This document shows, piece by piece, positions 1 through 32,000 of a DNA stretch of 32,000 bases (within the stretch, counting starts at the first letter, position 1; every line of letters starts with the position of its first letter). Under the pieces are notes generated by a model. That model had not been told where the DNA came from. It worked only from the letters and a program-made list of their open reading frames with translations, and ran no database searches. Made by a program: the position numbers and the translations under genes. Source of the stretch: Nitrosococcus oceani ATCC 19707 (GTDB lineage Bacteria; Pseudomonadota; Gammaproteobacteria; Nitrosococcales; Nitrosococcaceae). Location of the stretch: positions 1 through 32,000 of the forward strand of contig NC_007483.1 in assembly GCF_000012805.1 (NCBI RefSeq), written 5' to 3'.

Positions 1-199
1 CCGCGCGTATCCACTCCATTAATGCCTCTCTGTTGGTCTTTCTTCTGTCGAGACCTGAACGGAATATTTCAGCGGGCAAGTCTAGAGGAGAGGTTGCTGC
101 TACAGGCTGTATTGGCACAGGCGGTCGAGTCTCCTGTACCGTCTCCGCTACCATTTCCGTTGTTGTTTCTTGCTGTTCGGCCTCTAATTTTTGTGCCAT
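1..199 (-). CDS. hypothetical protein, N-terminal part only (runs off the left edge)
   Basis: Minus-strand ATG at 199-197 with GGAG about 8 nt upstream. The frame MAQKLEAEQQETTTEMVAETVQETRPPVPIQP... stays open to position 1. It is absent from the ORF track because there is no stop in the window. Same strand as the neighbouring genes. Confidence 0.3.
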   Translation of the reverse strand, partial: MAQKLEAEQQETTTEMVAETVQETRPPVPIQPVAATSPLDLPAEIFRSGLDRRKTNREALMEWIRA

Positions 200-238
200 G
201 ATGTGCGCTCCTGGTCATTACCAAAATTAACTAGGAAA

Positions 239-272
239 AGGGCATAGGCGGGTTGCCCCCCACCTGTGCCCT
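239..272 (-). terminator. rho-independent terminator-like hairpin downstream of the DUF932 gene
   Basis: On the minus strand, AGGGCACAGGTGG-loop-CCGCCTATGCCCT (13-bp stem, 1 mismatch, 1 G-U) is followed by TTTCCTAGTT. It lies 8 nt after the stop at 280. Confidence 0.45.
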
Positions 273-279
273 GGTTGTC

Positions 280-1080
280 TTATGCCTTTTTAAGTTCAGC
301 CATTTGTTCGGTGAGGAACCAAAGCGCCTTATTGAGTTTGACGTTACCGTCTACCGACTTGACTGCTCGGGTGGTGATCTGGCGCCCAACAGCCGACCTG
401 CCGCGGATTCCCCCTTTCAGCATGTTTTCCTGTACCCGCTGGTAAGTGGCCCATAAATCGTTACCCTGGTCTTCATGCCGCCGGGGCCTAAGCAACGCTT
501 GGGGCATACAAGGTGCTTCGCCTTCCCGCCACCGGACCCGCAAAGCGGATTCGGCAAAGATTTCCTGCTCCTGCAGGGAAAGCTCAAGGGTTTTGAAGTC
601 CTCTACCCTTGCGGCAATCCTTGGCAGTTCCTCCACAATTTCATACGTGCCCTCAATCACCTCCCTAACCACATCGCCGGTATGCCGCCGCTTAACCTGT
701 CCCATATTCGAATCCGCCACAATCATTCCGTTGGAGCAAACTAAGCGGAATAAACCGGCATGGAGTTGGTAGGCGCATGACCCATCATGGGAGTTCACAA
801 GCACAATTTCCGGGAAACTATCGCCCACCATGGGAAGTTCATTATCAAAGCGCCGGAAGCGTAGTAAATGCTTGCTAAATCCCTTTCGGTCGGGAATCCG
901 AACTCGGCTCTCCTCGGCATGCACCGGGCTCCATCCTTCCCTTTCAAGGGCCTCGATCATGGCCAGGGTAGAGATAAACTGATACCGGCCAGAGACTCGG
1001 CCGTGCGCTGTCGTAGCGAATACTGAAGAGGCTCTTTCCCTAAGCTGATTTTCACTCAAGGGCTGTGTCATAGTACGCAT
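280..1080 (-). CDS. DUF932-family protein (ICE/plasmid-associated)
   Basis: 266-aa ORF. The N-terminal 'LSENQLRERASSVFATTAHGRVSGRYQFISTLAMIEALEREGW' and 'LVNSHDGSCAYQLHAGLFRLVCSNGM' match my recollection of the DUF932 family found in integrative conjugative elements and plasmids. Confidence 0.75.
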   Translation of the reverse strand: MRTMTQPLSENQLRERASSVFATTAHGRVSGRYQFISTLAMIEALEREGWSPVHAEESRVRIPDRKGFSKHLLRFRRFDNELPMVGDSFPEIVLVNSHDGSCAYQLHAGLFRLVCSNGMIVADSNMGQVKRRHTGDVVREVIEGTYEIVEELPRIAARVEDFKTLELSLQEQEIFAESALRVRWREGEAPCMPQALLRPRRHEDQGNDLWATYQRVQENMLKGGIRGRSAVGRQITTRAVKSVDGNVKLNKALWFLTEQMAELKKA

Positions 1081-1157
1081 CGTTAATTTCTCCAGAACAA
1101 TAGGGGTTGGTAAAAACTCAAGGCCCTGGAAACAATATTTTCCAGGGCCTTTGTGCT

Positions 1158-1667
1158 TTAAAATACGGATCGAAGTTCAGCCGCCATATCTCGCGCCCGT
1201 TCCCGACGATCCAGCCGCTCTTCCTCGCTCATCAGATCCCCTTGATACACGGCCAGCCGCTCCTGAGCCTGATCTAATGCCTCCTGTCCCGCATAAGCCG
1301 CATAACCTAGCGCCGCAGTCACTAGATCCCGACCCAAGTTGGAGAACCGTTCTACCTTTCCACGCTCTTCCATCGCCTGGGCGATATGCAAGGGCAGTGA
1401 TTCGGCAAGCCGGGTTTCCGATACATACTCAAAGCGCGTCCCGTTTTGGCTTTCGGCGCGAATGAGCGCCGCCGCTAAGTCAAGCCGTTGGTCTTTGGAA
1501 AGGTCTTCCCATTCCTTGCAGCCAGCAGTTATAGCCGCTTCGGATAACTCCCGGACACGCGCCTTATCCCGTGCCTCCTCCTCTTGTTGGCGTTGTTCCG
1601 GCCCTTGCTGATAAGCCCATCCTTGGGAATCCTGTTCGTCTTGATTAAATATCTGTTCAGTTGTCAT
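1158..1667 (-). CDS. hypothetical acidic protein
   Basis: 169-aa ORF, co-oriented with the DUF932 gene. GGAG lies upstream of the ATG (aggagttatcagtATG on the minus strand). No family recognised. Confidence 0.55.
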   Translation of the reverse strand: MTTEQIFNQDEQDSQGWAYQQGPEQRQQEEEARDKARVRELSEAAITAGCKEWEDLSKDQRLDLAAALIRAESQNGTRFEYVSETRLAESLPLHIAQAMEERGKVERFSNLGRDLVTAALGYAAYAGQEALDQAQERLAVYQGDLMSEEERLDRRERARDMAAELRSVF

Positions 1668-1709
1668 ACTGATAACTCCTAGTAGCTCTTACTCATGTAC
1701 TGGGAAAAG

Positions 1710-1739
1710 AAAGGGCACAGGTGGCAGCCTGTGCCCTTT
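1710..1739 (-). terminator. rho-independent terminator hairpin
   Basis: AAAGGGCACAGG / CCTGTGCCCTTT perfect 12-bp stem with a 6-nt loop. On the minus strand it is followed by CTTTCTTTTCC. It sits 5 nt after the stop of the 1744..1959 ORF. Confidence 0.6.
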
Positions 1740-1743
1740 CGGT

Positions 1744-1959
1744 TTATTGCACTGCCTTTAGGCTCTGCTCTTCATCATTCGACTGGAAATTAATTACATA
1801 GCGCAGATGGGCAAGTTCTTTGAAAGCTTCCTCGCTTAGCAAAATCTGCGCTTCCTGATTAGCGTGCGATATACAAAGCGCTATTTGATTACTTTCCTGC
1901 CGCTCGCCGACGCTCAAAATACCTTTATCAAGGCCATCAAGTTGAAAAATTCTACGCAT
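1744..1959 (-). CDS. small hypothetical protein (71 aa)
   Basis: ORF with GGAG upstream (aaagaggagctataaaaATG on the minus strand) and a terminator directly downstream. No family recognised. Confidence 0.45.
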   Translation of the reverse strand: MRRIFQLDGLDKGILSVGERQESNQIALCISHANQEAQILLSEEAFKELAHLRYVINFQSNDEEQSLKAVQ

Positions 1960-1987
1960 TTTTATAGCTCCTCTTTGTTAGAGTATC

Positions 1988-2003
1988 TAGGAATATATTC
2001 CTA
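1988..2003. promoter_or_regulatory. 16-bp perfect palindrome TAGGAATATATTCCTA, copy 1 (candidate operator)
   Basis: Exact palindrome 29 nt upstream of the 1744..1959 start, in an AT-rich intergenic region. An identical copy lies at 2096-2111. Confidence 0.5.
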
Positions 2004-2095
2004 TTTTCAGACAAAAGAATAGCTGGTTTCTCCCTTTTACGTGCCGAGCCTACCAAGAAAGAACACGATGAATTGTTTATTCATGGTTTTAATTA

Positions 2096-2111
2096 TAGGA
2101 ATATATTCCTA
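2096..2111. promoter_or_regulatory. 16-bp perfect palindrome TAGGAATATATTCCTA, copy 2 (candidate operator)
   Basis: Identical to the 1988-2003 copy. Centre-to-centre spacing is 108 bp. Confidence 0.5.
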
Positions 2112-2200
2112 AAATGTCAACAAAAACTTTTATAATCAATCACTTGATATTCTTTATGCTCTTGGCTAGTTTTGGTCTAAACGACCTTTATCGCCTCCGG

Positions 2201-2569
2201 CTAGCGCTGCCCCTGATCGCTAGAAGCTTTGCGATGCTCCGCGCTCTCGGCTAGTTTCTGCGCCACCAGCGCGTTAAGGCTGATCCCCGCTCTAGCGGCC
2301 TCCATGGCAAGCTTACGATGCAAACGCTTATCAATCCTCACGTTAAATTGGCCGCTATACTCTTTACGAGCTGGCGCCCTGGGCACCTCTTCTCCATGCT
2401 TACGATAACTCTCCTTAATTCCTTCCCAGGCTACGGCCAATTCGTTTAATGCCTGCTCGGGAGTATCGGCAAACGCTGAAACCTCAGACATTTCTACAAA
2501 ATGCGCCAGCCAGTCATCCTCTTCATCCTGGTAGAGATTGACAGTAAAGCCATCAAATTTAATTTCCAT
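2201..2569 (-). CDS. hicB: HicB-family antitoxin (HicB fold plus C-terminal ribbon-helix-helix)
   Basis: 'MEIKFDGFTVNLYQDEEDDWLAHFVEMSEVSAFADTPEQALNEL' resembles the HicB N-domain. 'FNVRIDKRLHRKLAMEAARAGISLNALVAQKL' is a typical RHH DNA-binding tail. The start was moved to the internal ATG at 2569. It overlaps the end of hicA. Confidence 0.85.
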   Translation of the reverse strand: MEIKFDGFTVNLYQDEEDDWLAHFVEMSEVSAFADTPEQALNELAVAWEGIKESYRKHGEEVPRAPARKEYSGQFNVRIDKRLHRKLAMEAARAGISLNALVAQKLAESAEHRKASSDQGQR

Positions 2570-2807
2570 TGCTCTCTTCCTCATCTCTTATCTTAAGAAA
2601 TTGCTTCACCTGGTAAGACTTGGCCTTGCCATTGGCGGTTGGCTGAATAGACAAGCGCCTCCGTCCAGGGGAATACCAAATTTCATGGCTTCCCGTTTGG
2701 TGATCGAATATCCATTGGCACCGCGCTAATAGCGTTTTGAATTCACCAAAAGACAAACCGCCTGGATGGTTGCCAGCCTTGGCAACCAATTTTTCTGTCT
2801 TACCCAT
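2559..2807 (-). CDS. hicA: HicA-family mRNA interferase toxin
   Basis: 82 aa, 'FKTLLARCQWIFDHQTGSHEIWYSPGRRRLSIQP' (YcfA/HicA-like). It lies immediately upstream of hicB and overlaps it, which is the canonical hicA-hicB order. Confidence 0.8.
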   Translation of the reverse strand: MGKTEKLVAKAGNHPGGLSFGEFKTLLARCQWIFDHQTGSHEIWYSPGRRRLSIQPTANGKAKSYQVKQFLKIRDEEESNGN

Positions 2808-2861
2808 AATGGTAACTATATGCAGTTACTATCATAAAAATAAAGCCTCCTGCTTGGGAGT

Positions 2862-4340
2862 CCACCGCCAAGCGCCAGACCAGACGCCGGAACCGCCACA
2901 CGGCAGCCAGGAGCCAGAACCCAACGGCGGCAGCGCGGAACCAGGAAATCCAATGGCAAACGCCAGCACCGGCAGGCCACGAGAAGCGGCACACCGGGCC
3001 GCTAACAACGAACCGCGCGAGCTGGGCGAGGCAAAAAATACCACCAAGCCGGACGAGGCCGCAGCGACTACTGCCCGAGTACGGGAAGCCAGGCGCATGG
3101 ATAAAGGCGCTGAAGAATCCCCGCCCGACCACCAGGAAACTGAACCACCGGCAAGATGAAACTCAGCCACTTCCCGAACCGCGGACCCCGACCAGGCACC
3201 CGGTGCCGAGTAGCGGCCTGACGGAGCACGGAACGGCGGCGACACGGGACCGAAGGCGGCGAGGCAGCACACCCGGCCAGGGGAGCCCGATCCGAAAGAC
3301 AATACCGCAGCATCGGCGCCCACGCAGCAGCCAACCACCAGCGAGCAGCCGCCAGCCACTAGCATGGCGGAGACTTGCGCCACAGCGCCAGAACCGGCAG
3401 GCGGCAGCGAGCGGGAGCCCGCCACCGCCACCACCCCAGCGGGGAACACTAGACCGCACCCGCAGACGAAGCCAACCGGGCCAATGCGGCACGAAACCGG
3501 CGAGGCGACCAACCAGCGGGGAGCGCTACCTTGACGCACCAGACAGGCACCGGCAAGCCACAAGCCGCGAACACTGGCGAACCGGACCCACCGGGCCGCA
3601 CCCATACGCGAAACCCAAAACCCACCGCCACAGAACGAGCAAACACACGAGCGACACGCGGGGAGCGGACAGGAACAAACACGCAAGCTGGAGCCGGCGA
3701 CCAGCCCGGACCACCCGGCAGCGCACGCCACGCCCACACCCAACCGGAACGGCAAACACGGGCAACGACACCCGCGCCACGAGAAGAAGGAACAGAAACG
3801 AAACCACGGGACATAAACAACCCCCAAAACAGAAAACACCCCACAACCCGCGGGCAGGACGCCCGCGGAACCAGGCCGAAGGCCCAGGAGGGACCCCCAG
3901 CGCGCACCGCCCCGGCGGAGGGGGGACGGCGGCAATTTAGAACAAGGCGATAGATGACACGGGCAAGCAAGGCCGAGACAGGCACATGGAAGTGCCTGGC
4001 CGCCAAGCGCGGGCATGGATAGCCCGTGCCGCCTTGCATGACCGGGGCAACTAGCGCACAACAACTAGCCGCCGGCCACCCGACGCGGGCGAAAGCTAAA
4101 ACGCCGCAGGACGCGGCGAGAAGGGGCAAGGAAGCCCGCCGATATCTGAGCACAGCACGAGAAAAGAACGTCGATGCAGGATTCTAGATTGGCGTTGGAA
4201 CTTGATGCGCGGGGCAGGAGCGCCGCGCCATTAGCCAAGGATGGCGATAAGCCGGGCAAGGATGCCGGGCGCGGCCTGCTCGGCGCAGCGGAGCAGGCGC
4301 CAGGGAAGGCTGTAAGCGAGCTGGACACGACGGGCGAGCG
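2862..4340. other. extreme strand-asymmetric three-letter tract (T-depleted on +, A-depleted on -), GC-rich, no credible CDS
   Basis: Hand count gives about 41 T in 2881-3960 (1080 nt). There is only one T (3814) between 3690 and 3935. Positions 3601-3720 contain C46 A40 G32 T2. T rises gradually from 3936 to ~4340. Eleven mutually overlapping track ORFs on both strands fall here. Confidence 0.9.
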
Positions 4341-4691
4341 GAATAAATTATGCCCGGCGTACGATGTTAACCAGGAATTCCGGGCCCAGATTTAGAGGCA
4401 GAAGAATTTAGTCTGCACTTCGCCGGGCACACCTTTAACCAGCACCATGCTCACCGCGGGCACGGAGATTTATTTATACATCAGCCGAATTAACCAGATT
4501 CTTTTTCATGATGGATATTAACCCCAGAGGAGAGATGCGGATATAAATTTTGGCTAATTTTAAAATTGGGAGCGCATCTCAACTACTGTGGTCTGGCTCA
4601 TATCATTTGCCCACCGTCCGATTACAATAAGTACATAAACCTAGATGTCATGGCTTCTATAAATCTCTGTTTCACGTGGAAGAAGGACAAT

Positions 4692-4880
4692 ATGGACAAT
4701 ACGAAGGACAATACTCAGCAACACCGGGTTATTCCCGCCGCATTTCTCGGTATTGTCACTGGCCTAGTTATGGCCGCTGGCATTGCTGGCTACTTGGAAC
4801 GGGAAACGCTCGCCGATATTTACTTTTATCTTACCGCTGACAGCGTGGCCTTTGATGTTAGTGGAGAAATCAGGCAATGA
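4692..4880 (+). CDS. small membrane protein (62 aa), possibly translationally coupled to the pseudopilin gene
   Basis: Internal ATG at 4692 with GAAGGA upstream. One hydrophobic helix (VIPAAFLGIVTGLVMAAGIAGYL). Its stop overlaps the next start (ATGA at 4877-4880). The 5' part of the track ORF looks non-coding. Confidence 0.35.
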   Translation: MDNTKDNTQQHRVIPAAFLGIVTGLVMAAGIAGYLERETLADIYFYLTADSVAFDVSGEIRQ

Positions 4881-5398
4881 GGCACACCCACGGATTTACT
4901 CTTGCCGAGTTGATAATAACGTTGGCAATTGCTGCTATTTTAACCACAATGGCAGTACCCTCCTTCACCGGCGCCATACGGACAGACCGTTTGGTGACGG
5001 ATACCAATACCCTCATTACCACTTTTACTCTGGCCCGTACTGAGGCTATCAAGCGGGGCATGCAAGCAGCTGTCTGTTCTGGAAGTGAGACTGCTGGCTG
5101 TGGAGGGAGCTGGAACGATGGCTGGATTGTCTTTGTCGATAGTGATGAAGACTGTGCCTACACCACAGGCACGGATACTCTACTCCGGGTCTCCCAAGGA
5201 TTAGATAACAGCACCTTGAAGGTAAAGCAGAATGGCAGTTCAAAGGTTTGTACCGCGTTCAATTCTAGGGGCATGAATACGACTGCTACATTTAATGAGG
5301 AGTTGACCTTTACTTTGTGTAGCCCAGGTCTGGGAAAAACCAGAATATTAAGTATTAATCCTGTAGGCCGGGCAAATAAGTCAGAGGGCACGTGCTAA
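4877..5398 (+). CDS. GspH/FimT-family type IV (pseudo)pilin
   Basis: Prepilin leader and N-methylation motif 'MRHTHG|FTLAELIITLAIAAIL'. 'PSFTGAIRTDRLVTDTNTLITTFTLARTEAIKRG' is typical of the FimT/GspH N-domain. No other pilus genes are in the window. Confidence 0.8.
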   Translation: MRHTHGFTLAELIITLAIAAILTTMAVPSFTGAIRTDRLVTDTNTLITTFTLARTEAIKRGMQAAVCSGSETAGCGGSWNDGWIVFVDSDEDCAYTTGTDTLLRVSQGLDNSTLKVKQNGSSKVCTAFNSRGMNTTATFNEELTFTLCSPGLGKTRILSINPVGRANKSEGTC

Positions 5399-5467
5399 TA
5401 CGCGCCAGTAAATACCGCAAGGGATGTGGCAAAGTTCTTCAATTCTCAGCCACATCCCAACCCGCCA

Positions 5468-6664
5468 TTAGCGATCTTCGCAAATTCTCCCGCCGGGGTA
5501 GCGCAGCGTTGAGACCACAGTCCCCTCTGGATCACGCAAAATCGCCGTATCCCCCGAATTATTCCATATAGGGCGTCCTATTGCGGTGGAGTCTATCCGA
5601 AGGGTACCGCCAGCATTAAGGCTGCCTTGTAAGGCAATCTTATGGTCCGCTTCATCCGCCAGTATCCAGCCGGTTAAATCCAGATGCTGAGCGCCAGAAT
5701 TCTGTATCTCCACCCATTCACCGGCCAGATTTTTGTTATCGTTTCCAGGCGCATCGGGATGCACGCAAATAATTGCTAATGTTGCCTTTCGCTCGGCTGA
5801 AGAGGTTGTCTGTGCGCCATTCAATTTTCCTTTTGGAGATGGGGATACCGGATCACCAAGCACAATCACCACGGGAGCATGGTCACTGACGGTTTTTCGA
5901 GCTAGCTTGTGAGTAATTCCCAAACGCTGAGGGAAACGATCGATCCGGGCTTCCTGGATTTTCAAGGCATCCGGTCGGTACCAGATATTATCGTAGAGAT
6001 TGGCGTACCGGCCCTCTTTGGCGGACAGAGTCGTTGCCCCTTCCCGGATAGCGGGTTTAAGTACTTTAGCCAGATCCCGGAATCCCGCTGAATCCGGGGG
6101 TAGGTTGAAGTCGCCCATCAGAACCACCGGATCTCCTTCAGCGACGTTTTCCTCTAGCCAGTTTACATACTCATCAAGCTGCTGTGCTTCTCGGCGCCGC
6201 TCATCCCGGCTATCTCCATAGACCACATGTACGGTGGCCGCAGTCCAACGATACTTTCCATTATCTGTCTGAAACCGTGCTGCAAAAGGCTCCCGCGCAA
6301 AGATATCGCCTGGGTCTAAATAGACCACAGCGCCGCCCACATAATCGACAGCCTCTTCACGCCAGATGAAAGCATAGAATTCCTGGTAACGTTTCGAGCG
6401 TCCTACGCTGGTTCCCGAAACCAGTGAGGACCATTTTACTCCGGTCTGCTTCTTCAGCGTCTGGACCAGATGGTTGACGGCCGTTTTACTCATTACCTCC
6501 TGGAGGGCGACAAAATCGTAGGGTGCTACGACCGCCGCGGTTGCGTTCCAGTTCCTCTTGTCTCCCCACCCTAAATGTTTGGTATTCCAGCTTGCAATGG
6601 TGAACGCTTGCGCTGAGATAGTGGGTAGAAAAAGAAAAAATAAGATTAATAACCGCTTGCCCAT
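5468..6664 (-). CDS. secreted endonuclease/exonuclease/phosphatase (DNase I-like) protein with C-terminal lamin-tail domain
   Basis: Signal peptide MGKRLLILFFLFLPTISAQA. EEP motifs 'IASWNTKHLG', 'ALQEV', 'GDFN' and 'SDHAPV'. The C-terminal 'LAGEWVEIQNSGAQHLDLTGWIL' is LTD-like. Confidence 0.8.
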   Translation of the reverse strand: MGKRLLILFFLFLPTISAQAFTIASWNTKHLGWGDKRNWNATAAVVAPYDFVALQEVMSKTAVNHLVQTLKKQTGVKWSSLVSGTSVGRSKRYQEFYAFIWREEAVDYVGGAVVYLDPGDIFAREPFAARFQTDNGKYRWTAATVHVVYGDSRDERRREAQQLDEYVNWLEENVAEGDPVVLMGDFNLPPDSAGFRDLAKVLKPAIREGATTLSAKEGRYANLYDNIWYRPDALKIQEARIDRFPQRLGITHKLARKTVSDHAPVVIVLGDPVSPSPKGKLNGAQTTSSAERKATLAIICVHPDAPGNDNKNLAGEWVEIQNSGAQHLDLTGWILADEADHKIALQGSLNAGGTLRIDSTAIGRPIWNNSGDTAILRDPEGTVVSTLRYPGGRICEDR

Positions 6665-6834
6665 AATAGCTACTCCTCTTGATCAGAAATAGCTGGCAAT
6701 GCTACGCGAACCTGAAGAGCTACAGCCAGAGAACGGATGAATCTATATAAAAGAGAGTTAACTCATTCAGAAAAGAGAGCGCGAAGCCGAAAACCTGATT
6801 ATCTGACTCAATCCCTATAAAGAAGCACTTACCT

Positions 6835-7242
6835 ATGAAACAACGTCGATGGCAATCTTGTCTTTTTATCCTGTCTTGCTTTTTATGGGCGCCTATCCTT
6901 TCAGCGGATGAAGATACCCTTGATCAAGCCTGGTTCCAGCAGATCTGCCAGCAGGCGCTCACGAAAACGATAGAAACATCTGGAGCTGCTTTCACTAGCG
7001 GCTACTGTTATGGTTACCTCCAAGGGTTGCGGCATACGGGAAAGGTGGCGAATGATTTTGTTACTCGGCCCGAGTTATGGGGTCGTCAGCTCTGGTGCAT
7101 TCCCGAGGAAGAGAGCCTTGAAGCAGTGGCGCAGATTGTAATCGCTGAGCTGAAGACTCCTCCTGGCAATAGTGAAACCTCCTCCTACTCCTACCCCGCC
7201 GCAGTGATGAAATCCTTGAAAAAACGTTACCCCTGCCCATAA
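6835..7242 (+). CDS. secreted Rap1a/Tai-like (T6SS-immunity-like) protein
   Basis: Signal peptide, then 'GYCYGYLQGL ... LWCIPEEESLEAVAQIVIAELK ... PAAVMKSLKKRYPCP'. This matches my recollection of the Rap1a-family pattern (C.GY..G ... CiP ... PC). Assignment rests on the motif only. Confidence 0.5.
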   Translation: MKQRRWQSCLFILSCFLWAPILSADEDTLDQAWFQQICQQALTKTIETSGAAFTSGYCYGYLQGLRHTGKVANDFVTRPELWGRQLWCIPEEESLEAVAQIVIAELKTPPGNSETSSYSYPAAVMKSLKKRYPCP

Positions 7243-7306
7243 GCCGCTGAACTAATTAGCAGTATTGCCGATATTTCTTAAAATTCAACGCAAGAGGCAC
7301 AGATAT

Positions 7307-8122
7307 ATGGCCCGTCGCCGATCCAATATCGTGGAAAGTATGTACGGCATCTTTCTGCGGACACCTTGGTGGGTCAGTCTCCTAGTGGCAGGCACGGCAT
7401 ATGCCGCTCTTAATTTTGGCCTACCCGCCTACATTGATGAAAGCAATTTGTTCTTAAAACCATTTGAACCACTGGGGCCACTCTTCGCGCCTTGGGTAAC
7501 GGGTTTTGTCTTGTTAACTGGCGCCTTTGCGCAACTCGGCAAGCGGTCTCGCCGGAAATTGCTGAATCGTCAATCGGGCCTTGATTCGATTCGCGCCATG
7601 AGTTGGCAGAGTTTTGAAAAACTGGTAGGCGAGTGCTACCGGCGGCAAGGGTATAGGGTGGAAGAAAAAGGAGGTGAAGGCGCCGATGGCGGTGTTGATC
7701 TGGTATTACGACGGCAAGGTGAGGTCATTCTCGTTCAGTGCAAACAATGGAAAACTAGGCAGGTGGGGGTCGCTAAGGTGCGCGAACTCTACGGTGTGGT
7801 GGCTGGTGAGAACGCTACTCGAGGAATCCTCGTCACTTGTGGTCAATTCACTCCTGACGCTAGGGCCTTTGCCAAAGGAAAAGCGCTGGAGTTGGTAGAG
7901 GGGACCACGCTGCTGGAGCGGATAAGTGAAGTTCAAAAGCACAGCAAAACTGATCCAGGCATCGTTCCTAAGCGAGCACAATCTACTCAAGTCGATCCCA
8001 ATTGCCCTCTTTGCGGTAAATCGATGGTGCTCCGAAAAGCTCGAAAAGGGAGGAATGCCGGTAAAAAATTTTGGGGTTGCATCGCATTTCCTCAGTGTAG
8101 AGGCGTAAGGAATTGTCCATAG
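7307..8122 (+). CDS. membrane-anchored Mrr_cat-type restriction endonuclease-fold protein with C-terminal topoisomerase-type zinc finger
   Basis: Two N-terminal hydrophobic helices. PD-(D/E)xK core 'GADGGVDLVLRRQGEVILVQCKQWK'. C-terminal 'CPLCGKSMVLRKARKGRNAGKKFWGCIAFPQC'. The start was moved to the ATG at 7307 because the track start at 7265 is TTG. Confidence 0.75.
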   Translation: MARRRSNIVESMYGIFLRTPWWVSLLVAGTAYAALNFGLPAYIDESNLFLKPFEPLGPLFAPWVTGFVLLTGAFAQLGKRSRRKLLNRQSGLDSIRAMSWQSFEKLVGECYRRQGYRVEEKGGEGADGGVDLVLRRQGEVILVQCKQWKTRQVGVAKVRELYGVVAGENATRGILVTCGQFTPDARAFAKGKALELVEGTTLLERISEVQKHSKTDPGIVPKRAQSTQVDPNCPLCGKSMVLRKARKGRNAGKKFWGCIAFPQCRGVRNCP

Positions 8123-8164
8123 GACAAAAAAGGTGGAGCTTAAGCTCAGGAAACCTTAACCTTT

Positions 8165-8899
8165 CTAACGCATAATGGATGTCTTGAAAGCTAAACTATA
8201 TGTCTTATTATCCGTAATATCGAAAACCTTCACTCGAATTTTTTGGTAGGGATTCCATTTCAGATAAATGAAACCCTGCTGAATATCGCCTGGATAAATG
8301 ACACGATCCTCAAACGCTAAGGAAGCCAGTTCCTTCTTAAATTGTATGGTGATGGCATCTGACAGTCCCGCGCCCGCTCCTGTAGCAGCTCCAGTGGCAC
8401 CGCCAATTGCAGCTCCAGCGCCAGCTCCACCACCCGAATCGCCGGCCGCATGTCCAATAGCCGCGCCCAGTCCTGCTCCTACCGCAGCTCCAGCCACAGC
8501 ACCCACAACAGCGCCAGTCACCGCAGTAGTGCCAATGGATGAACGGCGGACATGCTGTGCGGACTTTCCGAGGGAATAAGCAGCAGTCATCTCTCCGTTC
8601 GCAACGACACCAAATATTTGTTGGGCGTTAATCTCAAATTCTTTTGTACCCTTATTCTCAACGATTAAATGAACAGGAAGAATGTTTGCCGTTTTCAAAT
8701 CCGTTCCGAAAATCGCTTTGGAACGATCAGGAGAATCAATGGGGATCATGGCAATATCCAGTCCATCAATTTGCTGGTGATTAGCATAATGAGCTGGAGA
8801 TTTAAAAGACACGGTGTCCGTATTCAAAGGCGCGGCACACCCCAACAGAATTAAGGGGAGGATTCCTAGCCACCTAGCGTTGAGCACAGGGCATTCCAT
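8165..8899 (-). CDS. lipoprotein with glycine-zipper segment
   Basis: Lipobox 'LILLGC'. There is a long G/A-rich zipper 'GAVVGAVAGAAVGAGLGAAIGHAAGDSGGGAGAGAAIGGATGAATGAGAG'. It overlaps the upstream lipoprotein gene by 26 nt. Confidence 0.65.
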   Translation of the reverse strand: MECPVLNARWLGILPLILLGCAAPLNTDTVSFKSPAHYANHQQIDGLDIAMIPIDSPDRSKAIFGTDLKTANILPVHLIVENKGTKEFEINAQQIFGVVANGEMTAAYSLGKSAQHVRRSSIGTTAVTGAVVGAVAGAAVGAGLGAAIGHAAGDSGGGAGAGAAIGGATGAATGAGAGLSDAITIQFKKELASLAFEDRVIYPGDIQQGFIYLKWNPYQKIRVKVFDITDNKTYSLAFKTSIMR

Positions 8900-9557
8900 T
8901 ATTTTTTTGCTCCCACTTGGCTAGGTAATTGTGCAAGTTGGATGATTTATTCATCTGACCAAGAAGGTCGCCGATGGCTTTGTCAATCGCGCTGCTCATG
9001 GTAGAAGCAAAACCTCTTCCAGCTTCTTGATAGGTCATTTGACCCATCTCCTGAGATCCACCTTCTTCCTTCGCTTGGGTCGTACCCACCCATATTGTTC
9101 TGTTCTCTTGCGCATCCTGGATTTCTGCCCGGATGGAAAGGCGAGAGTAGGCCTCTGTTGAAATAGTTGCAAATCCTGTCCGCATGGCCATATTGACATC
9201 CATATCCTGTAAGCTAACGCGCATGAGCGCATCCACTGGCTCCGGCCCAGAATAACTCAGCGTATCGATAATATGGATAGTCCGAAAATTATATGCGAGC
9301 GCTTTAACTAATTTCGCCGAGAATGCTCTCCCTATGTCAAAGGAGAATTCTCCCATTCTAATTTTCTGCTCTACGTTTAAGTTCTTGAGCTTCGGATCAA
9401 GATAAAGGGCCAAAGAAACATCGCGCATATTAATCTGCCGCATATTCTCGAAGGCATCCATACCCAGGCTGGAGTCAAGAGAAGGAGCTACCTTAACGGT
9501 GCATCCCGCTACTCCGATAAAGGCGACGATGATCAATGAAAAAAATTTGTTTTTCAT
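8874..9557 (-). CDS. lipoprotein, unknown function
   Basis: Signal and lipobox 'MKNKFFSLIIVAFIGVAGC'. 227 aa, in an operon with the glycine-zipper lipoprotein. Confidence 0.65.
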   Translation of the reverse strand: MKNKFFSLIIVAFIGVAGCTVKVAPSLDSSLGMDAFENMRQINMRDVSLALYLDPKLKNLNVEQKIRMGEFSFDIGRAFSAKLVKALAYNFRTIHIIDTLSYSGPEPVDALMRVSLQDMDVNMAMRTGFATISTEAYSRLSIRAEIQDAQENRTIWVGTTQAKEEGGSQEMGQMTYQEAGRGFASTMSSAIDKAIGDLLGQMNKSSNLHNYLAKWEQKNNGMPCAQR

Positions 9558-9855
9558 ATTATGACCTTGAATAACAATCTAGGCTTAAGATAACCCGTTC
9601 CTGGAAGGAAAAGGCCTTGCTCTCGCTTAGTTATCGTCATCTCAGTGGAAGTGCTTAATTTCACAATACATATCACTTTTGGCTTTCATCAGAATACGAT
9701 CATCAGATAAATACCATTAAGCTTACCTGGATCATCCCTATCACCATCCGGTTCTTCGAACTCCTTGTCAATTGCAGGTAAGGACAATATGGTTTCCATC
9801 GCCGTATTTTTGGAAGTTGCTTTCCTTGCCATATTTGTTATACAAGGTGACTAAG

Positions 9856-10629
9856 ATGACAAAAACTACAACCATTGCCTTAGCAAACCAAAAGGGAGGC
9901 GTAGGAAAAACCACTACGGTGGTCAACCTAGCCTATGCGCTCTCTCAGCAGGGAAAACGGGTGCTAGCAGTAGATATGGACCCCCAGGCAAGTCTCACCC
10001 TCTACTGTGGCCACGATCCCAGAGTACTAGAGCAGCAAAAACACACCATCTATTGGGGACTCATAAAAGCCGGTGGTCTTGCTAATCTGGTGATCACCGG
10101 AACCCCCGCTCTCCTTCCTTCAAGCATCCAATTAGCTAAGGCGGAACCGGAATTAGCCCGGGAGTGGGACTCAATTTCTATCCTTAAGGAAAAACTGCGC
10201 GAAATCGAAAATGATTACGATTTTATCCTCATTGACTGTCCGCCAACGCTCGCGCTGCTTACTATCAATGCGCTTACTACAGCCGATGCGGTATTGATAC
10301 CCGTCAAGACGGACTATCTCTCAATCATGGGTATTCCTCTCATGTTAGAAACTATTGAAGACGTGAGACGACGCCCCAACCCGCGCCTTGAGATCATCGG
10401 TGTACTGCCGACCATGTTCGATGTGCGCAATAGTCACGACAACGAAGCCCTTGCCGAACTTCGCAACTCTTTGGAACCGGATATTCATGTCTTCGATCCT
10501 ATCAGCCGCAGCACCAGTTTTGATAAATCAGCCGCGGAGGGGCGTTCTACCCTTGAACTCCTCCCCAATGCCCCTGCGGCGCAGAATTACTTCCAACTAG
10601 CTAATCATCTGGTGACGCACTATGGCTAA
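9856..10629 (+). CDS. parA: ParA-family partition ATPase
   Basis: Deviant Walker A 'NQKGGVGKTT' directly after the ATG at 9856 (AAGGTGA upstream). 'DFILIDCPP' is present. It overlaps parB by 8 nt. Confidence 0.9.
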   Translation: MTKTTTIALANQKGGVGKTTTVVNLAYALSQQGKRVLAVDMDPQASLTLYCGHDPRVLEQQKHTIYWGLIKAGGLANLVITGTPALLPSSIQLAKAEPELAREWDSISILKEKLREIENDYDFILIDCPPTLALLTINALTTADAVLIPVKTDYLSIMGIPLMLETIEDVRRRPNPRLEIIGVLPTMFDVRNSHDNEALAELRNSLEPDIHVFDPISRSTSFDKSAAEGRSTLELLPNAPAAQNYFQLANHLVTHYG

Positions 10630-11476
10630 AAAAATTTCACCCCTTGCCGGCAAGATTAATCGAAACGTATTTTTTCATACCTCCCTGGATCTGCCGCGCA
10701 TCATAGAGGTGGATCTCAGCAATCTCAGGGAGAATCCCGATCAACCCCGTAAAACCTTTGACGAGACGGCTTTGCAAGAGCTTGCCGCCTCCATAGAGCA
10801 ACACGGATTAATTCAGCCTATCGCTGTTGCATCCGATCCGGAAAATAAAGAGGGTTACATGGTGGTGGCCGGTGAGCGCCGGTTGCGGGCTTTTAAGCGG
10901 CTTGGGCGTGAGACCATCCCAGCCATCGTTACCCAGGGGAACCGTGATGAGATCGCCTTGATTGAAAATCTTCAACGCGAAAACCTCAATCCACTTGAAG
11001 AAGCGGAAGCGTTAGCACAAATTATGAGCCGCCATGCGTACACTCAAAATGAGGTAAGTAAGGTCATCGGCAAAGCTAGAAATACGGTGAATGAGCTTTT
11101 GCGCCTCAACACGCTGCCTCAAGGCATTAAAGAGGAGTATCGGAGTCGGACGTCCGACTCTGGGGTGTCGAAGTCAGCGCTTATTGAGCTGACTAGGATA
11201 AAAAACAAAGACGAACAATTGAATCTTTGGGAAGAATTAAAGGCAGGGGCCACCGTGCGGACTGCTAGAAAAGCAAAAAAAGAGGAAATAACCAGCAAGA
11301 CGCCTTCTTCTCCAGCCATGCAACTGCTTTCTGCTGGGAAAGGATTTACCAAGAAACTGGCGGGGATTGCTCCTCACGAATTAAACAGTGAGCATTTTTA
11401 TACGTTGCTTAAATTACGCGAGCAGATAGATAAATTAATTAATACCCTAGAGGAAGAAGGTGGCGGGCGATTTTAG
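10622..11476 (+). CDS. parB: ParB/Spo0J-family partition protein
   Basis: ParB box 'GYMVVAGERRLRAFKRLG' and 'IALIENLQRENLNPLEEAEA'. An HTH region follows. Confidence 0.9.
   Translation: MAKKISPLAGKINRNVFFHTSLDLPRIIEVDLSNLRENPDQPRKTFDETALQELAASIEQHGLIQPIAVASDPENKEGYMVVAGERRLRAFKRLGRETIPAIVTQGNRDEIALIENLQRENLNPLEEAEALAQIMSRHAYTQNEVSKVIGKARNTVNELLRLNTLPQGIKEEYRSRTSDSGVSKSALIELTRIKNKDEQLNLWEELKAGATVRTARKAKKEEITSKTPSSPAMQLLSAGKGFTKKLAGIAPHELNSEHFYTLLKLREQIDKLINTLEEEGGGRF
11143..11160. promoter_or_regulatory. 18-bp perfect palindrome GAGTCGGACGTCCGACTC, copy inside parB (candidate parS)
   Basis: Exact palindrome. An identical copy lies at 11558-11575. Confidence 0.5.
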
Positions 11477-11557
11477 GCTGTCCTTGGGATTAATTTCATC
11501 TCTTTTAAGCATGGATGAACTCAACAGACGGCCTCTTGGTAAAACCCAATTCCTACA

Positions 11558-11575
11558 GAGTCGGACGTCCGACTC
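11558..11575. promoter_or_regulatory. 18-bp perfect palindrome GAGTCGGACGTCCGACTC, copy 82 nt downstream of parB (candidate parS)
   Basis: Identical to the 11143-11160 copy. A half-site-like GAGTCGGCACTC occurs near 11750. Confidence 0.5.
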
Positions 11576-12187
11576 CAAGATAGAGCAGAGGTAATTCTGC
11601 TCTCCGAGCTTAAAATTCTAATGCGTGGAGATCACCATTCTATGCCCACGCTATTCTTTACCTAAATGATCGCGAGCTACCCCTGTTCCTTGTAGTAACT
11701 GGGGCAGAGAAAATTTGCTAGCTGGTTTTTCCTCTCTCTGTTTTTTCGAGTCGGCACTCAACACAACCCCACGGTATGGAGGGATCTGTACTTTATAAGA
11801 ATGAAATCCTTTCGGCGGAAAGCGCGGAACAGAATGACCGGCTCGTAAAACCGTTATCCGATTTACTAAGGAAAACCCCTTCACCCCAAAAGGTGAACCC
11901 TATCACATTACTTTGAAACCTGTTGGACGAGGTTTTGATGGATAATCACTAAAACTAGGGTTTTAGTAACTTTGATTTGAAGATGATGGAATATCGGTGT
12001 TTTTTAGCTGTTATATAGGCGATTTTTTGCCAGACACCCCCATAATTACGAAAATGGGTTTCAACTCTAAAGCACTAAAATAGTAATTTCAGTAAATCGC
12101 AAATCCGGCGCTTATGGTACTGTAAGCGCAACAGGAGATTAAAAGCCGCATGGAGAACGCGGCCCGATTCTGAACCGGGGAGGCATT

Positions 12188-13126
12188 GTGACAATGGAGA
12201 AAAAAGCCGTTGATTTCTGGCAGGCACGAAAAGACTTCCTGGCGCATCTGCATTACGCCAAGGGGTACAGTCAGGGGACCTGCTATGCCTACAACTCGGA
12301 CCTGGGCATTTGGGGCCGCTGGCTGGCAGAAGTGGGCAAGGACTGGTGTCAGGCCACCCATGCAGACACCGAGAAGTTTGTGGCCTGGCAGATGCGGGAG
12401 CGGGGCGCCAAGGCGCACATCGTGGCCCGCCGCTCCAGTTGCCTAGGCTCGTTCTACAAATGGGCCATGAAGAATGCCCTGGTGGAATCAGACCCCATCT
12501 ATCTCGCTGATAAGCCCAAGCGTCCCTATCGCATCCCCGTCTGGCTAGAGAAGGAAGAGCAACAAGCGCTCCAGGAAGCGACCCAGCGGATAGACAATTT
12601 ACCCGAGAATATCTTCGGGCGTACCCAGGAGCATATTAAAGCGGTCCGGCGTCGCTATGATGTCCTGTTTGGCCTTATTCTCAACAGCGGCCTGCGAATC
12701 AGCGAAGCTCTGGCCGTGAAAGTCCGGGATGTGCGGGTGATGAACGGGATCGCTAAATCCGTGCGGATCATCGGCAAGGGCAACCGGGAACGGCTGGTGC
12801 CACTACCGGAAGCCTTCGGCCAAGTATTCGGGGCTTGGCTACAGGGCAGGGAAGGGGACGATTTCGTGTTCGCCAAAGCCCCGGGGGGAAAACCGCCTGG
12901 ACCCCATGCGGCGCGGGCCTATTTGCGGCGGCTCATTGAACGGGCGGGCATCGACAAGCCCGTGACTCCCCACAAGCTGCGTCATACTTACGCCACGCGG
13001 CTACTAGAATCAGGTGCCGAGTTGGTGGACATCCAGGCTTTGCTGGGGCACGTGGATTTATCCACCACCCAGATTTACACCCATGTGAGCGAGGAGCGGA
13101 TGGCCGGGGTGGTGGCGAAGTTGTAG
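12188..13126 (+). CDS. tyrosine site-specific recombinase (XerC/XerD-like integrase)
   Basis: N-terminal SAM-like domain. Catalytic signature 'GLRISEAL', 'HKLRHTYATRLL' and 'LLGHVDLSTTQIYTHV'. GTG start with GGGGAGG upstream. Confidence 0.85.
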   Translation: MTMEKKAVDFWQARKDFLAHLHYAKGYSQGTCYAYNSDLGIWGRWLAEVGKDWCQATHADTEKFVAWQMRERGAKAHIVARRSSCLGSFYKWAMKNALVESDPIYLADKPKRPYRIPVWLEKEEQQALQEATQRIDNLPENIFGRTQEHIKAVRRRYDVLFGLILNSGLRISEALAVKVRDVRVMNGIAKSVRIIGKGNRERLVPLPEAFGQVFGAWLQGREGDDFVFAKAPGGKPPGPHAARAYLRRLIERAGIDKPVTPHKLRHTYATRLLESGAELVDIQALLGHVDLSTTQIYTHVSEERMAGVVAKL

Positions 13127-13207
13127 CCCATGGGAAGAGGTGATCTTGATGGCTGTAAGTTGTAGAGCTTAGATCTTAGATGGGGTTGAAAGTCTTTCCA
13201 ACTTCAA

Positions 13208-13576
13208 TCAGAAGGTGACACCCAACTCTTTCTCGGCGCAGCTTTGACAAATCTCTTGATCCAGCATGTGACCGGCGTTTACTCGTTCTTTGCAATGCCT
13301 ACAGACACGGAAAAACCGCGACGTTTCAAGCGCCTTCATTTGGGCTGCCGCAAGTCGCTCGTTTGTAGGAGGTCTGGACCACTGGCGAAAAGCCTTCCAA
13401 CTGAGTTCCGGGCTATGGCTATGTGCTCCGCCCCATGTGACCACGCCTACTTCGAGAACGGTTTTGCCGTCTCTTTCCGCTAGGCGAGTGAATTCGCTAA
13501 TAAGCTCATCGTCGGTCATCGCTCGTGGCCCCTGTGCATTATGATGGCTTTTTTTGTGGGTAATATCTCTGGGCAT
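13208..13576 (-). CDS. hypothetical protein with C-terminal CxxC...CxxC zinc ribbon
   Basis: 122-aa ORF with 'CRHCKERVNAGHMLDQEICQSC'. No family recognised. An alternative start lies at 13519. Confidence 0.4.
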   Translation of the reverse strand: MPRDITHKKSHHNAQGPRAMTDDELISEFTRLAERDGKTVLEVGVVTWGGAHSHSPELSWKAFRQWSRPPTNERLAAAQMKALETSRFFRVCRHCKERVNAGHMLDQEICQSCAEKELGVTF

Positions 13577-13723
13577 TGCAAGTACAACTCCGATTTTAAG
13601 GTAGTATTTCTGTACTCAGAATAGTCTGGCCCTTTCACCTTACGGACCTGCACGTTCAGGAGGAGTACGAGCACAAATGGTAGAGCTTCTTCCTAGAACC
13701 AGAACACACTTAATTTAATTCCT

Positions 13724-13760
13724 GGAATATACCTTTTCGAAGGGATCTGCAAAAAACCCC
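13724..13760. repeat. 37-bp inverted repeat, left copy (ends ...CCCC)
   Basis: GGAATATACCTTTTCGAAGGGATCTGCAAAAAACCCC. Its reverse complement matches 14810-14846 at 36 of 37 positions. Confidence 0.85.
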
Positions 13761-13905
13761 ACGTTGGACGCGGATTATTCACCACAGTCTGCATGTGACA
13801 TCGTGCTCGATCCGAATTGCTTGGGGACTCGTATCTATCAGTGTACGTTCGGAATTCGCCGTGCGTAGGCTTCTGATTAATTTAGTGACAGTACGGAGAC
13901 GAGCC

Positions 13906-14664
13906 ATGAACAAAACAAGACAGTTGTTTTCACCACGCACGAACAGCACCCATATCCGCACTTGGGCGGGCATTGTAGCAGCAGCTAGTGTGCTCGGGTT
14001 CACCTCGGGCACCATTGCTCAGCAGCCCAGCCAATTCGTAAGCCCCGGCTCAATCTCGGCTATCGAGAGCGGAACGGTAATTAACCTGCAGCGATCACTC
14101 TACACTGCTAAATTCACCTGTGGTATTTGGGATGAAGGACTGCAAGTCGGCAAGACCGCTGCGCAACTCAACAAGGGACTGGGTGCCGGTCCGCCGCTTC
14201 CACCGGAATACCTGACGCCGCCGCTGCTTGCCCAGCAGCTTCCGCCACCCTACTACCATGACTTCCAGCCGGGCAGCTACTCGACCGCGCTCAACATCTT
14301 TAATCCCACACTGCGTCCGGTGGACGTGCAGGTGAAGATCTCCTCGGACAGTCTGTCCGGCCCGATAGTGGTCGCAACAAAGAGCATCAACTCGCTCGAA
14401 GCCACCAGGATTGGTTGCTCAGATATCGAGGCCATCCTGCCGAACAGCTTTGCAGGTGAGCTGGTGGAGGGTTTCTTCCACATCACTCGCTTCAGGACCG
14501 ATCTCCACGTGCAGGCGGTATACACTTACTCTACGATAGCTGCTTTCCAGGAGTTCCGCGGCGGTTTCGTAGAAGCAGCCGGCGCAGGTGCTGGTGCTGG
14601 CGGCCTGGGCCTTGGCGCATCGGTCGACATCGAAACGGTCAAACCGATAGGGATTGGCTTCTAA
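13906..14664 (+). CDS. secreted hypothetical protein
   Basis: ATG at 13906 with GGAG upstream. N-terminal signal-like 'IRTWAGIVAAASVLGFTSGTIAQQ'. It has a Pro-rich linker and a C-terminal GAGAGAGGLGLG. No family recognised. Confidence 0.5.
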   Translation: MNKTRQLFSPRTNSTHIRTWAGIVAAASVLGFTSGTIAQQPSQFVSPGSISAIESGTVINLQRSLYTAKFTCGIWDEGLQVGKTAAQLNKGLGAGPPLPPEYLTPPLLAQQLPPPYYHDFQPGSYSTALNIFNPTLRPVDVQVKISSDSLSGPIVVATKSINSLEATRIGCSDIEAILPNSFAGELVEGFFHITRFRTDLHVQAVYTYSTIAAFQEFRGGFVEAAGAGAGAGGLGLGASVDIETVKPIGIGF

Positions 14665-14809
14665 CGGGAGCATCAATAATTGCGGGGTAATCATGTAGCC
14701 CGCTTGAGTTCATCGGTCTCATCATGACAATCAAAGCCAGGATACCATTCGGCAAATCTTGTCTTCAGTTCGCCGTTTAAGAGTCGGGCGCGCATTTGCA
14801 CCAATAGAT

Positions 14810-14846
14810 GGGGTTTTTTGCAGATCCCCTCGAAAAGGTATATTCC
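14810..14846. repeat. 37-bp inverted repeat, right copy (starts GGGG...)
   Basis: GGGGTTTTTTGCAGATCCCCTCGAAAAGGTATATTCC. One mismatch to the reverse complement of 13724-13760. Confidence 0.85.
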
Positions 14847-14969
14847 AAAAATTATTCGGCTAAGTTCTGTTGAAGCGCGACCTGCGCTAATTTCTAAATG
14901 ATGGCTGAGGTATCCTGAAAAAAATGGACACCCCTGATAGGTTAAAATAACTGATTGAGGAGGCAGAGA

Positions 14970-15236
14970 ATGGAACTTAAACAAGACGATACGCCGGAGT
15001 TTTGGGCAGAGGCGATGAAGCGAGTATTAGAGTATTATAAACAAGGGTTATCGTTGGCGGAGGCTGCCGAGCGGTTATCGATTCCGAAAGTGACCTTAAC
15101 GACATGGGGTCAGCAAAGCCAAAGGGGGAAAGCGCCAGCGGCGCCACTCGTGCCTTGGCTACCTGGCCCCGGCTGTGTTTGCTCAAAACTTCCGCAAACC
15201 ACAGGGGGTTACCTGAAACAGGAGCGTCCACGATGA
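14970..15236 (+). CDS. small helix-turn-helix protein, possibly a transposase N-terminal remnant
   Basis: GGAGG RBS then ATG at 14970. 'GLSLAEAAERLSIPKVTLTTW' is HTH-like. It lies 124 nt inside the GGGG-starting repeat, and its C-terminal half is low complexity. Confidence 0.35.
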   Translation: MELKQDDTPEFWAEAMKRVLEYYKQGLSLAEAAERLSIPKVTLTTWGQQSQRGKAPAAPLVPWLPGPGCVCSKLPQTTGGYLKQERPR

Positions 15237-15292
15237 CCAGGACACCTCAGTCACGATTGAAGGTTTGGAGACCCATGCCATCGTCCACAGCC

Positions 15293-16756
15293 ATGAAGCA
15301 TCAGGATATCGGTTGGCATTTTGATAACACCTATGCGCAGCTGCCCGACCACTTTTACACGAAGCTGCATCCGGTTCCGGTGCATGAACCACGCCTTGTC
15401 ATTGTCAATAATGCCCTGGCAGAAGAACTAGGATTAAATCTCAAAGCCTCCTCTGAGGATGAATTAGCGCAGCTTTTTTCAGGCAATCAGCTTCCAGAAG
15501 GTGCAGAGCCTCTGGCGCAGGCCTACGCCGGGCATCAGTTTGGCCATTTTACCTATTTGGGTGATGGGCGGGCCCATTTAATCGGCGAGCATCTCACCCC
15601 AGACGGTAAACGGGTGGATATTCAGTTCAAAGGCTCGGGCCAAACACCCTATGCCCGGCGCGGTGATGGGCGTGCAGCGTTGGGTCCGATGCTGCGAGAG
15701 TATATCATCAGCGAAGCCATGCATGCGCTGGGCATCCCTACCACCCGTAGTCTTGCGATAGCCACCACCGGCGAATCTGTTTACCGGGAAACGGTACTGC
15801 AAGGAGCGATTCTGACCCGCGTCGCATCCAGTCACTTGCGTGTGGGCACATTTGAATATCTGGCCGCACAAGAAGATAAAGCAGGCCTGAAGCAACTTAC
15901 TGATTATGCTATACAGCGCCATTATCCAGAAATAATAGACTCTGATACTCCCTATCTTGAGCTGCTCAAGGCCGTCATGGCTTGCCAGATAAAACTTATC
16001 ACCGAATGGCTGCGAGTAGGGTTTATTCACGGCGTGATGAACACGGACAATATGGCCGTTTCCTGTCAGACCATTGATTATGGCCCCTGTGCATTCATGG
16101 ATAGCTATGATCCCAACACCGTGTTCAGCTCCATCGACCACATGGGGCGTTATGCCTATGCCAATCAGCCCCGTATCGCGCAGTGGAACTTAGCACGGTT
16201 TGCTGAAGCTATCCTTCCGCTACTGCATGAAAATATTGAGAAGGCTGCCGCAATGGCAGAGGAAGTCATCCAGTCATTTAAGGCATTATTTCAGCAGGAA
16301 TGGCTAGCAATGATGCGTCGCAAGCTGGGGCTGTTCGGTGAAGAAAAAGAAGATAGGGAATTCATCACCGGGCTTCTGCAATGGATGCAACGCAGTCATG
16401 CGGATTATACCAATACATTCCGTGATTTGATGGATGAGCATTTTCCCGAAGAGCCACACTATCAGGATCAAGAATTCAAACATTGGTACGATAGATGGCA
16501 ACAGCGGCTGGAACATAACACCAACCCGTTCCCATCCTCCCTGTGCCTCATGGGTGCGACCAACCCGGTGGTCATACCCCGTAATCATCGTGTAGAAGCA
16601 GCGCTTAACGCTGTAGAACAGAACGCTGACTTCTCAAAGCTACATGAATTGCTGGATGTGCTGTCTGAGCCCTATAAAGATAAAGAGAAATACACTGAAT
16701 TCAAAAACCCTCCTGCGCCGAAAGAACGGGTGTACCAAACCTTTTGTGGTACTTGA
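15293..16756 (+). CDS. selO: protein adenylyltransferase SelO (YdiU family)
   Basis: 'YAGHQFGHFTYLGDGRAHLIGE', 'FKGSGQTPYARRGDGRA' and 'GFIHGVMNTDNMAV' are hallmark SelO motifs. The start was moved to the ATG at 15293 (487 aa). The upstream 63 codons of the track ORF are low complexity. Confidence 0.9.
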   Translation: MKHQDIGWHFDNTYAQLPDHFYTKLHPVPVHEPRLVIVNNALAEELGLNLKASSEDELAQLFSGNQLPEGAEPLAQAYAGHQFGHFTYLGDGRAHLIGEHLTPDGKRVDIQFKGSGQTPYARRGDGRAALGPMLREYIISEAMHALGIPTTRSLAIATTGESVYRETVLQGAILTRVASSHLRVGTFEYLAAQEDKAGLKQLTDYAIQRHYPEIIDSDTPYLELLKAVMACQIKLITEWLRVGFIHGVMNTDNMAVSCQTIDYGPCAFMDSYDPNTVFSSIDHMGRYAYANQPRIAQWNLARFAEAILPLLHENIEKAAAMAEEVIQSFKALFQQEWLAMMRRKLGLFGEEKEDREFITGLLQWMQRSHADYTNTFRDLMDEHFPEEPHYQDQEFKHWYDRWQQRLEHNTNPFPSSLCLMGATNPVVIPRNHRVEAALNAVEQNADFSKLHELLDVLSEPYKDKEKYTEFKNPPAPKERVYQTFCGT

Positions 16757-16959
16757 TAAGTCTCTGTTGGTTGCAAAAACTCTGTCATCGGGCGAGGATG
16801 GGGATTGAAGTCCAACGGAACGAAAACGTACGCTAAGCCGTTGACATTGTTTTCTATAATAGACCAGAAGCGCGGCATGGGAAAAATCTCGCTAGGAAAA
16901 GACGAACCTGGCGCAGTCTGTCAAAGCACAGAATATCCGATATGGACACCGGAGCATGC

Positions 16960-18171
16960 TCAGCAACCGGGATTGTCCTGGGCTTCCGCCGGCGCCAGTC
17001 GTGCCAGCAACGCGGTAGCCTGCTTCTGATGCGCGGTGAGTTGACCAGCCAGTTCTGCGGCCCGCTCACGCGCGCTGCCGGCATCCTGCCTGGCCTGGTC
17101 ACGCTCTGCCTGAACGGCGTTCAAGCGCTCGGCCATCTTATGGATCTCGGTCGCAGCCTTCTTGCGCTGCTCCTGGTGCGACTGTTCAGCCGCCTCGGCC
17201 TTGGCTTGTACCTTTGTCAACTCGGCACGCACCCGCTCAAGTTGCATGGTCACTGCCTTGGTAGCCTGCTGTGCCTCGGTCGCGGTATTTCGCGACCTAT
17301 CGGCATCCTGGTGCACCCGATCTAGTTCGGCGCGAAGGTCCGCCGCTCGGTGCTCGATTTCCTCGGCTTTTGCTTCGGCTCGTTCCGCTCTTGTTAGTGC
17401 CTGGGTCAACTCTCCCTGTACGGCGGCCAACTCAGCGGCAGCCTGGGCAGTTTGCTCCTGGTGCGACTGTTCGGCCGCCTCGGCCTTGGCTTGCACCTTT
17501 GCCAACTCGGCACGCACCCGCTCAAGTTGCATGGTCACTGCCTTGGTAGCCTGCTGTGCCTCGGTCGCGGTATTTCGCGACCTATCGGCATCCTGGTGTG
17601 CCCGGTCTAGTTCGACGCGAAGGTCCGCCGCTCGGTGCTCGATTTCCTCGGCTTTTGCTTCGGCTCGTTCCGCTCTTGTTACTGCTTGGGTCAACTCTTC
17701 CTGTACGGCGGCCAACTCAGCGGCAGCCTGGGCAGTTTGCTCCTGGTGTAGCTGGGTCGCGGCGGCCGCCTGCGCCTTAACCTGATCGAGCTCCGTCGCC
17801 TGCGTTTCGTAGGCATCAGCCAGTTCAGCCCGCATAGCATCCAGTTCGGCCTGTTCGGCCTCCCAGCTTGATTGGGCGGCCTGTAGTGATTCGTTCGCCA
17901 GCTTCTGAGCTTCCTGCCACAACGTAGCCAGAGCGGTAGCATTAGCCTGGCTAATTGTCTCCGGCACGGTAACAGCCACGGGTGCGACCTGGACGGTTTG
18001 CTGGCGTCGCCACTCCCGCATCACAGCGCTAGTGGTGTTCATATCGGCTCGCGCTACCCGGCGTACTTGGTCCACTGTGGGGAACGCTTCGCGGTTGGCC
18101 TGCTCGTACAGTTCATCAGCCGTAGAGGTGATGCGTTCGCGTACTTCAGCGGGGATCATGAATTGAGTCAT
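16960..18171 (-). CDS. kfrA: KfrA-like DNA-binding coiled-coil protein
   Basis: N-terminal 'ITSTADELYEQANREAFPTVDQVRRVARADMNTTSAVMREWRRQQ' is KfrA_N-like. The remainder is Ala/Glu/Gln-rich coiled coil with a 95-aa internal duplication. Confidence 0.7.
   Translation of the reverse strand: MTQFMIPAEVRERITSTADELYEQANREAFPTVDQVRRVARADMNTTSAVMREWRRQQTVQVAPVAVTVPETISQANATALATLWQEAQKLANESLQAAQSSWEAEQAELDAMRAELADAYETQATELDQVKAQAAAATQLHQEQTAQAAAELAAVQEELTQAVTRAERAEAKAEEIEHRAADLRVELDRAHQDADRSRNTATEAQQATKAVTMQLERVRAELAKVQAKAEAAEQSHQEQTAQAAAELAAVQGELTQALTRAERAEAKAEEIEHRAADLRAELDRVHQDADRSRNTATEAQQATKAVTMQLERVRAELTKVQAKAEAAEQSHQEQRKKAATEIHKMAERLNAVQAERDQARQDAGSARERAAELAGQLTAHQKQATALLARLAPAEAQDNPGC
17166..17735. 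repeat. 2 x 285-bp in-frame tandem duplication inside the kfrA-like gene
   Basis: Units at about 17166-17450 and 17451-17735 differ by roughly a dozen substitutions by eye. The protein repeat is 'ATKAVTMQLERVRAEL.KVQAKAEAAEQSHQEQTAQAAAELAAVQ.ELTQA.TRAERAEAKAEEIEHRAADLR.ELDR.HQDADRSRNTATEAQQ'. Confidence 0.9.
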
Positions 18172-18186
18172 AGGTTCTCCTTATAA

Positions 18187-18218
18187 GAATAATCATAATA
18201 ATATTATTATGATTATTC
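18187..18218. promoter_or_regulatory. 32-bp perfect AT-rich palindrome (candidate KfrA operator)
   Basis: GAATAATCATAATAAT|ATTATTATGATTATTC, exact. It starts 16 nt upstream of the kfrA-like start codon. Confidence 0.6.
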
Positions 18219-18404
18219 AAGCTATTCGATCAATTGCACCTGAATGACTGCATAAGGAGACCCAGAAAAGGCTGGAGAACGGGTCCGGTGGAGCCAATGG
18301 GTATGAGGAAGATCATTGCCGAAGCGCGGCGGGAAGCCGCTCATCCATACAAACGTAAATCACTACCGCCTCCCTATTGCTTCAATAGCCGCGATAGCAA
18401 GCCG

Positions 18405-18974
18405 CTATTCCTTACTGGCCTCCTGGGCTTCCCGGACATAGCTATAAAGGGTGGGCTTTGAAATCCCCATCATCTCGCAGATTTTCGTGACCGGCAGTTT
18501 CTTCTCCTCATAGAGGGACACCACCAGCGCCCGCTTGTCGGGGCTCAAGGACTTGCGCCGACCCCCCAAGCGGCCCCGCGCCCGCGCCGCCGCCAAGCCC
18601 GCCTGGGTACGCTCCTGAATGAGATTCCGCTCGAACTCGGCCAAGGCTCCAAACAGGTGAAAGGTGAGCCTGCCGGTGGGCGTGGTGGTATCAATCGACT
18701 CATGCAGGCTTTGCAGCCCCACGCCCTGTGCATCAAGATAGCGCACCCACTCAATCAAATCGCGCAGCGAACGGCCGAGGCGATCCAGCCGCCACACCAC
18801 CAGGGTATCGCCTTCGCGCAACTGCTCCTTGACCTTCTCCAGGCCCGGCCGCTTCGCCACCGTGCCACTGACCTGATCGACGATCACCTTCTGGCACCCG
18901 GCCGCCTCCAGGGCGTCCCGTTGCAGATTTAGATTTTGATCCAGGGTGGACACTCGCGCATAGCCAATTTTCAT
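18405..18974 (-). CDS. serine recombinase (resolvase/invertase family)
   Basis: 'MKIGYARVSTLDQNLNLQ' (catalytic Ser), 'LVVWRLDRLGRS', and a C-terminal HTH 'VTKICEMMGISKPTLYSYV'. Confidence 0.9.
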   Translation of the reverse strand: MKIGYARVSTLDQNLNLQRDALEAAGCQKVIVDQVSGTVAKRPGLEKVKEQLREGDTLVVWRLDRLGRSLRDLIEWVRYLDAQGVGLQSLHESIDTTTPTGRLTFHLFGALAEFERNLIQERTQAGLAAARARGRLGGRRKSLSPDKRALVVSLYEEKKLPVTKICEMMGISKPTLYSYVREAQEASKE

Positions 18975-19203
18975 GATTTATCTCTCACTGCGTAAAGAAA
19001 CTCGATAAGTATCCTTATATGCTGACGTAGATTATTTTACTCAGTAAATTGCCTAACTTGGCCGCGAAAAGCAAGCAAAAAGCGGGGTGAGGCAGCGAGT
19101 AAAACAAACCCTCGTTTTCTTTACCAGGGATTCTCTGCCTGTGATGCCGCTTGCTGCTATGGAGAAGTTTTGGCCTGCGCCTGGAGGGCGGTACACTGCG
19201 GCT

Positions 19204-19572
19204 ATGAATCACCCCGATGAAGCAGACTGGTTGAGAGCGGCCTATCTGGAGAAGCGAGACTTGGAGAAGCGGCAGTTTCGTTTCTATTGCATTATCATCA
19301 CCCAGATGCTCTTTGGCCACTGGGCCTTAATCCGGGAATGGGGCCGAATTGACAGCCTCGGCACCGTCCGGGAAGTTTGGTATGACACTCAGGAACATGC
19401 TCGGGAAGCAGGTGCTATCTTACTCAGTCAGAATAGGCATCACCACCTCTACTTCGTATGCCTACGTCACTGGACAACGATTACTCGATCGCGAAAAGGC
19501 CAGATGAGGAAGAAGCTGAGGGAAATCTCAAAACCTATCGCAGCGTCCACATTTATCGTTATATCGGCCTGA
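19204..19572 (+). CDS. WGR-domain protein, paralogue 1 (divergent/extended C-terminus)
   Basis: 'YLEKRDLEKRQFRFYCIIITQMLFGHWALIREWGRIDSLGTVREVWYD'. The ATG at 19204 aligns with the start of the 23032 paralogue. Similarity is lost after about codon 70 and the frame reads on for about 50 more codons. Confidence 0.55.
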   Translation: MNHPDEADWLRAAYLEKRDLEKRQFRFYCIIITQMLFGHWALIREWGRIDSLGTVREVWYDTQEHAREAGAILLSQNRHHHLYFVCLRHWTTITRSRKGQMRKKLREISKPIAASTFIVISA

Positions 19573-19583
19573 AACTGCATCAT

Positions 19584-20546
19584 TTATTCCTGAAGAGGAT
19601 GAATGAGTAGATTCCAATAATATTCGGAAGCACCTTCATTGGTGAGCTTTTCCTTAGCAGCAGGTTGATGAAACTGCATGCCGAGCGGCTTCAAATACAT
19701 CATATGGCCATCATCTTCGATTCGAAGTTGCTCATTGAAACTACTGTCACTACCTGTATCACCGTACGCATACACGAGGCCACTGGTGAAAGAATTTTGA
19801 CTGCCTTGCCAGATGCGGCAACTGCTGATGGATTTGCCATTTTCATAAATGGCAGCGGAGAAATGGCGGGCATCAATACGTCGGAATCGAGTTCGAATAC
19901 TAGGATTACGCCGCTCCAGCTCAGCTAGAGAACCCTCGAAGAAATTTGCCATATAATCAAATGCATCATCGAGAAAGGTATCACGGTCATGGTCCGTGAA
20001 ACTCTTCCTGATACGTAAATTGCTGGATCGTAGCGCATGCCGTACAGGAGCAGTCTGCTCGGTAGGTGGGTAAGCAGATAAGCCCGTCTGAGGCTTGATG
20101 GGAGCCGATATCACTTGCTCGGCAGCTCGTTTGATTGCCTTGACGATTTCTAAAAAGGCCTCGTCTTTATCTGGAAACTTCGTCACGGGTTTGCCATCCG
20201 TAGGCGTTGCTAAAAGCTTGCCGAAGCGTGCGCTATGCCAGTCGCAGGGGCGGAGAATTACCGGAATAACTTTGGCATTACCTTCTTCATGCCGCTCCAA
20301 AGCGCGGGTCATCTCGACATCGTAACAATAGTCGGAAGCCAGGAAATCCGGGCTGACTAAGAGAAGAGTGATATCGGCATTCTCAAGATTTTCACTGATA
20401 GTCTGGTCAATGACCTCTCCGGCCCCAATTCTCCGGTCATGCCAGGCATCAATCACACCTTGGCGTTTGAGCATGGCAAGGTGTATCTCCAGCTCGTCAC
20501 GCAAAGGCTCATCCTTATGGGAGTAAGAGAAGAAGACAGAGGCCAT
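19584..20546 (-). CDS. TIR-domain protein with uncharacterised C-terminal domain
   Basis: 'VFFSYSHKDEPLRDELEIHLAMLKRQGVIDAWHDRRIGAGE...ADITLLLVSPDFLASDYCYDVEMTRAL...VIPVILRPCDW' is a canonical bacterial TIR, with the Glu in 'CYDVE' retained. About 180 aa of the C-terminus are unassigned. The ATG at 20546 is preferred; the track start at 20564 is TTG. Confidence 0.85.
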   Translation of the reverse strand: MASVFFSYSHKDEPLRDELEIHLAMLKRQGVIDAWHDRRIGAGEVIDQTISENLENADITLLLVSPDFLASDYCYDVEMTRALERHEEGNAKVIPVILRPCDWHSARFGKLLATPTDGKPVTKFPDKDEAFLEIVKAIKRAAEQVISAPIKPQTGLSAYPPTEQTAPVRHALRSSNLRIRKSFTDHDRDTFLDDAFDYMANFFEGSLAELERRNPSIRTRFRRIDARHFSAAIYENGKSISSCRIWQGSQNSFTSGLVYAYGDTGSDSSFNEQLRIEDDGHMMYLKPLGMQFHQPAAKEKLTNEGASEYYWNLLIHPLQE

Positions 20547-20567
20547 CAGTTTTTTCTCGATCAATGG

Positions 20568-20801
20568 TTAATGCTTCCGATCTTTGGGTGGGTGAGGATT
20601 ATTCTCGTAGCTATGGGAGTCCCGGATTCGGCCATCACAACGATGAATTACCAGCGCCGTCTGGTTTTTTTTCGCCAGTCTCCTGCCTTCGTTACTGGCA
20701 TCTTTCTGGGTACGGTGAAGAGAAGAAGCGCGATCTTTTCCCTCTTTTTGTATAGCCCACTGCTTGTTACGGGGCACCACATGATAATCACGCTTAGGCA
20801 T
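20568..20801 (-). CDS. DUF2188-domain protein
   Basis: 'YHVVPRNKQWAIQKEGKDRASSLHRTQKDASNEGRRLAKKNQTALVIHRCDGRI' matches the DUF2188 pattern. GGAGAGG RBS. Its stop is 3-21 nt from the TIR gene start. Confidence 0.75.
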   Translation of the reverse strand: MPKRDYHVVPRNKQWAIQKEGKDRASSLHRTQKDASNEGRRLAKKNQTALVIHRCDGRIRDSHSYENNPHPPKDRKH

Positions 20802-21000
20802 ACATCCTCTCCAAGTTAGTCAATCATCCAGTCATCACCGGAGACAAAATATTGAGACCTATACAGCCCAAGTATATCCTCCAGCGCCTCCAAAGGTAGC
20901 TCATCTTGAGCAAGTTCAATGGCTTGCCTCGATCTAGCCATCGTGCAGTTGATTCAAAACCTGAGTGGATAATTGCTGTCTTTATTAAATAGAATTAATA

Positions 21001-21041
21001 TCCCAGATAATATGTGTCCTTAGGACACATATTATCTGGGA
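21001..21041. promoter_or_regulatory. 41-bp near-perfect palindrome (20-nt arms, 1-nt centre), core GTCCTTAGGAC
   Basis: TCCCAGATAATATGTGTCCT-T-AGGACACATATTATCTGGGA, in the divergent intergenic region between the DUF2188-TIR operon and abiEi. Confidence 0.6.
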
Positions 21042-21084
21042 ATTGATAAACTGTCAAGAAAATCCTTTTAAGACATTGGAAGTA

Positions 21085-21113
21085 TTGACAATATTTACGA
21101 TACCATATATACG
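21085..21113 (+). promoter_or_regulatory. sigma70-like promoter of abiEi/abiEii
   Basis: TTGACA (21085-21090), 17-nt spacer, TATACG (21108-21113). It overlaps the left arm of the second palindrome. Confidence 0.45.
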
Positions 21114-21139
21114 TCCTAAGGACGTATATATGGTATCGT
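21097..21139. promoter_or_regulatory. 43-bp near-perfect palindrome (21-nt arms, 1-nt centre), core GTCCTAAGGAC; candidate AbiEi operator
   Basis: ACGATACCATATATACGTCCT-A-AGGACGTATATATGGTATCGT. It ends 10 nt before the abiEi ATG. Confidence 0.6.
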
Positions 21140-21148
21140 TTTTACTCT

Positions 21149-22069
21149 ATGGATATTCGCACCGCTCTGACTCTGGAACTGGGTGATCTCCATCAGCCCG
21201 TCGTGACTAGCTACCATCTCGGTCTTCTGGTGTTTCGCCTGTACCAAACTAAAACCTACCGGGGTGAACCCATTGCTCGTTTGAGCAAGTCCTACCCGGA
21301 GCGGAGTGACTATCGCCGGTTTGTTGGCAATTTGGAACGTTTAGGTGTGCTTCGGAACACCACCGCAGTGCCTAATAAAGAGGTTTTCATCCTTCTTGGC
21401 AAAGATATCTCCTCGGCCGAGGAGATTGCCTGTTGCGTCGATCCCTTCACCTATGTTTCGCATCTGAGCGCTATGGAATATCACGGTCTTACCGACCGTT
21501 TTCCCAAAACGCTCTTTATAACCGCCCCCCCACCTGTTCGCTGGTCACAGCTGGCAGGGGAGAAAATGCGAAAGGAGATAGGAGGGGAATTTTACTTGTC
21601 GTACCTTGACACTCATCTTCCTCGGTTGCGGCGTCTGCGTTTGCCAAAAATCAATCGCAAGTCCGTTAGCCTATACACGACCGTTCATTATGATCTCGGC
21701 GCTTATCTATCAATTCAGGATAAGACTTTGCGAGTCTCAACAATCGGGCGCACGTTTCTTGATATGATTCGGGAGCCTGATCTATGCGGTGGCATCTATC
21801 ATGTGCTGGACGTATATGCGGAGCATGCGCTCCGCTATCTGCGTTTGATCGTAGATAAGGTTGACCGCCATGGCAGCCCCATTGATAAGGTGCGCGCAGG
21901 ATATATTCTTGAAGAGCGTCTTAAGCTCGAACATCCTACCATCGCAACATGGCGGGCCTATGCCAAACGAGGCGGTTCACGAAAGCTTTTAGCACAAGCT
22001 GACTACAGCCCGCACTTTTCCGAAACATGGTGCTTATCCATTAACATCGATGAGCCTGGGGAGCCTTGA
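21149..22069 (+). CDS. abiEi: AbiEi-family antitoxin/transcriptional regulator (type IV TA)
   Basis: 306 aa. 'VSHLSAMEYHGLTDRFPKTLFI' is typical of the AbiEi C-terminal domain. It lies immediately upstream of an AbiEii nucleotidyltransferase gene. Confidence 0.75.
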   Translation: MDIRTALTLELGDLHQPVVTSYHLGLLVFRLYQTKTYRGEPIARLSKSYPERSDYRRFVGNLERLGVLRNTTAVPNKEVFILLGKDISSAEEIACCVDPFTYVSHLSAMEYHGLTDRFPKTLFITAPPPVRWSQLAGEKMRKEIGGEFYLSYLDTHLPRLRRLRLPKINRKSVSLYTTVHYDLGAYLSIQDKTLRVSTIGRTFLDMIREPDLCGGIYHVLDVYAEHALRYLRLIVDKVDRHGSPIDKVRAGYILEERLKLEHPTIATWRAYAKRGGSRKLLAQADYSPHFSETWCLSINIDEPGEP

Positions 22070-22927
22070 TTGCAAAAATTCGATATCAAAGAGTGGATCA
22101 ACCAGAATTCAGAACATCGCTCCTTTCGCCAAGCCGTTCATACCATCCTCACCGCGATTGCGGGTACTCCCAGCCTACAAACAGCTATGATTATGAAGGG
22201 CGGCGTGCTGCTTGCTCTCAGCTACAGAAGCCCGCGTTATACCTCGGATATCGACTTTTCGACAGCAACGAAGCGGCCTGATTTTAACCTTGATGATTTC
22301 CGCGGGAAACTTGAAGCGAGTTTGATTGATGCCGTTGAAGATTCGGGATACGGCCTCGATTGCCGCATTCAGCGTTGCAAGATGAGCCCCCCTCACGATG
22401 AGGCTACCATGCCGACACTTCAGATCAACATTGGTTATGCCTATAAAGGCCAACACAACTATAAGCGTCTGTTAGAAGGCCGGGCGACTACGGTCATTAG
22501 CCTCGATTATAGCCTAAATGAGCCCGTGGAAGAAATTGATATCTTCGAGCTGGAAGACGGGAATGTTATTCATACTTATAGCCTGGTGGAGATGGTGGCG
22601 GAGAAGTTCCGCGCGCTCTTGCAGCAGGAAGTCCGCAAGCGGGCACGGCGTCAGGATATTTATGATCTGCACTATGTCCTGAGCGATCATCCCCTGCGCA
22701 ACGACTCGGATACCCAAGCCCGTATTCTTAAAAGGCTGATTGATAAATCACGCATTCGTGATTTATCGGTACATTTAGATTCTATGTCCAACCCTGAGAT
22801 TCGAAATCGCACAGCGCTTGAATACTCCAAGATGGCCCCGGAAATTGAAGGTGATCTTCCACCATTCGATGAGGTTTATGCCATAGTCGAGTCTTTTTAT
22901 CGAGCCCTTCCTTGGGAAAAGGTCTGA
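22070..22927 (+). CDS. abiEii: AbiEii/AbiGii-family nucleotidyltransferase toxin
   Basis: 'MKGGVLLALSYRSPRYTSDIDFS' (NTase G[GS]...DxD motif) and 'VEMVAEKFRALLQQ'. The TTG start directly abuts the abiEi stop. Confidence 0.8.
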   Translation: MQKFDIKEWINQNSEHRSFRQAVHTILTAIAGTPSLQTAMIMKGGVLLALSYRSPRYTSDIDFSTATKRPDFNLDDFRGKLEASLIDAVEDSGYGLDCRIQRCKMSPPHDEATMPTLQINIGYAYKGQHNYKRLLEGRATTVISLDYSLNEPVEEIDIFELEDGNVIHTYSLVEMVAEKFRALLQQEVRKRARRQDIYDLHYVLSDHPLRNDSDTQARILKRLIDKSRIRDLSVHLDSMSNPEIRNRTALEYSKMAPEIEGDLPPFDEVYAIVESFYRALPWEKV

Positions 22928-23031
22928 TTCCCTGTATCACCATTTACTTCATCGTTTCGGCCAAAAATATCTACTTGCGCAGATTCACGTAGGCTTCTGG
23001 TCTGCCCCTGAGGGCATGGTACATTGCTGGC

Positions 23032-23292
23032 ATGAAGCACCCCGGCAAAGCAGACTGGACGAGGGTGGCCTATCTGGAGAAGCGAAACCCAGAGAAGCGC
23101 CAGTTTCGCTTCTACCGCATCATGATTACCCAGACGCTCTTCGGCTCGTGGGCTATGATCCGCGAATGGGGCAGGATCGGCAGCCCCGGTACTGTGCGGG
23201 AAGTCTGGTTCGACAGTGAGCAGGAAGCGTTAGAAGCCGGTGAGAAGCTTATGAATCAGAAAACACGGCGGGGGTATCAAGTCATCACGTGA
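23032..23292 (+). CDS. WGR-domain protein, paralogue 2 (compact, 86 aa)
   Basis: 'YLEKRNPEKRQFRFYRIMITQTLFGSWAMIREWGRIGSPGTVREVWFDSEQEALEAGEKLMNQKTRRGY' is a complete stand-alone WGR domain. Confidence 0.8.
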   Translation: MKHPGKADWTRVAYLEKRNPEKRQFRFYRIMITQTLFGSWAMIREWGRIGSPGTVREVWFDSEQEALEAGEKLMNQKTRRGYQVIT

Positions 23293-24007
23293 AATCTCAA
23301 AGTCTAAACACATAGCTTCCCAAAGGAAACTATGCCACAAGCTGTGGCCCAAAGAGAGTACGGACTAGTTCTTTTCTCCTTACCTGCGACTCCGGTAGTG
23401 GCCTCGAACGTAGGTTTCCTCTCCCGGTAATAGGCGTCATCGTGAGGTTTGTGCGCTGAATTGCAAATACCCTCTACACTTCTATCCGAACAATTCTGTA
23501 AGCAGTTGCCCTTCCTACGCCAAGCTGTCTACGTGAACACGGAAAGCAAATACGGCGTCGTTTAGTCGTAACCCAAGAGGTAACCTCGCCCGATTCGCAC
23601 CATCACAACGGCTGCACCAGACGTGTGCGGCCGTTCTTTTGGACGAAAAGCCAGCCGACGTATCGAGTTGTCGGCTATATTCATTGACTGTCCGCTTGTG
23701 ACCGCCTTCTACGGACGGTGGTTTATGGCCGATAATGCGATTTATAAATTTGAAAGCCTGGCCCCCATCACCACAAGAGAAACTCTCTTATCTCCCGAAT
23801 TAATGCCGTTATAGATGATGTGCAACTGGAAGCCATCACAACTGATATTGTCTGACCGCGTACTGATCTAATTGGCTCATTGTGTCTTGGCACAGTAATT
23901 TTCACTACTCGGTAAAATCTAGTGCGCTGCTGTGTGTGGCTAACTTGCCTTGTCCGCCGATTCCTTTAACCTCAACTCAATAGCAACCTAATCGCCTGGA
24001 GCGCTCA

Positions 24008-26758
24008 ATGGCTTTCGATCAAACCTACTGCATGGATACCCTCATTGCTGCGACCCGGCCTGATGCTGATCTCGGAGAGTTCATTTTTGCCTTTCTCGAC
24101 GCCTATAACTTTCCCAAGGCGACGGTTACGCAGATTCGCAAGGGTGGTCAACGTAACGTCGCCAGCCGTAAAAATGAAGGGCACGTCGCGATGAAGAACT
24201 GGCTGTACTTCATGCCGGTGCGAGCGGGCGAGAGCATTCACGAGGCGCTCCAGGTACTGGCAGATGAAGAAGAGCCGCCGCGCCATAAGTGTCGCTTTCT
24301 GGTGGTGACCGACTATCAAGAACTCACTGCACTGGATACCAGGACGGATGAGCGTTTGGAGGTGATTCTCGGTGAGCTGGCCACCCAATACCTGTTCTTT
24401 GCCCCCATGGCGGGGCTTGAGCGTACCAAGCCATTTAGCGAAGAATCGGCCGACCTCAAGGCCGCCGCCAAGATGGGGCGGCTGTTTGATCGCCTGAAGG
24501 AAATCAACGAGTTTCAGACTCCCGAGCAGCTTCACGCGCTTAACGTGTTTCTGACCCGGTTGCTGTTCTGCTATTTCGCTGAGGATACCGGGATTTTCCC
24601 CAAGAACGCCTTCACCAAAGTGATCACCGAAGCTAGCGGCAAGAACGGCGAGGGGCTATCCGACCTACTAAAGCAGCTGTTCCGAGTGATGGATCAAGCC
24701 GAGGGCGAGCGACCGGCGGACTTGCCAGCTCATATTGCCCAGTTCCCTTATGTCAACGGCGGCCTATTCCGTGACAACATGCCAGCCCCCAAGATGCGCG
24801 GTAAAGCCAGACGGATGATGATCGAGTGCGGCAAACTCCAGTGGAAGGCCGTCAACCCCGATATCTTCGGCTCGATGTTTCAGGCGGTAGTAGACGAAAA
24901 GAGCCGTGACTCGTTGGGCCAGCACTACACCTCTGTACCGAACATCATGAAGGTGATCCGTCCCCTGTTCCTCGACAAGCTGTATGCCGACCTGCACAAG
25001 TCAAAGGGCAAACGCAGGCAACTGGAAGCACTACTGGTACGGCTGGCCCGTATTTGGGTGTTCGATCCGGCGATGGGCTCCGGCAATTTTCTGATCATCG
25101 CCTATAAGGAACTGCGCCGACTGGAGATGGCCACCTTCCGGTCACTTCAAGCTATGAGTGGTAGTGGCCAGCAGGAAATTTTCATGAGTGGCATCCAGCT
25201 CAGCCAGTTCTATGGTATCGAGATCGACGATTTCGCGCACGAAATTGCCCAGCTATCCCTATGGCTGGTTGAGCATCAGATGAACACGCTGTTTGTAAAG
25301 GAGTTTGGTCATGCTGAGCCAGTGCTACCGCTAAAAGATACTGCCAACTTGGTGCAAGGAAATAGCCTTCGGATGGATTGGCAGAAGGTATGTCCCAATG
25401 ATGGCAGCGCTGAAATATATGTATGCGGGAACCCGCCATTTATTGGCCATGGTAGTCGAGAGAATAGCCAGCTCGACGATATGCGATTGGTGTTAGGGCA
25501 GCTGATTCGCACATACAAGTCCCTCGACTATGTGGCCTGCTGGTTCTTTTTGGCTGCGGAATACTGTCGCCACGGGACAGCAAACGCCGCCTTTGTGTCG
25601 ACGAACTCTCTATGCCAAGGCAAACAAGCGGGGCTACTGTGGCCGTTGTTGGTAGATATGGGGATGAAAATCAGCTTTAGCTACCAAACTTTCCCTTGGC
25701 GGAACAGTGCAAAGGGTAACGCAGGTGTGCATGTTGTGGTCATTGGGCTGGCTGCTCATAACGGACCACGGGTACTCTTCAACCGTATTGATGGTGCCTG
25801 GCATCGTAAAGAAGTTACGAACATCAGCCCCTATCTACTAGAAGGAGGCGACACTGTTGTACGGGAGCGACGAGATCCGCTAATTCAGGACGCATTACCA
25901 ATGTACTTTGGCAATATGCCTAACGACGGTGGCCACCTCCTGTTGACCGCAGGGGATAAAGAGAAGTTAATCGCACAAGAGCCCGCGGCAGAGGCTTGGA
26001 TCAAGCGCTTAATGGGGGCTAAAGAGTTCCTGCAAGGCCATGAGCGCTGGTGTCTGTGGTTGGTTAATGCCACGAAAGAAGAAATCGATGCTATGCCTGT
26101 GGTTCGCGAGCGAGTGGAGCGTGTGCGGGAAACACGTCTTGCTAGCAAAGATGCTGGCGCACGAAAGCTCGCCGAACGGCCGCACCAATTCCGAGACCTT
26201 AATAACCCGGAAAGCTTCATTTTAGTCCCAAGCGTTACATCCGAGCGCCGGAAATATGCGCCCGTCGGGATTTTTGAAGAAGACGTAATTGCTACTAACC
26301 TAACATTAATCATTCCAGATGCTGGGTTATACGATTTCGCCATTCTTTCCACGCAAATGCACATGGACTGGCTACGCCTGGTGGGAGGCCGTTTAGAAAG
26401 CCGTTACCGCTATTCTGCAACTATCGTCTACAACACCTTCCCTTGGCCCAATGCTACCGAAGCACAGCGTAACGCTATCGAAAAACTAGGCCGAGCCGTT
26501 ATTCTGGCGCGTGCAGCGCATCCCGATAAAACCATGGCCCAGCTTTATGACCCGGACAAGATGCCGGACAAACTGCTGGAGGCCCACCAAGCACTGGACC
26601 GCGCCGTGGAGCGCCTGTATCGGGAGCGCCCCTTCCGCGATACCGCTGAGCGTCAGGAATATCTGCTGGCCCGCTATGAGTCGCTGATTGAGGCGGAGAA
26701 AACCGCCAAGGCTGGTAGCAGGAAACAGCCTCGAAAAGCCACGAGTATGGAGAGTTAA
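24008..26758 (+). CDS. large MmeI/YeeA-like N6-adenine DNA methyltransferase (916 aa)
   Basis: SAM motif I 'VFDPAMGSGNFLI' and catalytic motif IV 'CGNPPFIGH'. Long N- and C-terminal flanking domains, as in type IIL/IIG-like enzymes. RBS CTGGAG. Confidence 0.85.
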   Translation: MAFDQTYCMDTLIAATRPDADLGEFIFAFLDAYNFPKATVTQIRKGGQRNVASRKNEGHVAMKNWLYFMPVRAGESIHEALQVLADEEEPPRHKCRFLVVTDYQELTALDTRTDERLEVILGELATQYLFFAPMAGLERTKPFSEESADLKAAAKMGRLFDRLKEINEFQTPEQLHALNVFLTRLLFCYFAEDTGIFPKNAFTKVITEASGKNGEGLSDLLKQLFRVMDQAEGERPADLPAHIAQFPYVNGGLFRDNMPAPKMRGKARRMMIECGKLQWKAVNPDIFGSMFQAVVDEKSRDSLGQHYTSVPNIMKVIRPLFLDKLYADLHKSKGKRRQLEALLVRLARIWVFDPAMGSGNFLIIAYKELRRLEMATFRSLQAMSGSGQQEIFMSGIQLSQFYGIEIDDFAHEIAQLSLWLVEHQMNTLFVKEFGHAEPVLPLKDTANLVQGNSLRMDWQKVCPNDGSAEIYVCGNPPFIGHGSRENSQLDDMRLVLGQLIRTYKSLDYVACWFFLAAEYCRHGTANAAFVSTNSLCQGKQAGLLWPLLVDMGMKISFSYQTFPWRNSAKGNAGVHVVVIGLAAHNGPRVLFNRIDGAWHRKEVTNISPYLLEGGDTVVRERRDPLIQDALPMYFGNMPNDGGHLLLTAGDKEKLIAQEPAAEAWIKRLMGAKEFLQGHERWCLWLVNATKEEIDAMPVVRERVERVRETRLASKDAGARKLAERPHQFRDLNNPESFILVPSVTSERRKYAPVGIFEEDVIATNLTLIIPDAGLYDFAILSTQMHMDWLRLVGGRLESRYRYSATIVYNTFPWPNATEAQRNAIEKLGRAVILARAAHPDKTMAQLYDPDKMPDKLLEAHQALDRAVERLYRERPFRDTAERQEYLLARYESLIEAEKTAKAGSRKQPRKATSMES

Positions 26759-26761
26759 GGC

Positions 26762-28843
26762 ATGACGGAACTGATCAAGGTTGAATACGGTCGCACCGGC
26801 AAGAGTACCAATAGCAATACCTTGGGTATGCGGGAGATGCAGGCCCGAGCATACGAAAAACGCGACAGTCAGTACTTGTTGCTCAAGGCACCACCGGCCT
26901 CCGGCAAATCGCGAGCACTGATGTTTCTGGCCCTCCATAAGCTCCATTGCACTGGCCTGCGCAAAGCCATCGTTGCTGTGCCGGAGATATCGATTGGGGC
27001 ATCCTTTAAGAGCACCGACCTTACTACTCACGGCTTCGAGTGGGACTGGCACGTGGAAGACCGCAACGACCTATGCCGCGCCGGCAATGACAGCGGCAAG
27101 GTGGACGCTTTCTGTCGCTTCATGGCGAGCCCGACCGATCGTATCCTGGTCTGCACCCACGCCACGCTGCGATTCGCGTTTGCCAAGCTCGGTCCTAGCG
27201 ACTTTGATGACTGCCTGGTGGCCATCGACGAATTTCACCATGTCTCGGTCGATGAAGGCAACCGTCTGGGTGGATTGATCGACGATCTGATGCTGGGCGC
27301 CACGGCGCATATCGTGGCGATGACCGGCAGTTACTTCCGCGGTGACGCCGCACCGATCCTGCTGCCGGACGACGAAGCCCGTTTCAACAAAGTGACCTAC
27401 ACTTACTACGAACAGCTCAACGGCTACCGCTATCTGAAGTCACTGGGCATTGGCTACCATTTCTACCCAGGGCGCTACCTCGATGCGATTAATGAGGTGC
27501 TTGATCCTGATAAGAAAACCATCGTCCATATTCCCAACGTCAACAGCGGCGAAAGCACCAAAGACAAGTATAGTGAGGTCGATCATATTCTCGATGCGCT
27601 GGGTGAGGTGGAGGCCCAGGACAGCCAGACCGGTATCGTAACAGTGCGCCATCCCTCGGGACGCTTGCTCAAGGTTGCTGACCTGGTAACGGATACGCCT
27701 ATCCGCCGCGATGTGCAGGAGTATCTGCGCGGCGTAGAGCACCCCGAAGACGTGGACGTGATCATTGCCTTGGGTATGGCCAAGGAAGGCTTTGACTGGC
27801 CGTTCTGTGAGCATGTACTGACCATTGGCTATCGCCGATCGATGACCGAGATTGTCCAGATCATCGGGCGTGCCACGCGTGACAGCGAGGGCAAGACTCA
27901 TGCCCAGTTCACTAACTTGATCGCTCAGCCGGACGCAGACGATGAGGACGTGAAGGTCAGCGTCAACAACCTACTCAAGGCGATCACGGTGTCACTGCTG
28001 ATGGAACAAGTGCTGGCACCTAGCGTGTCCTTTAAGCCGCGTTCGCGGATGCAGGCGGGTGAAGAGACGGAGCCAGGCACGATAATCATTGAGGATACTC
28101 AGGCGCCAGTCTCGGACAAGGTGATCAGCATCCTCCAGTCAGGCGGCCAGGAAGACATTATTGCCGCACTCCTGCAAAAGTCGGAAGTGGCTGCTGCGGC
28201 AGTGACGGAGGTTGTCGAGCCTGAGGTAATCAATGAGTTCGAACTACCTAAGGTTATCGAGCGTCTGCACCCTGAGCTGGATGCTAACGAGCGCGAGCTA
28301 CTCCGCGAGACAGTGCTAACCACCATGGGTGCCCGCGCCACAGGCGGGTTGTTTAACGAAGAAGACTTGCCCGAAGGCGCTGAGATACATGAGCCTGGCC
28401 AAATCTATGACACACATGGCGATGGGCAGCCGGCCGAGCTCGGTACTGCGTCCGATGGACGTGACCTCAGTGATGACAGCAGCGAGGGTGGGGCATCGGG
28501 CAGCCGTCAGTTCCTCAAAATTGGCGATAAGTTCGTTAACATCGAACACCTCAATATTGACTTGATCAATCAGATCAACCCTTTCCAAGGGGCCTATGAA
28601 ATTCTCTCCAAGGCGCTGACGGCACCGGTGCTCAAGGCGATTCAGGACACCGTGGTAGGCGACCGGGCGCAGATGACCGAGGAGGAAGCGGTGATATTGT
28701 GGCCCAGAATTGTAGAGTTCAGGAAAGCTAAGGGACGAGCACCGATGGTGCATAGTGATGATCACATGGAGGTCCGCTACGCTCTGGCACTGGCCTATAT
28801 CCAGCATAAAAAGCGTGAGCGTATGCAGGAGGCCACAACATGA
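26762..28843 (+). CDS. SF2 (DEAD/DEAH-like) helicase with acidic C-terminal extension
   Basis: Walker A 'KAPPASGKSRAL', Walker B 'VAIDEFHHV', motif III-like 'MTGS', motif VI 'QIIGRATRD'. The start is 3 nt after the methyltransferase stop. Confidence 0.85.
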   Translation: MTELIKVEYGRTGKSTNSNTLGMREMQARAYEKRDSQYLLLKAPPASGKSRALMFLALHKLHCTGLRKAIVAVPEISIGASFKSTDLTTHGFEWDWHVEDRNDLCRAGNDSGKVDAFCRFMASPTDRILVCTHATLRFAFAKLGPSDFDDCLVAIDEFHHVSVDEGNRLGGLIDDLMLGATAHIVAMTGSYFRGDAAPILLPDDEARFNKVTYTYYEQLNGYRYLKSLGIGYHFYPGRYLDAINEVLDPDKKTIVHIPNVNSGESTKDKYSEVDHILDALGEVEAQDSQTGIVTVRHPSGRLLKVADLVTDTPIRRDVQEYLRGVEHPEDVDVIIALGMAKEGFDWPFCEHVLTIGYRRSMTEIVQIIGRATRDSEGKTHAQFTNLIAQPDADDEDVKVSVNNLLKAITVSLLMEQVLAPSVSFKPRSRMQAGEETEPGTIIIEDTQAPVSDKVISILQSGGQEDIIAALLQKSEVAAAAVTEVVEPEVINEFELPKVIERLHPELDANERELLRETVLTTMGARATGGLFNEEDLPEGAEIHEPGQIYDTHGDGQPAELGTASDGRDLSDDSSEGGASGSRQFLKIGDKFVNIEHLNIDLINQINPFQGAYEILSKALTAPVLKAIQDTVVGDRAQMTEEEAVILWPRIVEFRKAKGRAPMVHSDDHMEVRYALALAYIQHKKRERMQEATT

Positions 28844-30180
28844 TTCGTACCCGCCGCGAGCCCTTCAAGCGCCGAACGCTAGATGACATCTTTGCAGAGC
28901 CTGACAGTCTTGGTCTGCTTGACGTGGGTCCTAAGCGTGCTGCCGCGCCGACCGCTAATCAACGATTAGTAGCCAGGCTTCAGACGATTGCGGCTTTCGT
29001 CAGCGAGCAGGGGCGCGAGCCTACTCAGAACGCTGATGATCTTGGCGAGGCGACCCTGGCCGTGCAGTTGAGCGCCATACGCGCCAACCCTGAGCATGTG
29101 GCCGCCTTGACCGTCTGGGATACTCATGGGTTGCTGGAAGCGTCAGTGGCCCGTGAGCTCCGACCCAGCGCGCTGGCAACGACTGCATCAGCGCCAGCAC
29201 CGCCTGTTGAAGGAGATAGCTCTGCACCTTCAACGATGCCCCCTCAACAGGAGACCACATCTCCCGATGCGGTCACCTCATTGGAGGATATCTGGGCTAG
29301 TGATGTTCTGGGCCTATTGGGCAGCGCTGATGAGAACGTGGACTCGATATTCGACCTGCAACACGTATCCAAGGTTGAATATAAAGACTTGCCGGACGAA
29401 ATCGCGCAGCGCACCCACTGCGATGACTTTTATCGCTTCGAGAGCCTGTTTGATGAAGTGCGCCAGGAGCTCCGCTCCGGTGATGCCGAGGCGGTGCCTT
29501 TCCAGAGGGAGTCCCAGATCGCTGAAGGGGATATGTTTATTCTCAACGGCATGATCTGTATTACGGATCAGGTAGGCAAGGAGAGTATCGGTGCCGGCAC
29601 CAAATTCAATCCTCGTCTGCGCGTCGTCTACGACAACGGTACAGAGTCTAACCTGTTGCTGCGCTCACTGGCCAGGGCGCTCTACAAAGACAAAGTTGGG
29701 CGGCGCATTCTGCGGCCCGATAGCACTTTCGATGCCATGCGCGGTATCACGCATCGTGACAAGCGCACCGGCATGATTTATATCCTACGCTCGCTGAGCC
29801 TGAATCCAGCGCTAAACGGTATACGTAATCTTCATAAGATCGGCTACACTGAGAAAGACTTGGATGCCCGCCTAGCCAGTGCAGAAAAGCAACAAACGTA
29901 CCTCGAAGCACCGGTCAAGGTCGTTGCCTCCTTCGACTGCTACAACCTCGATCCACGTCGTTTCGAACGCCTCGTCCATACCATGCTCCACCATCAGCGC
30001 GTTAACGTCACGCTCCACGACCGCGATGGTAGCACTTACCGCCCTCGCGAATGGTTTGATGTAGAGCTAGAAACCGCCCGTGAAGTGGTCAACCGTATTG
30101 TGGATGGCACCATCGCACAGTACCGGATGGATAACACCACTGGAAGGTTGGTGGCGAAAAGAGAAAAAGACGTTGGCTGA
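28840..30180 (+). CDS. T5orf172 / GIY-YIG-like domain protein
   Basis: C-terminal 'GMIYILRSLSLNPALNGIRNLHKIGYTEKDLDARL...VVASFDCYNLDPRRFERLVHTMLHHQRV...REWFDVELETAREVV' matches my recollection of the T5orf172 (MUG113) pattern. ATGA overlap with the helicase stop, and an AGGAGG RBS. Confidence 0.75.
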   Translation: MIRTRREPFKRRTLDDIFAEPDSLGLLDVGPKRAAAPTANQRLVARLQTIAAFVSEQGREPTQNADDLGEATLAVQLSAIRANPEHVAALTVWDTHGLLEASVARELRPSALATTASAPAPPVEGDSSAPSTMPPQQETTSPDAVTSLEDIWASDVLGLLGSADENVDSIFDLQHVSKVEYKDLPDEIAQRTHCDDFYRFESLFDEVRQELRSGDAEAVPFQRESQIAEGDMFILNGMICITDQVGKESIGAGTKFNPRLRVVYDNGTESNLLLRSLARALYKDKVGRRILRPDSTFDAMRGITHRDKRTGMIYILRSLSLNPALNGIRNLHKIGYTEKDLDARLASAEKQQTYLEAPVKVVASFDCYNLDPRRFERLVHTMLHHQRVNVTLHDRDGSTYRPREWFDVELETAREVVNRIVDGTIAQYRMDNTTGRLVAKREKDVG

Positions 30181-30329
30181 TTCCGACCCAAGGCAGACGC
30201 TTACAAACTAGATATGCTCCCGAGTAGCGAGCCAGCTTCGGAATCAACCGTTTTTTTCACTGCCGCTAATGACTAATGATTTACGCGCTCATTCTTGCGG
30301 TGCTCCGTCCCCGTCGCCATCCAGAGGGG

Positions 30330-30629
30330 TCATCCTACAAGCCAAATACCACCCGCCTCGGCGGCAGAGCTGGTCATCTCCTTGCAGTAGCACTTAGGAC
30401 CATACACACGTAGAGGACGCTTGCTTGCCAAATGCCAAACGCTTTGCCCGGTTGCCGTAGGGCTGATGCTTCTCTGGCCGCCTATTTCAGTCAGGCGCAC
30501 TTTAATTGGTTGGTCACCGGCTGCTAGCAGGGTAAGCGTATCGCCGTCAGTTATTCCCACCACGCGTCCAGTGTGGTCGGCCAAAGCCGCCAGGGAGAAA
30601 AACAGAAACAGGATTATTATTTTTCTCAT
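30330..30629 (-). pseudogene. decayed thermonuclease (SNase-family) gene
   Basis: An intact signal peptide and 'GRVVGITDGDTLTLLAAGDQPIKVRLTEI' resemble the SNase N-terminus. Family similarity is then lost ('GGQRSISPTATGQ' where I recall D-A-P-E), and the ORF stops at 99 aa. Confidence 0.4.
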
Positions 30630-30792
30630 AGCTACCTCGACAAAAGAAAACTCCGTCTGAGGGAAATTTCCTATGAAACCGAATCAGCATAGCTATCCAT
30701 GAGAAACATCTATTCTCTTCAACCAAGGGGATATTGCGTAGCGGAATCGGTCGTGGGCCAACCGCTCAAAGGCGGCCGGGTCCGGGAAGAGT

Positions 30793-31803
30793 TCAATCCT
30801 TGTCTTTATATTGCCAGAAAGCGTCAGTACACCAGTTGTCTGGCAGTCCCATTGCTTGTTTGGATATCTCTGGGAAGTCCTGCAATAGCTCGATTAAATG
30901 CTGGTGCCAGCGGGTATGCGGGCTGACCCGTTGCATCAAATAGTGCAGCACCGCCAGCACCACGGCGACGCGAGTGTGTGGGGTGCTCCGGCGCAGATAG
31001 CTGGGCCAGGGGAAATTCTGCTGCTTGGGCAACTCCGGCTTGATCCCCAGTTCACGATTCCACAGGCGGGCATGGTGGGCACAAATATTGCGCACCATGC
31101 TCAGGGTATGTAGCCAGGAATCCAGCAAAGGCGCCGGGACGGTCAGTCGTTGGCCGATGGACTTGCGGTCATGATCTTTTGCCAATCCCTTGAACAGGTG
31201 CGATAGATCACCCAGCGTCAACTCTTCAAGCATCGCCCAACCTGGCATCAAGGCAGGATCATCGTAGCTGAGCGCATAGTGGCGGGCGTAGCTTTCCTGA
31301 GCCCGGCGCTGTCGAAGCTGTTCCTTGTGTGCCTCATCGGCACGGGTCAAGCGGCGGTTGATGCGGTCCACCTCGCGCTTGTAGTCCCGCAGCGCTTTTT
31401 GCTGCGTGCCTTCGATGCTATCCAGCAAGCGTTTATGTTTATAGCGATCCTTGAACAGCCTACGGTGCAGATACCAATGCGCGCCATGGATAGGCCCCAT
31501 GTGGTTGGAAATAGCCGCTCTGGTGGCTACCTCCACACGCTTGATGGCATCTATAACGAGCAGCCGCAAGCGATGGTCGAAGTCATACAGACGGCTGATC
31601 TGGCCAAAGCCGGTGCCAGGTTGAAAAGCATGATCGGGGTCCTCATGGACTTGAAATGGCCTCATGTAGGGCGTCAGACGGAAGAAGCTCACCGCTTCCA
31701 GAAAGAGCGCCGCACGGGCCTCATCCTGTATCTGAATGCCTCGTCTCTTAAGTAGAGCCAGTTGCTCAGCGACGGTAATTGCAGGCTTAACGAACTGCCT
31801 CAT
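30793..31803 (-). CDS. Abi_2-family (AbiD/AbiF-like) abortive-infection protein
   Basis: 'KPAITVAEQLALLKRRGIQIQDEARAALFLEAVSFFRLTPYMRPF' and 'WLHTLSMVRNICAHHARLWNR' are typical of the Abi-like family. GGAGGTGGG RBS before the ATG at 31803. Confidence 0.8.
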   Translation of the reverse strand: MRQFVKPAITVAEQLALLKRRGIQIQDEARAALFLEAVSFFRLTPYMRPFQVHEDPDHAFQPGTGFGQISRLYDFDHRLRLLVIDAIKRVEVATRAAISNHMGPIHGAHWYLHRRLFKDRYKHKRLLDSIEGTQQKALRDYKREVDRINRRLTRADEAHKEQLRQRRAQESYARHYALSYDDPALMPGWAMLEELTLGDLSHLFKGLAKDHDRKSIGQRLTVPAPLLDSWLHTLSMVRNICAHHARLWNRELGIKPELPKQQNFPWPSYLRRSTPHTRVAVVLAVLHYLMQRVSPHTRWHQHLIELLQDFPEISKQAMGLPDNWCTDAFWQYKDKD

Positions 31804-31860
31804 CCCACCTCCCGCTGAGCGCAGGCAATAAAAAACCCGCACGATTTGAGCATGACTGCC

Positions 31861-31890
31861 GAGGCAAACATAGGCGAGGCAAACATAGGC
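31861..31890. repeat. 2 x 15-bp tandem repeat GAGGCAAACATAGGC upstream of the Abi_2 gene
   Basis: Exact tandem copies at 31861-31875 and 31876-31890, about 60 nt upstream of the Abi_2 start on the minus strand. Confidence 0.7.
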
Positions 31891-32000
31891 TTGGCGGGTA
31901 TATTAAAGGCAAGTATAGACCATTCGCGTCTATAGGGCTAGCTTCTGTCCAAAGACCGCTGCCGGACGGAGCTGTTTTTACTAGGTCCGAGTCCGGCTAA

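Follow-up and report, generated by a model that had tools for sequence, protein, structure and literature searches.

The T-poor tract at 2862–4340 of the window (the whole stretch of 32,000 nt of Nitrosococcus oceani ATCC 19707 DNA analysed here) is almost certainly the promoter-proximal part of a minus-strand operon, in which an adenine-poor leader is followed by two genes, here called geneA and geneB, and then by hicA and hicB. There is equally little doubt that the geneA and geneB products are real, conserved proteins that are predicted to fold, with nearly all of their residues drawn from F, L, V, S, P, A, C, W, R and G. The plus strand is T-poor because the sense (minus) strand of geneA, geneB and their leader is A-poor. 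The features of the region, in the direction of transcription, are listed below.

3936..4340, minus strand: upstream GC-rich region, partly adenine-depleted, non-coding, with conserved blocks
3815..3935, minus strand: adenine-free 5' leader of 121 nt (0 T on the plus strand, 0 A in the sense strand)
3821..3825, minus strand: GGGGG, a Shine-Dalgarno sequence without adenine, 6 nt before the geneA ATG
3814->3449, minus strand: geneA, CDS of 121 aa plus TAG stop, ATG start at 3814-3812
3447..3451, minus strand: TAGTG overlap of the geneA stop (3451-3449) with the geneB start
3449->2832, minus strand: geneB, CDS of 205 aa plus TGA stop, GTG start at 3449-3447
2807-2559, minus strand: hicA (Pfam HicA_toxin)
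2584-2201, minus strand: hicB (Pfam HicB)

Evidence for a minus-strand operon

On the plus strand, 2862–3935 contains 36 T in 1074 nt, and the binomial probability of so few or fewer is 3.6e-75 at the T frequency of the 32-kb window (23.2%). A single T, at 3814, interrupts the 246 nt of 3690–3935 (P(≤1 T) = 5e-27 at the same window-wide frequency), 2862–2948 has no T at all, 2881–3960 has 41 T in 1080 nt (3.8%) and 3601–3720 is composed of C46/A40/G32/T2. Every T count checked from a preliminary description, which had been made from the letters and their open reading frames, came out identical on recount, and its statements that T recovers from 3936 and that the flanks are AT-rich correspond to 10.4% T in 3936–4340 and 27–28% T in 2700–2860 and 4341–4700. 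A scan of the whole 32 kb identified 702 overlapping 100-nt windows with T below 5%, with the minimum at 3690, while A never fell below 6%, C below 7% or G below 10% in any 100-nt window; the T-poor tract is the sole one of its kind in the 32 kb. Tandem periodicity was absent, as described earlier, and sensitive blastn of the tract against the 32-kb window gave chance matches only (E ≥ 0.13), with no second copy, internal repeat or template repeat. An assembly artefact was ruled out: the tract recurs in the finished plasmids of N. watsonii and N. halophilus, at 92% and 82% identity, and dozens of independent contigs, from genomes and metagenomes, carry it too.

Divergence between the three Nitrosococcus plasmids (window, N. 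watsonii and N. halophilus) supports coding. Positions 2862–3800 align without indels at 82% identity; the substitutions have a 3-nt period, and most of them are synonymous when read on the minus strand. In geneA they are distributed over the three phases as 40/8/6, peaking where the coordinate modulo 3 equals 2, with 45 synonymous and 11 non-synonymous minus-strand changes. In geneB the phases are 59/14/22 against N. halophilus, peaking where the coordinate modulo 3 equals 0, with 51 synonymous and 23 non-synonymous changes read on the minus strand (37 and 34, with an in-frame TGA, on the plus strand). The switch of codon phase falls exactly at the conserved TAG/GTG overlap, whose T3450 is kept in all three plasmids and whose TA+GTG junction recurs in two further homologous loci (L001 and L005); the overlap suggests that geneA and geneB are translationally coupled. 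The sole T of 3690–3935 is the A of the geneA ATG, with GGGGG before it, and most of the 14 geneA-bearing loci likewise have GGGGG ahead of the geneA start.

The sense strand of geneA has 9 A in 366 nt, located in the ATG, the TAG, the AAG codon of Lys95 (3532-3531) and five synonymous third positions; that of geneB has 35 A over its 618 nt. Of the geneB residues, 92% belong to {F,L,V,S,P,A,C,W,R,G}. Across both genes A remains at start and stop codons, at the invariant geneA Lys, at the likewise invariant Asp46 of the geneB 'GAD' motif and at some synonymous sites, and all of these except the synonymous sites are places where adenine cannot be replaced.

Coding on the plus strand was rejected on the basis of fewer synonymous changes, the in-frame TGA at 3157 and the lack of a start codon matching the extent of the periodicity; the protein read from such a frame would look hydrophilic and disordered. 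Also rejected was the third minus-strand gene that PGAP calls within 3936–4340 in N. halophilus, as divergence there is without codon periodicity (34/32/37 by phase). PGAP annotation of these plasmids is inconsistent in frame and in places falls on the antisense strand. As observed earlier, neither strand of the tract can bring translation to a stop, and the eleven overlapping ORFs noted there agree with the ORF list; the restriction of minus-strand frames to F/L/S/C/W/P/R/V/A/G, noted at the same time, describes the actual proteins.

The proteins encoded by geneA and geneB

The verdict of the preliminary description, 'no credible gene', is overturned by the 3-periodic, synonymous-biased divergence, by 449 homologues of geneB and 70 of geneA, and by AlphaFold models with pLDDT of 94.5 and 85, respectively. 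A protein built from A-free codons, which that description had ranked last among its hypotheses, is thus what the minus-strand coding evidence bears out.

The geneA product is small and basic, with 16 R+K, no D or E and a single Lys, and its homologues share invariant P42, C44, F46, V47, P48, K95 and G101. Its model has an alpha/beta fold (pTM 0.80) with no significant fold match in the PDB. Neither geneA nor geneB gave an informative match in PHROGs, PADLOC or NCBIfam.

The geneB product is a single-domain DprA/Smf-like Rossmann protein according to AlphaFold and structure matches, and its homologues also share invariant residues. The top Foldseek matches of the model are the DprA structures 4ljk, 5mll and 3uqz and the ShosA structure 8zva; the best 14 PDB matches are all DprA or ShosA (E 1e-5 to 9e-4, TM 0.49–0.56), the best DprA matches being from H. 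pylori, S. pneumoniae and R. palustris. Weaker matches include the LOG and PpnN nucleosidases (E 0.007–0.05). The motifs conserved in the geneB family (GSR, GC..GAD, RL..R and S.GS) correspond one to one to GSR, G..G.D, R.R and S-G-S of DprA in an alignment to 3maj, and geneB in homologous loci lies in a recombination module, beside an SSAP-like protein and Gp157, as do many phage recombination genes. These neighbours hint at a possible role in ssDNA binding and RecA loading, like that of DprA in transformation. The model predicts a DprA-like, ssDNA-recombination-mediator fold for geneB. While geneB shares the Rossmann-like domain of DprA/Smf (PF02481), it scores below the thresholds of both PF02481 (E 2.1e-5, 24.3 bits against a cutoff of 29.6) and TIGR00732 (21.5 bits against 191), lacks the flanking DprA domains, its 205 aa forming one domain, and uses an alphabet of about ten amino acids unlike that of any characterised DprA. 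The fold also resembles ShosA, the DprA-like antitoxin of the ShosTA anti-phage system (8zva, E 1.5e-4, TMq 0.56), and one homologue of normal composition has weak ShosA and PsyrA matches in PADLOC. Unlike in ShosTA, no ShosT phosphoribosyltransferase lies beside geneB in the window or the homologous plasmids, and geneB itself has no PADLOC match.

Flanking sequences and plasmid setting

The leader is almost identical across the three Nitrosococcus plasmids at 3840–3935 and is non-coding, with 1-nt indels and no codon periodicity in the block 3762–3911; hairpins are predicted at 3933-3902, 3901-3875 and 3868-3848. Further upstream, 3936–4340 is probably a leader or regulatory region, with a terminator-like hairpin at 4118-4102 on the minus strand and mosaic divergence marking 3936–4090 as a patch of recombination between plasmid lineages. 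Rfam and tRNA scans of the window returned nothing. A Chi-rich or RecA-loading hotspot was rejected, with just one GCTGGTGG in the tract.

Downstream, hicAB start 24 nt beyond geneB on the same strand and are of ordinary composition; they are missing from most homologous loci and are context, outside the A-free unit. The neighbours of geneB in the window and on homologous plasmids are geneA, hicAB, small ORFs and DUF932. The preliminary description placed the tract in mobile DNA beside an ICE-type module; the setting is a plasmid of N. oceani type rather than an ICE, with ParAB, KfrA, a resolvase and defence genes, and the geneA product is 100% identical to an NCBI protein assigned to N. oceani. 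MazF and RelE toxins are annotated on the close relative pNWAT01.

Adenine depletion in homologous loci

The homologue search recovered 995 clusters from a library of 1.84 billion proteins, and the family is carried by plasmids, prophages and phage contigs of several phyla. In 27 genome loci and 11 viral loci (from Gammaproteobacteria, Betaproteobacteria, Chloroflexi and others) A makes up 0.2–7%, and T climbs to 35–40% in AT-rich contexts while A stays depleted. Hundreds of plasmid and phage homologues have the adenine depletion in common. At four-fold synonymous sites A is 5.2%, compared with 16.1% in other ORFs of the same loci. In locus L018, A occurs 1, 2 and 3 times at codon positions 1, 2 and 3 over 187 codons, with 83 T at position 3, and in L005 the corresponding A counts are 0, 4 and 0. 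The family start codon is mostly GTG, and TAA is a frequent stop.

The limits of the A-free stretch can be followed in L018 and L037, in both of which it opens just after a -10-like box (TATAAT/TATACT) and has A-rich DNA adjoining both ends. In L018 it goes no further than the stop codon, whereas in L037 it continues for about 45 nt past the stop, up to a hairpin. Cistrons further down the same operon are of ordinary composition, some loci without geneA still have an A-free geneB, and 163 of 602 residual A's sit in the last ~10% of geneB. The proportion of residues from the A-free alphabet forms a continuum from 47% to 99% across homologues. Some homologues have a normal composition, such as P0284, whose CDS is 41% A, and A depletion is therefore not required by the fold.

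These patterns suggest that the force probably acts on nucleic acid, not protein, against sense-strand adenine of the transcription unit, and that it persists across hosts. The depletion covers synonymous sites, the Shine-Dalgarno GGGGG, the start codon and the 5' UTR, extends from about the promoter to near the stop codon or terminator, and travels with the gene family, not the host, through plasmids, prophages and phage contigs. Three general causes were considered and rejected: ordinary replication skew or genome-wide mutation bias, as only T rises in AT-rich hosts and neighbouring genes are normal; nitrosative or oxidative deamination in nitrifier and methanotroph hosts, as sense-strand C (30%) is not depleted; and strictly ATP-independent transcription, as stop codons and residual A's persist.

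Possible causes of the depletion

The best explanation as a whole, which we judge to have slightly less than an even chance of being right, is protection of the message. Its core, that the mRNA is the unit under selection and that an A-free message resists adenine-dependent RNA attack, is the likeliest single reading and still a doubtful one. An A-free message would offer no substrate to the mRNA interferases MazF (ACA), Kid (UAH), ToxN (AAAK) and HicA (A^AAC), and further possible attackers are some abortive-infection and CRISPR-associated RNases, mRNA adenine ADP-ribosyltransferases and deaminases. The element could then keep making the DprA-like protein and its partner while other messages are destroyed; in the present operon the attackers would include the co-transcribed HicA, plus MazF and RelE as annotated on pNWAT01. 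ACA, AAAK and AAAC occur at 0 per kb in the tract vs 7.9, 14.6 and 5.5 per kb in the downstream genes, and GA at 8 vs 78 per kb. A message without a nuclease recognition element can go on being translated as other mRNAs are cut: cells that express MazF translate ACA-less mRNAs, and HicA cuts A^AAC in tmRNA (PMC5408214; PMC9102682). The tract resembles ACA-less mRNAs in having no ACA, AAAK or AAAC; it differs in that those avoid a motif of 3–7 nt with the protein unchanged, whereas here a whole nucleotide is avoided over 1 kb and the amino-acid alphabet is reduced.

Several observations count against mRNA protection. Immunity would be incomplete, because geneB keeps 35 A and TAA is a frequent stop in the family, and the last ~10% of geneB tolerates A. 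Only these cistrons are A-free out of the whole recombination module. Toxins that cut A-free motifs are known (MqsR at GCU; MazF-mt3, -mt6, -mt7 and -mt9; MazF-mx; PMC5408214), and the tract has double the GCU frequency of the downstream genes. In several members, set against rough expected A frequencies for ordinary genes, A looks more depleted at codon positions 1 and 2 than at position 3, so that the protein alphabet is shifted more than synonymous usage.

Selection and strand-specific mutation pressure predict the same equilibrium composition. A mutation pressure limited to the transcription unit, by which adenine of the sense strand or of an RNA copy is lost (A->N) until the A-free sequence is reached as an absorbing state, is unlikely as the explanation. 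It could stem from damage or deamination of adenine coupled to transcription, or from repeated copying by a reverse transcriptase that is mutagenic at adenine, as in diversity-generating retroelements (DGRs), with purifying selection keeping the proteins functional. It would account for the depletion of UTR and synonymous sites, for boundaries resembling a transcription unit and for the continuum of composition, and only A-free sequence is stable under A-specific mutagenesis. The bases that replace A argue against it. Where normal homologues have A, codon position 2 carries C in 51%, G in 29% and T in 11% of cases, and at positions 1 and 3 the replacements equal background composition, not G; the amino-acid swaps are functional (Y->W/F, T->S, M->L), giving S/A, W/F and L and not the deamination products G, R and C. 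The fossil of T->C (A->G) hypermutation suggested in the preliminary description fails on its own terms, as A is replaced by C, G and T in background proportions. Co-transcribed downstream genes are normal, and the boundaries track the gene family in unrelated contexts.

To our knowledge, DGRs are the sole prokaryotic process specific to the adenines of one strand. As in a DGR setting, A-free sequence would be copied faithfully by adenine-specific mutagenesis; unlike in DGRs, no reverse transcriptase was found in the window, in the annotation of the sister plasmid pNWAT01 or among the 25 families listed for 130 large neighbouring ORFs, the window has no template-repeat-like copy, TR/VR pair or A-to-N mismatch pattern, and the tract spans whole genes over ~1 kb instead of a C-terminal variable region of ~100–150 bp.

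A further possibility, which we consider improbable, is that T-free template DNA is selected, so that the gene can be transcribed when thymines are blocked, for example by DarT-type thymidine ADP-ribosylation in ssDNA; a recombination mediator could then still be made and rescue DNA that has been damaged. Cells tolerate DarT lesions by recombination, and the DprA-like fold of geneB and its place in a recombination module beside an SSAP-like protein and Gp157 fit this proposal, as does the template (plus) strand of the tract, with 0–4% T; each T fewer would bring a graded benefit, in keeping with incomplete depletion. Yet the same strand is 37% C, leaving pyrimidine-dimer damage possible, a promoter cannot do without T, the template strands of the remaining recombination-module genes are not T-free, and the window annotation has no DarT or similar gene.

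Self-immunity, in which the operon product acts on adenine in RNA or ssDNA and its own message or gene is kept A-free, is less probable again. Some toxin messages lack the toxin's own cleavage motif, the trait tracks the gene family and not the host, and the DprA/LOG (SLOG) fold includes adenine-nucleotide N-glycosidases, which the weaker LOG and PpnN matches of geneB recall. The best structure matches are, however, non-catalytic DprA and ShosA rather than LOG, the LOG catalytic motif was not identified in geneB, homologues of normal composition retain the same four motifs, and geneB is A-free in loci that lack geneA.

Selection on the protein, favouring a product without Lys, acidic residues, Thr, Tyr or His that might escape modification or a protease, with the nucleotide bias as a by-product, has very little probability and is largely refuted by the synonymous-site and UTR data. 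The lack of acidic residues and the single Lys of geneA accord with it, and in several members, against the same rough expected A frequencies, depletion at codon positions 1 and 2 looks at least as strong as at position 3. Opposed to this are the three-fold depletion of A at four-fold synonymous sites, its avoidance in the 121-nt leader, the Shine-Dalgarno sequence and the start codons, and the identity of the residues themselves: T, I and M are excluded and S, V and L retained as set by the genetic code, and they form no chemical class.

The non-coding readings put forward in the preliminary description, a long structured RNA lacking U or A (as a template, as a sponge or as RNA that resists nucleases) and an R-loop or transfer element, are barely credible, refuted for 2832–3814 and possible just for 3815–4340, since the very stable predicted fold (-449 kcal/mol for 983 nt) follows from extreme composition and, for leader and whole message, is no better than dinucleotide shuffles (z = -0.55 and +0.27), Rfam is empty, the R-loop or transfer element is without specific support, and codon-periodic, synonymous-biased divergence with confident protein folds accounts for the conservation, the conserved leader with its hairpins being the remaining point in favour of RNA structure.

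Relation to other adenine-poor and reduced-alphabet sequences

The preliminary description knew of no element with such a composition, and a literature search on adenine-free, adenine-less or A-depleted genes and on reduced alphabets in phages gave no bacterial precedent. In vertebrate secretory mRNAs, adenine-poor coding regions of signal sequences act as ALREX export elements (PMC2100149, PMC3635865). As in the tract, a coding region is A-depleted at the nucleotide level, and ALREX is the sole literature match with an RNA-level reason; it differs in comprising short N-terminal eukaryotic segments that serve nuclear export, in unrelated biology. Folded alpha/beta domains have been engineered from about 9–13 amino-acid types as laboratory constructs. 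The alphabet of geneA and geneB, by contrast, is natural, set by the codon table (no A) and found across hundreds of sequences.

Implications

In these plasmids and phages natural selection can maintain a working Rossmann-type fold and a second alpha/beta fold from about ten amino acids, with acidic residues all but absent, a reduced natural alphabet that bears on debates about minimal and early protein alphabets. The depletion reflects a strong selective or mutational force on a single base, on one strand and in one transcription unit, conserved across phyla and mobile elements, and its cause could expose a new adenine- (or thymine-) directed defence or counter-defence activity. In practical terms, A-free tracts are mis-handled by gene callers and human readers, and nuclease-proof expression cassettes might take A-free messages as a natural model. 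We tentatively propose, as a view with appreciably less than an even chance of being correct, that the tract belongs to a class of plasmid and phage operons whose adenine-free messages and ten-letter proteins may serve an arms race, not recognised until now, over adenine-directed attack on RNA or ssDNA. If true, this arms-race reading would add a new principle of evasion and make these operons a natural experiment in how proteins evolve with a reduced alphabet.

Composition and plasmid setting of the tract

Positions 2862–3935 contain 36 T in 1074 nt on the plus strand (binomial P ~4e-75 at the window-wide T frequency), while the T share is 10% in 3936–4340 and 27–28% in the flanks, and no other base drops below 6% in any 100-nt window of the whole 32 kb. 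The counts given in the preliminary description were all reproduced (41 T in 2881–3960, none in 2862–2948, only T3814 in 3690–3935, and C46/A40/G32/T2 in 3601–3720), and its eleven overlapping ORFs are present, with a mechanical origin. The tract is genuine sequence: the finished N. watsonii plasmid pNWAT01 (92% identity) and N. halophilus plasmid pNHAL01 (82%) have copies at the same place, which speaks against the artefact that had been considered. More distant T-free tracts occur in plasmids of Methylobacter, Methylocaldum and Methylomagnum, the last with ~2 T per 1000 nt.

The window is a Nitrosococcus oceani-type plasmid carrying ParAB, KfrA, resolvase, integrase and several defence systems. 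Between 2781 and 4214 it is identical to N. watsonii except for four isolated single differences and two patches, 3190–3400 and 3936–4090 (51 and 50 differences), in both of which N. watsonii often agrees with N. halophilus, a pattern suggestive of mosaic gene conversion among plasmid lineages within the tract. An odd cluster at 4877–8122, kept in pNHAL01 and pNWAT01, adjoins the tract, and seven gene calls form a defence island at 19087–31842.

Gene calls in the adjoining cluster and the defence island
4877–8122: GspH/FimT pseudopilin; lamin-tail-domain protein with endonuclease/exonuclease/phosphatase domain; Rap1a/Tai immunity protein; Mrr-type restriction endonuclease with topoisomerase-type zinc ribbon
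19087–19572: WGR-domain protein, defence island
19584–20564: TIR-domain protein, defence island
21149–22927: AbiEi/AbiEii, defence island
24008–26758: MmeI-type restriction-modification enzyme, defence island
26762–28843: helicase, defence island
28840–30180: T5orf172/MUG113 protein, defence island
30793–31842: Abi_2 protein, defence island

Two coupled genes on the minus strand

Alignment of the three Nitrosococcus tracts revealed no indels in 2862–3800 despite 18% divergence, and the differences are strongly 3-periodic, with counts by coordinate mod 3 (0/1/2) of 59/14/22 in 2862–3461 and 6/8/40 in 3462–3761. Because each phase is compatible with one frame per strand, codon changes were counted on both: synonymous versus non-synonymous changes number 51 versus 23 and 45 versus 11 in the first and second regions on the minus strand, and 37 versus 34 and 36 versus 15 on the plus strand, whose frame is interrupted by an in-frame TGA in this window. 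The phase switches exactly at a conserved CTAG, where a minus-strand TAG stop (3451–3449) overlaps a GTG start (3449–3447), and the sole T of the 246-nt run 3690–3935 is the A of a minus-strand ATG (3814–3812) with GGGGG six bases upstream, which together define two genes.

Genes of the tract
3814 to 3449, minus strand: geneA, 121 aa
3449 to 2832, minus strand: geneB, 205 aa, ending 24 nt before hicA

Minus-strand periodicity, synonymous excess, homologue families and confident AlphaFold models thus establish two coupled genes and their family where no credible gene had been seen. Beyond 3814 periodicity is lost and 1-nt indels are present, so that 3815–3935 is a putative leader; no codon periodicity was seen in 3900–4400 in the divergence among the Nitrosococcus tracts.

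RefSeq annotation of the tract differs among sister plasmids (pNWAT01, L047 66–683 and 675–1382; pNHAL01, L001 3980–5590): one carries an antisense CDS and another carries three minus-strand CDSs, the third probably spurious. The N. oceani geneA product is annotated at 196 aa instead of 121. An 11-codon mini-ORF (ATGATAGTAACTGCATATAGTTACCATTATGGGTAA; 2799–2834, minus strand) overlaps the geneB stop (ATGA) and reaches the hicA start, with AGGAGG 10 nt upstream in the A-tolerant geneB tail, and may have a role in translational coupling to hicA. In the A-poor region upstream of geneA, a conserved terminator-like hairpin (4102–4118, minus strand; CGCCGCGTCCTGCGGCG then TTTTAGCTTT) may act as an attenuator within a long leader or mark where an upstream transcript ends. 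The E. coli Chi octamer GCTGGTGG inside geneB (3335–3342, minus strand), which codes for the conserved SLVVGC motif, is probably there by chance, as the tract contains it only once and the minus strand of the window three times in all.

Protein families and predicted folds

Searches at E<=1e-3 retrieved 449 geneB homologues from a collection of 5.8 billion proteins, and a profile search gave 995 clusters in a library of 1.84 billion representatives; geneA has 70 homologues, and its product is identical to a protein labelled N. oceani by NCBI. Invariant columns include G11, S12, R13, C41, G44, D46, W106 and W107 in geneB and P42, C44, F46, V47, P48, K95 and G101 in geneA. AlphaFold models reached pLDDT 94.5 and pTM 0.90 for geneB, and 85 and 0.80 for geneA, whose model had no significant fold match. 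The best structural matches of geneB are DprA of H. pylori, S. pneumoniae and R. palustris and the DprA-like antitoxin ShosA (E 1e-5 to 9e-4, TM ~0.5), with LOG, PpnN and Moco-carrier proteins ranking lower. The sequence-level DprA match is real yet falls under curated cutoffs, and geneB is therefore predicted to be DprA-like, not a DprA; it represents a new branch of this fold, extreme in composition. Membership in PF02481 is excluded by score, and a place in ShosTA is excluded despite the resemblance to ShosA, as the toxin is missing. Conserved downstream neighbours comprise small ORFs, a protein weakly similar to Erf-like ssDNA-annealing proteins, and Gp157; integrases, capsid, terminase and RecT genes also lie near family members, placing the family in plasmid and phage recombination modules.

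Adenine avoidance across homologous loci

Residues from F/L/V/S/P/A/C/W/R/G make up 98.3% of the geneA product, which has 16 R+K and no D or E, and 92% of the geneB product. The nine geneA adenines comprise those of the ATG, the TAG, the invariant Lys95 AAG and five synonymous third positions. The 35 in geneB include that of the invariant Asp46 codon of the 'GAD' motif and 18 at third positions (17 synonymous plus the TGA stop), and some cluster within the final nine codons.

In geneB, the share of A at four-fold synonymous third positions is 5.2% over 25 homologous loci, versus 16.1% in other ORFs of these loci. In AT-rich settings T rises and A remains excluded: locus L018 has A1/A2/A3 of 1/2/3 over 187 codons with T3 of 83, L034 has 1.6% A and 40% T, and a Chloroflexia bin (L022) has 0.9% A and 36% T. 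GTG is the predominant start codon in the family, and the Shine-Dalgarno sequence of geneA is GGGGG instead of GGAGG. The excluded amino acids (T, I and M; not S, V or L) are picked out by the codon table rather than by chemistry. In L018 and the viral contig L037 the A-free stretch starts straight after a -10-like box and ends at the stop codon (L018) or ~45 nt past it at a hairpin (L037), with A-rich DNA bordering both ends; in L037 it spans 1.4 kb and three ORFs whose TAG stops hold almost the sole adenines. Genes farther down the same operon have normal composition. The unit of avoidance is thus these cistrons' transcript or the DNA from which it is transcribed. The trait accompanies the gene family across Gamma- and Betaproteobacteria, Chloroflexi and phage contigs, and these loci establish a conserved sense-strand avoidance of A, at the nucleic-acid level, confined to the transcription unit.

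The wider L037 region (8978–10741, an IMG/VR phage contig) is A-free over 1.76 kb: a small hydrophobic A-free ORF, with a (GGCT)n run at ~8990–9030, is followed by a promoter-like TATACT and then three A-free ORFs, the last a geneB homologue. None of the upstream ORFs there matched the geneA profile, so that A-free protein families beyond geneA and geneB exist. In AT-rich contigs of Methylomarinum, Methylomonas and 'Sulfurimonas' bins (L013, L014, L015), geneB has relaxed to 15–21% A and the geneA stretch just upstream is still at 6–8%, so that the constraint can be lost one gene at a time.

Normal-composition relatives

Among 147 best representatives, the share of A-free-alphabet residues ranges from 0.47 to 0.99 and is >=0.95 in 50. 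One homologue, P0284, is an ordinary protein rich in K/E/I/N with a CDS of 41% A, and the A-free composition is thus not needed by the fold. K, E, D, Q, N, H and T of normal members mostly become S or A, next R or G, in A-free members, with Y replaced by W or F, I by V or L, and M by L or A. At codon position 2, A gives way to C (51%), G (29%) and T (11%); at positions 1 and 3 it is replaced in background proportions. Had A->G change alone (T->C on the plus strand) been at work, G, R and C residues would be expected. The replacement bases and residues differ from that expectation and are not mainly G, so the Y-collapse test came out against the T->C hypermutation fossil proposed earlier, and the tract is not a deamination fossil.

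Possible causes of adenine avoidance

We infer that the likeliest cause is selection acting on the message, since the trait goes with the gene rather than with host or location, includes the UTR, Shine-Dalgarno sequence and start codon, and concerns a protein that can exist with normal composition. The most concrete benefit we can name, with low confidence, is that an A-free message may resist RNA-targeting enzymes that require adenine. The tract has no ACA, AAAK or AAAC and ten-fold less GA, with these motifs at 5–78 per kb in the downstream cistrons, and HicA is encoded immediately downstream of the tract genes. Translation of ACA-less messages in MazF-expressing cells is known, and HicA cuts tmRNA at A^AAC (PMC5408214). 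However, residual adenines persist, TAA stops are frequent in the family, several toxins target A-free motifs (GCU is enriched in the tract), and protection gives no reason why only these cistrons need it.

Compared with selection on the message, strand-specific mutation pressure is an unlikely source of the trait, and a T-free, lesion-proof template strand is slightly less likely still. It is improbable that the products have an adenine-directed activity to which the genes must be immune, and selection at the protein level is very improbable. A non-coding RNA or R-loop is hardly credible: the long structured RNA suggested earlier finds no Rfam family, and neither the leader (z = -0.55) nor the 983-nt message (z = +0.27) is predicted to fold better than its dinucleotide shuffles; the fold is very stable, at -0.46 kcal/mol per nt, but composition alone accounts for this. 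No template-like repeat of the tract was found within the window, and no RT family among the 25 families listed for 130 neighbouring ORFs. The annotation of pNWAT01 likewise shows no reverse transcriptase; this plasmid instead carries TrfA, IncFII-type RepA, HicAB, PemK/MazF, RelE/ParE, Druantia and dGTPase.

Full-text literature searches of incomplete coverage found no precedent for near-complete avoidance of one nucleotide over whole transcription units; the sole adenine-poor coding regions retrieved encode signal sequences in vertebrate mRNAs, an unrelated case. This avoidance across transcription units, with the ten-letter protein alphabet that results from it, therefore appears to be a new kind of phenomenon.

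Follow-up and report, generated by a model that had tools for sequence, protein, structure and literature searches.

The 32-kb stretch of DNA that was analyzed (the window) carries, on its minus strand, a gene for a DUF2188 protein followed closely by a gene for a TIR protein that ends in the catalogued domain Y4lF. We interpret the pair as a bicistronic operon in which TIR-Y4lF is a self-contained sensor-effector, DUF2188 is a generic accessory, and an AbiEi-type operator lies over the promoter, a tentative interpretation that has a good chance, if somewhat short of an even one, of being correct. Both parts of the pair are already catalogued as defense candidates. Since the TIR gene usually occurs without DUF2188, and DUF2188 heads many unrelated operons, the locus appears to be a form of known TIR immunity and not a new type of system.

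The first gene of the operon, that for DUF2188 (positions 20568 to 20801, minus strand; 77 aa, pI 10.4), is present in the list of open reading frames where the sequence-only reading had placed it, and a strong Shine-Dalgarno sequence, GGAGAGG, precedes it. For the TIR-Y4lF gene that follows (19584 to 20546, minus strand), the same reading had allowed a spacing of 3 to 21 nt and a product of 320 to 326 aa; the open reading frame encodes 326 aa from a TTG at 20564 and 320 aa plus a stop codon from an ATG at 20546. Because the motif M-x-x-(L/V/I)-F-F-S-Y-S-H opens 120 of 120 TIR homologues, the ATG at 20546 is taken as the real start and the TTG is unlikely to be used, so that 21 nt separate the DUF2188 stop from the TIR start. 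The two genes are almost certainly cotranscribed, since they are codirectional and only 21 nt apart. The called TIR gene is 320 aa long on 15 contigs, and the identical DUF2188-TIR pair was found on 15 contigs, all of one lineage; a megablast search of the locus against plasmids returned no match. A 41-aa open reading frame in the predicted 5′ leader (20816 to 20941, minus strand) had been put forward as a possible gene with no clear ribosome-binding site. The absence of such a site was confirmed, but the open reading frame is probably not a gene, and we rejected it as one because it also lacks a match in Pfam, PADLOC, NCBIfam, or PHROG and a homologue in any of 182 related loci.

The TIR domain (20112 to 20546, minus strand; residues about 1 to 145) had been described as canonical, with a putative catalytic glutamate, and this description holds. 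Pfam TIR_2 matches residues 10 to 112 (E 2e-16), and the glutamate, E78 in the motif S-D-Y-C-Y-D-V-E, is invariant in 20 homologues, nearly so in 120, and aligns with the glutamate of the W-C-x-x-E motif in the TIR domain of Cat1. The NADase effector Cat1 is also the closest relative with a solved structure (E 2.3e-8; phmmer against PDB sequences); in this search, the TIR part alone was matched, with nothing for Y4lF. In PADLOC, the ThsB1 model PDLC00420 spans residues 7 to 325 of the 326 aa (E 7.7e-127), with SAVED-TIR as the second-best model (E 2.4e-11). The Pfam ThsB_TIR model scores under its threshold, and NCBIfam contains no model, including any for Thoeris, that fits the TIR protein or DUF2188. 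Sequence similarity is an unreliable discriminator between TIR domains that deplete NAD+ and those that produce a signal. In the mechanism that we propose, the TIR head is the output and would most likely consume NAD+ once activated, causing growth arrest or abortive infection.

The C-terminal half of the protein, which had been left unassigned, belongs to a catalogued family. Its last ~150 aa are the Y4lF domain, Pfam PF27176 (19587 to 20030, minus strand; residues about 173 to 320), as precomputed on an identical protein. The family is named after gene y4lF of pNGR234a, and the identity to this NGR234 gene over the full length is 50.9%; a literature search for "Y4lF" found no paper. In the AlphaFold model (pLDDT 83), the domain runs from an invariant RSSNLR motif through a long helix and six beta-strands to a C-terminal helix. 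Foldseek returned no match to this model in the PDB at E ≤ 0.001 and no likeness to SAVED, STING, or CARF; weak hits to the N-domain of Cas1 (E 0.04, rmsd about 10 Å), seen when the Y4lF and DUF2188 models were compared with the PDB, were dismissed as noise. Y4lF is C-terminal in every one of 888 cluster representatives, and other heads fused to it include a CHAT protease, GGDEF, a SEFIR-like TIR, and a CAP12/Pycsar-type TIR. In these comparisons it behaves as a swappable C-terminal module, which would suit a sensor or regulatory role; since the model matches no solved fold, it is the logic of domain swapping that points to a sensor. The exchange of TIR, CHAT, GGDEF, and CAP12-type TIR heads on a domain that is always C-terminal thus gives indirect support to the earlier suggestion of a self-contained TIR effector with a C-terminal sensor. 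As such a module, Y4lF would hold the TIR in check until it receives a cue, which might be a component of the phage or an alteration of a small partner protein.

A TIR head and a noncatalytic domain are likewise joined in one polypeptide in TIR-SAVED (CBASS), TIR-STING, and Cat1 (CARF-TIR). In contrast to these, the window protein has no SAVED, STING, or CARF domain, and the locus has no cyclase or CRISPR partner: Pfam and PADLOC searches of open reading frames of at least 100 aa found no nucleotide cyclase, no CRISPR Cas10, and no reverse transcriptase in the window. The last of these also separates the locus from retrons with a TIR effector; one related locus (L179) does have a type VI retron HTH-RT, which stops 19 nt short of the TIR-Y4lF copy downstream.

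Because the GGDEF-Y4lF fusion puts a signal generator in the place of the head, the TIR of TIR-Y4lF could also be a signal producer. This would fit a Thoeris-like pair, in which TIR-Y4lF, acting as ThsB in infected cells, makes an ADP-ribose-derived signal and DUF2188, as the effector, binds this signal and brings about cell arrest, an arrangement that we consider improbable. Besides the GGDEF-Y4lF fusions, which imply that Y4lF is able to control a head that generates a signal, it draws on the PADLOC ThsB1 model, which covers the whole TIR-Y4lF protein, and on the listing of DUF2188 among 29 putative classes of Thoeris effector beside defense-island TIRs (Yirmiya et al. 2025, bioRxiv 10.64898/2025.12.03.692087). 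TIR plus DUF2188 is a predicted Thoeris type in that preprint (Fig. 1C and Table S1), and this prediction, together with the filing of the family under ThsB by PADLOC, is the counterpoint to an autonomous effector. The window pair resembles Thoeris ThsB (types I to XI) in its TIR with a conserved glutamate, its location in a defense island, and its full-length ThsB1 match, and it resembles the predicted DUF2188 type in that the TIR gene lies directly beside a DUF2188 gene in such an island. This published adjacency, and the identity of DUF2188 with PADLOC PDC-S16, weaken the other proposal of the sequence-only reading, that the pair is a new two-component system.

However, adjacency was the sole basis for predicting the DUF2188 class, which is outside the 15 verified systems (bioRxiv 10.64898/2025.12.03.692087), and the window TIR shares only 20 to 26% identity with four representatives of the TIRs in that class (clusters 2507529800 and 2599729471). 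In the portion of Table S1 that was searched (bioRxiv 10.64898/2025.12.03.692087), no motifs of the TIR-Y4lF family were found. The window protein further differs from ThsB in carrying the 150-aa Y4lF domain and in its subthreshold score with Pfam ThsB_TIR. As had been noted from the sequence, the window has no ThsA, SIR2, SLOG, Macro, STING, SAVED, or Argonaute gene (Pfam/PADLOC, open reading frames of at least 100 aa), and neither ThsA nor another signal-binding effector (SIR2-SLOG, Macro-TM, caspase-like, DUF2270, and others) is present there or recurrent beside 168 relatives. DUF2188 is absent from 156 of 160 TIR-Y4lF loci, none of which has a recurrent ThsA-like gene. DUF2188 itself is a soluble, basic protein of 77 aa with no recognizable toxic or ligand-binding domain, and it heads CBASS operons in which a patatin effector is already present, as well as E1/E2 operons, which work without a nucleotide signal.

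The DUF2188 protein matches Pfam PF09954 over its full length (E 1.6e-22), both PADLOC PDC-S16 HMMs (E 2.8e-27 and 4.8e-27; residues 1 to 73 against 1 to 74 of 75 positions), and phrog_3220 (E 5e-21). Its model (pLDDT 80.5) has a beta-beta-beta-alpha-beta-beta topology. Searches against the PDB found nothing by phmmer with the sequence and nothing significant by Foldseek with the model, and the sole Foldseek match in the viral BFVD was another DUF2188 protein. All of the DUF2188 proteins compared are basic, with pI values of 8.1 to 10.4. DUF2188 takes the first position in a type II CBASS operon with CapH/CapP-type regulation, in an E1/E2 multiubiquitin operon, and in a lactamase-B/E1-JAB operon; in addition, it is found beside a helicase-nuclease, in prophage lysogeny modules, and alone on many plasmids (for example, in 342 Klebsiella records and on Sinorhizobium plasmids). 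Such promiscuous contexts agree with the literature (bioRxiv 10.1101/2022.04.27.489752; bioRxiv 10.1101/2022.03.30.486325). Since unrelated operons (CBASS, E1/E2, and E1-JAB) are also headed by DUF2188, a role for it as the dedicated receptor for a signal from TIR is unlikely. We propose instead that it is a small, strongly basic accessory and not a ThsA-like effector, one that would probably act on the downstream toxic effector as a regulator or buffer, by modulating expression or activation.

Homologues of TIR-Y4lF are numerous (6782 matches at E ≤ 1e-5), and identity is 55 to 62% across cyanobacteria, Desulfobacterota, Nitrospirota, and Proteobacteria. DUF2188 was found in the TIR-Y4lF operon at 0 of 80 genome loci and at 4 of 80 metagenome loci, and these 4 of 160 loci represent two lineages besides that of the window. 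Within 1.32 Mb of flanking DNA, all four DUF2188 matches are upstream, on the same strand, and inside the TIR operon, so that the association of DUF2188 with the TIR-Y4lF family is, as judged from these sequences, not random. Recurrence in other genomes had been named as the check on whether the adjacency is fortuitous; the adjacency does recur, but at 4 of 160 loci and in other architectures. At three loci (L103, L110, and L166), an HTH-M78 gene is divergent from DUF2188 and the TIR gene downstream of it, and the other DUF2188-containing TIR-Y4lF operons have two more genes between DUF2188 and TIR. A derivation of the window pair from the DUF2188-C-B-TIR operon of these three loci by loss of two genes was unsupported, the window TIR being 61% identical to that clade, as it is to other clades.

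As would suit a largely autonomous unit, TIR-Y4lF mostly has no recurrent large neighbor; the only ones in the 80 genome loci are type I restriction-modification genes. With an operonic neighbor defined as a gene on the same strand at less than 200 nt, 44 of 158 TIR-Y4lF loci have none, and annotated plasmid copies of TIR-Y4lF stand alone, beside a PLD anti-phage protein or a Dam methylase. Beside TIR-Y4lF there are at least six unrelated small families (~100 to 200 aa), at 19, 8, 10, 11, 3, and 2 distinct loci; these and the other partner counts come from heuristic calling of open reading frames and not from a gene finder. Families A, B, and D of these small partners had no match in Pfam or PADLOC, families A to C had none in NCBIfam, and families A2, E, and F, which were compared with PADLOC only, had none there.

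It is possible, though unlikely, that the pair is simply two independent single-gene defense candidates packed together, with the shared transcript a by-product of compact island assembly. PDC-S16, both profiles of which the window DUF2188 matches over their full length, is presumably a single-gene candidate, from our reading of the "S" in PADLOC naming; a literature search for "PDC-S16" found no paper. Independence is also in keeping with the many plasmids on which DUF2188 is alone, with the 156 of 160 related TIR-Y4lF loci that lack it, with a window TIR that is ~61% identical to the DUF2188-linked clade and equally to clades with other partners, and with the diverged WGR-gene repeats on either side, which suggest cassette shuffling. 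In contrast to a single-gene system, however, the window DUF2188 is translationally close-coupled to the TIR gene, and the 21-nt spacing leaves no room for a promoter and makes coexpression obligatory. DUF2188 moreover shares an operon with TIR-Y4lF in two other lineages, in each case upstream and codirectional, with no copy outside these operons in the 1.32 Mb of flanks, and TIR-DUF2188 adjacency is seen with other TIR families in at least 33 entries of Table S1 (bioRxiv 10.64898/2025.12.03.692087).

The tight coupling, the small upstream gene, and the plasmid location could also be read as those of a toxin-antitoxin-like pair, with TIR-Y4lF as a constitutively dangerous NADase and DUF2188 as a labile or titratable antitoxin, so that phage shut-off or sequestration frees the toxin. 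The many unrelated small partners in variable positions are reminiscent of antitoxin swapping, and the beta-beta-beta-alpha-beta topology of DUF2188 weakly recalls the N-domains of HicB-type antitoxins, a match that we rejected as not significant (E 0.5). We nevertheless regard such a pair as quite unlikely, since most TIR-Y4lF genes have no recognizable partner, which implies that the protein must usually be self-inhibited, and since two genes lie between DUF2188 and TIR in the other operons that contain both. DUF2188 also accompanies nontoxin operons and occurs alone, and its conservation with TIR-Y4lF extends to only 4 of 160 relatives.

The pair sits in a defense island on a Nitrosococcus-type plasmid, where AbiE, a type IIG restriction-modification enzyme, AbiD, and Mrr adjoin it. 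Diverged WGR-gene repeats flank the block. Divergent from the pair is an abiEi-abiEii operon (21149 to 22927, plus strand; PADLOC AbiEi E 9e-110 and AbiEii E 3e-109, Pfam AbiEii E 1.2e-31). The putative sigma-70-like promoter of the DUF2188-TIR operon (21029 to 21057, minus strand; TTGACA, 17 nt, TAATAT) has 10 of 12 consensus matches, which is a background frequency, with 4 such sites in the region against 3.2 expected. Its -10 element is overlapped by a perfect 41-nt palindrome with the core GTCCTTAGGAC (21001 to 21041), and a perfect 43-nt palindrome with the core GTCCTAAGGAC (21097 to 21139) ends 10 nt before the abiEi start; both are putative AbiEi-type operators. The palindrome core motif occurs twice in the window, where 0.02 occurrences would be expected, and a related palindrome, with the shared core GTCCT-N-AGGAC, precedes abiEi homologues on two other plasmids. 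The abiEi-abiEii operon is the likely source of a repressor that would bind both palindromes. Since an AbiEi-type operator overlaps its promoter, the DUF2188-TIR operon and the divergent abiE genes are probably under common repression, which AbiEi would exert via the palindrome over the promoter. DUF2188-led operons under CapH/CapP-type control (HTH plus M78 peptidase) are noted by Lau et al. (2022, bioRxiv 10.1101/2022.04.27.489752, citing Burroughs and Aravind 2020), and the window operon is like them in that DUF2188 is promoter proximal and divergent from a gene for a DNA-binding repressor. It differs in that a CapH/CapP pair is missing from the window and AbiEi is the divergent regulator, with an AbiEi-type palindrome over the promoter.

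A more speculative proposal, to which we give only a small chance, is that Y4lF is an unrecognized phage- or partner-sensing domain that drives TIR, CHAT, or GGDEF heads; the small neighbors, DUF2188 included, would be interchangeable guardees or adaptors whose perturbation by phage triggers the effector, and DUF2188 would serve as a general sentinel or gatekeeper in CBASS, ubiquitin-like, and TIR systems alike. If true, this would be a modular guard-type immune architecture, so far undescribed in bacteria. The comparative evidence for DUF2188 as a generic accessory, as opposed to the Thoeris effector of the preprint, changes which experiment is suitable, and the locus offers a compact testable case in which one defense operon has been placed under a putative operator of the neighboring AbiE. 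TIR-Y4lF is among the most widespread and conserved of bacterial TIR architectures, with thousands of members across phyla that are filed as "ThsB" without a ThsA, and deciding between an autonomous NADase and a signal generator would settle the meaning of a large proportion of "orphan ThsB" annotations.

The DUF2188 gene (20568-20801, minus strand) encodes a 77-aa protein that matched PF09954 over its full length (E 1.6e-22), and it is served by a strong ribosome-binding site, GGAGAGG. The ORF downstream on the same strand can be read as 326 aa from a TTG codon (19584-20564) or as 320 aa from an in-frame ATG at 20546. Since every homologue in alignments with 19 and then 119 sequences opens with 'M-x-x-[LVI]-F-F-S-Y-S-H', we placed the start at the ATG at 20546, so that the gap from the DUF2188 stop codon to the TIR gene is 21 nt. 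The N-terminus of this larger protein is a TIR domain (Pfam TIR_2, E 2e-16, residues 10-112). The glutamate of 'SDYCYDVE' that the sequence-only reading had put forward as catalytic, Glu78, was invariant across a 20-sequence alignment, and its partner in a HMMER alignment was the Glu in the W-C-x-x-E motif that the Cat1 TIR carries. We found no SIR2, SLOG, Macro, STING, SAVED, or Argonaute match among the scanned window ORFs of at least 100 aa, and the earlier picture of a DUF2188-TIR pair without a ThsA-type, STING, SAVED, or Argonaute gene in the window was borne out in all substantive points. The identical gene pair is present on 15 contigs, including JPGN01000541.1 of GCA_000740745.1. The first of the three consecutive minus-strand ORFs, a 41-aa ORF at 20816-20941 whose ribosome-binding site had already been doubted, was rejected as a gene because it has no ribosome-binding site, no family match, and no homologue among 182 related loci.

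The C-terminal half of the TIR protein, which had been left unassigned, is catalogued as PF27176 'Y4lF' in the precomputed Pfam annotation of an identical database protein. PADLOC PDLC00420 ('ThsB1') matched residues 7-325 on profile positions 1-316 of 319 (E 7.7e-127) and therefore takes in this half as well. The namesake y4lF, on plasmid pNGR234a of Sinorhizobium fredii NGR234, is 50.9% identical over the full length, and at E<=1e-5 the TIR-Y4lF family comprises at least 6782 proteins. Identity among Nostoc, Desulfobacterales, Nitrospirae, and Proteobacteria is 55-62%, and at the sequence level this conservation across phyla is unusually high. In the AlphaFold model of the Y4lF domain (pLDDT 83), a long helix is followed by a sheet of six strands and a helix at the C-terminus; Foldseek found no match to this model among solved structures at E<=0.001, and phmmer of the whole protein against PDB sequences matched the TIR part only. 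Ahead of the fold, in a low-confidence segment of the model, lies an invariant linear motif, RSSNLR (window 20013-20030, residues 173-178), followed by I/V-K/R-K-x-F-T/S-D. The linker that holds it, between the TIR and Y4lF domains, is probably disordered, and a linear motif conserved to this degree may be a site of docking, cleavage, or autoinhibition.

A complete HMMER search of 1.84 billion cluster representatives, run with only the Y4lF domain as query, retrieved 888, and the domain was C-terminal in every one. Most were of the TIR-Y4lF type, roughly 320 aa, while longer proteins carried a CHAT caspase-like protease, a GGDEF cyclase, a SEFIR-like TIR, or a DUF2513-HTH plus CAP12/Pycsar-type TIR as the head (P0210, P0252, P0247, P0258, and P0209 in our scan have heads other than TIR_2). 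Y4lF is therefore a mobile module that is not confined to TIR_2, and a constant C-terminal domain behind swappable enzymatic heads is the pattern expected for a sensing or regulatory domain. This head swapping lends indirect support to a self-contained TIR effector with Y4lF as its putative sensor, the first option of the sequence-only reading.

We then compared the window DUF2188 protein and a profile of 19 DUF2188 homologues with all ORFs of the 80 best genome and 80 best metagenome TIR-Y4lF loci (1.32 Mb in total). The adjacency recurred in 4 of the 80 metagenome loci but in none of the 80 genome loci, and in architectures other than that of the window. All four hits lie upstream of TIR-Y4lF on the same strand and inside the operon, and no DUF2188 was found elsewhere in the flanks of the 160 loci. 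In three loci (L103, L110, and L166), whose TIR proteins form one clade with 85-89% mutual identity, a divergent HTH plus M78 peptidase pair is followed by DUF2188, a 99-aa CxxC protein, a ~106-aa protein, and TIR-Y4lF; in the fourth (L128), a divergent 130-aa DUF2188-like ORF (E 8e-4) precedes a 179-aa protein and TIR-Y4lF. The window TIR is ~61% identical to the L166 clade, equal to its identity to clades with other partners. With the window included, the pairing thus occurs in three separate lineages, and the association is real but rare, with no fixed architecture. Such rarity is consistent with DUF2188 and TIR-Y4lF being independent neighbors, an explanation that we consider unlikely, since the 21-nt coupling and the repeated placement in the same operon are at odds with it.

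Clustering of operonic neighbors and iterated profile searches identified other small proteins directly up- or downstream of TIR-Y4lF, in mutually unrelated families: A (~165 aa, 19 loci, one member being the gene that follows y4lF on pNGR234a), A2 (~180 aa, 8 loci), B (~100 aa, 10 loci), D (~120 aa, 11 loci, often divergent), E (3 loci), and F (2 distinct loci). There were no matches for A, B, and D in Pfam and PADLOC, for A-C in NCBIfam, or for A2, E, and F, which were compared with PADLOC only. The TIR-Y4lF family shows partner swapping among at least six unannotated small families (examples are L014 1058-1552, L040 4190-4498, L037 1821-2198, L060 5431-5991, L057 7019-7471, and L187 4595-4978). 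This swapping and the gene layout agree with a toxin-antitoxin-like pair, a reading that we hold to be quite improbable, as many TIR-Y4lF genes have no partner. Under a heuristic definition, a same-strand neighbor <200 nt from TIR-Y4lF was missing in 44 of 158 loci, and most remaining neighbors were singletons. The gene stands alone beside a PLD-type anti-phage protein on a Desulfosarcina plasmid and beside a Dam methylase on P. aeruginosa pPUV-6. On Pseudosulfitobacter plasmid NZ_CP054605.1 (L179 2289-4466), a type VI retron HTH-RT pair (PADLOC HTH_VI, E 6e-30; RT_VI, E 2e-84) precedes the gene by 19 nt, and the retron may use TIR-Y4lF as an added effector. The only recurrent large neighbors were type I restriction-modification genes, and no ThsA-like partner recurred among these loci.

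Close DUF2188 homologues (40-69% identity to the window protein) occur in many other settings. The gene opens a type II CBASS operon (patatin, CD-NTase, and Cap2) that is divergent from a CapH/CapP-like HTH/M78-peptidase pair. On a Rhizobium plasmid, it lies between HTH and ImmA/IrrE genes and a multiubiquitin-E2-E1-DUF6527 operon; in other places, it precedes a lactamase-B plus E1-JAB operon, adjoins an AAA_11/AAA_12 helicase-nuclease, or is divergent from a CopG repressor. Hundreds of plasmids from Klebsiella and rhizobia carry it by itself, and it also lies within the lysogeny module of Streptococcus prophages, matching phrog_3220. All 19 homologues are basic (pI 8.1-10.4; window protein, 10.4). 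The model (pLDDT 80.5) has a beta-beta-beta-alpha-beta-beta topology, and nothing informative matched it among structures. CapH/CapP-controlled operons that contain DUF2188, one with a cNMP-binding TIR protein, have been described (Lau et al. 2022, bioRxiv 10.1101/2022.04.27.489752), and a defense link is credited there to Burroughs & Aravind 2020; the Pa011 CBASS operon is drawn with an adjoining DUF2188 gene (Huiting et al. 2022, bioRxiv 10.1101/2022.03.30.486325). DUF2188 is PADLOC candidate PDC-S16 and one of 29 putative Thoeris effector classes (Yirmiya et al., Dec 2025, bioRxiv 10.64898/2025.12.03.692087), a predicted class for which Table S1 of that preprint has 33 or more TIR entries. 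DUF2188-TIR adjacency is thus already in the literature, and since the window TIR shares no more than 20-26% identity with the TIR domains of that class, the adjacency spans several TIR families. Thoeris-like signaling with DUF2188 as the effector agrees with the PADLOC label and with the prediction of Yirmiya et al., but we judge it to have a low probability, given that DUF2188 also occurs in CBASS and E1/E2 operons, has no effector-like domain, and is missing from 156 of the 160 related loci.

The 207-nt region between the 41-aa ORF and the divergent abiEi gene contains two perfect palindromes, one of 41 nt (21001-21041) and one of 43 nt (21097-21139) that stops 10 nt short of the abiEi start codon. 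Both have the core GTCCTWAGGAC, which occurs twice in the window (0.02 expected). A promoter-like site, TTGACA-17-TAATAT (21057-21029, minus strand), a match at background frequency, overlaps the 41-nt palindrome. AbiEi is reportedly an autorepressor that binds inverted repeats. Its homologues on Thiodictyon (65.6% identity) and Xanthomonas (42%) plasmids each have one long palindrome just upstream with the same GTCCT-N-AGGAC core and no DUF2188-TIR operon nearby, so this type of palindrome belongs to AbiEi and is likely a conserved operator of this AbiEi subfamily. Outside the window, such palindromes lie at L192 2445-2485 and L193 1389-1437, making three unrelated plasmids in all. The extra copy sits over the predicted promoter of the DUF2188-TIR operon, which hints at repression of this operon by AbiEi as well, an arrangement that parallels the CapH and CopG repressor/DUF2188-operon layouts elsewhere.

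The window has plasmid functions (ParA/ParB, tyrosine recombinase, KfrA, and resolvase) and a dense defense cargo: AbiD, an Mrr-like nuclease, a type IIG restriction-modification enzyme of the MmeI-like kind, and AbiEi/AbiEii, whose genes directly adjoin the DUF2188-TIR operon in divergent orientation. In its left half, a backbone at 1-13767 (partition, integrase, Mrr, and LTD-nuclease) matches plasmids of Nitrosococcus watsonii C-113 (NC_014316.1, 98.8% identity) and N. halophilus (NC_013958.1, 83.5% identity); the right half is absent from both, and the cargo from ~14 kb on had no PLSDB match. By these alignments, Nitrosococcus plasmids have a common backbone and differing defense cargo. A 244-nt direct repeat (19190-19433 and 23018-23261, 74% identity) is formed by a pair of small paralogous genes for WGR-domain proteins (65% amino-acid identity), the first with an aberrant C-terminal extension; the copies flank a 3.8-kb block with TIR-DUF2188 and abiE and may be cassette boundaries or a duplication. 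The MmeI-like gene (916 aa, PADLOC E 3e-297) leads a three-gene operon (24008-30180, plus strand), and the two genes downstream encode a 693-aa protein whose sole match, a weak one, is to helicase-C and a 446-aa T5orf172/MUG113 (GIY-YIG-like) protein with a weak PDC-S57 match; together they may form a composite RM-plus-helicase-nuclease defense system. At 6835-8122 (plus strand), a gene for a Rap1a-type immunity protein, a family of T6SS effector immunity, immediately precedes one for an Mrr-cat/Zn-ribbon nuclease, an unusual pairing. At the edge of the cargo, between the recombinase module and kfrA, is a full-length SelO protein adenylyltransferase gene (15104-16756, plus strand; Pfam E 1.5e-118), whose product had no PADLOC match. 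The 403-aa KfrA-like protein (16960-18171, minus strand) has a long internal duplication, with the block '...AELAAVQ(E/G)ELTQA(V/L)TRAERAEAKAEEIEHRAADLR...QLERVRAEL(A/T)KVQAKAEAAEQSHQEQ' present twice, which accounts for a local GC of 0.625 and a strongly negative AT skew. A further composition anomaly at 2500-4500 (GC up to 0.67, AT skew up to +0.75) covers a 410-aa minus-strand ORF (2832-4064) whose sole match is a weak, sub-threshold one to DNA_processg_A.

The explanation that we tentatively prefer, with somewhat less than even confidence in its parts jointly, is a self-contained TIR-Y4lF sensor-effector with a generic DUF2188 accessory and repression from an AbiEi-type operator. In this scheme, the Y4lF domain would hold the protein inactive until a phage cue released it to consume NAD+, DUF2188 would be a generic promoter-proximal accessory, and the operator would mediate repression of the operon. 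In its working, the locus would most resemble the fused sensor-TIR effectors TIR-SAVED, TIR-STING, and Cat1; but neither a cyclase nor a fold of the SAVED, STING, or CARF type accompanies its TIR domain, which sets it apart from these systems. It shares the TIR component of Thoeris but not the effector, and it has the adjacency of the predicted DUF2188-type Thoeris (Yirmiya et al.) but not a TIR from the clusters of that class. A more novel reading, which we hold to be unlikely, is a modular guard architecture: Y4lF would be a sensing domain of a new kind, and the small neighbors, DUF2188 among them, would be interchangeable guarded adaptors. Both genes were already catalogued, and their adjacency is known for other TIR families; specific to this locus are the pairing of DUF2188 with a Y4lF-type TIR, the direct 21-nt coupling of the two genes, and the AbiEi-type putative operator.

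Follow-up and report, generated by a model that had tools for sequence, protein, structure and literature searches.

Does the MmeI-like methyltransferase gene carried by plasmid A of Nitrosococcus oceani, which lies next to genes for a helicase and a T5orf172 protein, belong to a restriction system, and if so, which component would cut? A sequence-only reading of the 32,000-nucleotide stretch of DNA analysed here (the window) had inferred a methylation-marked self/non-self system with the helicase and the T5orf172 protein as effector arm.

Operon structure and genomic neighbourhood

Three long co-directional ORFs were recovered on the + strand at exactly the coordinates first given (24008-30180), together with their coupling: TAA-ggc-ATG with a 3-nt gap between genes 1 and 2, and an ATGA overlap (28840-28843) between genes 2 and 3 (Table 1). 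Each of the three starts is preceded by a Shine-Dalgarno-like GGAG/AGGAGG. In the 715-bp leader upstream of gene 1, the + strand gave no match to the sigma-70 consensus; no promoter was located there, and no Rfam family was recognised. The operon sits between AbiE/ThsB-like TIR genes and an AbiD gene, and its flanks encode a ThsB-like TIR protein, AbiEi/AbiEii, a small WGR protein and AbiD/Abi_2, in agreement with the AbiE/TIR and Abi_2 genes noted earlier. This neighbourhood is a plasmid defence island.

Table 1. Features of the operon and its leader (positions in the window; res, residues).
Feature	Positions	Strand	Basis
Gene 1 upstream leader, 715 bp	23293..24007	+	Consensus scan, Rfam
Gene 1: YeeA/DnmA-like MmeI-family N6-adenine DNA methyltransferase, fused TRD	24008..26758	+	916 aa; 100% identity to N. 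oceani ATCC 19707 plasmid protein; E 8e-193 to MmeI 5HR4
Gene 1 N-terminal domain, res 1-165, MmeI_N fold kept	24008..24502	+	Pfam; alignment with 115 relatives
Gene 1 methyltransferase domain, res 330-591, DPAMGSGNFL and NPPF	24995..25780	+	Motifs, Pfam
Gene 1 TRD, res 614-815	25847..26452	+	Pfam, MmeI alignment, MmeI specificity code
Gene 2: YeeB-like SF2 helicase/translocase	26762..28843	+	693 aa; motifs invariant in 54 relatives
Gene 2 acidic linker, res 530-582, poorly conserved	28349..28507	+	26% D/E, conservation 0.43
Gene 2 helix-GRxP-helix module, C-terminal, res ~643-683	28688..28810	+	Paralogous to gene 3 module
Gene 3: YeeC-like protein	28840..30180	+	446 aa; Pfam, conservation, structure model
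Gene 3 helix-GRxP-helix module, N-terminal, res ~43-83	28966..29088	+	pLDDT ~92
Gene 3 beta-rich middle domain, res 187-305	29398..29754	+	R259 R261 N266 E269 S270 N271 invariant
Gene 3 T5orf172/GIY-YIG domain, res 306-446	29755..30177	+	Pfam, conservation, fold

The methyltransferase, its lost nuclease site and its specificity

A Pfam search matched all five MmeI domains in gene 1 (MmeI_N 7e-20, MmeI_hel 3e-24, MmeI_Mtase 2e-99, MmeI_TRD 1e-75, MmeI_C 1.5e-23), and DPAMGSGNFL (motif I) and NPPF (motif IV) are present as originally read. Gene 1 aligns with MmeI (PDB 5HR4) over residues 92-900 (E 8e-193), and shares with it the five-domain architecture, the methyltransferase motifs and the TRD recognition residues, which follow a single code, but its first ~90 residues diverge. 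To examine the nuclease-site columns, 115 full-length relatives were aligned with MAFFT L-INS-i; the sequence of MmeI residues 1-153, including D70...E80-x-K82, was verified against PDB 5HR4. The equivalents of D70/E80/K82 in gene 1 (~residues 61-73) read A...M-x-V, and the three columns are non-catalytic in 115/115 relatives (A78/G36/T1, M45/R43/H9/Q9/L4/K3 and V84/L8/I8/T6/A4/M2, respectively). Independently of this alignment, no column with at least 80% D/E was found across gene 1 residues 25-101 in the 115 relatives. The sequence-only reading had therefore been right that gene 1 lacks the MmeI D-ExK, an intact copy of which is absent from gene 1 and from all 115 relatives, but had looked for it in the wrong place: 'FLVVTDYQELTALD' aligns to MmeI 110-123 ('YVLVCDFQRFRLTD'), a segment conserved also in active enzymes, and the motif lies elsewhere. 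Judged from these columns, gene 1 has lost its PD-ExK nuclease site. The N-terminal domain is nevertheless still constrained (F25, I26, F29, T39, T41, R49, N50, L66 and Y67 are invariant).

The specificity residues of the gene 1 TRD are S742, N764, L765, E797, R799 and R801. Among the relatives, the specificity pairs covary as the published MmeI code predicts (PMC2731914); the position-6 pair, for example, is E/R in 45/115 and K/D in 68/115, and never mixed. Positions 3-6 of the gene 1 site are predicted to be C-G-A-C, giving the predicted partial recognition motif 5'-NNCG(m6A)C-3'. We counted 34 combinations of specificity residues, which differ even between relatives sharing 70% identity or more, while the helicase stays ~85% identical. 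As seen in these sequences, such fast turnover is defence-like evolution.

Helicase, nuclease-like protein and a common module

Gene 2 carries the GKS, DEFH and QIIGRATR motifs by which it had been recognised as an SF2 helicase, with Helicase_C just at the Pfam threshold. Helicase motifs I, II, III and VI are all invariant in 54 relatives (Walker A K49, DEFHH 156-160, TGS 188-190, QIIGRxTRD 366-374), no nuclease domain was found in gene 2, and its conservation is the highest among the three genes (~85% identity). The '~250-aa acidic tail' described for it shrinks to the acidic linker of Table 1, flanked by a moderately conserved helical region (residues 426-529) and by a conserved C-terminal domain of balanced charge (residues 583-693, conservation 0.76). 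Because confidence in the structure model is low (pLDDT 61) and its fold matches, the EcoR124I HsdR motor among them, are generic SF2, the helicase is not assignable to a translocase subfamily.

Gene 3 consists of an N-terminal helical module, a disordered linker, a beta-rich middle domain that is conserved and matched no known family, and, as proposed, a C-terminal T5orf172/GIY-YIG domain (T5orf172 1.7e-15 and MUG113 1.2e-18 at residues 311-420). The latter has a GIY-YIG fold (TM 0.78 over 113 columns) and matched phage GIY-YIG nucleases. Across 54 sequences, G311, Y314, K333-I-G335, T337, R344 and E404-W-F406 are invariant, and Y336 is kept in at least 90%. Annotations of T5orf172 domains often give them a DNA-binding and not a catalytic role: the domain was first described from viral regulators, as one that binds DNA, and both the Pfam description and source annotations read 'Bacteriophage T5 Orf172 DNA-binding'.

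The gene 2 C-terminus and the gene 3 N-terminus share a helix-GRxP-helix module (hhalign probability 93%, E 2.8e-7), whose HMM matches are reciprocal and specific in 8 loci. These paralogous modules may tether helicase and nuclease to one another or to some shared partner.

Family context and competing explanations

Absence of the triad from other genomes had been named as an argument against the proposed system; we found instead that it co-occurs in every testable related locus. In every related genome locus whose contig is long enough (12/12, from Halomonas and relatives, Marinobacterium, Kushneria and, at 30-45% identity, Rhodobacteraceae), the genes run in the order 1-2-3, and genes 2 and 3 are adjacent in 3/3 truncated contigs. 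E. coli, Vibrio cholerae and L. salivarius (Lactobacillus) carry this trio too, and 231 plasmids, of which 118 are conjugative, have a member of the helicase family. One relative, P0068 (54% identity), bears the name 'YeeA' in its source annotation. Decayed copies also exist, with a truncated methyltransferase in M. osloensis, a broken one in L. salivarius and a split helicase in A. baumannii. Some relatives add an ASCH domain, a nucleic-acid reader. In one triad-context variant (P0479, locus L026), a single contig in which an IS interrupts the helicase, the protein runs on into an Mrr_cat endonuclease domain, which we count in favour of a nuclease as effector.

The trio was already described as a 'second group' of MmeI homologues by Morgan et al. 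2009 (PMC2731913), who proposed the same restriction mechanism, found no endonuclease activity for YeeA and MslORFHP expressed alone, and noted that active MmeI-type genes are free of the obligatory linkage to helicase and nuclease genes that gene 1 shows. The likeness to Bacillus subtilis yeeA-yeeB-yeeC extends to the same trio, order and orientation, but the description of that locus as functionally uncharacterised is out of date. YeeA (DnmA) is an active m6A methyltransferase at GACGAG (PMC7261158) and affects expression of a subset of B. subtilis genes (PMC7261158, PMC9973331), and V. crassostreae yeeAB gives resistance to one phage subclade (bioRxiv 10.1101/2021.05.05.442762). Deletion of dnmA, yeeB or yeeC, by contrast, left plasmid transformation and infection by three phages unchanged in B. 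subtilis, Bacillus phage genomes show no avoidance of the DnmA motif, and the authors concluded that this is a relic system with an orphan methyltransferase (PMC7261158, PMC9973331), a view of DnmA repeated in recent reviews. In the literature, DNA cleavage has been shown for no YeeA-YeeB-YeeC family member, and a complex has likewise never been demonstrated. DnmA-YeeB-YeeC and V. crassostreae yeeAB share with our locus a PD-ExK-less MmeI-like methyltransferase-TRD, with an SF2 helicase next and a T5orf172/GIY-YIG protein after that, and a setting in mobile DNA or a defence island. The N. oceani copy differs in being plasmid-borne in a marine ammonia oxidiser, and the predicted core CGAC differs from DnmA GACGAG in its last base; by published description, B. 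subtilis YeeB and YeeC lack C-terminal-domain stretches found in the Vibrio proteins (PMC9973331).

On balance, we favour a YeeA(DnmA)-YeeB-YeeC family system that is three-component and restriction-modification-like, along the lines of Type I (EcoKI, EcoR124I) and Type ISP (LlaGI/LlaBIII) enzymes, which are alike in combining a methylase/specificity component, an SF2 ATPase motor and a nuclease. Gene 1 would use its fused TRD to recognise a short asymmetric site and would methylate one adenine within the predicted core, marking self DNA; its N-terminal domain, an MmeI_N fold, would be unable to cut because the PD-ExK catalytic residues are lost, and is probably a docking or communication domain. 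At an unmethylated site, gene 1 would engage the gene 2 ATPase as a dsDNA translocase or helicase, and the gene 3 GIY-YIG nuclease would make the cut. As in the Type I and Type ISP enzymes, restriction probably depends on the methyltransferase-TRD, which would account for dnmA deletion not being toxic. The present system differs in having its motor and its nuclease on separate polypeptides, a GIY-YIG in place of a PD-(D/E)xK nuclease, and a TRD fused to the methyltransferase without an HsdS subunit. Its site, like those of MmeI and DnmA, is probably a short asymmetric one that is methylated on a single strand, and HsdR has negligible sequence similarity to gene 2.

An ordinary single-polypeptide type IIL (MmeI-type) enzyme with two unrelated neighbours is highly improbable. 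Gene 1 does give a full-length match to PADLOC model PDLC03598, 'REase_MTase_IIG' (3e-297), as well as matches to the five Pfam domains, and PGAP labels fragments of a homologue 'type IIL restriction-modification enzyme MmeI', but that reading is already contradicted by the gene 1 sequence at the D70/E80/K82 equivalents, by strict co-inheritance of genes 2 and 3, and by the inactivity of expressed YeeA and MslORFHP (PMC2731913). A stronger, if still unlikely, contender holds that only gene 1 matters, as an orphan epigenetic methyltransferase that would tune expression by methylating promoters, as proposed for DnmA, with genes 2 and 3 as relic passengers left from a dead restriction system. The B. 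subtilis phenotypes, the reviews and the decayed triads agree with it. Against it stand the conserved catalytic signatures of genes 2 and 3 in 54 relatives each (all invariant except Y336), the high conservation of gene 2, the tight translational coupling, synteny across Gammaproteobacteria, Alphaproteobacteria and Firmicutes, the plasmid-borne defence island and the V. crassostreae phage phenotype; a regulator tied to fixed promoter sites should moreover keep its specificity residues, whereas these shift rapidly in close relatives.

Slightly less probable again is methylation-guided defence without double-strand breaks, in which the T5orf172 protein would be mainly a DNA-binding protein or sensor, with the helicase either blocking or remodelling phage DNA, as in BREX- or DISARM-like replication inhibition, or triggering abortive infection. 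The original definition of T5orf172, the ASCH additions and the undepleted DnmA motif in Bacillus phages point this way, as does a weak similarity of gene 1 to DISARM DrmMI (7e-34) and BREX PglX (1e-5), which are likewise large N6-adenine methylases of helicase-containing defence systems. These HMM matches, however, are far below family cut-offs and confined to the methyltransferase core, and the locus is without other BREX or DISARM components. The GIY-YIG Tyr, Arg and Glu are invariant, with the second Tyr in at least 90%, the fold is that of phage GIY-YIG nucleases, and the Mrr_cat domain occupies the same end in one variant, all of which argue against this alternative.

The operon is a further example of a known restriction-like system, for which published tests of a self/non-self role are split between B. 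subtilis (negative) and V. crassostreae yeeAB (positive). To this family the present analysis adds a ~40-residue module common to the helicase C-terminus and the nuclease N-terminus, TRD specificity residues that covary according to the MmeI code and diversify fast, a predicted partial motif, NNCG(m6A)C, and one variant with an Mrr nuclease domain.

The operon and its surroundings on plasmid A

The three genes form an intact, plasmid-borne member of the YeeA(DnmA)-YeeB-YeeC family, and the sequence-only reading, which had seen in them a candidate defence operon resembling a restriction-modification (R-M) system, was largely right in its account of a locus type that is not new. The open reading frames were recovered exactly where that reading had placed them and on the same strand, and all the sequence motifs it had quoted were found in the translations. 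The TAA stop of gene 1 is followed by 'ggc' and then by the ATG of gene 2, genes 2 and 3 share an ATGA overlap, and GGAG or AGGAGG sequences lie 8-13 nt before the starts of the trio. The promoter scan gave no sigma-70 match on the + strand upstream of gene 1, and the terminator scan no convincing terminator after gene 3.

The products of genes 1 and 3 match plasmid annotations of N. oceani ATCC 19707 at 100% identity, and other N. oceani strains have the same gene order on contigs of 40-41 kb. Plasmid A of strain C-107 measures 40,420 bp and carries, according to the same source, one methyltransferase cluster in REBASE (PMC7285500); strain AFC132 has no plasmid (PMC7285500). A megablast search of window positions 20000-32000 against PLSDB returned no match. 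In strain C-27, plasmid A has a 420-nt deletion at positions 17241-17660 (PMC7285500), coinciding with a tandem repeat in a KfrA-like gene (Table). Since the deleted interval sits within this array of two 285-bp copies, window and plasmid coordinates appear to match; the deletion is probably a case of length variation in the KfrA coiled coil mediated by the repeat.

The defence-island setting proposed for the trio was borne out, and it is plasmid-borne. The neighbours comprise a ThsB-like TIR protein, AbiEi and AbiEii (each about 1e-109) and a small WGR protein, and downstream of the trio follows an AbiD/Abi_2 protein (3e-61). On either side of the TIR gene lie a small DUF2188 gene and a WGR-domain gene, and another small WGR protein is encoded closer to the trio; the neighbouring ORFs scanned included no recognisable ThsA partner. 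Elsewhere in the window lie genes for ParA/ParB, KfrA, a resolvase, an integrase, an Mrr-type endonuclease, an EEP nuclease and SelO. Neither the Rfam scan nor the tRNA scan returned anything. A stretch of about 1 kb contains hardly any T on the + strand (A288 C373 G302 T38; runs of 124 and 121 nt have none at all) and gave neither a tandem repeat nor an Rfam match; because it allows stop codons on neither strand, the overlapping ORFs at 2800-4153 are probably artefacts.

Table. Positions of the trio, of other features of the window, and of the parts of the gene 3 protein
Feature	Position	Strand	Remarks
Gene 1, MmeI-family methyltransferase	24008-26758	+	916 aa
Gene 2, SF2 helicase	26762-28843	+	693 aa
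Gene 3, T5orf172/GIY-YIG protein	28840-30180	+	446 aa
T-poor stretch	~2860-4300 (core 2950-3950)		
EEP-family nuclease fused to lamin-tail domain	5468-6664	-	
Mrr_cat restriction endonuclease with Top1-type zinc ribbon	7265-8122	+	
SelO protein adenylyltransferase	15104-16756	+	
KfrA-like gene	16960-18171	-	
Tandem repeat within KfrA-like gene	17168-17748		285 bp x2, 96% identity
ThsB-like TIR protein	19584-20564	-	full-length; PADLOC PDLC00420, 8e-127
Second small WGR protein	23032-23292		
Gene 3 protein, helical module	residues 39-93		confident in AlphaFold model
Gene 3 protein, disordered linker	residues 103-141		AlphaFold model
Gene 3 protein, beta-rich middle domain	residues about 190-300		AlphaFold model

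The methylase, its nuclease domain and its recognition residues

Pfam recognised all five MmeI domains in gene 1 (MmeI_N, 7e-20; MmeI_hel, 3e-24; MmeI_Mtase, 2e-99; MmeI_TRD, 1e-75; MmeI_C, 1.5e-23), methyltransferase motifs I and IV are preserved, and a homologue named YeeA shares 54% identity with it. The phmmer alignment to the type IIL enzyme MmeI (PDB 5HR4) covers residues 92-900 (E = 8e-193) and leaves the N-terminus out; residues 1-91 were never aligned to MmeI by phmmer against PDB, whether the query was the full-length protein or its N-terminal 169 aa. The catalytic residues of MmeI are D70, E80 and K82 (Morgan et al., PMC2731913), and its N-terminus matched 5HR4 exactly (motif GFVD70LFWPGILLIE80MK82SRG).

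A MAFFT L-INS-i alignment combined MmeI 1-153 with the N-terminal parts of 115 full-length gene 1 relatives. The relatives have A (78), G (36) or T (1) in the D70 column, M, R, H, Q, L or K in the E80 column, and V, L, I, T, A or M in the K82 column; gene 1 has A, M and V at these three places, and the catalytic residues occur in none of the 115. As MmeI and gene 1 are weakly similar in this region, a check independent of the placement of MmeI was added: no alignment column across gene 1 residues 25-101 reaches 80% D/E in the 115 relatives, which makes a two-acid metal site impossible there. The claim that the nuclease had been lost is thus upheld by the A/M/V replacements, but not the place assigned to it. 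The segment 'FLVVTDYQELTALD', which had been taken for the site of the D-ExK motif, is paired by phmmer with MmeI 110-123 ('YVLVCDFQRFRLTD'), is common to active and inactive enzymes, and is not a catalytic motif. The N-terminal domain is kept, catalytically dead and still constrained, and is not decaying: invariant residues (F25, I26, F29, T39, T41, R49, N50, L66, Y67) and the Pfam MmeI_N match remain.

These features place gene 1 in a group described by Morgan et al. (2009), who divided the MmeI homologues in two, the second group being devoid of PD-ExK, different in its first ~100 residues, and with a YeeB-like helicase and a YeeC-like GIY-YIG protein 'invariably' encoded alongside (PMC2731913). 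As in that group, the methyltransferase of the trio resembles MmeI throughout except in its first ~100 residues, the PD-ExK residues are absent, and the gene is directly succeeded by one for an SF2 helicase and, after that, by one for a GIY-YIG/T5orf172 protein, the three being co-inherited. Compared with the type IIL enzyme MmeI, the MmeI_hel, MTase, TRD and C-terminal domains are present together with the recognition residues, whereas the N-terminal PD-ExK active site in the same polypeptide is missing. YeeA and MslORFHP alone showed no endonuclease activity (PMC2731913). The PADLOC model 'REase_MTase_IIG' (PDLC03598) nevertheless covers gene 1 end to end (3e-297) despite the missing nuclease residues; from this score we infer that automated defence annotation likely calls the trio a complete single-protein type IIG R-M system and ignores genes 2 and 3.

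The recognition code of the MmeI family has been validated experimentally (PMC2731914). At position 6, R808 gives C and D gives G, with E806 or K806 as partner; at position 4, R810 goes with A774 or L774; and at position 3, E751/S or K/R goes with N773 or D (PMC2731914). The corresponding residues of gene 1 in the phmmer alignment to MmeI are S742, N764, L765, E797, R799 and R801, and positions 3-6 of its site are predicted to be C-G-A-C, with the A methylated. Of the 115 relatives, 45 have E/R and 68 have K/D as the position-6 pair, and none has a mixture; this indicates that the MmeI code holds in the nuclease-dead subgroup. The six residues occur in 34 combinations, which differ even between proteins at least 70% identical; because the combinations vary among such close relatives, specificity is turning over fast while the helicase barely changes. 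This contrast between fast specificity turnover and a near-constant helicase fits the pattern of an R-M system engaged in an arms race.

The helicase, the GIY-YIG protein and a shared module

In gene 2, Pfam placed Helicase_C at threshold and DEAD below it, and its 54 relatives are invariant at the Walker A GKS (K49), DEFHH (156-160), TGS (188-190) and QIIGRxTRD (366-374). With Walker A and DExH motifs and motifs III and VI on two RecA-like domains, it is an SF2 helicase or translocase, and no subfamily is singled out. The gene matches PHROG 16 'DNA helicase' (1e-14), and its AlphaFold model is poor (pLDDT 61); Foldseek retrieved generic SF2 motors only (RadD, ISWI, DbpA, UvsW, EcoR124I HsdR and XPB; 3e-6 to 1e-4), and matches in a profile search of PDB were confined to the Helicase_C motif. 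The motor motifs begin at about residue 24, and there is no N-terminal nuclease domain. The HsdR subunit of Type I R-M systems, which unites a PD-(D/E)xK nuclease with an SF2 motor, is therefore not matched, gene 2 resembling HsdR models only in the helicase motif regions; Type I systems also have a separate HsdS subunit, whereas the TRD of the trio is fused to the methyltransferase. Gene 2 is the most conserved of the three: in Halomonas its identity is about 85%, and that of genes 1 and 3 about 70%. It is 66% identical to a V. cholerae relative and 46.5% identical to a Firmicute plasmid helicase.

Gene 3 carries a C-terminal domain (residues 311-420; Pfam T5orf172, 1.7e-15; MUG113, 1.2e-18) in which G311 and Y314 (GIY), K333-I-G335 and T337 (YIG), R344 and E404-W-F406 are invariant in 54 relatives, and Y336 is kept in at least 90% of them. 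As established for I-TevI and UvrC, Y314, Y336, R344 and E404 correspond to the GIY-YIG catalytic set. With its tyrosines, Arg, Glu and fold, the protein belongs to the T5orf172/MUG113 branch of the GIY-YIG superfamily, and its nuclease activity is putative. Judged by the helicase and GIY-YIG signature residues that genes 2 and 3 keep, the partners CATALYTICALLY appear intact. The AlphaFold model of gene 3 (pLDDT 74.7) has four parts (Table), and its C-terminal domain resembles phage GIY-YIG/T5orf172 proteins (Foldseek BFVD, TM 0.78 over 113 columns). A profile search of PDB with gene 3 gave no match, and an eIF5A/EF-P-like fold for the middle domain was rejected, the Foldseek comparison of the full-length protein with PDB being non-significant. 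Also discarded were the PADLOC matches of genes 2 and 3 (PbeA, PDC-S57), which are weak and limited to generic motifs; no NCBIfam family lay above cut-off for any of the three proteins.

The C-terminus of gene 2 (about 643-683) and the N-terminus of gene 3 (about 43-83) share a helix-GRxP-helix module of ~40 residues (hhalign probability 93%, E = 2.8e-7). Among all ORFs in the window and in seven loci, the gene 3 module profile matched helicase C-termini only (E = 5e-5 to 7e-3), the reverse search with the gene 2 profile also works, and the Moraxella and Lactobacillus trios show the same pairing. Pfam at E<=10 gave no family for this module, and nothing for the gene 2 C-terminal domain, gene 2 residues 426-563, or the N-terminal module and middle domain of gene 3. 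Our impression is that the shared module resembles the 'helicase-associated (HA)' domain, and we infer that it may be a docking element.

An exhaustive search with gene 3 residues 1-305 yielded about 938 representative clusters. One relative in trio context (P0479, locus L026) keeps the N-terminal and middle regions of a YeeC-like protein; its GIY-YIG domain is preserved in the first half and then gives way to an Mrr_cat endonuclease domain (407-525). This variant weakly supports the role of a nuclease effector; it comes from a single contig with an interrupted helicase gene (metagenome contig ERZ25068966, L026 2148-9665, helicase split by an IS). Two other relatives, P0371 and P0502, end in an ASCH domain. 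Long relatives (P0397 and others) were considered as helicase-nuclease fusions and rejected, since BLASTP against gene 2 detected no helicase, only the same small module with an expanded linker.

Distribution and function of the family

Scanning one genome per species with gene 3 gave 15 loci. The order gene 1-2-3 on one strand was found by tblastn with all three proteins in 12/12 loci with enough contig, including Leisingera and another Rhodobacteraceae locus at just 30-45% identity; on the three short contigs the gene 2 C-terminus adjoins gene 3. With further trios in E. coli, V. cholerae and a Ligilactobacillus salivarius plasmid, the expectation that the genes co-occur across genomes was confirmed, in line with the synteny across species reported by Fernandez et al. 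(2023; PMC9973331). The family is very large (at least 8000 candidates each in database searches with genes 1 and 2). Its helicase is found on 231 PLSDB plasmids, 118 of them conjugative and some from clinical Enterobacteriaceae, Acinetobacter and Vibrio, and is practically absent from phage genomes (4 weak or partial records).

Several loci differ in arrangement. In E. coli and V. cholerae (L019-L023) an ISL3-family transposase gene lies 3 nt after the trio, and in one case (L023 4263-11718) the whole block stands between two AzlC fragments, which suggests that in enterobacteria and Vibrio the trio may be carried by an ISL3-type transposon. On the L. salivarius plasmid (NZ_CP114522.1; L025 2319-4994) the MmeI-like gene is in three pieces, labelled 'type IIL restriction-modification enzyme MmeI' by PGAP, and the part for the helical spacer (residues 176-256) is encoded on the opposite strand, exactly between 18-nt inverted repeats (2789-2806 and 3055-3072, 83% complementary); either an inversion switch or decay could explain this arrangement. 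A Moraxella osloensis plasmid (AP031476.1; L024 2886-8552) has intact helicase and GIY-YIG genes, but of its MmeI-like gene just the first ~320 residues are left, with a RelB/YafQ toxin-antitoxin pair behind them; this is a decayed trio, in the species of the MslORFHP test of Morgan et al. In A. baumannii plasmids the helicase appears as two separate partial matches.

The function of the family is disputed, between an orphan methylase with relic neighbours and a real defence system. Morgan et al. proposed that the MmeI-like subunit provides specificity and modification, and that helicase and endonuclease subunits cut (PMC2731913). We consider it most likely that the trio is a working three-component R-M system of Type I/ISP-like kind, methylating self and restricting unmethylated DNA. 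The product of gene 1 would methylate one strand of an asymmetric site as the mark of self, and would supply the specificity; its dead N-terminal domain would link up with the motor of gene 2 and with the GIY-YIG nuclease of gene 3, and these two would restrict unmethylated DNA. In B. subtilis, YeeA (DnmA) makes m6A at GACGAG, and its deletion leaves growth and plasmid transformation unaffected (Nye et al., 2020; PMC7261158); such harmlessness would be explained, since restriction would need the methylase. Vibrio crassostreae became sensitive again to one phage subclade when yeeAB was inactivated (bioRxiv 10.1101/2021.05.05.442762). Our literature searches found no biochemical characterisation of the trio.

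An orphan methylase beside relic partner genes is an unlikely description of the trio, for all that the B. subtilis system has been called a relic: deletion of yeeB or yeeC had no effect on three Bacillus phages, and no avoidance of the DnmA motif was found in phages (PMC9973331), while reviews of 2025-2026 still list DnmA as an orphan methylase. The same study noted that B. subtilis YeeB and YeeC are without stretches found in the Vibrio proteins (PMC9973331). The turnover of specificity does not fit a regulator bound to fixed promoter sites. Non-cleaving BREX-like interference, or an abortive mechanism, we regard as improbable, and an ordinary type IIL enzyme with passenger genes, which the sequence contradicts, as hardly credible. 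A bolder version of the R-M reading is tentative and less likely than not. It holds that the trio may be an active R-M class without formal type, combining Type I-like logic, MmeI-style single-strand methylation and a GIY-YIG cutter; that the dead nuclease domain of the methylase may have been repurposed as a hub, helicase and nuclease being recruited via their paralogous helix-GRxP-helix modules; and that the negative B. subtilis result may reflect a defective copy and not the function of the family.

The family is widespread, and the locus itself would not surprise a specialist; what the present analysis adds is the predicted motif, the turnover of specificity, the module common to genes 2 and 3, and the variant with an Mrr_cat nuclease domain. 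The N. oceani locus is of modest value in itself, as an intact, well-conserved plasmid example with a concrete motif prediction. If an MmeI scaffold with a dead nuclease were shown to cooperate with an SF2 motor and a GIY-YIG nuclease, this would be a new R-M architecture, and programmable enzymes could follow, because the MmeI recognition code also applies to the nuclease-dead subgroup.
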